Shown here one piece after another: positions 1 through 45,918 of a stretch of DNA of 45,918 bases (positions are counted from its first letter, which is position 1; the number at the start of each line of letters is the position of its first letter). The DNA is taken from NCBI GenBank assembly GCA_051650365.1, contig JBOFIW010000315.1, positions 1 to 45,918 of the forward strand, written 5' to 3'. The position numbers were made by a program, and so were the translations under genes. A model generated the notes under the pieces. The model worked only from the letters and a program-made list of their open reading frames with translations. It had not been told where the DNA came from and did no database searches. Source of the stretch: Vibrio sp. Lineage in GTDB: Bacteria > Pseudomonadota > Gammaproteobacteria > Enterobacterales > Vibrionaceae.

Positions 1-102
1 GTCACATCTTACTGCGGTTGGTTTGTCGATAAGTGTGAGCCAACTGCCTCTGCTGATACCGAAGGCAACACTGAATCACAACAAGTTCCTGTTTCGGCAT
101 AA
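1..102 (+). CDS. 3' end of a membrane protein, probably Na+/H+ antiporter NhaC family (partial)
   Basis: Frame 1 is open from base 1 (VTSYCGWFVDKCEPTASADTEGNTESQQVPVSA) to TAA at 100-102, followed by a terminator. NhaC identity is inferred only from remembered Vibrio gene order. Confidence 0.5.
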   Translation, partial: VTSYCGWFVDKCEPTASADTEGNTESQQVPVSA

Positions 103-122
103 GCCTAACTTAAGATACTGTC

Positions 123-148
123 AAAAAGAGCGCTTCGGCGCTCTTTTT
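123..148. terminator. Bidirectional intrinsic terminator
   Basis: AAAAAGAGCG-CTTCGG-CGCTCTTTTT between convergent genes. Confidence 0.85.
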
Positions 149-158
149 ATTTATAACA

Positions 159-1340
159 TCAAGAATGTGCTTGCAAACGAGCCAAATGTTGCTCCACCTC
201 TTGTGTTGTTTGAGCAAGATAGGTAGTAAGATTTTCAAGTTCCATTTCATTCGGTATCAGTCCAGAATGAAGTTTACTTTCTATGTTCGCAGCCGTATTT
301 TTTAGTTGTTGTGCGCCAAGAGTAGTAGCGACGCTCTTCAAACTATGGCTGACTCGTTGCGCGACCTCTGGGGCACTCACTAACAGTGCTCTAATTTTTT
401 CATCATCGTTTTTATGATCTTCTAGAAAAACGTTTAGCAATTGAAGAACCGAATCTTTGCTGCCATTCAACATTTGCTGAATATGGTCAATATTAACATG
501 GCTATTCTTCTTATCCTCTAAGTAAGCCACTTGGGAACTGTGTTCTACTCGAAAAGCTTTCTGTCTACAGTATGATGGCAGTATCAGAAGAGCAATCATA
601 GAGACTAAGCTAATGAATACAAAAAATATTAAAATCAACCACAACTGATGATGATAGGTCGCTTCTAGCAGGCTTGCTTCTTCATACACTGCATGATTGA
701 GCAATTTACTGACAATATTTTTTCCTTCTGCATTTTTGGTCAACACTCGAGATAATAAAGCTAGCGCCCCCTGCAACTGCGCTTGTTCGTCATTAGGTAG
801 ACTTAGAGAGTACTTAAGTAGTTGGTCTAAATGACGGTAAATCTCTGGATGATTTCGGCTATCAGCAAACATAGCCTCAAAACTCAACGCTCCTAATTGG
901 AAGTAATCATTTAAAAGCTGCTCATCAGATTGATTGCTTTGCCGATTTTGACGCAAGAGTTCAGCCAAGGTGGTCGGTTGTAGCTCAATCTCCAAAAAAA
1001 CTCTCATTTGCTCTATGAACCGATCAACTTGGTATAACAGTTGCTGCACATCAGCAACGAAAAAGAGTGTGGTTCTTTCTATTTCAATTTGCCTTCGCAA
1101 GGAGAAAAGTAATGAGATCTCTAGCTCTAACTCTGAAGCTTGTTTCGAACGATAAGGCTGTGAAAAATTGAGTGAATCTCGAAAATGCATCAGTCGATTG
1201 TTCAATTCATCAAGAGTACTCGAAGAAGATGAAACTTGGTAAAACTGCCACATGACAGATGTTGCTAAGCCCACCCAAACCACAAAGATCGCCATCACAA
1301 CTTTATTTTTAAAAGGCTTGCTTACTGCTATCCATTCCAT
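159..1340 (-). CDS. Membrane-anchored Hpt (histidine phosphotransfer) domain protein
   Basis: Two TM segments around a periplasmic region; C-terminal Hpt motif 'SHSLKSVATTLGAQQL'. Confidence 0.8.
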   Translation of the reverse strand: MEWIAVSKPFKNKVVMAIFVVWVGLATSVMWQFYQVSSSSSTLDELNNRLMHFRDSLNFSQPYRSKQASELELEISLLFSLRRQIEIERTTLFFVADVQQLLYQVDRFIEQMRVFLEIELQPTTLAELLRQNRQSNQSDEQLLNDYFQLGALSFEAMFADSRNHPEIYRHLDQLLKYSLSLPNDEQAQLQGALALLSRVLTKNAEGKNIVSKLLNHAVYEEASLLEATYHHQLWLILIFFVFISLVSMIALLILPSYCRQKAFRVEHSSQVAYLEDKKNSHVNIDHIQQMLNGSKDSVLQLLNVFLEDHKNDDEKIRALLVSAPEVAQRVSHSLKSVATTLGAQQLKNTAANIESKLHSGLIPNEMELENLTTYLAQTTQEVEQHLARLQAHS

Positions 1341-1419
1341 GTCTAGCCATCCTAGTTAAAACCTAAGATCAAGCATATACGTAAATTTCATCCTTGATGA
1401 GCAATGAGATTATTTGCAT

Positions 1420-1448
1420 AAAAAAAAGAGAGCGCGATCGCTCTCTTG
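1420..1448 (-). terminator. Intrinsic terminator after yejK
   Basis: A-run followed by AAGAGAGCG-CGAT-CGCTCTCTT hairpin on the + strand, i.e. hairpin then U-tract on the - strand. Confidence 0.7.
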
Positions 1449-1489
1449 ATAAAAACATTAAATTCCGGAATAAGAGGAATTTATAGGGG

Positions 1490-2491
1490 TTAGCGTAAAC
1501 GGGTTAATTGATCACGCAGATTCGGAGGAGTTCCCTTGATTGTTAATGTATCCGTTTCTGGATCATAGAAAACGCGCTCTCCAAGCAGCAAGCTATCAAA
1601 ACTCAGATTCAATCCCCCCCCGGCCCCTACATACTTAGTTAGCTTACGTACCGTTGAGCGATCTGCTGGGAAACTCTCCTCTAACTCATAACCTTGCTCA
1701 CGAGTAAAATCGAAGAAACTCACACCTTCGTTGCTGGAAGGTAATTCACTAGAGAGCTCATGTACTTTAACTTCATCACCCGATTTAATCTGATCACTGC
1801 AGTATTCATAAACTTGCTTTTTATAACTGATCACTTCATCTTTTTCGAACTTCGCATCAGCACAAAAATCTTCCACTGCCTGCATCAGCACCTGATTTTG
1901 TTGTTTAGTATCAAGGCCAATATCCGCCTGCAAAAAATCAAGGAAGAAATCGGCGACTTTACGACCGACTCGACCTTTAATGTAACTCAGGTAACGCTTT
2001 GATTCTTTATCTGTTTCGTAACTAGAAAGATCAATACGCGCCACAATATCCATTTTGTTGATATCCAAATAATCAGTGGCGCTGATTTCTAAACCTTCCG
2101 TGACTTTCAAGCTTTGATTGAGTGGTAATAAACCAATAAACAGATAATCTGTCGCTAGCGATTGATATTCCGCCATAACCAAAATGCCTTCGTCAGCAAA
2201 AGGGTATTTTGCTAACTCATTTTTTAGACGCTGCGCACTCTGTTGTGAAAATTCATAGAACGGCAACTTGCTACTGCGCATCTCTTGCAACCAAAGTTGA
2301 AATTCACTGTCTGACTTGAAACAGCCGAAACCTTTACCAGCTTTTGCATTAAAAACACGATGTAACTCAGCGACTAAGTTTTCGGTTGACGTATCATTGC
2401 GAAGAGATTCAGCGCGATAGTTCACCACCAACTCATCATTATCGTTTTTACGGAGTTGGTGCAAAATCACGTTAGAAAGGAATAAGCTCAT
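1490..2491 (-). CDS. yejK: Nucleoid-associated protein YejK/NdpA
   Basis: 333 aa; 'KGRVGRKVADFFLDFL', 'YDPETDTLTIKGTPPNLRDQL'; divergent from yejL-yejM. Confidence 0.95.
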   Translation of the reverse strand: MSLFLSNVILHQLRKNDNDELVVNYRAESLRNDTSTENLVAELHRVFNAKAGKGFGCFKSDSEFQLWLQEMRSSKLPFYEFSQQSAQRLKNELAKYPFADEGILVMAEYQSLATDYLFIGLLPLNQSLKVTEGLEISATDYLDINKMDIVARIDLSSYETDKESKRYLSYIKGRVGRKVADFFLDFLQADIGLDTKQQNQVLMQAVEDFCADAKFEKDEVISYKKQVYEYCSDQIKSGDEVKVHELSSELPSSNEGVSFFDFTREQGYELEESFPADRSTVRKLTKYVGAGGGLNLSFDSLLLGERVFYDPETDTLTIKGTPPNLRDQLTRLR

Positions 2492-2575
2492 AGTGAAATA
2501 ATCATCGTTCTGGTTTCAGTTGTTAGGCATAGTAGGTTATCATAAGCCGCTTTTACTATCACCATCAGAGTCAAT

Positions 2576-2791
2576 ATGCCTATTACATCTAAATACAGTG
2601 ACGAACACGTTGAATCCATTCTGACTGAAATTGCTGCGGTACTAAACAAACACAATGCCTCACCAGAACTGACCTTAATGGTAGCTGGTAATATTGCAAC
2701 CAACGTGCTCAATCAGAACGTTGCAGCTTCGCAGCGAAAAATGATTGCAGAAAAATTCGCGCAAGCATTAGTGTCATCCTTACAAAGCTAA
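2576..2791 (+). CDS. yejL: YejL (UPF0352) protein
   Basis: '[39 protein letters not shown]'; synteny. Confidence 0.92.
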
Positions 2792-2825
2792 ATTGACCCA
2801 TTTAACTCATAAATAGAAAAAGCAC

Positions 2826-4631
2826 ATGGTAGATAGCGGAAATACATACGGTGATCGAGTCTCTCGCTTAGTTGGTTGGGGGCATTGGTTTGCCTTCTTT
2901 AATATCATCGCAGCCATGCTGATTGGTACGCGGTATATCTCACAATCACCTTGGCCCGAAACCCTACTTGGACAGCTCTATTTAATGCTGTCTTGGGTTG
3001 GGCATTTTGGTTTCCTCGTTTTCTCGCTCTATCTATTAGTGCTTTTTCCTCTTACTTTTATTATCCCATCACGCAGCTTATTTCGATTTGTTGCCGTCTG
3101 TTTTTCGACTTTGGGTTTAACTATTTTACTGATTGATACCCAAGCTTATCAGGTCATTAACCTACATCTGAATCCTGTGGTGTGGGAGCTCCTTTTTAAT
3201 GATGAAACCAGTAGCGTTAGTGCAGATCTACAACACCTGTTTGTTGTGCTACCACTGATTTTCCTGCTTGAGCTTGGTTTGTCTGAATGGGTATGGCGTA
3301 AGCAGCGCAAGCTATCACACAAGCGTATTGGACGCCCACTCGCCGCAGTGTTTTTCGTGAGTTTTATCGCAAGTCACTTAATTTATGTCTGGTCAGACGC
3401 TTATCTGTATTCTCCCGTGACCAGTCAACGAGCGAACTTCCCTCTTTCTTATCCCATGACCGCAAAATCCTTTATGGAAAAACACGGACTGCTTGATAAA
3501 GAAGAGTACAGTAAACGCCTTGCGGAACAGAGTAGTGATATTGATGTGTTAGCATATCCGCTTGAGCCGCTTGAATTTAATCGCCGAGCGAACAACCTGA
3601 ACGTGCTAGTGGTCAGCATCAATAATTTACGTGCAGATGCACTGACGCCTGAGCTCATGCCAAACACGTATCAGTTTGCCAATGACAACCTCAACTTCAC
3701 AAACCATTACAGCTCAAGCAACGATATGTTTGGATTGTTTGGATTGTTCTACGGATTACCAAGTACATACGCAAGCAGCGTGCGTGTACAAGGTAATCCT
3801 GCATTGTTTATTGATGTCATGCAGAAAAATGGCTATCAGTTTGGGTTATTTAGCGGCAACAACTTCGCCGATTCTATTTACCAAGAGACCATCTTCCGCT
3901 CTCTAGAACTTGAAAAAGTCGCAGCTAGTGATGACATTAGCCCAGATGAACAAGCCGTGAAAAATTGGTCTGAATGGGTGCAAACCAAACAGAAAAGTCC
4001 ATGGTTCAGCTATTTGGAGTTCACAACGGTGGAGGAGTTTTCAGAACTCACTACTAACACGGCTCAAAAATCAACAGAAGAACGTTTACGGACCGCTTAT
4101 AATCTTTCAACAACACAAGCCGACTTAGTGGTTAAGAGCTTACTCGATCAGCTTGAATCCTTAAGCCTGTTGGATAATACCATTATCGTGATCACGTCTA
4201 ATCACGGCACCGAATTTAATGAAACAAAAACCAACACTTGGGGTTCAAATAGCAACTACAGTCGCTATCAACTACAGGTTCCTATGGTAATTCATTGGCC
4301 GGGTAAAGTGGCTGGTACTTATGCCCACCGCTCAAGCCACCTCGATTTTTCAGTGACACTGATGCAAGATTTACTTGGTGTATCCTCCAATCCAATTGAT
4401 TACAGCAGTGGCAAAAACCTGTTTAATGAAAGTAAGCGTAAATGGATTTTAGCAGGTGATGCTCGCGAATTGGCTTTAATCACTGATGAACAAACCACCG
4501 TCATTGATAAATTTGGAAACTTCAAAGTTTATGATGCAGATTATCAACGCCTTAAACAAACAAGCCCAACACTACCTGTATTAATGCAAGGTTTAACCGA
4601 ATTGCAGCGTTTTTACGCAAAAGACAATTAA
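2826..4631 (+). CDS. yejM: Inner-membrane LPS regulator YejM/PbgA (sulfatase-like domain)
   Basis: 'WGHWFAFFN', 'FPLSYPMTAKSF', N-terminal TMs plus sulfatase-like C-terminus; synteny with yejL and tRNA-Pro. Confidence 0.93.
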   Translation: MVDSGNTYGDRVSRLVGWGHWFAFFNIIAAMLIGTRYISQSPWPETLLGQLYLMLSWVGHFGFLVFSLYLLVLFPLTFIIPSRSLFRFVAVCFSTLGLTILLIDTQAYQVINLHLNPVVWELLFNDETSSVSADLQHLFVVLPLIFLLELGLSEWVWRKQRKLSHKRIGRPLAAVFFVSFIASHLIYVWSDAYLYSPVTSQRANFPLSYPMTAKSFMEKHGLLDKEEYSKRLAEQSSDIDVLAYPLEPLEFNRRANNLNVLVVSINNLRADALTPELMPNTYQFANDNLNFTNHYSSSNDMFGLFGLFYGLPSTYASSVRVQGNPALFIDVMQKNGYQFGLFSGNNFADSIYQETIFRSLELEKVAASDDISPDEQAVKNWSEWVQTKQKSPWFSYLEFTTVEEFSELTTNTAQKSTEERLRTAYNLSTTQADLVVKSLLDQLESLSLLDNTIIVITSNHGTEFNETKTNTWGSNSNYSRYQLQVPMVIHWPGKVAGTYAHRSSHLDFSVTLMQDLLGVSSNPIDYSSGKNLFNESKRKWILAGDARELALITDEQTTVIDKFGNFKVYDADYQRLKQTSPTLPVLMQGLTELQRFYAKDN

Positions 4632-4657
4632 ATTCATTGTTTTAAGCCAGTTCAGGG

Positions 4658-4686
4658 TTGACGCATTTGGTAAAAGTTATTAGATT
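4658..4686 (+). promoter_or_regulatory. Sigma70 promoter of tRNA-Pro
   Basis: TTGACG-17-TAGATT, GC-rich discriminator, 8 bp upstream of the tRNA. Confidence 0.75.
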
Positions 4687-4694
4687 ACGCCCAT

Positions 4695-4771
4695 CGGACT
4701 GTAGCGCAGCTTGGTAGCGCACCGTCATGGGGTGTCGGGGGTCGGAGGTTCAAATCCTCTCAGTCCGACCA
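4695..4771 (+). tRNA. tRNA-Pro(GGG)
   Basis: CGGACTG/CAGTCCG acceptor stem, anticodon arm CCGTC-ATGGGGT-GTCGG, GGTTCAAATCC T-loop, CCA end; 77 nt. Confidence 0.97.
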
Positions 4772-4780
4772 TACACCTAA
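4722..4780 (+). repeat. att core, left copy (3' part of tRNA-Pro plus 9 bp)
   Basis: CCGTCATGGGG...CCGACCATACACCTAA identical to 44686-44744. Confidence 0.95.
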
Positions 4781-4812
4781 GGCCCGTAATTCAATGAGTT
4801 ACGGGCTTTTTT
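4781..4812 (+). terminator. Phage-supplied terminator after tRNA-Pro
   Basis: GCCCGTAA...TTACGGGC followed by TTTTTT. Confidence 0.8.
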
Positions 4813-4843
4813 ACACCCATAAAAAACCGCCTCAAAATAAGGC

Positions 4844-4876
4844 GGTTCCAAAATGGTTCCAAAACTGGTTCCAATA
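4844..4876 (+). promoter_or_regulatory. Three tandem integrase arm-type sites
   Basis: GGTTCCAAAA at 4844 and 4855, GGTTCCAATA at 4867; the same motif recurs near the right att. Confidence 0.75.
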
Positions 4877-6049
4877 TTATCCCCAAATTGCCAGCTCAGC
4901 GGCGGGAACTTGAACCCACTTCTCGTGCCCCTCTTTGTAGATTTTGGTACTCCGAGCGTCAGTGTGAGCAGCACGAGATTGAGGGTCATGACCCGCTTTA
5001 TCGTATAGGTGAATACTTAAGCCTCGAATCTCATGAAACGTTGGCCGACAATCTACAGCAATACTCTTTTTAACCTTTGCCTGATCTCTAAGCTTGGAAA
5101 AAAAGCGGCTCAAATATTTTCGGTTTACTTGAGTAAAGTGATCACAGTGTTGGCTGACTTCATTGCTAAACTTCTCCGGCAAACGATGCACTATGTAAGG
5201 AGAGTCAACATCGTCCTTACTATCCTCGATAATTTTCAAGAGTGACCTCGTCACAGGGATAACCACTCGGCTCGCTTCTTTGGTTTTAACCTTCCTACGA
5301 TGAATTCGGAGATGACCAAACACTTCCACACCATCCTCAACCGCCGGTTCGCTGAGCCAAGTGATGTGCTCATATTTCATAGCACATACCTCATTGACGG
5401 CGTGTGTTGTCTCGAGAGAAAGATCCATTGCAATTCGCATCCACTTGGGAGCAATTGCCCAAATGGTTTTGTACTCCGCCAACGACAGGCGCTGGCGCTG
5501 CTTACCATCTTTTGGCTTACGCTTTTTTCGCTTAGCAGGGTTATCCACCATCACGGATTCATCTACCGCATAATCGAAAACCTTAGACATGAAAGCGATC
5601 CACCGGTTAAAGACATTATTCGATTTACCTGCAGCAACGACATCGAGAACCATGTTCACATCATCAAGCGTGATGGACATCCCCACTCTATCTCCAATCA
5701 AAGTCTTGAGTTTTGAAAGCCGGTTGTCGAACTCATCTAATGTCGACTTCGTAGGCTTCTCTTCGTCAGCATAACGAGCTGAAACGCGGTCAAAGAATGA
5801 AGAAAGCCTTGCGACTGATTTACGATGATGAGGTTTGATTAAGTCTAAGTTAACCGGATGGGATATTTCAGGATCAACTCGATAAGTGGCGTTGTATCTT
5901 CTGGCCAATGCAATTGCTCGGCTCTTATCGTGGCCAAGGGATTTACTGCTATTGTCGATGCGCCGAAAAACATACCCTTTCTTACCTTTAAAATAGAGAC
6001 CTTCAGGCAGGTCTCTATACTTACTACTTCTTGGACGTGGCACGGTCAC
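4877..6049 (-). CDS. int: Lambda-type tyrosine integrase
   Basis: N-terminal arm-binding-like region, 'TFHEIRGLS' (HxxR), 'AAHTDARSTKIY' (His and catalytic Tyr); next to att. Confidence 0.9.
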   Translation of the reverse strand: MTVPRPRSSKYRDLPEGLYFKGKKGYVFRRIDNSSKSLGHDKSRAIALARRYNATYRVDPEISHPVNLDLIKPHHRKSVARLSSFFDRVSARYADEEKPTKSTLDEFDNRLSKLKTLIGDRVGMSITLDDVNMVLDVVAAGKSNNVFNRWIAFMSKVFDYAVDESVMVDNPAKRKKRKPKDGKQRQRLSLAEYKTIWAIAPKWMRIAMDLSLETTHAVNEVCAMKYEHITWLSEPAVEDGVEVFGHLRIHRRKVKTKEASRVVIPVTRSLLKIIEDSKDDVDSPYIVHRLPEKFSNEVSQHCDHFTQVNRKYLSRFFSKLRDQAKVKKSIAVDCRPTFHEIRGLSIHLYDKAGHDPQSRAAHTDARSTKIYKEGHEKWVQVPAAELAIWG

Positions 6050-6060
6050 CTCAGTACATA

Positions 6061-6255
6061 TTAGTGAGAAAGCAGGTCATCCAAGAAAGGATCACCGCTC
6101 GAGTTCTTCTCTTTTTCTAGGTCTACATAGTATGACCGCCCTATCCGTTTGCCTGGCAACGTACCTAAATCGATTTCTCTACGACAAATCCGCACATCTG
6201 GAGCACCACCATTAGGAAAGCGAATTTGACGCCAAATATTCAACTTCACCAACAT
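6061..6255 (-). CDS. xis: Excisionase-like winged-helix protein
   Basis: Small basic protein 'LPGKRIGRSYYVD' directly upstream of int; ATG at 6255 preferred over GTG at 6270. Confidence 0.75.
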   Translation of the reverse strand: MLVKLNIWRQIRFPNGGAPDVRICRREIDLGTLPGKRIGRSYYVDLEKEKNSSGDPFLDDLLSH

Positions 6256-6384
6256 AAACAACCTACCCACAGATATTTGAAAAAACCTGTGAACCTATGG
6301 AATGAAATTTTCTGTCTGATTGAATTCAGTTACTTAGAATCAATCTGTCTATTATTTCGTCCTCAGATTGCCGCCTGAGGCCGG

Positions 6385-6422
6385 AAAAAACCTATGGGAT
6401 AAACCATGTATCCCATAGGTTT
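6385..6422 (-). terminator. Terminator-like hairpin upstream of xis-int
   Basis: Perfect 14-bp stem AAACCTATGGGATA (6388-6401) / TATCCCATAGGTTT (6409-6422), with a U-tract on the - strand. Confidence 0.7.
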
Positions 6423-6451
6423 GGTTGGAGCCATGAGCATAGTTTTGCCGA

Positions 6452-6967
6452 CTATGCTGCTTTTACTATTCCCTTAATCGTTAGTGATTTGAGTACCGAA
6501 TCAACCCACTCAGCTTCCGCCTCTAATTGACCAATTCTTCGCGCTCTAGCCAGTAGAGCCACAACATCTAACTTCATAGTAGGTGATGCATTCTCATCTA
6601 CTAACTCATTAAGTTCTTGTTGAATTTTTCCACTCAACTTAGCGAAATATGAGGTATTGGCGAGAAAGAGATGAGCTAAAGCTTCGTCTTGAACACGAGT
6701 ACAACTGGGCTCAGCATCATAAGACTTAACCAACTCAGCACGACCAAACGGGGTTAAGGAATAAACTTTCTTGTCAGGTTTCCCGACTTGAGGAATGTGC
6801 TGGCAACTTGCGAAACGATTCGCCTCCAGCTTGGCCAACTCACGATAAATCTGCTGGTGCGATGCTTTCCATCCCTTATCGAGAATGAGTTTAGAGAGGT
6901 CATAGCCGGTTAAAGGCTTTTGACTAATTTCAGCCATGATGATGAGTGGTAAATTTGATAGAGACAT
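6452..6967 (-). CDS. PadR-family transcriptional regulator, AphA-like
   Basis: 'TGYDLSK', 'WKASHQQIYREL', 'PQVGKPDKKVYSLT', C-terminal helices ending 'EWVDSVL'; closely matches Vibrio AphA motifs as I recall them. Confidence 0.85.
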   Translation of the reverse strand: MSLSNLPLIIMAEISQKPLTGYDLSKLILDKGWKASHQQIYRELAKLEANRFASCQHIPQVGKPDKKVYSLTPFGRAELVKSYDAEPSCTRVQDEALAHLFLANTSYFAKLSGKIQQELNELVDENASPTMKLDVVALLARARRIGQLEAEAEWVDSVLKSLTIKGIVKAA

Positions 6968-6997
6968 GGTTTATCCTTCTTCGGTTTAAAAAATTGA

Positions 6998-7249
6998 TCA
7001 ACAGTGATGGTTCAGCACTCGAACGGTGACATCGAGGTGCAGTGATGAAATCCCGAGCTTGGTCGCAAGGCGTTTACGGTTGTCGGCATCGAGATTGATG
7101 GCACTGGCCAACGTCTCGAATTTATTCTCATGACCGCTCATATCAAGCTTTTTGCCTTCGATATATGGCTGGTCTAAACCCGCTTCCTCGTACACTTCTG
7201 CGATCAGTTTCGCGATGTGGTTAAGGGGTTTCTGTTTAGCTTTTGGCAT
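6998..7249 (-). CDS. Hypothetical phage protein
   Basis: 83 aa, overlaps its upstream neighbour in the early operon. Confidence 0.7.
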   Translation of the reverse strand: MPKAKQKPLNHIAKLIAEVYEEAGLDQPYIEGKKLDMSGHENKFETLASAINLDADNRKRLATKLGISSLHLDVTVRVLNHHC

Positions 7250-7493
7250 CTTGCTTTACCTCTTTACTAAGTGTTTCAAACTCTTCTTCATTACAAATTA
7301 GGAAGCCCCCAAATCCCGTCTCACGGTGAAGCACTCCCTCGGCGATGATGCGACCTTCCAACACGTCACAAGCATGTTCGACCGCATCGTTAAAGCTTGG
7401 AAAAGAACCAAGCTGCATGTTCACGACTTCTTTGGTTTTCGTGCTCAAGGCCAAAGAGCCGTTTTCATCCAAATAAGCAGCGATGTAGTTCAC
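7236..7493 (-). CDS. Hypothetical acidic phage protein
   Basis: 85 aa, GTG start with GGAG RBS, overlaps neighbours. Confidence 0.7.
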   Translation of the reverse strand: MNYIAAYLDENGSLALSTKTKEVVNMQLGSFPSFNDAVEHACDVLEGRIIAEGVLHRETGFGGFLICNEEEFETLSKEVKQDAKS

Positions 7494-7783
7494 TCAAATG
7501 TCGCTCCAGGCTGCTTTACCTGAGATTTGCAAATAGCCATACAATCTCCATTTCCAAGATGACGAACAAATGCGTGGTAAACCGTTTTGGTAAGCGGTGA
7601 CGAAACATGTGGTGTCAGTGGTAACAACGCTTCAGCTACACAACCGAATGTATCAAGGTCAATACCAAACTTATCCATAAGCGGTGTATCAAAATCCTCA
7701 TCGTCATTGATGATTTCATCAGTCTGTTCTTCACTTAAACCCAATGCCGCACCGGCTAGTTGCTGAATGTCAAATAAGTCCAT
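7490..7783 (-). CDS. Hypothetical acidic phage protein
   Basis: ATG at 7783 preceded by TAAGGAG; D/E-rich. Confidence 0.75.
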   Translation of the reverse strand: MDLFDIQQLAGAALGLSEEQTDEIINDDEDFDTPLMDKFGIDLDTFGCVAEALLPLTPHVSSPLTKTVYHAFVRHLGNGDCMAICKSQVKQPGATFE

Positions 7784-7790
7784 AGTTAAC

Positions 7791-8413
7791 TCCTTACTGA
7801 TTAGTTTCTTTCTCACGAACATCTTCAGCTAAGCGTTGGTAAATGGCTGAAACATACTTAGCCTGGTGAACTGCATCAGATTGGGCGTCATGGCGAATGC
7901 CTTCAAAAGGCATGTCACGCTTAGGGTCAAAACCAAGTAGGTTTTTTCCTAGGTCAACCATTGTTCGAACATCACGTTCATTCCAGAACTGCCAAGGAAC
8001 ATACTGCTCACCTAAGCACTGGATAATCGTATTTTTCAGAATTACACAGTCAAATGATGAGCCATTACCCCAAACTAAAGGCTGGCTTAAACCATCGTTA
8101 GTGAATTGACGAAAATCGTGCAGAGCTTGCTTGATGTGTACGGCTTCTCGGCTGTTCAATACTTCTCTGGCTTCACTGCTTTGCTTCATCCACCAAAGCA
8201 CAGTGCTAGCATCCACAAGACCGAACTGCTGAGAACTTTCCAAAGAAATAATCCGAGAGAATGTTTCTCCAATTTCTCCTGTCGAAGGCTCGAAAAAACA
8301 AGCACCAATAGCGACGATCGCAGCATTGCTGCTCTTCCCCATTGTCTCTAAGTCAATCATTAGGTTTTTCATTAGTCATATCCTTACTGGTTAGTTTCTT
8401 TCTCACGAACATC
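7791..8413. repeat. 33-bp direct repeat (7791-7823 and 8381-8413) flanking the exonuclease gene
   Basis: TCCTTACTG(A/G)TTAGTTTCTTTCTCACGAACATC, 1 mismatch. Confidence 0.9.
7794..8372 (-). CDS. DEDDh 3'-5' exonuclease (phage RNase T/DUF5051-like)
   Basis: 'MIDLETMG', 'WGNGSSFD', 'ERDVRT', 'HDAQSDAVHQA'. Confidence 0.85.
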   Translation of the reverse strand: MKNLMIDLETMGKSSNAAIVAIGACFFEPSTGEIGETFSRIISLESSQQFGLVDASTVLWWMKQSSEAREVLNSREAVHIKQALHDFRQFTNDGLSQPLVWGNGSSFDCVILKNTIIQCLGEQYVPWQFWNERDVRTMVDLGKNLLGFDPKRDMPFEGIRHDAQSDAVHQAKYVSAIYQRLAEDVREKETNQ

Positions 8414-11143
8414 GTCTGGAATGGTTGGGAACAGGCCGAATTCGCGCAGGTTCTCAACGCCCAGAGCGACAAAATTTGCAACGCGCTTACCGTTAATGGA
8501 TTTCTCGTGGCCATCTTTCAGCACCACTTTGGCTTCTTTGAGCTGCTTCTTCAGAATGCGATCGCTCTTCACAGGTAAGCTGTCAAACTTGGCTTTCAAT
8601 GCAGGGCTTTGGCTGATGTGCTGCATGATGTGGCTAGTACGAACCAGCAAGCACAGCTCCCCCTCAATCCAATCGAACGAAAACGGGTGGCGGAAATGCC
8701 CTGCATCCATCTCGCCCAGGATAAGTTCCATAATCCACACCCACGGCTCGCGCTCTGCTTCCGTTTCGCGAATGTGCGCATTCATCTCTGTCACCAAATC
8801 TTGAATAAAGTGACCATAGTTACTCGCTGCACCGGTGAATTCGCAGAGCAAACGCCACGTCAGCATCAAACAGGCATAGTTATCACGCATACGGTTCGCG
8901 CCGTTATCGTCCGGCTTAGCCATACAACGCTTCGAAAGGTAATCAACACACTCGCGGTAGGCGCGCTTCATTTGCGGTCGAGTGTAAGAAGTCAGGTAAA
9001 GGATCCAGTTTTTAACGGGGAAACGAGGCAACTCATCAGGAATCATGTCGCCCTTACGGCCAGTCAAGTCAGAACGCACCAGCTTGCCAAGCAACGATTG
9101 CACCGGCACGTCTTCACCCGCCAACAGCACCGGCGCAATACTCAAGAATTCGGTCATATCCGTACCGCGGCGAGTAATGGTGTATTGGTAGCTCTCTTGC
9201 AGCATGGCCACCGCTTTATCAATCACACCTTGGCCCTGAGCGGAGAGCTCTTCCCAACCTACAGGATGAGAGGTGTGCGATATCGATGTCAGCAAGCGGA
9301 ACTCGGTTTTCAAGCTCTGGCCAGAAAACATGGTGAAGGCCAACGTGCGCTCAAGTGATTTCACCAGCGTTGATTTACCCGCGCCTTTCCCCGCATTCAG
9401 CATGTAGTGAGGCCAAAAACCTAAGAAGGTTTTGATGTGCGCGCCCAAGCCCCAAACCAACAGCATCAACGCCGCGTTGTTTTTGAATGTCGCATGGTAT
9501 GCCTCAATCACACGCAGAGCCTGCTCTGGAGAGCCCGATGGAAACTGTAAATTGTGGTAAGGGCACTGCTGTGTTGGATCAGTAAAGAATGAGTCCGGCC
9601 CTTCGTTTAAAATCGCTTGGCCGTTATGCCAAGCAAGCCCAACAAAGTTAACCGCGTTGCGCTCACCAAGGTGGGTGGCGCGCTCGAGAATTGAGATCAT
9701 CCGTGTAAACTTGCCTGGGTTAAAAATGCCGCCGCCGACCCGACGCCAAACATCGATGTTGTAAAGCTGCTCACGCTTGAGCACAAAACGGGTAAGCTCA
9801 GTTGGTGAATCAGGCGTTTGAATCGTGGCTGAATAAACCTTCGTTGGCTGCAAATCGGGTTCGCCTGTCATGGCCGAATTCGCTGATGAAATCGTTACTT
9901 TCGATAAGCCGGCAATACGGAATGAGCACACATCTTGTGGGATCTTCTGCTCGCCTTCTTCATTGGTGACAATTTTCAAATAGCTGGTGAAATCAGGCTT
10001 CACTCGAAACAACCAATAGAGAGATTGATCGTGATGTGGCAGCGGCAAGCGCTTAAATTGTGCGTTCTCGAACTCACCTTCCTGCCCTGCAATAAGCCAA
10101 GGTTCGAAATAATCCAGCGCATACTTGGTCATTTGCGTACCGTGCTTACGCAGATAATCGTTCAGGTCATTAATCTCTTCCCACTTCCCGCCGGATTGAT
10201 CAACAAGGAAACATGGGATGTTAAGCGCCGTGCATCGCTCATGAACAATCCATGCTGCTTCTGGCCCCGGTCTGTGGCCTTTTCTTGCTCCTTCCGCAAT
10301 CGGCTTGTCATTATCAAAACAACAAACCACACGCTTGCCAGATAGGAATCGCCAGTCGATTTCTTCTACCGCTAATCCACGAGTCGCAATCGCCGTCACC
10401 GGTACTTTCCCTTTACCCTTTGGGTCATAAGCTGCAATGGCAGAGATGGCATTAATCGCAGATTCAACCACAATCACCGTTTTCGCCCTCTTAAGCGCCA
10501 TTTTGTCAGGGATATAGGGATAACCGCGCTTCTCGCCCATCGCCTTAGTTTTGTTGTCACCGTTTAGCGCAGGATCAAAAAATCGAAAATCTATCCCCAC
10601 CACTTCATTGGTAAATAGGCAGCGGCTCGGGAACGTCACTGCAGGGCCACCGTAACCCAACTCACCAGGGTTTTTGCTTGGGCTTGTCCAGTCGCTGTAA
10701 CCGAAAGCGCCGCGCTTTTGCAACATATCCACCACATCAGCAGGAATACCGCGCTCATCAATCAAGTAAGCTCGAGCATCACTCGCAACCGCAGATTGCT
10801 TTTCAGCAACCCATGCCAGTTGGCTTTGAGGTTTTTGTTGCTGAGGGGCAACATCGTCCGTGGGAATATTGAACTCTTCATGCAGCCACTTCATTGCTTC
10901 GCTGGCATCCATCGCTTGACCGCAATAGATCACCAAATCAAGGCATGAACCCTTCTCGCCAGACGTATGATCTTTCCACATCATGTAGCCGGCTTTACCT
11001 GCATCAAAAATACTCACGCTCGGGTGCTTATCTGGGCGGTTGGGTGCGCGGTAGTTACCATTTGGGTCAGGTCTTTCCATACCTAAACGGTCAGCCAATT
11101 CGTGTAAGTCAATCAGTTGTTTTAGTTGTTCTGCGGACGCCAT
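8384..11143 (-). CDS. Primase-helicase replication protein (Toprim plus P-loop NTPase)
   Basis: 'VVESAINA', 'CFDND', 'NDLNDYL' Toprim motifs; Walker A 'AGKGAGKS'; 919 aa. Confidence 0.85.
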   Translation of the reverse strand: MASAEQLKQLIDLHELADRLGMERPDPNGNYRAPNRPDKHPSVSIFDAGKAGYMMWKDHTSGEKGSCLDLVIYCGQAMDASEAMKWLHEEFNIPTDDVAPQQQKPQSQLAWVAEKQSAVASDARAYLIDERGIPADVVDMLQKRGAFGYSDWTSPSKNPGELGYGGPAVTFPSRCLFTNEVVGIDFRFFDPALNGDNKTKAMGEKRGYPYIPDKMALKRAKTVIVVESAINAISAIAAYDPKGKGKVPVTAIATRGLAVEEIDWRFLSGKRVVCCFDNDKPIAEGARKGHRPGPEAAWIVHERCTALNIPCFLVDQSGGKWEEINDLNDYLRKHGTQMTKYALDYFEPWLIAGQEGEFENAQFKRLPLPHHDQSLYWLFRVKPDFTSYLKIVTNEEGEQKIPQDVCSFRIAGLSKVTISSANSAMTGEPDLQPTKVYSATIQTPDSPTELTRFVLKREQLYNIDVWRRVGGGIFNPGKFTRMISILERATHLGERNAVNFVGLAWHNGQAILNEGPDSFFTDPTQQCPYHNLQFPSGSPEQALRVIEAYHATFKNNAALMLLVWGLGAHIKTFLGFWPHYMLNAGKGAGKSTLVKSLERTLAFTMFSGQSLKTEFRLLTSISHTSHPVGWEELSAQGQGVIDKAVAMLQESYQYTITRRGTDMTEFLSIAPVLLAGEDVPVQSLLGKLVRSDLTGRKGDMIPDELPRFPVKNWILYLTSYTRPQMKRAYRECVDYLSKRCMAKPDDNGANRMRDNYACLMLTWRLLCEFTGAASNYGHFIQDLVTEMNAHIRETEAEREPWVWIMELILGEMDAGHFRHPFSFDWIEGELCLLVRTSHIMQHISQSPALKAKFDSLPVKSDRILKKQLKEAKVVLKDGHEKSINGKRVANFVALGVENLREFGLFPTIPDDVREKETNQ

Positions 11144-11414
11144 AAAGCGTGCCCCCTATTCTGTGTAGTTCTACCCCAATTGCGACAGGGCCAAAGTGAC
11201 GTTCTAACTCTTGCTTAACTTGCTGAAACTCAGATGACTTCAATAAGTCAGCCATGGTGGGGTGATTCTGCTGAATGTGTGCCCACACCATCTGCTTTTT
11301 GTCCGGCTCTAAATCGCTGAGAGTGACAGAAGGCATCACGAGTCGAATTAGAACCGGTTCGGAGTACCAGAGCGGACATTTCCACCCCGGATAAGCATTA
11401 AAGGTCGCAGGCAT
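11109..11414 (-). CDS. Hypothetical phage protein
   Basis: In the early operon; start may instead be 11336. Confidence 0.6.
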   Translation of the reverse strand: MPATFNAYPGWKCPLWYSEPVLIRLVMPSVTLSDLEPDKKQMVWAHIQQNHPTMADLLKSSEFQQVKQELERHFGPVAIGVELHRIGGTLYGVRRTTKTTD

Positions 11415-11697
11415 AAATCCGCCTTAAGCAGGCTGACGCAAGCCAAAGCTCTTCACTCAAGTTACAGCTGTGCGTCAGTTGCTGTTTCTCTACTTGCTCA
11501 GGTGGTACATGCTTCATCTCTTCCACATCGAGCTTAATGTGGCCTTGCTGCTCCCAGGCTGAGAACACAACATCCAACTCATCCATAAACGCTTGGCGGT
11601 TGATATAGCCCTGCTGACGAACCATCTGGTTTTCAAGCTTGAAAAGACAAGCACGTTCAGGCGCACTGAGCTTGGTCGCGGCGATTAGGTTAGGCAT
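11398..11697 (-). CDS. Hypothetical phage protein
   Basis: ATG at 11697 with GGAGG RBS; 'CNLSEELWLASACLRR'. Confidence 0.7.
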   Translation of the reverse strand: MPNLIAATKLSAPERACLFKLENQMVRQQGYINRQAFMDELDVVFSAWEQQGHIKLDVEEMKHVPPEQVEKQQLTHSCNLSEELWLASACLRRIYACDL

Positions 11698-12001
11698 GCG
11701 CACCTCCCAAATACCAGCTAGCGAGCTTGCGTGTTGGGCGCAGTTGGTAACGCGCCCACACCGAGTGCTCATTCAACATGCTGAGGAAAGTGTCCAAGTA
11801 ACACTCAGGCACACCGTCACTAATCAGCCACAGCCGGATATCGCCTGGATAAACCCCAAGGCGATCCGCCACATATTCCGTTACTTCACGAGAGCTCCCT
11901 TTACTTGAGAAACGATGCAAATTGACGTTACGCAAAGCGGCAGAAAGCGCATTGCGACGCATCGTAACCAAGGCTTCATCTAACGTGATTTGAACTTCCA
12001 T
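11690..12001 (-). CDS. Hypothetical protein, possible HTH DNA-binding
   Basis: GAGGAG RBS; 'VADRLGVYPGDIRLW' is HTH-like. Confidence 0.65.
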   Translation of the reverse strand: MEVQITLDEALVTMRRNALSAALRNVNLHRFSSKGSSREVTEYVADRLGVYPGDIRLWLISDGVPECYLDTFLSMLNEHSVWARYQLRPTRKLASWYLGGAHA

Positions 12002-12015
12002 GCTTACTCCTCAGT

Positions 12016-12228
12016 TCAGTAGTGGGTTGAAAACGCCGCTACAACACGGTCTTTGCTAACAATCACAGGGGGTTCACCAACCATCTTCACCACAACGTTC
12101 GCCCCTTTATCTTCACACCACTCCACCAAAGCGGCGGTGACTCGATTGCCTTCAAAACTGATCACGTGGCCACGGCTGATTTGTTCGGCTGGCATTTGCC
12201 AAAATTGCGGTTCAATTAGCGGAAACAT
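12016..12228 (-). CDS. Hypothetical phage protein
   Basis: 70 aa, GGAGG RBS, overlaps the recombinase stop. Confidence 0.65.
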   Translation of the reverse strand: MFPLIEPQFWQMPAEQISRGHVISFEGNRVTAALVEWCEDKGANVVVKMVGEPPVIVSKDRVVAAFSTHY

Positions 12229-12917
12229 GTGCTGGCCTCCCGCATTGCTACGGCAATGGACTCTTTATCCGGTGCGGTATAAATCGCCGTGGTAGAAAGG
12301 TTGGAATGCCCAAGCACAGCTTGAACACGGCGCAACGCATCCGGTGATGTGGTTCGCCCTAAAAAACGAATCGCCCAGGTATGGCGCAGCCAGTGCGGTG
12401 TACCATCTGGCACATTGGCTAACCGGCACCATGTAGAGAAACGGGCTTGGAATGAACGGCGACTCATCGCTTGACGATTACGGCTCAAGAACAATGGGCG
12501 CTCTTGCCGTGGAATGTCCCACTCAATCGTTGCCGCCATTTCTTCATGAATTTTTAAAAGCTGTTTCAGGGCATGAATAGCCGATTTGTTTAAAGCGATC
12601 GGATGCTTTTTCTGATTTTTCGCGTTCTCGCGGCTGTAAATCAGGTAACCCTCTTCAAGGCTTTGCTCCGCTTCTCCCACTGTTAAACCAACCATTGGCA
12701 GGTTATAGCGCTTAGCCTTTTCGGCATCCGGGCCAGCAAGCACACCTAATCGCACGGCAGTTTCACGCATCAGCAGCATCCAGTAATAATCACGCTGCGC
12801 GTAAATGCCGTAGGTTTGCTTCACCGTGTTGAACAAGCGCTTCTCTTCTTGCTCAGTGAAATAGTGCAAAAAATATTGAATGGATGATGCAGAGTTATTC
12901 ATTGCTAAGGTTGTCAT
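12216..12917 (-). CDS. Tyrosine recombinase, catalytic domain only
   Basis: 'ETAVRLGVL', 'HWLRHTWA', 'LGHSNLSTTAIY'; 233 aa with no N-terminal SAM-like domain; AGGAGG RBS. Confidence 0.85.
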   Translation of the reverse strand: MTTLAMNNSASSIQYFLHYFTEQEEKRLFNTVKQTYGIYAQRDYYWMLLMRETAVRLGVLAGPDAEKAKRYNLPMVGLTVGEAEQSLEEGYLIYSRENAKNQKKHPIALNKSAIHALKQLLKIHEEMAATIEWDIPRQERPLFLSRNRQAMSRRSFQARFSTWCRLANVPDGTPHWLRHTWAIRFLGRTTSPDALRRVQAVLGHSNLSTTAIYTAPDKESIAVAMREASTCFR

Positions 12918-12946
12918 GGCCTACCTCCTTTGGCTTCGCCGTTGAA

Positions 12947-13426
12947 TTAACCGTTAACCAGTGCGCGCAAACGCTCAAGCAGCTCAAGTGCTGCCGCAAA
13001 CGTATGTTGCAGTTCGCGCTCAATACGCTCGAATTCTTGAAGCTCGATGTCCCCATCTTCTAAGGCATCGGCAATGGCGCGGTTCACATCGCCGATTTCG
13101 GCGTGCCAACGGCTGTAACAGTTGAGCAGTTCCACATCAGAAATCGCTCGGTAGTCACCAAGGTAGTAAATGGAATAATTCAGCTCGGAAGCAATGGAGC
13201 GGAGGATTTGCACATCTTTCGTGAACAACATCAGCTTGATGGCATCAAACAAACCCAGTTTGTGGCTGGACTGATTAGGGTTGATCTCGTTAAGCAACAC
13301 ACCCGGTCTTTTGTTTAGGTGCTGCTCAACGGATTCGGTATTACCATGCTCTTTCAGCGTTTGGTATAAAGCGTGTACCACCTGCGGGAAAGTGCAGGCA
13401 GATGAAGGAACGATAGCAGTTTGCAT
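12947..13426 (-). CDS. Phage regulatory protein, CII family (186/P2-like)
   Basis: 'VLLNEINPNQSSHKLGLFDAIKLM', 'ALEDGDIELQE'. Confidence 0.75.
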   Translation of the reverse strand: MQTAIVPSSACTFPQVVHALYQTLKEHGNTESVEQHLNKRPGVLLNEINPNQSSHKLGLFDAIKLMLFTKDVQILRSIASELNYSIYYLGDYRAISDVELLNCYSRWHAEIGDVNRAIADALEDGDIELQEFERIERELQHTFAAALELLERLRALVNG

Positions 13427-13575
13427 CGTAAGCTCCTTAAAATTGATACGTTTCCAATTTCAAAAGCCTGCGCTACAATCTACCCCAAGGATGAAATGGT
13501 GTTGGAGCCGTGAGCATAGAGGTTGTGGCCTCGCTCGTTATCCTAGTGGTTGACTGTCTAGACAGACTTCTACGG

Positions 13576-13608
13576 CCCTTACTGATTGCCGTTAGTAAGG
13601 GTTTTTTT
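13576..13608 (+). terminator. Intrinsic terminator on the + strand, antisense to the cro-cII transcript
   Basis: CCCTTACTGA-TTGCCG-TTAGTAAGGG-TTTTTTT; the G.U pair favours the + strand. Confidence 0.7.
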
Positions 13609-13615
13609 ATGCCTG

Positions 13616-13804
13616 TTACATTCCCCCACTCAATGGTGGCAAACCTAACTCCTCCTCTTTCTCATCAACTGCTTTTTTCAGAAGAATACGGGTCATTTGT
13701 GCCAGTTTTCGGGAATCCAACGTTGCTAAACGTTCAATCCGTTGTCTTAAATGTAAATCGCGAGTGGCAATAACATCCATATTTGGACTTGAATTGGTAC
13801 TCAT
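13616..13804 (-). CDS. Cro-position small regulator, ribbon-helix-helix-like
   Basis: Divergent from the repressor; 'LRQRIERLATLDSRKLAQMTRILLKKAV' is Arc/RHH-like; GGGAG RBS. Confidence 0.7.
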   Translation of the reverse strand: MSTNSSPNMDVIATRDLHLRQRIERLATLDSRKLAQMTRILLKKAVDEKEEELGLPPLSGGM

Positions 13805-13938
13805 GGTCTCTCCCATCTGTGATAGACTAGATTTTTGAAACAAATGAAAACTAGATAATCCAAATAATTAACTTGTTAACATTTGAAATGAATAATAGAT
13901 CCAAAAATGGACTAAAACAAGCCGAAGAAGGTAAAAAT

Positions 13939-14745
13939 ATGGAACTTTCTTTTGAGGAGCGTCTCAGCTTTATTCTTCAAGACCGAAAGCAGACACCATG
14001 GGGAAAAGGACTAGGGTTCACTGGCGCATCAATTTCACACATTTTTTCTGGGGGACGCATTCCTGGCCCTGAATTTCTCCAAGCCATTCGTAAAGCTGAG
14101 AACGTCAACCTGAACTGGTTACTGACTGGTGATGGTTCACCATTTGTTGTTGAATACTTCCTCTCTGCAGATGCTTTATCTGATTACTTATCTGCCATGC
14201 TCCACGAAGAAGAGTGGGTTGTTCATGTTTGCTCATACCAAGACATTGCTTGCATCGTACTCACCCAGCCCGGGCAATATGAATTCAAGGGGAAATGGAT
14301 CGATTATCGAATTGTGCATGTTTTGGTTGGCCCTGGTGATGAGGTCATCACTGAATTACTGCATGATTACCACCGTGGACAACACGCCATCTTCGTCTCA
14401 GAACTCACCGAAGAACAACGACAAGCCATTATCCGTGGACAAGTTGGCACTTACCTTATGCTCGAACAGATGAACCCCATGCTGAACACCGTGAGAGTGG
14501 AAACCCACATATCTCAAATTGAGTTCACTGGTGGGGAACGTACAGAAAAACCCGTTGATATCGCCATCATGCGTGCCGTGGTTCGATTAGTGGATGAATG
14601 TGAACAAGAACTTAGAACCTCGCTCACCAGTAATGAGCGAGCCAGAGTTATCACTGCCGTTTACCGTCAAGCTGAACGCCTTAAACTCTCAGAAGAAGAA
14701 ATACAGGCTGCAATCGAAACCTCGTTTGATGTCCTGAGTGACTGA
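13939..14745 (+). CDS. CI-like immunity repressor (N-terminal XRE HTH)
   Basis: 'PGPEFLQAIRKAENVNLNWLLTGDG'; divergent from the cro-like gene; no recognisable S24 peptidase. Confidence 0.75.
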   Translation: MELSFEERLSFILQDRKQTPWGKGLGFTGASISHIFSGGRIPGPEFLQAIRKAENVNLNWLLTGDGSPFVVEYFLSADALSDYLSAMLHEEEWVVHVCSYQDIACIVLTQPGQYEFKGKWIDYRIVHVLVGPGDEVITELLHDYHRGQHAIFVSELTEEQRQAIIRGQVGTYLMLEQMNPMLNTVRVETHISQIEFTGGERTEKPVDIAIMRAVVRLVDECEQELRTSLTSNERARVITAVYRQAERLKLSEEEIQAAIETSFDVLSD

Positions 14746-14787
14746 TTCTTTTCTTGCCGATGTGCTAACGCTTGTTCTAATCGTAAC

Positions 14788-14824
14788 AACGCCAGAGCTA
14801 ACACTTGTTGCTCTGGCGTTTTTT
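14788..14824 (+). terminator. Terminator after the repressor
   Basis: AACGCCAGAGC...GCTCTGGCGTT followed by TTTT. Confidence 0.75.
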
Positions 14825-15000
14825 CATTGAATGACCTAACCATTTGTACCCTAATTTTAGTGTTTCTCTTTTTGAGTACAGTTTACTGATTTTTGCAACG
14901 TAAGTTGCTGTGCCACCCGTCACATAGCGAATGTGTAGACGCTGCACTAGAGAATAGAGACGGATTGTCTCCGTTCAACTAGCGGTGTTTTTTTCCCTGT

Positions 15001-15339
15001 ATGATGCGCGGCGAAATGAAGAATCTAAGACTCAAACAAGCGAGGGTGGCGGCAGGATTGTCCAGGGAAAAAGTTGCAGCAGCTATGCACAAATCGCCAC
15101 ACACCATCAAATCCTGGGAAACAACCTCACGTCAGCCAAGAACGCTACGTGAGGTTGAACGCTTGTGCGCGATTTTAGATATTACAGTGAACTGGTATCT
15201 CACTGGCCAGCAGCCAATGAGACCGATAAAACAAGGCGAGAAAGAAAGGGAATTGCTTCGGCTTTTTGCAACGCTGTCACCACGTCAACAAGATGCTGTA
15301 TTAGAGTTAATAAGGGTGTTTGAGCACTCAACAGATTGA
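15001..15339 (+). CDS. XRE-family HTH regulator
   Basis: 'RLKQARVAAGLSREKVAAAM...IKSWE...ITVNWYLTG'. Confidence 0.85.
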   Translation: MMRGEMKNLRLKQARVAAGLSREKVAAAMHKSPHTIKSWETTSRQPRTLREVERLCAILDITVNWYLTGQQPMRPIKQGEKERELLRLFATLSPRQQDAVLELIRVFEHSTD

Positions 15340-15342
15340 TTC

Positions 15343-16263
15343 CTAATCTCGATTCAGACTTGTGATTTCAATAAGTGGGCTTACTGCTTCAGCAATTGCC
15401 TTATCGAGCTCATCAAATTTATCGCTTATATCATTTAAATAGCTAGAAAACTGTCCTTTGAGCTGGTCAAGTGAAAGCGATATCTGTTGGTCTAGCCGTT
15501 GATCATGCTTAGGCGCAGCTAAAGACATTAAATTATCTCTCTCCGTTTGAATCATTTTCTTTACATCAATCCCTGGTAGTCCATGTGATAACCATCGGAA
15601 GTGTGGAGCACCTAATTTCTCAATGACATTTTTTGATAACCTAAGAAGCTCTGCATTCAGTTCTTTTTGCGCTAAATATTGCTGGCTAAAATCTGCCGCC
15701 CTTCTCTTTGACTCGTTCAGTTCTTCATCTAGTTTTTTATTGGAAGCATCGAGCATTGAGTAATTGCTGCTAGCAATCGACAACTGACTTTCCAGTTCAC
15801 GCTGTTGGGCTATTAAGTGTGAAACTGTTTCTTTTAGCTGAATGATTTGTCGCCCTGCCTCTTCGGCACGATTTCGATGTAACTCTTGCCAATATTCCAA
15901 GCTGGCTTTGCTTTGTTGCTGAGCGACCTTAGCTTGACCAAGATATTTTTCATGCAGATGCTGATGGTGAGTTGCCGTTCTGCGCTTATCAACAAGCCTA
16001 TACTTAACGATATCAATCCCCCACTGAGCTAATGGCACAATAAACAAGTAGGCAAGAGCCAGCGCTAATGGCAGGAGCAAATCACTATTTAGGTTAAATG
16101 GAGTGCTCTCAATCAACGCTATGCGTTGGGTATTGTCTGAGAACAATAACTTGGCTACATGATCATGGTTATAAGCCAACCAAGACAGCACAAAGGTACC
16201 AAGTAATGGGGTTTTCATTCGACTGGACATTTCAGAAAAGACTGAGGAAAGAAAGCTTTGCAT
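15343..16263 (-). CDS. Accessory membrane protein (2 TMs plus long coiled coil)
   Basis: 'RMKTPLLGTFVLSWLAYN' TM, second TM, heptad-rich C-terminus; preceded by a terminator. Confidence 0.75.
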   Translation of the reverse strand: MQSFLSSVFSEMSSRMKTPLLGTFVLSWLAYNHDHVAKLLFSDNTQRIALIESTPFNLNSDLLLPLALALAYLFIVPLAQWGIDIVKYRLVDKRRTATHHQHLHEKYLGQAKVAQQQSKASLEYWQELHRNRAEEAGRQIIQLKETVSHLIAQQRELESQLSIASSNYSMLDASNKKLDEELNESKRRAADFSQQYLAQKELNAELLRLSKNVIEKLGAPHFRWLSHGLPGIDVKKMIQTERDNLMSLAAPKHDQRLDQQISLSLDQLKGQFSSYLNDISDKFDELDKAIAEAVSPLIEITSLNRD

Positions 16264-16330
16264 CTAATTTAGGCATCTACGTTTATCACCAATATCGCGA
16301 TAATACTCATCAATATGCCTAAAGTTCAAT

Positions 16331-16361
16331 AAAAAAGGCGGACTCTTTAGTCCGCCTTTTT
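16331..16361. terminator. Intrinsic terminator
   Basis: AAAAAGGCGGACT-CTTT-AGTCCGCCTTTTT. Confidence 0.85.
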
Positions 16362-16375
16362 AACTTAAAAAACTA

Positions 16376-16948
16376 TCACGCCATAATTTTGTCATTGGGG
16401 CAAAGATCACCACCACGAATGCTTGTGCCTTTATCAACAAAACATAGGTCAGCCATAAGGTTAGCTGTATCTTTTACTCTATTGTAGATCGTTCCAAACA
16501 ACTTTAGAACAAGTACAAACGGCAAAAAGTAAAGCACAAACATTAATGAGTTCATTGCAAGAACTCTTTCAAGTACACGATTAACTGCAAAAAAGATCTC
16601 TTTCGGCGCCTTGTCTGATGCATTTTCAATCAGATGATAAAAACGCTTAAAATCTTTACTACTTTCTTGACTACTTCTTGTAACAGCCGCAACTTTTAGA
16701 AAATTAGTAAAGGTCATTAGATGCAAACGATTCAAAGAGCGATTGATCCCATCATCAACTTCTTTGAATGCACGAAGTGTACTCTTATCTGCATGGCCTT
16801 GAATTTCTACTAAACGAGCTCTTAACTCATCTCTGAGTATAAAAAGCTCATCTCTTGCTTTTTGACGATAACTAGGTAATACAATCGCTTGATAAATGTA
16901 ATGTACAAAACAAATCAAAAACAGTATTACGCCAACATACTGCACCAT
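16376..16948 (-). CDS. Accessory membrane protein
   Basis: N-terminal TM and a second TM near residue 135; AGGAG RBS; AT-rich. Confidence 0.75.
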   Translation of the reverse strand: MVQYVGVILFLICFVHYIYQAIVLPSYRQKARDELFILRDELRARLVEIQGHADKSTLRAFKEVDDGINRSLNRLHLMTFTNFLKVAAVTRSSQESSKDFKRFYHLIENASDKAPKEIFFAVNRVLERVLAMNSLMFVLYFLPFVLVLKLFGTIYNRVKDTANLMADLCFVDKGTSIRGGDLCPNDKIMA

Positions 16949-16975
16949 AGCTCATCTCCTTTAGGACAACTGAGT

Positions 16976-17341
16976 CTAGCTATCACTAGAGTTTAGCACG
17001 GTCTTATTTGCCGCTTCTTGCTGTAATCTGGACTTTTCAAGCCCTATTCTTTTATATTCGGCGCTGTGCTGTCTTCTCATTAATCGAGCATGACCCGCCC
17101 ATAAAACACCGACTACGATGCTTAAGACCCATCCCATTAAGGAAAAGTTCTTAAAACCATCAACAATACCTAAACCAAACTCGTACACTTTGTCTTCTGG
17201 CATCTTGAAGATCAAAGCGATAACAATTAAAAAAAACAACACAGGCAGTAGTTGCCCTCTATCCATAGATCTTAAGATAATGTCTCTGAACGCTTGAGCC
17301 CACGTAACGCTTTGTTGCTGTTTTTTTGCTGGTTTAGTCAT
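16976..17341 (-). CDS. Accessory membrane protein (2 TMs)
   Basis: 121 aa, two hydrophobic segments, AT-rich, upstream of the 190-aa gene. Confidence 0.75.
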   Translation of the reverse strand: MTKPAKKQQQSVTWAQAFRDIILRSMDRGQLLPVLFFLIVIALIFKMPEDKVYEFGLGIVDGFKNFSLMGWVLSIVVGVLWAGHARLMRRQHSAEYKRIGLEKSRLQQEAANKTVLNSSDS

Positions 17342-17455
17342 AACACACCGTATGAAACATAGTACATAGGCAATGTTAACATTGGAAAGATGATACTACA
17401 AATTCATTCTTGTTTTTCACACATAGTCTCACTTTAGAATAAATTAACAATGATT

Positions 17456-18460
17456 TCACATATTAGAAAGAGTAGGAATTTCGCTTACAGCCCCTTTAGG
17501 GATCACAAACTCACCGCTTAATGTATGCCCTGCTTCACTCAACACTTCGGTTACCTTGCTGCACATCCATTGGGTATTAAACTCTGGCCGCTTATGCCCA
17601 GACACAAGAATATTCCGTTCCGCTTGAATCCCTGGGATAAACGGAAACTCTTCCAGCGTTAGTACGTAATCTTGGCATTTTTCATGGTAAAGGGCAGACT
17701 CCGCCGCAGAGCGAGCGGCCGCTTCCGATGGGTAGACTTTGCTGAGCTTTTTTACTTTACCGCTACTGTCACCCACACGGACGGATTGCTTTTGCCCTTG
17801 CTCAACCTTTTGCCAGTAGGCTTCCACCGCTTGAAACTTTCCAGTTCCTTTGAGCTCAATAACGGCTTGTGTTCCATCCGTTAAATGAACGGGGACAGCA
17901 GGCAAGGTTTTCCCGCTGACGCTTTGGTTATTACCGCGCTGCGAAAACACCAGTTTTTTATTGGCCACTTTCATGGTTGCGCCATACTCAGTCGCTAGTT
18001 CAGTGACTAGGTCTGCATCACTCTGCCCTGCTTGCACGTAGTGCTCGATGGTGATGCTGGCATATTCCGCATCGATAGCCGCCGTTAATCCATTTCGTTG
18101 AGCAACGGTTTCAACCAGCGCTTTTAAGCTTGTTTGTTGCCAAGTGAAATCACGCTGGGTTTTAAAGCTGCCGCCTAAGTTTGCCGCGTCACCTGAAAGG
18201 TTTATGGTTTGCTCTGGGCTCATGAGCTTTACCGAGTTGACGGTGTAAGTGCCACGAAACACTAAATTGTCGATGGTTTTCCCAGTGTAGATTTGTAAGG
18301 TCGCCTCATTGCGGGGGAATGCGATTTTTCCATCATCAGCAAGCACCAACTCAAAGGTATCACTGTCTAACCCTGCTTCATCAGTGATGGTGAGGCTTAC
18401 AAAGAACTCACGCAATATTGGGGTAATGTCCTTCCCCTCAGCGATGATTTTAAATGGCAT
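17456..18460 (-). CDS. Baseplate hub / late control protein D (P2 gpD-like)
   Basis: 'SLTITDEAGLDSDTFEL', 'QAGQSDADLVTELA'. Confidence 0.88.
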   Translation of the reverse strand: MPFKIIAEGKDITPILREFFVSLTITDEAGLDSDTFELVLADDGKIAFPRNEATLQIYTGKTIDNLVFRGTYTVNSVKLMSPEQTINLSGDAANLGGSFKTQRDFTWQQTSLKALVETVAQRNGLTAAIDAEYASITIEHYVQAGQSDADLVTELATEYGATMKVANKKLVFSQRGNNQSVSGKTLPAVPVHLTDGTQAVIELKGTGKFQAVEAYWQKVEQGQKQSVRVGDSSGKVKKLSKVYPSEAAARSAAESALYHEKCQDYVLTLEEFPFIPGIQAERNILVSGHKRPEFNTQWMCSKVTEVLSEAGHTLSGEFVIPKGAVSEIPTLSNM

Positions 18461-18666
18461 TAATCCCATAGGTTGATCTCCTGCGTTTCTGCAGGGGGCT
18501 CAAGTTGAGGAAGTTGTATTTCTACTCCGGCTTCTAGTGGGTGTGGCCGCGAGGAAAGGCCGCGGTTTGCCTTTAATACGGCCTCATACGCACCGGGCAT
18601 ACCGTTGTAATAGCGGTAGGCAATATCATCAATTTGATCGCCTTCTTTGCTGATGTAAATGGTCAT
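18460..18666 (-). CDS. Tail protein X (P2 gpX, LysM-like)
   Basis: 'GDQIDDIAYRYY', 'VLKANRGL', ends 'INLWD'. Confidence 0.9.
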   Translation of the reverse strand: MTIYISKEGDQIDDIAYRYYNGMPGAYEAVLKANRGLSSRPHPLEAGVEIQLPQLEPPAETQEINLWD

Positions 18667-18668
18667 AG

Positions 18669-19061
18669 TCAAGCCTTATCTGGATACTCTTTTAGCTCGA
18701 TGTTGAATTCGATTTTCCGAGCCACGCCCTTGGTAAACAACTGGGATTTATCGACTTCAAGAGATCGTATTGTCCATAACCCCAAATCTTTACCCAAGCC
18801 ATCAATCATGCGTAGCGGCTTGCCTTTATCCCCTTCGGCTTTCATCTTATCGGTTTGCCCCAAGCCGCCGCGAAAGTGCGGATAAATGGTACCTTTAAAG
18901 CGAAGGGTTGAAAGGTCAGCGCCTATGAATTGAGAGCGGGGTTTTCGCCCAGCAAGGTTATGGTCACTCCAACGCCAAGCATGAACTTCCTGAATGTTTT
19001 GTAATGCGGCGGTATCGATACTGAATCGATAATCCCCCAATGCCATCATCACATCCGCCAT
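18669..19061 (-). CDS. Tail protein U (P2 gpU-like)
   Basis: 'MMALGDYRFS', 'PLRMIDGLG', 'RKIEFNIELKEY'. Confidence 0.9.
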   Translation of the reverse strand: MADVMMALGDYRFSIDTAALQNIQEVHAWRWSDHNLAGRKPRSQFIGADLSTLRFKGTIYPHFRGGLGQTDKMKAEGDKGKPLRMIDGLGKDLGLWTIRSLEVDKSQLFTKGVARKIEFNIELKEYPDKA

Positions 19062-19070
19062 GGTGTCTCC

Positions 19071-21209
19071 TTAATCTGCGAAGCTGACATTGCGCCCTCC
19101 GTTATTCAATTTCTCCATTTGCTTGGCAACGCGCATCACCATTTTTTCCAGCTTATTGATTTGCTCGTCATTGACGCTGCCTTGAACGTGGAAAACAGGG
19201 TTGAAGTTAATTTGTGCCGGTGCGGATTGGTTCGGTTTACTGGCGTTGATTTGCATGGCCGTATTGGCCTGCAGCATTTGTGGCGCGTTAACGTTGGCTT
19301 TTTTTACGCTATCACCAGGCTTGGGCGTGTTGGATCCAAACCAACTTCCAACCCACTCACCAATGCTTTCACCACCAATTCCCCCGATGATGGCTCCTGC
19401 TAAACCACCAATTGCCGTTCCAATGACAGGAACAACAGAACCCACCGCAGCACCTGCCGCTGCTCCGGCCAATGCTCCGCCCATGTTGCCTACCGTGCCA
19501 CCTATGGCGGTAGACTTTTCTCGGCTATTCATAGAGTCATCAAGTAATGTCGAACCAATATCAATAGCACCGAGCGCCGCGCCAACATAAGGCAGCTTGC
19601 GAGTCAGTCCGCCGAGCCTACTCATCGATGAAACGCTTTTGCCTGGCATTGAGCGTGTACGGGCTTTCCCACGCTTACGTCTGCGCTTTCCATCACCCTC
19701 ACCGCCTAAGCCGCCGAACCCATCGGCTGGCATATTGGTGACGTAAACTTTCATCACATCACCAGTCGGTAAATTGGGCATGTCACCGTCTTTCCCTTTA
19801 GAGCCGCGGACAAAATCAACCACACTTTTGCCCATGCCATAGGCTTTTTTACCTGCCCATACCGCCCCCAATGTACCGGCTAATGCCGAGGCTCCCGTTA
19901 ATGCTTTTTCTAGCGTCTCGGGCTCAAGACTGTTAATGGCATCCGCTAAATCAGCGATAGGTTCAGCTAATTTGTCATCAGCAAAACTCATCCAGGCGGT
20001 TTTTAAGCTCATCATAGCGGCGTTGGCTGTCTGTGCCGCTCGAGCGGAATCTTGCAGCACTGATGTACCATCACCGCTGATATCGAGGAATGAATTGAAA
20101 GCGGTTTTGCCATCGTCACTGGCTAGAACCTTCATGAAACGCATCGCTTCATCACCAAACAGTTGGCTGTATTCGGTAATGTCGGAGTTGGTCTCCTCCA
20201 TGATCTCTTTAACGATGGAGGGAAGATCGCGAAACTTCTTCTCTCCTCGAGCAAGCGCTTCTTCATCGAAAACCTGAATACCTAGCTTTTCAATGTCTTC
20301 ATAGTTGGATGTGATGTCTGCTAGAACAGATTCCATTGCGCTAGCCGCTTCTGCTGCAGAGCCTGAACCCATTCTGGCTATCTGCAGCATTGCCCCCATT
20401 TCTTGAACTGCTTTTGGTCCTGTTCTTCCCATTGCGGCATAGGCCGCAGATACCGATGCACCTTCTGCAGCAAGGTTCTGTAAGGTGAACGCTCCTGCCT
20501 TACCTTGCACAACTAAGGTATCAATTGCCGATAGAACATCTTCGCTATTTTTTAGGCCAAACTTTTGAGACATGTCTGCGAACATTTCGCCAACATCGAC
20601 ACCCGCTGCACCTGTGGCCTGCATTACCCGACCGATATTGGCCATGTTCTCCTGAGCGAATTTAAGATCACCGGTTTTCTCGACAATCTTCTCAACCGCT
20701 GACAACATTTCGCCTTGATCAACCCGAATATCGGATTGCTGGGAAGTGGCAAACATTTCAGCTCGCAGCTGTGTCATTTCCTCTTTGGTTTTACCCGCCT
20801 GAATGCCTAGCCGTTCGTACCGTTCCTCAAGTCCCATCACCACAACAGCAGAGCCGGCACCCGCCGCACCAGAGGCTAAAGCCGTCCATTGATTGCCCAA
20901 GTTATCGATGCCTTCACCCATTTTATCGACACTGCGGCGCATTAAATCGGTCTTTTTGATCGCAGCGCCTATCTCTTGGGTGTACTGCCGAACACGCTTA
21001 CCCGCATTGGATAAGCTTTGCCCTACTTGGCTAGTCGCTCGGCCAGTACGTTGATTTTCACGACCAAGCCTTTGCGTTTCATTCTTGAGTCGTTGCGAGC
21101 TTTTGCCGAGCCGTTGGTTTTGCTGCTCAAGATTGTCAAAAGCCCGGGTGACAGACCTGTCAACCCGAGCTTCTACATCAATCCCGACAGATACGTTGTT
21201 GTCTGCCAT
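19071..21209 (-). CDS. Tail tape measure protein
   Basis: ~712 aa, Ala/Gly-rich, N-terminal coiled coil, follows the chaperone genes; ATG at 21209 with GAGG RBS. Confidence 0.9.
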   Translation of the reverse strand: MADNNVSVGIDVEARVDRSVTRAFDNLEQQNQRLGKSSQRLKNETQRLGRENQRTGRATSQVGQSLSNAGKRVRQYTQEIGAAIKKTDLMRRSVDKMGEGIDNLGNQWTALASGAAGAGSAVVVMGLEERYERLGIQAGKTKEEMTQLRAEMFATSQQSDIRVDQGEMLSAVEKIVEKTGDLKFAQENMANIGRVMQATGAAGVDVGEMFADMSQKFGLKNSEDVLSAIDTLVVQGKAGAFTLQNLAAEGASVSAAYAAMGRTGPKAVQEMGAMLQIARMGSGSAAEAASAMESVLADITSNYEDIEKLGIQVFDEEALARGEKKFRDLPSIVKEIMEETNSDITEYSQLFGDEAMRFMKVLASDDGKTAFNSFLDISGDGTSVLQDSARAAQTANAAMMSLKTAWMSFADDKLAEPIADLADAINSLEPETLEKALTGASALAGTLGAVWAGKKAYGMGKSVVDFVRGSKGKDGDMPNLPTGDVMKVYVTNMPADGFGGLGGEGDGKRRRKRGKARTRSMPGKSVSSMSRLGGLTRKLPYVGAALGAIDIGSTLLDDSMNSREKSTAIGGTVGNMGGALAGAAAGAAVGSVVPVIGTAIGGLAGAIIGGIGGESIGEWVGSWFGSNTPKPGDSVKKANVNAPQMLQANTAMQINASKPNQSAPAQINFNPVFHVQGSVNDEQINKLEKMVMRVAKQMEKLNNGGRNVSFAD

Positions 21210-21217
21210 GTTATTCC

Positions 21218-21375
21218 TCACCTTCTTTTAACTTGCTGAGCTTTTCACAGTCAGCAAGCCAATCGAACAATTCCGCGATGATTAGCCCTCGGAGTTCTCC
21301 GAGTGGGACTCCGCCACAGAACTTGGAAATAGCAATGCACACTTGGCGGCATACTTCGGGAGTGGCAACAAAAAA
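21218..21375 (-). CDS. -1 frameshift extension of the tail chaperone (gpE'-like)
   Basis: Slippery TTTTTTG (21369-21375 on -); the -1 frame reads FVATPEVCRQVCIAISKFCGGVPLGELRGLIIAELFDWLADCEKLSKLKER to TGA at 21218-21220. Confidence 0.8.
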
Positions 21376-21638
21376 CAGTCGTACGCCTTTTGCAGTTGCA
21401 AATAGTCATACTGAGACATGCTGCCAATGAACGCTCGGGTGGTATTGGTCAAGTTGGCAAACAAATGCGCCTCATGCTCACCGTTGTCTTCCACCAATTC
21501 GCCATTTACCACGAGGCGAGATTGCTTTTGTGCCAGTAGAACATCATCAGTGGTGGGCGGTCGCATGGTAAGTTTTGGCTTCAACTCGCTATCCAGCTTG
21601 CATGGTACCTGTAATGTAATATCGATAGGTTGATACAT
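21282..21638 (-). CDS. Tail assembly chaperone (P2 gpE-like)
   Basis: 'LTMRPPT', 'MSQYDYLQLQKAYDCFL'; between tube and tape measure. Confidence 0.85.
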   Translation of the reverse strand: MYQPIDITLQVPCKLDSELKPKLTMRPPTTDDVLLAQKQSRLVVNGELVEDNGEHEAHLFANLTNTTRAFIGSMSQYDYLQLQKAYDCFLLPLPKYAAKCALLFPSSVAESHSENSEG

Positions 21639-21646
21639 TTTCACTC

Positions 21647-22159
21647 CTAAATACCCAATGCTTTGTTGATATCGGCGCGCAAGTTGACGCCGCCCACACG
21701 TTCAATACCAGCCATGATATCGATGTGTACCAACTCCACTCCGTTATACAGAACGGTGTAAGTCGTCCATGTGATTTTGCAGGTCATTTCAGCCACTTTC
21801 TTACGCTCAAACTCCCCCATATCTAAGCCAATCACTCGGCCATTCACCTTCACAACAAAGGTATCGACACCAGATTGGCCTTGTAGCGAGGAACGAAAAA
21901 CAAATGGCTTTTCCAATCCGTTGGTTAAACCGAACATGGCAATGGTGGCTGCATTTGGCTCGGCAATGGTGACTTCAAGATCTTCCGTCTCAATGACACC
22001 CATATCGAGTTTGATGGCTCCCACCATCCCACCGGCTAAGTATTCCTCCACCACTCGGTTAAGCGGTGGTAATTTCACTTTGGGCACTAGCCCAATCATG
22101 CCGCGGCCATCCTGAAACCAGGCGTAATCCGCGAGAACTTTTGGTGGTCTACGTTCCAT
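21647..22159 (-). CDS. Tail tube protein (P2 FII-like)
   Basis: 'KLPPL...EEYLAGGMVG', 'IDIMAGIERVGGVN', ends 'ALGI'. Confidence 0.9.
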   Translation of the reverse strand: MERRPPKVLADYAWFQDGRGMIGLVPKVKLPPLNRVVEEYLAGGMVGAIKLDMGVIETEDLEVTIAEPNAATIAMFGLTNGLEKPFVFRSSLQGQSGVDTFVVKVNGRVIGLDMGEFERKKVAEMTCKITWTTYTVLYNGVELVHIDIMAGIERVGGVNLRADINKALGI

Positions 22160-22171
22160 AAGGCTCCCTTA

Positions 22172-23338
22172 CTACTGAAAGATTACGTCGGCGTAATCGT
22201 TGATGAAATGACTGGTCACGGTGATGTTCTGGGCGATACCAGGTGGAGTGAAGTCGTAATCCAGATAGAAGTTGCCAGCAATAATGGAATCGGGCGGGTT
22301 TAAATCAGGGTCAGCCCACGCTTTGGCACCGTAGAGATGGCCAGCACGAATTTCACCATCAAGGCCGTTTTGTACCGAGTCGGTGACATCCTCAACAAAG
22401 GTGGCAAGAATTTTACGGTCTCGGGCCCATTTAAGGCTGGATGTGATCATGTCCAAAATCATGTCGTTAACACGGACATGTGCATTGAACTGCCATTTAG
22501 GGTCATCACTGCAGCTTAAGTTCCCCCATGAGCGGTAGCCACTATCCAGAATCACTGTGGTGATTTGGTTTTCGTTGAGTAGGTGCGCCATGCAGTTGGT
22601 ATCACCATCCGCATAATCCACAGGGAACTCGGTTCCCAACGTGCCGTTGATTTTGCGGTTTGATAAAGATGCGCTGTAACCATCGTTAGGGTCTTGGTCT
22701 TTTTGAATCTCTAAACCCAACATATACGCACTCATAGGTACTAGGCGACCGTAAGCATTTTTTACTCGTGGCCAGAATAGCTCGAGGCGTTTATCACCCC
22801 AGAGTTGTCGATACGCGACCGCTTCTTCATAAGTTGTCCCCGGGCAATCACCAAACACTTTACAGCGTAAGCGAGTGGCGATGGGCAATAGCTTGGTCAG
22901 CACAGACTGGTTATGCAAAAAACCAGGCACGGAAAGTAAGCGAGGGCGCTTCCCCGTAACCGCTTGCACATCCAAAATGGCTTCAAGGCCGGATTTAGCC
23001 CCTGTGGCTGGGTCAACACCACCAATGATATTGGCAATGGTTTCTGCCTCATTCGCACCTTCTTGAGTACGAATTATGCAAATGGCACAGCGCTTTTGAT
23101 CGTAGATAGCCTGCAGCGCATCGGGCAATGTTCCTTTGGCCTCACCGACCATATCAAGCTTGGCAATGATGTGAGGATTTCCTGCGACGAGCACTTGTTT
23201 CCCAATGGGGAAAGTGGCTGGGTCGGCATCTGGAGCGGTACCTACAACAACGGCGAATGACGTATCAGCCATTTGCATGGGCCGCACGCCGCTGTTGTCT
23301 GTAACGCCAAAAATGCCATGTTTAAATTGTGATGACAT
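22172..23338 (-). CDS. Tail sheath protein (P2 FI-like)
   Basis: 'VVGTAPDAD', 'LLNENQITT', 'GYRSWGN', 'LDYDFTP'. Confidence 0.93.
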   Translation of the reverse strand: MSSQFKHGIFGVTDNSGVRPMQMADTSFAVVVGTAPDADPATFPIGKQVLVAGNPHIIAKLDMVGEAKGTLPDALQAIYDQKRCAICIIRTQEGANEAETIANIIGGVDPATGAKSGLEAILDVQAVTGKRPRLLSVPGFLHNQSVLTKLLPIATRLRCKVFGDCPGTTYEEAVAYRQLWGDKRLELFWPRVKNAYGRLVPMSAYMLGLEIQKDQDPNDGYSASLSNRKINGTLGTEFPVDYADGDTNCMAHLLNENQITTVILDSGYRSWGNLSCSDDPKWQFNAHVRVNDMILDMITSSLKWARDRKILATFVEDVTDSVQNGLDGEIRAGHLYGAKAWADPDLNPPDSIIAGNFYLDYDFTPPGIAQNITVTSHFINDYADVIFQ

Positions 23339-23425
23339 GGTGTGTTCCTTTGTTGTTCGAACAAGAACTCACCTTCAGCGGCATCGTTAAACTAGTGTAT
23401 TGGTTAAGAGCAAGAAAAGAAGGGG

Positions 23426-23944
23426 TTAGGCTTCTGGGTTAACAGGCCACGGGTTTTCAAGTTGGATTTTTTCTCGGGCGGCAATGGCTTGGCGTTCCAG
23501 TTCGATGGCTTCCGCTTCTTTTTCCTGCAGTCGTTTGATGTTAGCTTCTGAGACCAACGGGTCAACCATTGCGAAATACAAACTACGGCGCAGGTTATCG
23601 ACTTGGTCGAATTCGGCGATGTATTGATTACTGATATTCGTCACCCAAGCATCATCCATCCATTCATCAAATTGTGTGGCTGGCTTTTTCAACGTGTAAT
23701 CGTCGGTCACGAGAGTGACATCATCAAACTCTTTCTGCTTTGTGCAATCCGATTTTAAATAAGCGGTGACTTTTACATACGGTGCTTTGATCACTAGCTC
23801 GCCGTTAATTACATCAACGACTTGACCGTTGATTTTGGCTAGCGCTGCTGCTTCGTACTGCTCTGCGCTAATCTCAATGCCGTCTTTGAGCTGAGATTGA
23901 GATATCGATTGATTGTTTGCGTAGTATTTTTGCATTGTGATCAT
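23426..23944 (-). CDS. Tail fibre assembly protein
   Basis: Follows the fibre gene; 'PATQFDEW', 'REKIQLENPWP'. Confidence 0.75.
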   Translation of the reverse strand: MITMQKYYANNQSISQSQLKDGIEISAEQYEAAALAKINGQVVDVINGELVIKAPYVKVTAYLKSDCTKQKEFDDVTLVTDDYTLKKPATQFDEWMDDAWVTNISNQYIAEFDQVDNLRRSLYFAMVDPLVSEANIKRLQEKEAEAIELERQAIAAREKIQLENPWPVNPEA

Positions 23945-25056
23945 CCGAAAATTTTCATGAAATAGGGTTCTTCGATGTGAACCGGCTGCACTTGATTTGA
24001 AGTTGGCACAACTTTTGACGATGAAAAAATCACAGACTGGTTTGTAATTGACGCGGTCGCTTGAGTTACGATCTGCTCATATTCAGATGTCTGTACTGAT
24101 GATTTAGCGAAAGCGCCTTCGGTTCGAAAAACAGTCTCGCCGAGGCCTTTGGTTAAGCGAATATCAAGCCTGCCGTCAATCGGTCTGAGTGTATCGCCAA
24201 TTATCGTGCCTGAATTTTCACCAGCACGTGAAAAAGGCTTCGATGAGTTTCTCAGCTCAACACGTTGACCGTGCATCGGAGAGTCGGGAAAATTGATCTC
24301 TGCAGTAATTGACAATACCGGTGCGACACCAGAAACGATTTCATTAATCAGAATTCCAGCGTTGTACTCATCATTTCTGCTCAGCTTGATAAAGCGAAAA
24401 CGTGCATCATTTTTCGGAGGCGGTTCAACGCCTTCGATGTGAGTTTCAAGCGCAAATGGGTGGCCGATGGGCATCGATGCCCAATATGAAGCTTTATCAC
24501 CAAACCGCATGTACTGCGGATGCGGATTGGCTGCTGCGAGATGCTTGGCATCTTCGTCTTTCACAAACTGACGAGTGGCGGTCACAATCGTTGGGTCAAT
24601 CATCACAATTGGATCTAGTGATGTCACCGCAAACGTCATTTCAATGTAAATGTCATTTACTTCTCCGCCGTTATTGCTACCCGAAAGAATCGGAATACGC
24701 ACAGTATTGCCAACAGCGTGTAGGTATGAAGTACCGTCAAACGTTGCTACAGCTGCAAACTCTCGAACGGCGATATCAACAATATCATCAGGAATCTTTG
24801 CCCATACTTTTAGCTGCGGAACCGCATCCGGTTTTGATGGTGTAATCTTCTCCATCCCCGTAATAGGGATACGCGCCAACTCATGCACTAAGGCCGTTTG
24901 CGTGCGAGAAGGTTGAACATAAACGTCATTTGCATCACCGATGGCGATGTGCGTGAAGTTAATCGGCTTGCTGTTCAGCTTGCCGTTAATCTCGGCGTTC
25001 TCACCCGCAAAGGTAAGAATAGAGCCGTAATTGAGCGCAGATTCTGGGATACTCAT
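23941..25056 (-). CDS. Tail fibre protein (gpH-like)
   Basis: 'FTHIAIGDAN', 'IDPTIVTATRQFV', 'HLAAANPHPQY'. Confidence 0.85.
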   Translation of the reverse strand: MSIPESALNYGSILTFAGENAEINGKLNSKPINFTHIAIGDANDVYVQPSRTQTALVHELARIPITGMEKITPSKPDAVPQLKVWAKIPDDIVDIAVREFAAVATFDGTSYLHAVGNTVRIPILSGSNNGGEVNDIYIEMTFAVTSLDPIVMIDPTIVTATRQFVKDEDAKHLAAANPHPQYMRFGDKASYWASMPIGHPFALETHIEGVEPPPKNDARFRFIKLSRNDEYNAGILINEIVSGVAPVLSITAEINFPDSPMHGQRVELRNSSKPFSRAGENSGTIIGDTLRPIDGRLDIRLTKGLGETVFRTEGAFAKSSVQTSEYEQIVTQATASITNQSVIFSSSKVVPTSNQVQPVHIEEPYFMKIFG

Positions 25057-25703
25057 TCTAACTCCAGAGGTAATGGGCCAGAGCGGATAACCATGCCCCA
25101 ACGTGTAAAGCAGGCATGACCGACATTCACCATGCTAGTGATGTTTTCCGTTCGCCAAGGGCCGGAACGGATCACCATGCCCATGCGACTTAACACGCAC
25201 AAATTCATTGGTGAGGTCACTTGGCTAGTAATTGAAATACTCTCGAGGTGAGAGCGGGTATTTTTGGCATTGTTCACCGCTTTAATGATTTGCGGTACGG
25301 TGCTTTCATCGATGTCACTGTTACGAGCTTCCAGATTGACGCGGAAGAAACCGGGGCGAAGGTTCTCTTTATCTTCAAACCACTCGGTAACGCTGAGCCC
25401 ATCTTTACGAATCGATTCAATACTTTTATCTAATGCGAATCGAGTACCCTTGCTTGAGTGGATAGGCAGCGATGCAAAAATTACGTTTCGCTTCGTTTCG
25501 TCACTCCAATTTTCATCCCAGTAATCAACGCTCATTTCCCACGCCAGATAAGGCAGTAAATCAGCGCGGCACTGGTATGGATCGTAAAAGGTCTTAATGT
25601 CCCGCTCGATAAGGGCAATTTCTTCCCAAAACACTTGCTCCATAATGCGTTCCATTTTGGAAGCAGAGGGTGGAAGCTTGCTGACAAACACTCGATCACT
25701 CAT
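25053..25703 (-). CDS. Baseplate/tail protein I (P2 gpI-like)
   Basis: 'LLPYLAWEMSVDYWD', 'KGTRFAL', 'AKNTRSHL'. Confidence 0.9.
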   Translation of the reverse strand: MSDRVFVSKLPPSASKMERIMEQVFWEEIALIERDIKTFYDPYQCRADLLPYLAWEMSVDYWDENWSDETKRNVIFASLPIHSSKGTRFALDKSIESIRKDGLSVTEWFEDKENLRPGFFRVNLEARNSDIDESTVPQIIKAVNNAKNTRSHLESISITSQVTSPMNLCVLSRMGMVIRSGPWRTENITSMVNVGHACFTRWGMVIRSGPLPLELE

Positions 25704-26569
25704 TACGCGACTCCGGCTTGAGTCACGATAATCTCAGTGCAATATGGTGCTTCGGATTTAGAGCAAAGCACAGAAGCGGCGGGTTCAACGATGGTCACGT
25801 CAATAACGGGCTGAAAGCTGACTGATTCATCAACACTTTTTTGGACATGTGATGCCGCATCAATCAGAGATAAAGTGACGTTACCACCAAGCACATGAGT
25901 CTCTTTCGCTAGTTGCTGTAAACGATTTCTGGCTTGAGCTAAGGTTTCACTTTCGCCAGGGCCTGCAGGTAAAGTCAGTTCCACCACAATACGATAGGGT
26001 TTGATTACGGCGGATTTTACTGTCAGGTCATCGTTCAACGGGCGAAGTTTTTCTTGGTTAACGTGCTGATAAACCTTATCGCGTAAAGCCTGCGAAGCTG
26101 TGCCATCACCAGTGCGGCTTAGGATGTATAAATCAACCACGAAACCATCCGGACTGGTTGGATAAGCGTCTTGCACATCTTCATCTGCCGCTAGGGCATG
26201 AAAAATATAAGCGCCATCGGGGCCTGCCGTTGAAAAACTCTCGGGCGCCATTTGTACGCGGCGACGAAACTCATCATCCGTTTCAGTTGGGAATTTCTCG
26301 ACAGGTCGCCAATCCGCTAAGCGCTGTAGGTTCGTGCCTGTCGCGTAGGCCACCATGTTTTCCAGTGAGATATCTTGAAACTCTTGGCGAGCTCGAGTGA
26401 CCTCTTCCGACATTGCTGAGAAAGCAAAGTAGAGCGGGTCACCGGCTTTGGGAACTGATGTATTGCTGAGTTCAGCGTAACGCTTCAGCATTCGGGTTCG
26501 AATCAATGAAGCATCAAGCTGTTGAACCACTTCGGGCGGTGGTAATTGATAGATCTCAATCTGGCTCAC
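25703..26569 (-). CDS. Baseplate J protein
   Basis: 'ETDDEFRRRVQMAPESFSTAGPDGAYIFHAL', 'RPLNDDLTV'. Confidence 0.92.
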   Translation of the reverse strand: MSQIEIYQLPPPEVVQQLDASLIRTRMLKRYAELSNTSVPKAGDPLYFAFSAMSEEVTRARQEFQDISLENMVAYATGTNLQRLADWRPVEKFPTETDDEFRRRVQMAPESFSTAGPDGAYIFHALAADEDVQDAYPTSPDGFVVDLYILSRTGDGTASQALRDKVYQHVNQEKLRPLNDDLTVKSAVIKPYRIVVELTLPAGPGESETLAQARNRLQQLAKETHVLGGNVTLSLIDAASHVQKSVDESVSFQPVIDVTIVEPAASVLCSKSEAPYCTEIIVTQAGVA

Positions 26570-26913
26570 AAACTCAACCCTGAAATCGTTTCAATGGAGC
26601 CATCAAACAACAACTGTACATCTAAGGATAATGTCACCTGATTCTCTCCAAACTCTAGCCATGCTTGCACTAGTTTTATCTCGTCATTGAACTCGTTTGG
26701 AGGGTGAGCAATAGCATCGGCGACATCAGCAAAAATATCGATTTGCAGCTCTGGCGTGATGTTTCTATCAATCCGTTCTGGCAAGTTAGAGCCGAACGCA
26801 CGGTTGAGAGGTAATGACCCCCGACGAGTTTTGAAGCAACGGTTTAGTCGCTGCTTCAGCTCATCGATACCGGTGATTTGTTGTCCCGTTTTTTCATTCA
26901 ACCCTGTGGCCAT
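26566..26913 (-). CDS. Baseplate wedge W / gp25-like protein
   Basis: 'TRRGSLPLNRAFGSNLPERID'. Confidence 0.88.
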   Translation of the reverse strand: MATGLNEKTGQQITGIDELKQRLNRCFKTRRGSLPLNRAFGSNLPERIDRNITPELQIDIFADVADAIAHPPNEFNDEIKLVQAWLEFGENQVTLSLDVQLLFDGSIETISGLSL

Positions 26914-27207
26914 TTAACCTCCTGCAAAAACATTATCAGAGCCAGAGGCAACGCTGGAACCACACCCGACAGGATCTCCAATGCGGCCTATCGCTTTACC
27001 ATTCACAAAAACCGTACTGCTGCCTGCAGCTAGTGAGCTGGCATGTGTTTCTGGTATTGATGGACAGGTGTGTGCTGCCCATCCGTCACCTTGTCGATGC
27101 ACTGGCTTACCGTTACAGAACACATCAGAACTGCCCCCTGTTGATGGCCGAGGAGGCCAACAACCATGGCCTGTGCAACTGTCCCCTTGTCGAGTTACTG
27201 CTGGCAT
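26914..27207 (-). CDS. PAAR-domain spike tip protein
   Basis: 'PAVTRQGDSCTGH', 'GSSTVFVNGKAIGRIGDPVGCGS', 'GSDNVFAGG'. Confidence 0.92.
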   Translation of the reverse strand: MPAVTRQGDSCTGHGCWPPRPSTGGSSDVFCNGKPVHRQGDGWAAHTCPSIPETHASSLAAGSSTVFVNGKAIGRIGDPVGCGSSVASGSDNVFAGG

Positions 27208-27209
27208 AG

Positions 27210-27716
27210 TTAGTTCCAATCAATTCGAGGAGCTTGGAAGGACATGTTGCCGCCAGATTGAAAGCGCATGCCGCCACCGCTCGTAACTTGTACTTCTCCG
27301 TCGGCATGAAAGCTCGCGTTCCCTGCAATAGTCACTTGCACATTACCTGCAAAATTGGCAGAGAACTGCTTATTTTCCATGTCGTACTCAAACCAAGTTC
27401 CATCAGGGAACTCACGATAAAACAGGTTTAAGTGCTCTTTGGGCTGGTCATGTGAGCTTTGGTTCAAGCTGGCCACAATCACACCCCGCTGAGTGTTGAA
27501 CTCTTTCACCACGAGCACGAGCTCCCCTTTTTGCAGAGGTGCAAAATCCTTTACCTCTCCCGCGTGACCCACATTCGCAGGTATCCAATCTGTGGTAAGT
27601 TCCTGGGTAAATTGCACCTTGTAGCGCAGCGGTTTAGCTTGTACATCAACGATGGTGCCGATTTGAATCATCTGAGATATCAGTCGCACCAACTGATTTT
27701 GCGTAAACTCAGCCAT
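27210..27716 (-). CDS. Baseplate spike protein V
   Basis: 'IQIGTIVDV', 'TTDWIP', 'FPDGTWFEYD', ends 'APRIDWN'. Confidence 0.88.
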   Translation of the reverse strand: MAEFTQNQLVRLISQMIQIGTIVDVQAKPLRYKVQFTQELTTDWIPANVGHAGEVKDFAPLQKGELVLVVKEFNTQRGVIVASLNQSSHDQPKEHLNLFYREFPDGTWFEYDMENKQFSANFAGNVQVTIAGNASFHADGEVQVTSGGGMRFQSGGNMSFQAPRIDWN

Positions 27717-28254
27717 GCGAAGACGGCTCCAAATCTGAGATGGTGAAATAGTCATCGACGTTGCCATCACCAACATCTGGCGATAAACCAACGGAAATGG
27801 AGGTAGGCACTTCACTTGGCCCTACGGGTAGCCAGTCAATCTCTCCGCCAAAGTCATACGGGCCAGCCACACACTCACAGATAAACCAACCATCAGGAGC
27901 TTCTTGCTGCTGTGATGTGATCACTTTCTGGATAGAGACATTGCCTGCGGCAGACGAGGAACAAAAGGAACGCCACTCTTTCAAAAACGCCAGCTCAGCG
28001 TTTTCAACGTTTAGACCTTTCGCATCTTTGCCACAATAAATACGACCAATCACCATGAAGTGAAGCCGAGTGTTGTATACATCCCCCAATGGACTCTCAC
28101 CGGTATAAATGAAAGTCAAAAGCCCAGTTCTCAATTCTTCATTTTTATAAGCGGCTCGTTCCTGCCAATTTCTGGTTACGGTGCGGTCTGGATAACGAGC
28201 TTTAAACGCATCTTGAAAGCTCGTTAAAATGTCATCGGGCATGAGTTGTGTCAT
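27709..28254 (-). CDS. Putative tail completion/terminator protein
   Basis: Position between neck and spike genes; GAGG RBS. Confidence 0.55.
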   Translation of the reverse strand: MTQLMPDDILTSFQDAFKARYPDRTVTRNWQERAAYKNEELRTGLLTFIYTGESPLGDVYNTRLHFMVIGRIYCGKDAKGLNVENAELAFLKEWRSFCSSSAAGNVSIQKVITSQQQEAPDGWFICECVAGPYDFGGEIDWLPVGPSEVPTSISVGLSPDVGDGNVDDYFTISDLEPSSHG

Positions 28255-28266
28255 GGAAACCTCTCG

Positions 28267-28761
28267 TTATCGAAAGCCAGCCGCACGCAAACCTTCTTCA
28301 ACAGAACGCTGCAATATCCGGTGGACAGTATCTTGAGTTTGTTCGGCTGCTCTATCGTAAAAATCATTGGCTGGCGTGCCCTTCCTTGCGATAGAACGAG
28401 CGATCATGAAAGCAAGGTCGCGTTGGTCCACTTTCGGGGTTTTAGGTTGAATACGTTTAACTCTCACCCAATCGAGAATGGATTGAACGGGTGGCACACC
28501 TTGACCACCCGTTTCTTGAACAACCAATCCGTTGTAGCGCAGTGAGCTGGTGATCATGCGCTGCAGTTCACCAACTACTTGGGAGCGGATTGTGTGAGTT
28601 AATGTGCTTTCTGCTTTGGGAGCCTCTTCTCTCGCCACTCGAGCAACCAATGAACCAGCGGTACTCACACCCTGTTTCAAATAGTGATTGAGGGTGTCTG
28701 GGGCTTTTCGAAAGGCTTCATCCAAAGCGGAATCTTTAACTTCAATATTCAATTCACGCAT
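28267..28761 (-). CDS. Neck/tail completion protein (HK97 gp10-like)
   Basis: 'AREEAPKAESTLTHTI', 'IARSIARKGTPANDF'. Confidence 0.7.
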   Translation of the reverse strand: MRELNIEVKDSALDEAFRKAPDTLNHYLKQGVSTAGSLVARVAREEAPKAESTLTHTIRSQVVGELQRMITSSLRYNGLVVQETGGQGVPPVQSILDWVRVKRIQPKTPKVDQRDLAFMIARSIARKGTPANDFYDRAAEQTQDTVHRILQRSVEEGLRAAGFR

Positions 28762-29359
28762 GGCGGATTTGTCGCTCAAACTGCAGCATCAGCTGCTCAT
28801 GAATCGCGGCTGGCGTGCCGTTCTTAGCTTCTCCGCCGATGCTATTTCGTACCGATACGGTTTTGTTGAGCTGATGCACCGCAATGTATTTCACTGCTTC
28901 CGCTAAACAGCGCAGCAATACTAAAGGTTCATCTTGTGTCTCAATGGAAACACTCTCACCCGTTAAAACTCGGCTTGCGTAATAGGTGTAGGAAAAATCG
29001 CGGCCACAACTCATCACCACAGAGTGGCTCGGATAGTGAGAAAGCTGCAGCCATTTTTTATCATCATCACCCGTGATCACGCTTACGCGGGGCAAATTAC
29101 GTGGATAGCCACTCTCCCAAGGATTTTGGGCGCGCTGACTTTGACCATAGAGCACCGTTTTCACATCAAGAATGTTATCCGGTGCGGGGTAAAGCATTTG
29201 GTTAGCCGTGAGCAAGAAAGTACCAAGCTTGGTTTGCGGCCGATAACGGCTGAAATCGGCCAGAGCCATCTCTATGATTTGCGTCTCTGCCCCTTCAATC
29301 AATTCGGCACTGTCCATCAGTGCCTTCTTCAACTGTTCAACTAAGGTTGTCCGTAGCAT
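28754..29359 (-). CDS. Putative head-tail adaptor
   Basis: 201 aa between head/lysis genes and neck genes. Confidence 0.55.
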   Translation of the reverse strand: MLRTTLVEQLKKALMDSAELIEGAETQIIEMALADFSRYRPQTKLGTFLLTANQMLYPAPDNILDVKTVLYGQSQRAQNPWESGYPRNLPRVSVITGDDDKKWLQLSHYPSHSVVMSCGRDFSYTYYASRVLTGESVSIETQDEPLVLLRCLAEAVKYIAVHQLNKTVSVRNSIGGEAKNGTPAAIHEQLMLQFERQIRHA

Positions 29360-29368
29360 AGCGCCCCC

Positions 29369-29665
29369 TTATCGAGTGAATACAAAGGTACTCACTGAAC
29401 CCAAGATGCCTAAGACAAACCAAATAAGATCACGGTTATATTTGGTTTTCTCATTGGTACCACTTTGGCTTTGTTCGAGTGGGCGAAGCCGAGACTCGAG
29501 CTCATCAACCGTGCGATCTAAGCGGATGAATTGGCTTTCAAGATTCGAATGCTTGGTTTGCAATTCAACCATTTGGCTCATTAACTGCGTTTGCTGTTTC
29601 ATGTAATCGCGCATTTCAATTCTGAAAGCGTGAAACTCAGTTTGAGAGACTGGATTACCGGACAT
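29369..29665 (-). CDS. Coiled-coil protein with C-terminal TM (lysis-module accessory)
   Basis: ATG at 29665 with GGAGG RBS; heptad repeat then 'LIWFVLGILGSVSTFVF'. Confidence 0.7.
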   Translation of the reverse strand: MSGNPVSQTEFHAFRIEMRDYMKQQTQLMSQMVELQTKHSNLESQFIRLDRTVDELESRLRPLEQSQSGTNEKTKYNRDLIWFVLGILGSVSTFVFTR

Positions 29666-30182
29666 TGTAACCTCCGGCGATTTGCTTACCTTTAATCTGG
29701 CTTCCCATGCTACTCCCCAACCAGAAGGCAATAGCCGTGCCGAAGCCGCCTAGAACGGTACCTGCAATCATGATTAACACTTGGTCATACGCTTCAGGCG
29801 GTGTGCCAAAAAATAGAGCGGCAAACATACCGCTAACCATAAGCGCTAGGATCACAGTCAAAGCCCAAGGCATCCAATGGTCTTTATGCTGTTTTCTGGC
29901 ATCTTGAGTGTCTGCAAGCCGATTGGCTTCTCGCTTTATCAACAAACCAGTTTCTTCTAACGCAATCTTGCGTAACGCAACACGTTCATCAATTTCCATT
30001 TGCTTAATTTTCAGCAATGCATCGGGATTGCGCAGCAATTCGGCTTCGATCGCATCTGGGGTATTCTCAACCCCTAAAGCATCTGCGATAAGCACGCCAA
30101 CCGTACCGCCTGCAGGTCCGCCAATTAAGCTCCCCACCAAAGGCGCAGCACCGCCAATCAGAGATTTGATTTTATCCCACAT
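29655..30182 (-). CDS. Holin-like membrane protein
   Basis: 'APLVGSLIGGPAGG', 'ADTQDAR', two C-terminal TMs ending 'FWLGSSMGS'. Confidence 0.65.
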   Translation of the reverse strand: MWDKIKSLIGGAAPLVGSLIGGPAGGTVGVLIADALGVENTPDAIEAELLRNPDALLKIKQMEIDERVALRKIALEETGLLIKREANRLADTQDARKQHKDHWMPWALTVILALMVSGMFAALFFGTPPEAYDQVLIMIAGTVLGGFGTAIAFWLGSSMGSQIKGKQIAGGYNVR

Positions 30183-30233
30183 AGTTGACTCCTTTGGGAA
30201 AGCCCAGAAAGTTCTGGGCTTTGAGTGATGGGA

Positions 30234-30827
30234 TTAAGCCTGCTCTTCTTGCTCTTTCAGTTTTGAAAGTGCGTCTTGAATTAGCGATAGCTTCATCTGA
30301 TTGTCGTTTGCGGCCAGCAATTCAATTTGCAGTTCGCTTTCGTCTTTGCCTTCGAGCGTTTGGGCATAAGAGGCGGGGTCAAAATCACGCTCTGCTTTAC
30401 GAACGGCAAGCTCATCAGCAATCAATTTAACCAACGATTTACGGTTTTGGTCGGCCACCTCAAGCGCTGAGAGATGTTCTAGCTCTTCATCATTGAACGC
30501 GGAAAAGAAAGGCTTGATATCGTCAACTTTACGGGCCAGTAGCTCTTCAAACATTTTCACTTGGAACTTACCTGCATCCGCTTTGTTTGGGTTTTCAAAA
30601 TGAATGATAGGTAAACGTGCAGAGTGGCCTGGTTGAACCACAGTGGTGCCGAAATAGCGAGGCGTAATGCCTAAGTTAATGAATAGCACCATGAGCTGAC
30701 GGTTGATTTCTGGTGTTGCTGGAACAAAACGGGCGTCCACTTCACGTGTTTCGCCAGGCTTGATGGAACGACCACCAATCGTCACGGTTTGATTGGTGTT
30801 GTTAGTAAACGCTGTAGTGATTGACAT
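30234..30827 (-). CDS. Head-associated hypothetical protein
   Basis: Immediately downstream of the capsid gene; repeated 'I(K)PGETR / VQPGHSAR' beta motif. Confidence 0.6.
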   Translation of the reverse strand: MSITTAFTNNTNQTVTIGGRSIKPGETREVDARFVPATPEINRQLMVLFINLGITPRYFGTTVVQPGHSARLPIIHFENPNKADAGKFQVKMFEELLARKVDDIKPFFSAFNDEELEHLSALEVADQNRKSLVKLIADELAVRKAERDFDPASYAQTLEGKDESELQIELLAANDNQMKLSLIQDALSKLKEQEEQA

Positions 30828-30856
30828 AAAGATCACCTAAACCTTTTTGAGTTAGC

Positions 30857-30892
30857 AAAAAAGCCCCGTTGGCTTTTATCAAGTCACGGGGC
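30857..30892 (-). terminator. Terminator after the capsid gene
   Basis: GCCCCG...CGGGGC stem with a U-tract on the - strand. Confidence 0.65.
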
Positions 30893-30906
30893 AAGGGGTG
30901 CACGCA

Positions 30907-33483
30907 CTAGCGGCCAGTTTTTGAATAGAACAGTACGCTGGTAAAGCGGTTGCGAATCGGCTTAGGACAGTGAATCGCGTTGTACTCTTCACCGTAGGCT
31001 TCTTTGCCACCATTCAGTTGACCATTCGCATCTCGAGCTTCTTGCATTTCGCTCAAGGTGAATGGCTTAACCACGGTATAGGTCAAGGCACCTTTCTGCC
31101 CCATGATGATGCGCTCATCACCGAGATGCGTTGCCGGTGCATTGGTTGAGAACGCAGGTAACGCTTTCACCATTTCCAAGTCACCTTGGGCATTGGTGTC
31201 TGAGCCGCTGCGCTTCATCGATGCAACAAACTGCTCGGCGTTGGTACAGGTGTCGTTCAGGGTGTTCGACATCAGCAGGAAGTCAGGTGTGACAAAGCGA
31301 TCATCTTTCATGATGGCTTTACGACGGCCAATCGCCTGCAGGAGTTGGTTGTAATGCTTCTCCGCGGTCACGCCATCTGGGATATCGCTATCCACCTTCA
31401 CAATGTTAGTTGCGTAGTTGTAGCGAATGGTTGCCGATGCTGCGGTGACGGTTTTCACTGCACCACCTTCATCAACCAGCAAGAATTTGCCGAGGTTGTA
31501 TGAGGTTACGATGTAGTAAGTGCCAGCAGCTTGCTTGCCAGAACCGTCGTAGGGTTGAATTTCGGTGCCATTAATCGTTAACGTAATTGGGTTTTCAGCT
31601 GCACCAATGGTATTGCCTTGCAAGTCATACTGCTGATGCGGTGCAACCACCGGGAATTGCGCGGTTTTGAAGTTAGCAGAATCTTGCAACTGAGCCGCGA
31701 TGTTTTCGCCGGTGATCTCACCCGCTAAATACGAGTCGGCGACACGTTGCATGGTGTTGACGATACGACGAGCAACCAGTTCTTTAATGATTCGGCTGGC
31801 CGTCGCCACATTACGACCCCATGCATCCCAGTTAATCACTGAGGACTTGGAAAAATGCATCAGCTCGTTAGAGACTTCAAACGCCACTTTCATCGGCAAT
31901 ACATACGCCAAATCCATACGCTGTGAGTTTTTAACTTTCGGAATCGAACCGCGCTCAAACACAATGCCATCCCCCATCAGAGCCGAAACATCACGGTTCT
32001 CATAAGGAATTTGTGTGGTTGCCGATGCGCTGAAGTCGGTCAGTGTTTGAACCAACTGCAACACGTTAAGATCAGAAAGTGCTTCACGAATCACTTCACG
32101 TTGTACAGATACAGGCAGTTCAGAATCCGACACAATGTTTGCAGAGCTCTGGCCCATTAGGGCTAAACGCTCAGCATGGATTTGACGATGGTGGAGACGA
32201 TCAAACTCTGCCAAGACTTGACGAGCAAATACGGGCAGTTCTTTCTCTTCAGAGAGTCGAAGCTGACCCAGCGCGAAAGTATTGGTGTTGCGCAGAGCTG
32301 AATGGATTTGTGCTTGTAGCTGCAAGCTTTCACGCTGCTGGTCTGGTGTTTGAGTGAGTGAGCCAGTGACACTGCCAAAGCCTAAACCGCTCAACTGGAT
32401 AGAAACCATCTTCTGGTTACCATGCGTGATCTGATTCTCAGCCAGTTTGGTGATCTGCTCATCTGACATATCAACGCTAATAAGCGCAGAGGCTTCTTTC
32501 AGCTCTTTTTTCACGTCATCGCTCAGCCCTTCCGCTTTATCGATGGCATCAGTGAAAAGCTTCACTTTAGCGGCCAGCTTCTCTTTTTTCGCTTGTTCAG
32601 CAGCCGTTGCGGCGGTCGCTTGCTCAGACAGAATGCGCTTAACGTCATCTTCCGTTAATGAACTGCCCGTGAGTTGAATCACCGGCGCATTGGTCACACC
32701 CGATTCAGAGAGCTGCTTGGCGACCGCTTCAAACTGTTCACTCAGTTTGGTGGCTTGGGCTTCATCACTGATGCCATTCAGTGACTCGGTGAGCAGCTGA
32801 ACCATGGCGGTGTGTTGTTCGGCAGAGAGTTTCATGCCTTTCAGTTTGCTAGCAAACTGGGCGATCAGTTGTTTCCACATATTTTGACGTTCCTCAGAGA
32901 GTTTTTGAGCAAGAGACTCGGAAAGGTAGGTTGGGCATTCATGAAGGCAGGCTTCACTGAGTTCGATTTTGTCCAAGTTCTTAATGCATGGACGAGTCAC
33001 GAAGCCGGCACCTAACAGGGTTGGACCAAACTGCGGGTATTGGCCATCGGGTCCTGCCTCGTTGCTGACATAGTTGGGATGTATTTCGGCAGAAAGATAC
33101 TTAAAGCCTTCTTTGGTGACTTTATGGATGCCGAGTTCGAACCACTCCACCTCTGCACGTAGACGTCCACGGTCGGTAAATAGGCGCTTCACCACCGCCC
33201 CTGCGCCATCTTCTGGCTTGTGTGCAATGTCGATAAAGATGTCTTGACCATAAACCCCATCATTGAAGTTTTTGATCATCGAATCGAACATGCTTTGGGT
33301 CAGTTCAAATTCGCCGTAACGTGGATCGTAAAATTTGCCGGTTCGGGTAATAGTGACAACACTGCGTTTTGTGGTTCCGGCATCCACCTTCACCGCATCA
33401 GATAAGAGATGAATCACCCCTTGTGTTGTGGTGGCACCTAATACCAAAACGCCTGAGGCCTTAAAGAATTGTCTTCGATTCAT
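30907..33483 (-). CDS. Fused prohead protease (Mu gpI-like) - scaffold - major capsid protein
   Basis: N-terminal 'FIDIAH', 'VEW', 'FKYLSAEI', 'LLGAGFVTRP'; helical middle; capsid-like C-terminus; 858 aa. Confidence 0.8.
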   Translation of the reverse strand: MNRRQFFKASGVLVLGATTTQGVIHLLSDAVKVDAGTTKRSVVTITRTGKFYDPRYGEFELTQSMFDSMIKNFNDGVYGQDIFIDIAHKPEDGAGAVVKRLFTDRGRLRAEVEWFELGIHKVTKEGFKYLSAEIHPNYVSNEAGPDGQYPQFGPTLLGAGFVTRPCIKNLDKIELSEACLHECPTYLSESLAQKLSEERQNMWKQLIAQFASKLKGMKLSAEQHTAMVQLLTESLNGISDEAQATKLSEQFEAVAKQLSESGVTNAPVIQLTGSSLTEDDVKRILSEQATAATAAEQAKKEKLAAKVKLFTDAIDKAEGLSDDVKKELKEASALISVDMSDEQITKLAENQITHGNQKMVSIQLSGLGFGSVTGSLTQTPDQQRESLQLQAQIHSALRNTNTFALGQLRLSEEKELPVFARQVLAEFDRLHHRQIHAERLALMGQSSANIVSDSELPVSVQREVIREALSDLNVLQLVQTLTDFSASATTQIPYENRDVSALMGDGIVFERGSIPKVKNSQRMDLAYVLPMKVAFEVSNELMHFSKSSVINWDAWGRNVATASRIIKELVARRIVNTMQRVADSYLAGEITGENIAAQLQDSANFKTAQFPVVAPHQQYDLQGNTIGAAENPITLTINGTEIQPYDGSGKQAAGTYYIVTSYNLGKFLLVDEGGAVKTVTAASATIRYNYATNIVKVDSDIPDGVTAEKHYNQLLQAIGRRKAIMKDDRFVTPDFLLMSNTLNDTCTNAEQFVASMKRSGSDTNAQGDLEMVKALPAFSTNAPATHLGDERIIMGQKGALTYTVVKPFTLSEMQEARDANGQLNGGKEAYGEEYNAIHCPKPIRNRFTSVLFYSKTGR

Positions 33484-33500
33484 TTCCTGTCCTTAAAACG

Positions 33501-33528
33501 AAAAAAGCCCCTGAAAATGTCAGGGGCT
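33501..33528 (-). terminator. Terminator hairpin just upstream of the capsid gene
   Basis: On -: AGCCCCTGA-CATTT-TCAGGGGCT followed by TTTTT. Confidence 0.75.
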
Positions 33529-33578
33529 CGGTCGCCAATTAAGGGCAGTGTGAGATAAAGACTGTGTTGTTGGGAGGG

Positions 33579-34034
33579 TTAAAAGCGGTAAAGATATTCG
33601 CACTCTTTAAACTGTTTGGTGATTTCCAGCGTTCGTTGAATACCTCTTTTCTGAAGTATCCAATCTTGAATGCTGATATAAGCATCGCGAAAGGTGCGAT
33701 TATTCAACTTGCGATCCGTTTTTATCTGCTTGCCGTTCACGGTAATCTGCGCAATGAGCATATTGACTAAGCGACCATGAATAACCCGGGTACCTTTGCG
33801 TAAACCGATAACTGAACCATCAGGGTAAAACAACTGATTAATGCCAAGTTCTAGCCTCAGCTCTCGAAGGTTACGCCGCTGCATTAACTTCGACTCTTCT
33901 TTTTCCGCTGCGGCTTTTGCTTTATCCCATGACCCATAACGCTTTACAGGGAAGTACAGCTGCTCACTCAACACTTTATCAACCAATCGATAGCCTTGCG
34001 GCTCGGCTTTATTGGGATATAACATAAGAGACAT
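33579..34034 (-). CDS. Basic putative DNA-binding protein, AP2-like
   Basis: 'QLYFPVKRYGSWDKAKAAA' and 'AQITVNGKQIK' resemble AP2 three-strand/helix motifs. Confidence 0.55.
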   Translation of the reverse strand: MSLMLYPNKAEPQGYRLVDKVLSEQLYFPVKRYGSWDKAKAAAEKEESKLMQRRNLRELRLELGINQLFYPDGSVIGLRKGTRVIHGRLVNMLIAQITVNGKQIKTDRKLNNRTFRDAYISIQDWILQKRGIQRTLEITKQFKECEYLYRF

Positions 34035-34266
34035 GGCTCATCACTCCCATTTCAATTCCTACTGGTACTTTCACCCAACGTTTGCAGCGGCACAGTGCAA
34101 TACCTTCGGCCACTTTAACACAGCGAGAACGAATCACTCCGCTATGGGTAAATATACAGTGCCCGCAAACACACATCACCGCAGGGTATGGGTGATTAAG
34201 TAAACCACTAAGCGCGGCCTGAAAGGCATTTTCGGGAGTATGAGGAACGATAGTGAGATTTCCCAT
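34009..34266 (-). CDS. Zinc-ribbon protein (paralog 1)
   Basis: 'CVCGH...IRSRCV...LCRCKRWVKVP'. Confidence 0.7.
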   Translation of the reverse strand: MGNLTIVPHTPENAFQAALSGLLNHPYPAVMCVCGHCIFTHSGVIRSRCVKVAEGIALCRCKRWVKVPVGIEMGVMSHVSYVISQ

Positions 34267-34469
34267 TAGTGAACCTCCAAGCTGACGAGTGCAGCGTCGA
34301 GTTTTTCACCTAAGGCTTGGAAGAGAAAGAAAAGTTGTTCAGCGGTTAAGGCTTCAATTGCCCCTTCGCCAGCGCCCGTCATTGCCGATAGGCCGCCGAC
34401 CATTTGCCGAGCTTCATAAACTAGGGTGTGAGAATCTTTTGCAGAATGAGTATGTGCAGACATAGCCAT
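34266..34469 (-). CDS. Small protein directly under C4 control (icd position)
   Basis: AAGGAG RBS overlaps the b2 target site. Confidence 0.7.
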   Translation of the reverse strand: MAMSAHTHSAKDSHTLVYEARQMVGGLSAMTGAGEGAIEALTAEQLFFLFQALGEKLDAALVSLEVH

Positions 34470-34521
34470 GTCTCCTTGTTAGTAGTTTTTAACTACCACT
34501 TAGAGAATGCTAAAACTCGTG

Positions 34522-34602
34522 GGTGGTAGCTCGAACAGCGTTAGCATTACCAGCCTAACAAGACACTGGCGAGACCGAAGTCTCCACTGTCCGAGCCACC
34601 AT
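34522..34602 (-). ncRNA. C4-type antisense RNA (P1/P7 c4 family)
   Basis: On -: closing stem GGTGGCTCGGACAG/CTGTTCGAGCTACC, GAGAC-TTCG-GTCTC hairpin, loops CTTGTTAG (b') and ATGCTAA (a'), with complementary targets on both sides. Confidence 0.85.
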
Positions 34603-34672
34603 AGAATACACGTAATTCAGGTGTGCGCGAACGCAGCCCATAAAAAAAGATGCTGAGCGCATCTATCAGGCT

Positions 34673-34720
34673 CTTGTTAGTTTTGCTGGATGCTAAGCCA
34701 GATTGCAGATTTTGCTGCAA
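34673..34720 (-). promoter_or_regulatory. c4 a1/b1 target leader
   Basis: On -: TTGCAG-CAAAAT-CTGCAA hairpin, then a1 TTAGCAT (34690-34696) and b1 CTAACAAG (34673-34680). Confidence 0.75.
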
Positions 34721-34728
34721 TGAGGGTG

Positions 34729-34757
34729 AGACTAACTGCGCATTTTCTAAAAGTCAA
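34729..34757 (-). promoter_or_regulatory. Sigma70 promoter of the c4 operon
   Basis: TTGACT-17-TAGTCT on the - strand. Confidence 0.75.
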
Positions 34758-34818
34758 GGTTATGCAGTTAAATGTCTACCAGTACAATCAGTTTCATTTA
34801 AACAACAAAGGATGGCTT

Positions 34819-35364
34819 ATGAATACTTGGGGAAAGAAAATACTAGCGGCAATCTCAGTGCTACTGCTTATCGCGGGATGCGGTTCAGAATCAGATCAAG
34901 ATAAACTGACAAAAGAACTAAAACTTGTGGCTAATTACAGCCAAAACATCGACAAAAACTACAACAGAGCAATGGGTTTGATGAAAGATGTTTCGTCTGG
35001 TTTATTGACCTTATCTGATGCTGGCAGTGCAATGGCAAGTTCTGCCGATTCAATGGATTCATTCATTGTTATGTTGGCAAAGGCGAGCACTGAAACATCA
35101 AAAGAGTTTGAAAACAATAAAGTCCAAGATGAGTTTGCAAAGGCCACAGAGAACCTATGGAAAGGCTACAAGCTGAAATACAACTTTGTTACTGATGTGT
35201 CAAAGGCGCTCTCTTCACAAGATATTACACAAATGAATTCCGTGATTAAGCGGCATGATGGTTTCGGCAATCGTTCTCAAGTTCTGATGTTCCAAGCTAT
35301 GTCTGGCTATATGACAGCAAAACAAGAACTTGGAATGGAAACATCACTCGATGAATTTAAATAG
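34819..35364 (+). CDS. Lipoprotein moron
   Basis: 'MNTWGKKILAAISVLLLIAG-C' lipobox; AAGGA RBS; opposite strand to the head genes. Confidence 0.8.
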   Translation: MNTWGKKILAAISVLLLIAGCGSESDQDKLTKELKLVANYSQNIDKNYNRAMGLMKDVSSGLLTLSDAGSAMASSADSMDSFIVMLAKASTETSKEFENNKVQDEFAKATENLWKGYKLKYNFVTDVSKALSSQDITQMNSVIKRHDGFGNRSQVLMFQAMSGYMTAKQELGMETSLDEFK

Positions 35365-35371
35365 GAAATGC

Positions 35372-35704
35372 ATGATGAAAAAAATAGCCGCACTGTGCTT
35401 ACTGTTCGTTTCATCATTTGGAGTTGCATCGGTTGAACTAACCGACGCTCAACAAAAAGTGACCGAATATTTTATTAGTAGTGAAGAGCCTAAAGTTAAA
35501 GATGCGACATGGACTGCACCTGATATTTTCAAAGTTGGCGTATTTGATGATGGGTCACGCAGGAACGGTTATGCCGAATACGTATGCATGGTGCTTTATG
35601 ATCACGGACTAAAAGGTAAAAAGGTTTGGGTTCATGTAGTGGACATAGAGAAAGTGATTAATGAAAAGCGCTTTGTAAAGCTCGGCGAAGCTCAATGCCT
35701 ATAA
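35372..35704 (+). CDS. Exported protein moron
   Basis: 'MMKKIAALCLLFVSSFGVA' Sec signal; two Cys in the mature part. Confidence 0.8.
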   Translation: MMKKIAALCLLFVSSFGVASVELTDAQQKVTEYFISSEEPKVKDATWTAPDIFKVGVFDDGSRRNGYAEYVCMVLYDHGLKGKKVWVHVVDIEKVINEKRFVKLGEAQCL

Positions 35705-35770
35705 CGCCAAACAGGACTGTCCAAATCTGGACAGTCTAAACATTTCAATAACTTAAAGCCTGATATTACA

Positions 35771-35959
35771 TCAGGCTTTTTTGATCACTGGCACTTTCAC
35801 CCACCGCTTGCAACGGCAGAGCGCTTCACTTTCCAGTAACTTGACGCATCGAGAACGAATGATGCCTTCACTGTCGCAAATGCGGTGGCCACAGAGACAC
35901 ATCACTTCACTGACACGTTGGGTTGAGGTTTTTTCTGATGGTACAGATGTGCTTTTCAT
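35771..35959 (-). CDS. Zinc-ribbon protein (paralog 2)
   Basis: 'CLCGH...IRSRCV...LCRCKRWVKVP'; AGGAG RBS. Confidence 0.75.
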   Translation of the reverse strand: MKSTSVPSEKTSTQRVSEVMCLCGHRICDSEGIIRSRCVKLLESEALCRCKRWVKVPVIKKA

Positions 35960-36049
35960 TATTAGCTCCTAGCCTTTTCAAACGGCCTACTACTTTTGAC
36001 TGACGTATGCATTATACGATTTACTACGTGGAAAACAGGGGTAAGTTAT

Positions 36050-37144
36050 TCACAGGCTTGCAGTATCAATACCTTTCCGTTTCAACGCTGGCTCTAGGTG
36101 CTTCCAAGGTGTCGAGATCATTCCTTGAGTTAAGAAGCCTTGCTGCAGAGCAGACACTTTTTTGTCATGCCCTAACACTGCTTTCTGTGTCGCTTGGCTT
36201 TGGCTTTTCAGCCAGTCAATTCGTGTTGTGGCCCCTGCTTTGTCTTCTTCCGTCACTTCATCAACAAACACAACTTGCTCATAACTCAAGGTATTAGGAT
36301 GCGCTGGCCATGGGCTTTTGCCTCTGGGATATACGCCACGGCCAAGGCCATAAAGATTGGCCGTGGCGTGCATATCGCAGATATCTCGCCTTGGATGGTT
36401 CGGGCTTAGCTTGAACTTAGTCCCCACCACAAACTCATCTTCAAAAGCCGAGTTCTGAAACGCCATGCCATAGGCTCGGTTAATCTCAGTTCTCATCACT
36501 CGCTTGATTTGGTGATACGGTGCGCCTTGGTCTTCCATAAGTACATCACTGATTTTTTTATTGATGCCCGAACTGCTAGCCATATTCATTTGCTGAGCAA
36601 ACTCAGCCGGAACAGGCTGCATTCTCCGTTGATAGTCCTGCGCAGCTTCGGAGGCTGAATGTCCCAGGATGACGGCGCGTTCCACGGCGTTGGTTAGCTC
36701 TTGTTTAGCATTGCGATGAACACGCCATAGCCGCTCACTCAGCTGTAACCCATCTTTCTGCTGCATGGTTCGGGTTGCCAGAACGGCAGCATCAATCGAC
36801 TCAGAAACTTTTGCGGCGGGAATACTACTGCTGAAAGTGTTCCCGCCATTTTTAGCAGCTTCAACAATATAGCCTTCTACCAGTTGCGATTGCTTTTGAT
36901 GAATTTGATTCAGTATCTCCTCAATCTGCTTGGTTAGTATCTGCAGCTGGGAAAGACGAACTTGACCTATTTCATCGGCCGCATGACTAATCAGAAACTG
37001 GATTTCAACCAGAGCCGCCTGATATAGCGTGGCTAACTCTTGCATGGCTACAGCATCTAACTCGTTGGTTGCTCGCTGCGCGGCCTGCATCGCTCGGCGA
37101 ATAGTTGCCTGGACTTGTGTGCGTTGATTGTCTGCCATGAGCAT
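36050..37144 (-). CDS. Head morphogenesis protein (Mu gpF / SPP1 gp7-like)
   Basis: 'LSERLW', 'RVMRTEINRAY', 'LSPNHPRRDICD', 'PAHPN'; follows the portal gene. Confidence 0.85.
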   Translation of the reverse strand: MLMADNQRTQVQATIRRAMQAAQRATNELDAVAMQELATLYQAALVEIQFLISHAADEIGQVRLSQLQILTKQIEEILNQIHQKQSQLVEGYIVEAAKNGGNTFSSSIPAAKVSESIDAAVLATRTMQQKDGLQLSERLWRVHRNAKQELTNAVERAVILGHSASEAAQDYQRRMQPVPAEFAQQMNMASSSGINKKISDVLMEDQGAPYHQIKRVMRTEINRAYGMAFQNSAFEDEFVVGTKFKLSPNHPRRDICDMHATANLYGLGRGVYPRGKSPWPAHPNTLSYEQVVFVDEVTEEDKAGATTRIDWLKSQSQATQKAVLGHDKKVSALQQGFLTQGMISTPWKHLEPALKRKGIDTASL

Positions 37145-38523
37145 TACCCGTTGCTGATGGACGTTGCGCTTTCGCCTTTCGGCTGATTGTTTGGGGTGAT
37201 ACTGACTTTGTGCTGCGGCTTATCGTCCTCATCATCGATGTCGTGGTTTTCTGGGTATGGGTCTTTACTGTTTGCCTCGTCTTCACGCATGGCTTCTGCT
37301 CGTTGCACATCCACACCCGCCGCTTCCCAAGCCAGTTTTCTTGGCATACCCAATGCCTGATATTTAAGTGCCAAGTCTGCGCGTTGGTTTTTGCTATCGG
37401 TCATACGTTCAGCAAACTGGATTTGAAACTGGTGCGAATCAGGGTTGATACCGGCTAACAACAGTTGCAGCTTAAAGCCATCTTCATAGGCATACGCCAG
37501 AGCGTCTTGCAGAGCATCAATCTCTTCGTAGTAATCACGCTTTAAGTCTTCCAGTACGTCGCGAGCAAGATCATCAACATAACCGAACAGTCCCTTCGGT
37601 GCTGGTGCACCCGAGAAGAACGCATCGATGAGGAGAGTGATATCAGCAATTTGCTCAAGGTTGGCATCACCACCAATGGCCGTAACACTCAGTTTGTTGC
37701 CGTAAAAGTCAGTGGCGATTTCTCCCGATTGTCCTTCCACTCTGGCGCGGTATTCTTCTAACGCGTTTTTATCAGCACCATCAAGAGAATGCGCTAGCTT
37801 TTGCGGTGCTCGAGTTCGCCGGCGAATAACAAGATCTTCTTCTGTCATTATCAGCTTTTGCCAGATGGTTCGAGCGGCATCGAGATATGGGCGCCCCATG
37901 CAGCCCATATCATCAAAGTTATCAGGGTCTAATCGGCTTACGGTGAGCTGCCAGAGCGGAAAAGTACACAGCTCTTCATAAGTCAAAGGGTCAACTTGTC
38001 GAAAAGCCGCTTTCACATCCTTGAATCGCCCTGTACGGTCAACGATTGGAATGATGGTCTCCGTCGGCATTCGAACTGATGCAACAACTTGTCGTAGCTC
38101 ATTAACTACCCATTGCAGTGGCAAATTGCCTTCTTTGGCTAGCCCAGCGGCATCACTCATCAGTTTCATGCGGTTATTGAGTTGAAGTCGCATGGCAAAC
38201 TGCTGCCACAACTTATTGATTCTGGCATTTTCGGTACCAATCCAATGGAGTTTCAAACCGCCTTTCGTGGCATCACGAGCCATCCGGCGATGAATCTTTT
38301 TCACTCGCGGATCAATCTTATCCATGTAACGCAGTGTCACTATGGCGGCGCGCAGGTTCGGGTCAATCTGCATTTGGTCGTAAAGGTATTGCACTGAGCG
38401 TTCAGGGTCAGCAATGTGGCCTTTTTCTGTCGTGACCTGACCATTGTGATTACCAGTGGTATTAGGCGCGGAAGGCAGAGGCTTGTTTCTCAAGATGGCC
38501 ATAATTTGGGCTAGCTTGCTCAT
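37144..38523 (-). CDS. Portal protein
   Basis: 459 aa directly after TerL; 'GRPYLDAARTIWQKLIMTEEDLVIRR'. Confidence 0.8.
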   Translation of the reverse strand: MSKLAQIMAILRNKPLPSAPNTTGNHNGQVTTEKGHIADPERSVQYLYDQMQIDPNLRAAIVTLRYMDKIDPRVKKIHRRMARDATKGGLKLHWIGTENARINKLWQQFAMRLQLNNRMKLMSDAAGLAKEGNLPLQWVVNELRQVVASVRMPTETIIPIVDRTGRFKDVKAAFRQVDPLTYEELCTFPLWQLTVSRLDPDNFDDMGCMGRPYLDAARTIWQKLIMTEEDLVIRRRTRAPQKLAHSLDGADKNALEEYRARVEGQSGEIATDFYGNKLSVTAIGGDANLEQIADITLLIDAFFSGAPAPKGLFGYVDDLARDVLEDLKRDYYEEIDALQDALAYAYEDGFKLQLLLAGINPDSHQFQIQFAERMTDSKNQRADLALKYQALGMPRKLAWEAAGVDVQRAEAMREDEANSKDPYPENHDIDDEDDKPQHKVSITPNNQPKGESATSISNG

Positions 38524-40118
38524 CGAATATTCCTTAACAGATTGAATGCGCTCGGCGCACCTAAGAGTTGATCTCGGGTTTTGTGATTGATGGTAATGAT
38601 GCTCGGAACAGGTGCTGCGCCTTGGGTAACGAGAGCCCAGTGGCTTGCCATGTGCGCATCAAATAAGTCATCGCCAATGGTTTTCTTCACCATTTGATAA
38701 CTGCTATAGCTACCTGCTTTAACGGGTGACGGTTTGATGTTTTTGAGCTGCCGTGGTAATGCAACATAGTCTTCCAACTGTGGGTCTGATTCCCTGTCAT
38801 CGACATACGGCAACACCATTTGTCTGTTGTGGTACGCGCTACGTAGTGATTGCGCCATTTGATGCTTAGCCATGCCTTCAAATCGGAGCGGTGAGAATGC
38901 CCACTCTGGCCAAGTGGATGCGGTACTTTCACCGCCGCCAATGGTTCGGCGGTCAATTTGTGTTAGCCCTTCAGCAAAAAGATCATCGTTAACCTGCGTG
39001 ATAAGGCCAATACCAAAGGCGTCACCAATCGCATAATCGGGGCGAAAGTAACGCCAGAATCCAACAAGGTCTTTGCGAATCACCCCTTCATCGGTTCCCG
39101 GGTGCCACGTTTTACAGAAGATAACGACAGACCAATTGCCCACCTGCTCTTCAATGACCAATGACGAACGAGAAGAAGCAAGGTTCTCACCGTGGCCTGT
39201 GTGGTCATATCCCCAAGCGATAACGCCGCGCTTTTTGTATACGGCATAGGGCTCAGGTTCGGCGGGTTCCAAACCAATTTTGGCGCCAACTTGAATCGCG
39301 TAACGGATGTACTTTTCCCAAATAAGGTTTTTCGCCGCCACGTTGATACACAGCAACTGACGAATGTATTCATCCTCAGGCAGCTGCTTACGCATGGACA
39401 TAATGAACTCTTCATTCAAAATACCCAGCTCTATGCCGAGGTAACAATCAACGGTAGGTAAGCAGTGATACTCACCAGAATCAATCAAGCCGCTCAACGT
39501 GTCGGCGCCTTTGAATACTCCGGTGATGCGAATTTGTGGTTTGTTTATCGCAGTTTTACTCGCCCCCAAACGACGACTTGAACCCATCATCAACAAAAAT
39601 CGGCCATAGAGACGATCTGCATCCAGGTCATCAACTTCTTCCAATGAGGCCCAAGTTAAGTCACCACCATCGACGTTAGCCATAATCCCGTAAGCTCGCG
39701 CTTTTGAGCGATTGGCAAATTCATAATAGGTATCGGCAAGCTGTTTACGGCCTTGCTTGTAAGCGATAAAACCACTGAGAATGTCTGAACGGCGAATCGC
39801 ATCTAAATGGTAACTGAGGTTAACGAGTGACTGCGCTTCTCGAGGAGCAACGATACCCCCCTCTTGATCGCCATGAATCGCGTTCCAGTTAAGAAAATAC
39901 ATTTCTTTTACTGCTGTTTTACCTGTACGACGACAGCTGTAATCGACGGTATTCGGGTTGGCATCCATTTCTTCCATTTTGAGCAATTGAACGGGATCCA
40001 ACTCCACGTTGTGAACGTGCTTGTGCCACATGCCATGGTTGCCTGCATAACGCATGACTTCTTTTTGCGCTCGACTTTGGATTTCAATGCGCTCTTTGGC
40101 ACTGATACGCTCAGCCAT
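38520..40118 (-). CDS. Terminase large subunit
   Basis: Walker A 'RRTGKT', Walker B 'LEEVDD', nuclease acidic motifs 'GYDHTG' and 'GDDLFDA'. Confidence 0.85.
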   Translation of the reverse strand: MAERISAKERIEIQSRAQKEVMRYAGNHGMWHKHVHNVELDPVQLLKMEEMDANPNTVDYSCRRTGKTAVKEMYFLNWNAIHGDQEGGIVAPREAQSLVNLSYHLDAIRRSDILSGFIAYKQGRKQLADTYYEFANRSKARAYGIMANVDGGDLTWASLEEVDDLDADRLYGRFLLMMGSSRRLGASKTAINKPQIRITGVFKGADTLSGLIDSGEYHCLPTVDCYLGIELGILNEEFIMSMRKQLPEDEYIRQLLCINVAAKNLIWEKYIRYAIQVGAKIGLEPAEPEPYAVYKKRGVIAWGYDHTGHGENLASSRSSLVIEEQVGNWSVVIFCKTWHPGTDEGVIRKDLVGFWRYFRPDYAIGDAFGIGLITQVNDDLFAEGLTQIDRRTIGGGESTASTWPEWAFSPLRFEGMAKHQMAQSLRSAYHNRQMVLPYVDDRESDPQLEDYVALPRQLKNIKPSPVKAGSYSSYQMVKKTIGDDLFDAHMASHWALVTQGAAPVPSIITINHKTRDQLLGAPSAFNLLRNIR

Positions 40119-41076
40119 TGTCTAGCTCTCCAGTGATGTAATCCCCATCTTCAGCAGCATGCTCTTGGCTGTGCTCGATGAGGATATCGTCGTTTCGAAT
40201 GCGCTGGCGAGAGCGAGCAATCATCTCTCGTAACCCTGACATTTCCTCTGTCATCTTCTTCTGGTATTCGAGTGCGGACTCACGGTCATCTTCTTGCTCT
40301 TGCATTCGACCTAGCTCCAAACCGTGGTCAGTCTGAATTTTCGGTGTCATGTTGAGATCAGACATCGAGAGATTATTTTTGCTCAGCATCTCGAGCATGG
40401 GTTTTAAGAGTGGATGAGCTTTAACCTCTTCAATGATTTCCTTTTCTCCACGGTTATTGGTGTACTGGCCGATGTGAAAACCACCGTCTTTGTCGAAGTC
40501 ATACACTGGATTACGCAAGGCAACGCCATCAGCAACAATGGTTTGCATCATGTCTTGGAATATCGCAGCCATGTTTGCTTGGTTGATGGCGTGAAGCTCG
40601 GTGAGCTTGCTCGGGTCGTTGGATTGAAACGCAATAAGATGCTGCATCATCAATTCAGTTCGTTTGATACATGCAGGCTGGGTCGCACAATAGGCGTGGT
40701 CAACATCGCAAGTGGCACACTGAGGGTACTTGCCAGGTCGAGCGGGGAAAAACAAGGCTGTTCTGGCCGTTGCTCCGTGCTTAAGAGCATTAAATCGGCT
40801 CACAGCTCGATCGCTTACTACCCGCAAGTTAGCCGCAGACTTGGCTTTCCCTTCTGTCGTTTTTGGACCTGTAGCCGCTAAAACTGCACAGAACTGCCCC
40901 ACTTCCCATGGTGCTTGCTGAACTTCCCGCTGACAACCATCGCAAATAGCAAAATATCGGAATGGATGCGCGCGACTAGGCTCATCTTCAATACGAGATG
41001 GCTCGCTTTTAAAGGTGTAATTACAGCAGCTGCACTTGAATGTAATCATGGCTCTCGGCAGTTCTCGTTCATTCAT
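40111..41076 (-). CDS. Putative terminase small subunit with zinc ribbons
   Basis: CxxC pairs, 'TGPKTTEGKAKSAANL...NALKHG', 'KAHPLL'; directly upstream of TerL. Confidence 0.65.
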   Translation of the reverse strand: MNERELPRAMITFKCSCCNYTFKSEPSRIEDEPSRAHPFRYFAICDGCQREVQQAPWEVGQFCAVLAATGPKTTEGKAKSAANLRVVSDRAVSRFNALKHGATARTALFFPARPGKYPQCATCDVDHAYCATQPACIKRTELMMQHLIAFQSNDPSKLTELHAINQANMAAIFQDMMQTIVADGVALRNPVYDFDKDGGFHIGQYTNNRGEKEIIEEVKAHPLLKPMLEMLSKNNLSMSDLNMTPKIQTDHGLELGRMQEQEDDRESALEYQKKMTEEMSGLREMIARSRQRIRNDDILIEHSQEHAAEDGDYITGELDNG

Positions 41077-41768
41077 ACAGCCATTTCGCCAGATTTTTGT
41101 TTCTGTATGGAGGGAGTCAATTCGCGCAGCGCTTTATCAGCAAGCAAGATTCTTGACATCGATGCGGTTTGCCCAGTCCAGATGAGCAGTTGATGGGATA
41201 CTTTTTCTCGAGGAACACCTGCCGCAAGGAGGTTAAACAGCAGTATCTGTTTCAAATGATTATTCCAGCTATTCAAGCTAGGGACGTAGATGCGCAATGC
41301 TCGTCTTGATGGTTGATATGCAGCATTGAATAGGGTTTGCCATATAAAGCGATACTGCTCCGCGGTCGTCGCGTAATAGATTTCAAACCAAGGCTTAGGG
41401 AGCCGTCTGGAATCTAACCAATCTTCAAATTCCTCTTCAGACATTTGTGTATGACGTTCAGTAATTGTATCGACATACATTCTGAGCCGATGGCCAGTTC
41501 GCAGCGTTTCGAGGCCTCGCCAAAGTTCAAGAAAGCGTAACGAGCCAAGATGATTCTTAATCTCTGTCCAGTGCTGTGGAAGTGACAAACAGTCAAAAGC
41601 CAAATCAAGCTCATCGGCGCTTAATGAAAGTTCTAATTTGGTGCAGTTATCTAGGTACCGTCCCCCCCCTAAAAGCAAAGAGGAATCTATATGCCGAGCC
41701 CCCACCCCATGAGTAGTGACCTGATGATCTCTTAGTACACCTAGATATTTTGAAATTGAGCTGCGCAT
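41073..41768 (-). CDS. Putative Mor/C-like late transcription activator with a duplicated domain
   Basis: Two copies of 'LP..W.EI......F..W..L......LR.YV', then an HTH-like C-terminus. Confidence 0.5.
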   Translation of the reverse strand: MRSSISKYLGVLRDHQVTTHGVGARHIDSSLLLGGGRYLDNCTKLELSLSADELDLAFDCLSLPQHWTEIKNHLGSLRFLELWRGLETLRTGHRLRMYVDTITERHTQMSEEEFEDWLDSRRLPKPWFEIYYATTAEQYRFIWQTLFNAAYQPSRRALRIYVPSLNSWNNHLKQILLFNLLAAGVPREKVSHQLLIWTGQTASMSRILLADKALRELTPSIQKQKSGEMAV

Positions 41769-42068
41769 TCCCTTGTCCTTTATGAAAACTGAAGTCAGTA
41801 AACACAAAGGCTCGGGCACCACAGTGAATTGATGAGCTGCGCATTCTGTCAGTATGTGCAGCTAGTGATATGTATCACATAGACGGTTTTGTTCGTTTCG
41901 AAGGTGAGTTCTCAAGTCCCTCACAATCGTCCGCTAACATCCAGTATACCTGAGTTTAGAAAATAAGTTAAAGACGGGATATATCAGTTCTAAGACGTTA
42001 AAGTGCAGTAAGGAAGTCTGTGTAGAGCTCTCAAAAATTCAGGGCTTGGAATATGTAAGGGGTTGGTT

Positions 42069-42311
42069 TTAGTCGAAGATAACTGATATCTCAGCTTCAT
42101 TGATAAACAGCCAGGTATGGCCATTGGCGGTGACATCAAGCCCCGAATAAGGGTTGAACAGAATTCTCGCGCCTACTGCGACTTCTTTTACCCGAGGGCC
42201 AACAGCGACTACCTCACCAGTGTTAGCTGGCTTATCTGGCGTCCACAACAAGCTTCTGGGGCGTTCATCTCGCTGAATTACTACCCAATCATGCAGTGGT
42301 CTTAATTTCAT
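42069..42311 (-). CDS. Phage co-chaperonin GroES/Cpn10-like
   Basis: 'MKLRPLHDWVVI', 'GEVVAVGP', 'VAVGARILFNPYSG', 'INEAEI'. Confidence 0.88.
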   Translation of the reverse strand: MKLRPLHDWVVIQRDERPRSLLWTPDKPANTGEVVAVGPRVKEVAVGARILFNPYSGLDVTANGHTWLFINEAEISVIFD

Positions 42312-43354
42312 AGACGTTTCCCTTTTCTTAGCTCATTCAGCAAGGCACTAACTGGCGTATCAATTTTCCCTAATGGGTTCCCTTTATCCAGTACGTTAGT
42401 CATCTTACGCATCGATATATGCGTATAAATCTCTGACGTTTTAGGGTCCGCATGCCCCATCAATGCTTGAATCTGCAGAGTACTGGAATCCGACTCCGCT
42501 AACTCTGTACCAAACAAGTGACGTAGTGCATGAGCGTGGGCTTGGTCTTCCGGAACTCCCGCGGCGATCGCATATTTCTTTATCATCCGGTCAACAGCTC
42601 TAGTTGATAAGCGCCGCAGTTCTCCACGGTGCTCCCATTCCGGAACGTGACGGTTACGAAGATTAACAAACAGTACCTGGTCGCCATCATCAAGCAGACG
42701 ATCAACATGCTTAAGGTCGGGATGGCCAAGATAAGCCTGAACAAGCAGCATAGCTTCAAGGGGAACGGGTACCAATCTCTCACGCTCCCCTTTTTCCATG
42801 GTGCGAATGGCCAGACGTTCAACCTCACCATACTGGTACCAAATAAGCTGTGACTCATTCAAACCGCATAGGCCAGCGACACGAAAACCGCAGCCAATCA
42901 GCAAAGACAGCATCGCACTATCTCGAACACCAGACAGCGATGTTAACTCAGGTTGGAATAACAACGCCTCTGCACTTTTGAGCCCCATAAATCGCGGTAA
43001 TCTGCGCCCAATTTTAGGGTAAACCAAATCCGATGCAGGGTTTTTGGCGACAAGGCGCCGCTTAGCAAGAAAAGAGTAAAAGCCTCGAATAGCTGCGACG
43101 GCCACCTTACGTGATGCCGCCGAATAACCCGCTCGATGCAGCCAACCACCGGAGAACTGCTCTAATGTCTTTAGCTCAGCAGCAGCAAAGTTACCGCTCA
43201 AGAACTTATCTAGTTGGTTAAGCAATCCCCGATACTTCTTCACAGTTCTAGCACTGCAATTCTCGTTCTCGCCTTTCCAGGTAAGAAATTGATCAATCAG
43301 ATCAGTTGGCATTGATGAGGTTTTCATTTCTTTGGTAGGGGCAGAAAAATCCAT
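42308..43354 (-). CDS. XerC/D-like tyrosine recombinase
   Basis: SAM-like N-terminus 'SARTVKKY', 'CGFRVAGL', 'KGERERLVP', 'HALRH', 'MGHADPKTSEIY'; start could be 43327 or 43312. Confidence 0.9.
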   Translation of the reverse strand: MDFSAPTKEMKTSSMPTDLIDQFLTWKGENENCSARTVKKYRGLLNQLDKFLSGNFAAAELKTLEQFSGGWLHRAGYSAASRKVAVAAIRGFYSFLAKRRLVAKNPASDLVYPKIGRRLPRFMGLKSAEALLFQPELTSLSGVRDSAMLSLLIGCGFRVAGLCGLNESQLIWYQYGEVERLAIRTMEKGERERLVPVPLEAMLLVQAYLGHPDLKHVDRLLDDGDQVLFVNLRNRHVPEWEHRGELRRLSTRAVDRMIKKYAIAAGVPEDQAHAHALRHLFGTELAESDSSTLQIQALMGHADPKTSEIYTHISMRKMTNVLDKGNPLGKIDTPVSALLNELRKGKRL

Positions 43355-43732
43355 GGACTTGTGGACTCGCTATGAGAGAACTGACTGAGCCCAGTATCCA
43401 TAAGGGTTCACACTATTTGGAGGGCTTTAGAAAACCCATGGAAAAAACCATGGGAGTAGAAAAAATTCATGGGATAAAAAATAGACAGAAAAAATTATAT
43501 ATGGGGGACTCATTTACGCGCATCTCTCACTTCCTAGTTATCTATCTCTCTCTTTTTATTAAATAAAGAAAGAAAAGAAAGAGAAGGGGTAGCGAAATCG
43601 GCAAAAACAGAAGACATGGACAAAAAAAGCAAACATATGGAAAAAAAAAGCTAATCCATGGATGAAAATTTATTACAAACCCAATAGAGACAATGGATTA
43701 GAAAAAGTAACCCATAATTCCACAGGTTTTAG
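43345..43732. repeat. Iteron-like repeat cluster, probable replication origin
   Basis: About ten A-run+YRTGG units, a central AT/purine-skewed tract (CTCTCTCTTTTTATTAAATAAAGAAAGAAAAG), and inverted units at the right end. Confidence 0.6.
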
Positions 43733-43993
43733 CTAGGTATGTGTGGAAAGGATATTGACGCGACACACCCAAGCCGCCATTCTTTTTTTCACGCTAATCC
43801 CTCTGCCTGCGCGCCCATATTTCTCAAGGGGGTGCGGGGGAAGAGCAATAAGGAGTAAAAGCGCCTGTCTTATGCTGGGCGTTCTTTATATGGGTATCGC
43901 ACTTATCAATAGATACAGAGCCTTCATAAAGAACGCCCTCTTAGAAGTTTTTCAGCGGGGTAAGAATGCACTCATCACCAACAGGAGATGACT

Positions 43994-44557
43994 ATGCAAA
44001 ACGTACTTAAAGCTCGCACAATCGATGAAATAATCATTGAGATCATGGAAAAAGAAGGTTTTCGTTCGAATAACCCAGACGATTTGGGCGGAGACACAAC
44101 TTACGGGATTACCGAAGAAACGGCTCGCAGATTGGGCTACAAAGGCTCTATGGATGATTTGACGCCAGATATAGCTAAAGACATGTACTTAAATGAATAC
44201 GTACGCCGAGTACGGTTCGACAAAGTACATACTGTAAGCCCCATCATTGGTGAAGAACTTATTGATACCGGAGTAAACATGGGACAAGAAACTGCAGCGC
44301 GGTTCTTACAGCGCTGGTTAAACGTCTATAACAACAAGCAGAAATACTATAAGGATATAGTGGTTGACGGACTTATTGGCCCAGCAACCATTTCTGCTCT
44401 AACCGCATTTCTGGCCAAGCGTGGTCGAGAAGGTGAATTCGTTCTATGGAAGTCTCTAAATGCTAGTCAAGGCGGTCGATACTTAGACATAACAGAAGCC
44501 AGAGAGAAGAACGAAACTCAGGTATATGGTTGGATGTTGCAGCGAGTTGGTCTCTAA
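43994..44557 (+). CDS. Endolysin, glycoside hydrolase family 108 with peptidoglycan-binding domain
   Basis: 'KEGFRSNNPDDLGGDTTYGIT', 'DTGVNMG', 'VDGLIGPAT', 'YGWMLQRV'; AGGAG RBS. Confidence 0.9.
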   Translation: MQNVLKARTIDEIIIEIMEKEGFRSNNPDDLGGDTTYGITEETARRLGYKGSMDDLTPDIAKDMYLNEYVRRVRFDKVHTVSPIIGEELIDTGVNMGQETAARFLQRWLNVYNNKQKYYKDIVVDGLIGPATISALTAFLAKRGREGEFVLWKSLNASQGGRYLDITEAREKNETQVYGWMLQRVGL

Positions 44558-44561
44558 TTTC

Positions 44562-44616
44562 GGTTCCAAAACTCAAGCGTAACTTATTGATTTGATTGTG
44601 CTGAATTGTTCCAAAA
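44562..44616. promoter_or_regulatory. Integrase arm sites and IHF site
   Basis: GGTTCCAAAA (44562), TGTTCCAAAA (44607); AATCAATAAGTTA on - (44580-44592) fits the IHF consensus WATCAANNNNTTR. Confidence 0.75.
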
Positions 44617-44685
44617 TGACCCACGCAACACCGACCAAAACCACAGCAAATGTTTATAATTCAATAATTTAGTATGATTAAGCTG

Positions 44686-44744
44686 CCGTCATGGGGTGTC
44701 GGGGGTCGGAGGTTCAAATCCTCTCAGTCCGACCATACACCTAA
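44686..44744 (+). repeat. att core, right copy (truncated tRNA-Pro 3' part)
   Basis: Identical to 4722-4780. Confidence 0.95.
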
Positions 44745-44772
44745 AGGGGAGTTTCTAAGAAACTCCCCTTTT
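44743..44772 (+). terminator. Original host terminator of tRNA-Pro
   Basis: AAAGGGGAGTTTC-TAA-GAAACTCCCCTTTT. Confidence 0.85.
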
Positions 44773-44858
44773 CCGTTTTAAAACTTGTAAAAAATAGCGC
44801 TTAGCAATAAAAACATTGACCAAGTGTACATAATTAGAGCAAACAGTGTTTTAGGGGC

Positions 44859-44887
44859 TTTACAAGCAAGCATCGGGTCGATATTAT
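44859..44887 (+). promoter_or_regulatory. Sigma70 promoter of tRNA-Ser
   Basis: TTTACA-17-TATTAT followed by GCGCCC discriminator. Confidence 0.75.
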
Positions 44888-44898
44888 GCGCCCACAAA

Positions 44899-44989
44899 GG
44901 AGAGATGGCTGAGTGGTTGAAAGCACCGGTCTTGAAAACCGGCGATGGTTAATAGCTATCCTAGGGTTCAAATCCCTATCTCTCCGCCA
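44899..44989 (+). tRNA. tRNA-Ser(TGA)
   Basis: GGAGAGA/TCTCTCC acceptor stem, CCGGT-CTTGAAA-ACCGG anticodon arm, long variable arm, GCCA end. Confidence 0.97.
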
Positions 44990-44995
44990 CATTAG

Positions 44996-45024
44996 AAAAG
45001 CCGCTGATTATTCAGCGGCTTTTT
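44996..45024. terminator. Bidirectional terminator
   Basis: AAAAGCCGCTGA-TTAT-TCAGCGGCTTTTT. Confidence 0.85.
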
Positions 45025-45051
45025 GCTTTTACGTATGTCCACGATTTCACT

Positions 45052-45918
45052 TCAATACCCTGCGCTTAACGCCGCTTTCAGTAACTCAAGATGCAATGGC
45101 ACGAGTGCCGCATGGTCTTCGCGATACCCACCACCAATGACACAAGCGATTGGAATGCTTTCCTGCTTTGCCAAAGCCAACATAAAACGATCGCGTTGCG
45201 CGATAGCCACCTGTGAAATCGACAAATAGCCCAGCTCATCATCACTATGAATATCCACCCCCGCATCGTAAAGAATGAGGTCAGGTTGATGAATATTCAC
45301 CGCCATCTCAACCACCTGAGTAAATGTGGATAAAAACTCCTCATCCCCTGTCTGCTTAGTAAACTCTATATCCATATCAGAAGCGGGTTTACGTGCAGGG
45401 AAATTCTTATCACAGTGAAAAGAAAGGGTAATGATCTCGTCACGTTCCGCACACAAGGTTGCCGTTCCATCGCCATGATGCACATCACTATCAATGATCA
45501 GAACTTTATCAACACCAGACAAAGAGAGTGCGAAGTGTGCTGCTATCGCCAAATCATTAAACAGACAGAAACCGCTGCCAAAACCCGCGTGAGCATGGTG
45601 ATACCCACCACTAAGGTGGATTGCGACACCTGACAGCAAAGCTCGCTCGACCGTTAAGCAGGTTCCTCCTACAGAAAGCAACGTACGCTCAATCAGTTTT
45701 TCACTCCAAGGAAAACCAATTCGGCGCATCTTGGCTGCTGGCAGTGCTCCATCCAACAAGGCCTGTACATATTCTGAATCATGCAATGATTCCACTAAGG
45801 AGAGTTCAGCTATTTGTGGTGTAAAAAATCCAAATGCTTCTCGCCACTCTTCGCTTTGTGCTTGTTGGCGAACAATGTCTTCATACAGTAAACGGTACTT
45901 GTTGATGGGATATCGATG
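45052..45918 (-). CDS. Histone deacetylase/AcuC family protein (5' end outside the window)
   Basis: Frame open to the window edge ('HRYPINKY'); 'GGYHHA', 'GFCLFND', 'DVHHGDGT', 'GGGY'. Confidence 0.93.
   Translation of the reverse strand, partial: HRYPINKYRLLYEDIVRQQAQSEEWREAFGFFTPQIAELSLVESLHDSEYVQALLDGALPAAKMRRIGFPWSEKLIERTLLSVGGTCLTVERALLSGVAIHLSGGYHHAHAGFGSGFCLFNDLAIAAHFALSLSGVDKVLIIDSDVHHGDGTATLCAERDEIITLSFHCDKNFPARKPASDMDIEFTKQTGDEEFLSTFTQVVEMAVNIHQPDLILYDAGVDIHSDDELGYLSISQVAIAQRDRFMLALAKQESIPIACVIGGGYREDHAALVPLHLELLKAALSAGY

What the first reader, a model, noticed from the sequence alone, without database searches (positions are those of the whole stretch)
6452..6967. Prophage-encoded AphA homolog directly upstream of xis-int
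Seen: a 171-aa PadR protein with TGYDLSK, WKASHQQIYREL, PQVGKPDKKVYSLT..GR, TRVQDEALAHL and a C-terminal RR...EWVDSVL. Established (motifs from memory): V. cholerae AphA has TGYDITK, WKASHQQVYREL, PQEGKPDRKVYSIT..GR, TVRDEFSAKL and RR...QWADEVL. AphA is the dimeric low-cell-density quorum-sensing regulator that activates tcpPH and opposes HapR. The recognition helix is near-identical while the dimerisation helices have diverged. Inference: the phage may carry its own AphA mimic to override host quorum-sensing, virulence or biofilm circuits, to interfere with host AphA, or to tie excision to cell density.
Basis: partly seen in the sequence, partly recalled or inferred. Interest (0 to 1): 0.85.

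Follow-up and report, generated by a model that had tools for sequence, protein, structure and literature searches.

The report
Phage AphA cousin beside RNA switch
A Vibrio prophage carries a distant cousin of the host's quorum-sensing regulator AphA, a kind of phage gene already in print, which likely acts briefly on host genes rather than on the neighbouring excision genes, whose leader is predicted to be controlled by an undescribed phage small RNA encoded 7 kb away.

Summary
Observation confirmed: a 171-aa PadR protein (6452-6967, minus strand) in an intact 40-kb prophage, best solved relative AphA. It is not an AphA ortholog: it falls in a mobile-element clade sister to chromosomal AphA, lacks PF10400, and the host keeps its own aphA (35% identical). 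Phage AphA homologs are published (PMC13670528), match 101 Vibrio phage records, and this scan met them three times on other DNA. New here: the gene is a frequent but dispensable early accessory gene of one Vibrio phage family (8 of 9 spanning loci), with an invariant AphA-type recognition helix under purifying selection and a ClpX-type Ala-Ala tail (15 of 16). No AphA box is conserved in the prophage, so host promoters are the likelier targets (untested). The excision link is not supported. The gap before xis is a structured leader that stays with xis when the gene moves or is lost, and it is complementary, with five co-changes across phages, to a predicted ~125-nt antisense RNA between cro and cII that matches no Rfam family. 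That RNA is the more novel lead; nothing here shows it is made.

The parts
6452..6967 (-). AphA-like PadR subfamily-1 regulator, 171 aa, ending KAA
   Evidence: tree
6436..6458 (-). Leader hairpin 1, overlapping the gene's last codon and stop
   Evidence: pairs nearly invariant, so no covariation support
6424..6442 (-). Target segment, 18 of 19 nt identical to the copy at 13501-13519; complementary to the predicted sRNA
6385..6422 (-). Leader hairpin 2 followed by a U run; terminator-like
   Evidence: z -3.2; 3 pairs with double changes; not called by the simple terminator scan
6361..6380 (-). Leader hairpin 3; loop complementary to the sRNA terminator loop (6366-6373 = 13584-13591)
   Evidence: 5 of 7 pairs with double changes
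6300..6308 (-). Third segment complementary to the sRNA 5' part (13489-13497), 8 of 9 plus one G-U
6061..6255 (-). Probable excisionase, 64 aa (ATG start; the listed ORF begins at GTG 6270)
4877..6049 (-). Tyrosine integrase
4722..4780 (.). att repeat at tRNA-Pro(GGG) (tRNA 4695-4771)
44686..44744 (.). Second att repeat, other end of the prophage
6998..8372 (-). Variable accessory genes between primase and the AphA-like gene (83, 85, 110 aa, exonuclease)
8384..11143 (-). Primase, family marker
12947..13426 (-). CII-like activator (CP76), first gene after the sRNA locus
13451..13479 (+). Promoter-like site (-10 TACAAT or TACACT in all 13 aligned loci)
13485..13610 (+). Predicted ~125-nt antisense small RNA with intrinsic terminator (13574-13603 plus U run)
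   Evidence: (z -3.3); no Rfam match
13616..13843 (-). Cro-like small ORF (weak RHH hit, E 0.024)
13873..14745 (+). Repressor-like HTH protein

Best explanation
The gene encodes a phage-borne sister lineage of AphA in the accessory end of the prophage's early operon; it is likely made as a short pulse, likely cut short by ClpXP through its Ala-Ala tail, and would bind host AphA operators to repress genes such as hapR, while excision genes next door are predicted to be gated by a separate phage small RNA. Steps. Shown: identity, clade, position, dispensability, selection, tail, absence of conserved AphA boxes in the phage, presence of AphA boxes before host hapR and aphA, and the complementarity with co-changes between the sRNA locus and the xis leader. 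Inferred from known families: an AphA-type helix 3 reads AphA-type operators; AphA represses most direct targets by occlusion, which needs the DNA-binding head more than the diverged C-terminal part; Ala-Ala-COOH recruits ClpX. Inferred only: expression on induction or infection; benefit by holding the cell in a low-density-like state, which would lower HapR-dependent defences such as CBASS and lower competence; sRNA pairing causes termination or decay upstream of cII and of xis-int, like P4 CI RNA.
For: Helix-3 motif 16/16 in the family, 20/20 AphA, 2/24 non-Vibrio rows. dN/dS in residues 1-85 about 0.03-0.13 in the 7 of 12 pairs with non-zero dN and dS below 2.2, lower or saturated in the rest. 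Range: 101 of 112 matching phage records are Vibrio phages of several unrelated groups, 25 of 81 matching plasmids are Vibrio, 0 of 59 distant primase relatives carry it. Dispensable and movable: 8 of 9 primase-found loci that span the region carry it, L155 does not; 2 of 13 have it right after primase. No box with 2 or fewer mismatches to the ChIP-seq consensus in the 40-kb prophage, against 182 in 3.09 Mb of host DNA; exact published AphA sites lie before host hapR and aphA. Tail: AA in 15/16 family rows, 0/20 AphA, 26/2058 long ORFs of the genome; penultimate codon varies synonymously; tail disordered in the model (PMC7652416 passages). AphA as repressor: PMC3440409, PMC6855506 passages. 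QS-activated CBASS: PMC10653837 abstract and section titles. sRNA.
Against: No binding, expression timing or phenotype is shown. Helix 3 is not unique to AphA: two cyanobacterial rows match 12-13 of 15, and the top fold hit is mycobacterial Rv1176c, with AphA 13th. The AphA+mobile clade has 94/90, short of the star mark, the bootstrap had not settled, and many mobile rows are long branches. A 3-residue deletion before helix 3 and a shortened C-terminal part could change operator spacing or specificity. The last Ala codon is also held by hairpin 1. RNA contigs cover the gene in lysogen-like libraries of three studies at low depth, which gives neither strand nor level and may be DNA. Box scarcity is also seen in L146, which lacks the gene. 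An earlier agent favoured phage-own targets for another member (e1-6225836). For the sRNA, the cognate leader ranked first for only 2 of 15 RNAs, and one unrelated prophage window paired as well as the leader.
Confidence: 0.45

Rival explanations
1. Phage-own regulator: it binds a diverged operator in the phage (early, late or lysis promoters) and ignores the host regulon.
For: Conserved in most family members; diverged 65% from host AphA; lytic-looking phages also carry relatives; earlier agent's reading for another member.
Against: Absent from L155 with the rest intact; no own promoter region (30 bp to the upstream stop); no conserved AphA-type box; helix 3 has not drifted as expected for a new operator. 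I did not search for a different, unknown operator.
Confidence: 0.25
2. Anti-AphA: it forms heterodimers with host AphA and inactivates it or drags it to ClpXP by its Ala-Ala tail, pushing the cell towards the high-density state.
For: Heterodimer model score 0.69, best of 3 controls 0.00; mark reached by 116 of 157 solved and 2 of 215 mismatched pairs; runs agree in at least 59% of contacts, partner pLDDT at least 74; closest contacts are host R156-phage W154 and host W167-phage R143, invariant in both alignments. Degron tail.
Against: AphA and PadR homodimers are solved, so the pass may reflect likeness only. A poison subunit would not need an intact recognition helix and wing under purifying selection.
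Confidence: 0.17
3. Density-to-excision coupler: the protein (or host AphA) binds the gap before xis-int and ties excision to cell density.
For: Directly upstream of xis in 11 of 13 loci. A half-site-like 20-mer at 6433-6452 scores 4.5 bits (p 0.002) and 10.7-12.3 in two relatives.
Against: The same 20-mer scores -6 to 2.6 in 6 of 13 relatives; its left half varies while the spacer is invariant; its right half is explained by pairing with the sRNA; the leader persists without the gene, with three genes inserted before xis in L155.
Confidence: 0.08
4. Ligand-responsive generic PadR repressor or near-neutral cargo with no link to the AphA system.
For: Fold hits are led by ligand-sensing PadR-s1 proteins; gene is dispensable.
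Against: Purifying selection; Vibrio-restricted spread; sister position to AphA; no efflux or detox gene beside it.
Confidence: 0.05

Closest known systems
AphA of Vibrio (PDB 1yg2; PadR subfamily 1)
   Same: wHTH head, helix-3 and wing motifs, R-x10-W pair of the dimer helix, overall layout.
   Different: 35% identity; no PF10400 hit; 3-residue deletion before helix 3 and 13-17 residues fewer in the C-terminal part; Ala-Ala tail; outside the AphA clade; operonic phage gene; host retains aphA.
Prophage-encoded AphA homolog, phrog_13512 (PMC13670528, Sargassum Vibrio prophage.8; also MAR10 gp016)
   Same: Same PHROG; about 35% to host AphA; separate phage clade; predicted dimer; same speculation on quorum sensing and lysogeny.
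   Different: That gene is flanked by a Ref-like nuclease and a tail gene; I did not have its sequence. The passages read mention no degron tail, no family synteny, no operator scan and no small RNA. Its supplements were not opened.
Phage-encoded quorum-sensing regulators (VP882 VqmA, LuxR-type receptors; review PMC11945551 passages)
   Same: Host quorum-sensing component carried by a phage.
   Different: Those bind autoinducers; AphA is not known to, so this protein could impose a state but not sense density.
P4 CI RNA, P22 Sar, lambda OOP (passages in PMC4825925, PMC12197685)
   Same: Small phage RNA pairing with early-operon mRNA; CI pairs with two sites to cause termination; OOP is antisense to cII.
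   Different: Here one opposite-strand RNA with its own promoter and terminator is antisense in cis to the cro-cII gap and complementary to a second leader 6-8 kb downstream; no Rfam match; function untested.

Membership tests
AphA (Vibrio low-density master regulator) | N-terminal PadR wHTH with WKASHQQ.YREL helix | tested here: met
AphA (Vibrio low-density master regulator) | C-terminal Vir_act_alpha_C domain PF10400 | tested here: not met
   no hit at E 1; host AphA E 1.7e-16
AphA (Vibrio low-density master regulator) | Nests in the chromosomal AphA clade | tested here: not met
   20 AphA rows form a clade 99/97 without it
AphA (Vibrio low-density master regulator) | Single chromosomal gene at the conserved locus | tested here: not met
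   host copy on C30 between two housekeeping genes; this one is in a prophage
AphA (Vibrio low-density master regulator) | Dimerises through the last helix | tested here: inconclusive
   key residues kept; only a heterodimer model, open to likeness bias
AphA (Vibrio low-density master regulator) | Binds AphA operators and regulates hapR/luxR, qrr, tcpPH | not testable with these tools
   needs binding and reporter assays
AphA (Vibrio low-density master regulator) | Translation activated by Qrr RNAs | not tested
   no Qrr pairing scan run; only 30 bp separate the start from the upstream stop
PadR subfamily 1 | About 180 aa with a multi-helix C-terminal domain | tested here: met
   171 aa; helices 94-101, 105-126, 135-170, pLDDT 88; definition from PMC3506622 passage; fold hits
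Phage AphA-like regulators (phrog_13512) | Full-length profile match and phage context | tested here: met
   E 6e-27, residues 3-163; 24-row mobile clade 98/88
ClpX C-terminal degron substrates | Exposed Ala-Ala-COOH | tested here: met
ClpX C-terminal degron substrates | ClpXP-dependent turnover | not testable with these tools
   needs a stability assay
P4 CI-type immunity RNA | Pairs with two separate sites of the early transcript | tested here: inconclusive
   complementarity with five co-changes and G-U bias; prediction only
P4 CI-type immunity RNA | Processed from the same-strand early transcript | tested here: not met
   opposite strand with own promoter-like site and terminator; no Rfam match
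P4 CI-type immunity RNA | Causes premature termination in the lysogen | not testable with these tools
   RNA data held are contigs without strand or ends

The most novel reading that the evidence does not exclude
This phage family splits its early programme in two undescribed ways: a degradation-tagged AphA mimic that briefly resets the host quorum-sensing regulon to switch off density-dependent anti-phage defence, and one antisense RNA of a new family that silences both cII-onward transcription in cis and xis-int 7 kb away in trans, with variable loops acting as immunity keys.
Probability: 0.25. Interest if true: 0.8.

Novelty: new variant of a known kind. Interest (0 to 1): 0.5.

Why it matters
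AphA-like genes recur across many Vibrio phages and plasmids and none has a tested function in the papers found. If they override the host regulon, they are a general way for mobile elements to cancel quorum-sensing-gated defence and competence, and prophage content could shift biofilm and virulence regulation between strains. The predicted small RNA gives a sharp, cheap test of long-range RNA control of excision, with natural compensatory alleles already at hand.

Tried and rejected
AphA box in 6270-6450: 4 matches in the window against 2.65 expected, none there; weight-matrix candidate not conserved. Depletion of AphA boxes as evidence: seen also in a phage without the gene. The invariant AAAACTATGCT read as a -10 promoter or sigma-54 site: considered, not excluded, but the co-changes fit RNA pairing better. 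A small ORF in the leader: stops early in L002. Rfam over 4600-16000: only tRNA and two chance snoRNA hits. RNA runs: X21 and X24 raw reads lack the prophage, X1 laid almost nothing on it; contigs of X4, X5, X6, X7 cover the gene, X13 partly; the sRNA locus had no cover in X4-X7 and slight cover in X13, which shows nothing either way. Host-genome scan for sRNA targets used a seed off by two bases and too lax a wobble rule; discarded. sRNA model on 34 sources found only family members, with two weak hits in distant primase loci (E 0.001, 0.15). The AphA crystal paper was not held, so DNA-contact residues were not checked against mutagenesis; a search for AphA dominant-negative mutants gave nothing useful. 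PDB sequence search for xis: nothing. No AU test was run; non-Vibrio tree rows were chosen by motif patterns, so wing-motif counts are uninformative. Searches for prior reports: phage AphA; phage sRNA and xis; none showed a functional test of a phage AphA homolog or this RNA, but the library lacks most subscription papers.

Full report
Observation. The ORF at 6452-6967(-) is 171 aa with all quoted motifs. It matches PadR, phrog_13512 over nearly its length and, best among 9 PDB sequence hits, V. cholerae AphA. The window holds a whole prophage between identical 59-bp repeats at tRNA-Pro(GGG) beside yejM. The host genome (70% complete) has its own aphA on another contig, 34.6% identical, and exact published AphA sites before hapR and aphA.

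Relatives. A protein search gave 44 hits among 251 candidates, 15 of them at 48-99%. Thirteen loci (3 of 80 kept genome loci, 10 of 11 viral loci) all belong to one temperate family with the order cro, cII, recombinase, primase, variable genes, xis, int. The gene is directly before xis in 11 and directly after primase in 2. Four of 90 same-genus genomes carry it. Found independently by primase, 13 of 72 loci are close; 9 span the region and 8 carry the gene, L155 does not; 4 end too early; none of the 59 distant loci has it. All 6 of 150 genus genomes found by the RNA model carry it. More distant homologs occur in 112 of 50,697 phage records, 101 of them Vibrio phages of several groups, and in 81 plasmids, 25 of them Vibrio.

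Placement. In a 69-row tree (182 columns) the 20 chromosomal AphA rows are a clade (99/97); the 16 family rows group with 8 of 9 other mobile rows (98/88); all 45 together have 94/90 against 24 non-Vibrio rows (bootstrap unsettled, long branches; near-duplicate loci were left out). So it is a sister lineage, not a recent capture and not an ortholog. PF10400 is missing. The helix-3 motif is in 16/16, 20/20, 2/9 and 2/24 rows of the four groups, but two cyanobacterial rows match host helix 3 as well as the phage protein does. The model is a confident PadR-s1 fold (pLDDT 88) whose best fold hits are Rv1176c and B. subtilis PadR, AphA 13th. Both halves are under purifying selection, the head more.

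Tail. Fifteen of 16 family rows end in Ala-Ala, the other in Val-Ala; no AphA row does; background is 26 of 2058 long ORFs. The penultimate codon varies synonymously and the tail persists in L090 and L091, which lack the overlapping hairpin; the last codon is invariant and partly explained by that hairpin. Terminal Ala-Ala is the main ClpX determinant (PMC7652416, passages). A short half-life is inferred.

Targets. No AphA box is conserved in the phage, though scarcity itself is not specific. AphA represses most direct targets (PMC3440409 passages and table; PMC6855506 passages), and quorum sensing raises CBASS expression through HapR (PMC10653837, abstract and section titles). With dispensability, accessory position and Vibrio-only range, this favours host promoters (0.45) over phage-own targets (0.25). 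A heterodimer with host AphA scored 0.69 against 0.00 for the best of 3 controls (mark met by 116 of 157 solved and 2 of 215 mismatched pairs; 59% contact agreement; partner pLDDT 74), through invariant R and W residues, but solved PadR dimers may explain the pass; interference gets 0.17.

The gap before xis. It folds into three hairpins; over 11 rows 8 of 23 pairs show double changes, above all 500 shuffles and all slid controls (kin are not independent). It stays upstream of xis when the gene is elsewhere or absent, in L155 with three genes between it and xis. A 19-nt segment recurs 6.2-7.9 kb upstream, between cro and cII, in all 15 loci compared. There the opposite strand has a conserved -10 box, a structured 125-nt stretch (z -3.3) and an intrinsic terminator. 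Three segments of this predicted RNA are complementary to the leader. Five changes are shared between the two sites within a phage: L003/L087/L088, L090/L091, L089 and two in L085, one of them loop to loop. Of 24 differences between the copies 17 are C to T in the leader, which G-U pairing tolerates in this polarity; they fall on few positions in related phages. Cognate pairs average -47.1 against -43.3 kcal/mol (0 of 10,000 permutations), but rank first for only 2 of 15, and energy alone does not single out the leader. A shared protein site on both minus-strand copies is the alternative. Rfam has no match. Closest are P4 CI, Sar and OOP (passages of PMC4825925 and PMC12197685). Public RNA contigs cover the AphA-like gene in three studies but give no strand or level and do not show the sRNA.

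Prior knowledge. PMC13670528 (passages and section 20 read; supplements not opened) reports a prophage AphA homolog of the same PHROG with tree, models and the same speculation; PMC11295528 notes it in passing; PMC13603594 and PMC11945551 passages show no functional test. Three earlier notes of this scan cover other members. That early accessory regions of temperate phages often hold host-directed genes is recalled, not from a call.

Verdict. Real gene, known kind, with a new tail feature and a better-supported host-directed reading; the excision link is not supported. The neighbouring RNA switch is the novel lead. Interest 0.5.

Noticed in passing
window 7783-7826 and 8373-8416: 44-nt direct repeats flank the exonuclease gene; RNA contigs of near-identical prophages in three runs skip exactly this 590-bp stretch, so the repeats likely drive cassette loss and exchange in the accessory region.
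   Followed up: partly
window 12216-12917 and 42308-43354: Two further tyrosine recombinases besides the integrase; the 233-aa one follows cII in every family member compared (72-100% identity).
   Followed up: no
window 30907-33483: 858-aa head protein with no Pfam hit and one weak PHROG hit; position suggests a fused protease, scaffold and capsid protein.
   Followed up: no
window 15343-17341: Three low-GC (39%) genes of unknown function between the immunity region and tail genes, varying between relatives; moron-like.
   Followed up: no
L133 1713-5142 (plasmid NZ_CP053819.1): A plasmid AphA-like gene ending in Val-Ala lies between an integrase and a yejK-like gene; another homolog on a 135-kb contig (L127) ends in Ala-Ala.
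   Followed up: no
L002, L004 versus L003, L126, L226: Family members use different tRNA sites (tRNA-Val or tRNA-Pro beside yejM) with 61-79% identical integrases, while the leader and sRNA stay conserved.
   Followed up: partly
L123 6552-7724; L129 6546-7073: The integrase of the G050 prophage is in two pieces, and the chromosomal aphA of G072 appears split in two frames; either may be an assembly error.
   Followed up: no
L124 1435-3108: Two repressor paralogs in tandem in an otherwise near-identical prophage; repressors vary widely (36-82%) between members with near-identical early genes.
   Followed up: no
L155 13276-15215: Three genes, one toprim-like, are inserted between the structured leader and xis, in the one member that lacks the AphA-like gene.
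   Followed up: partly
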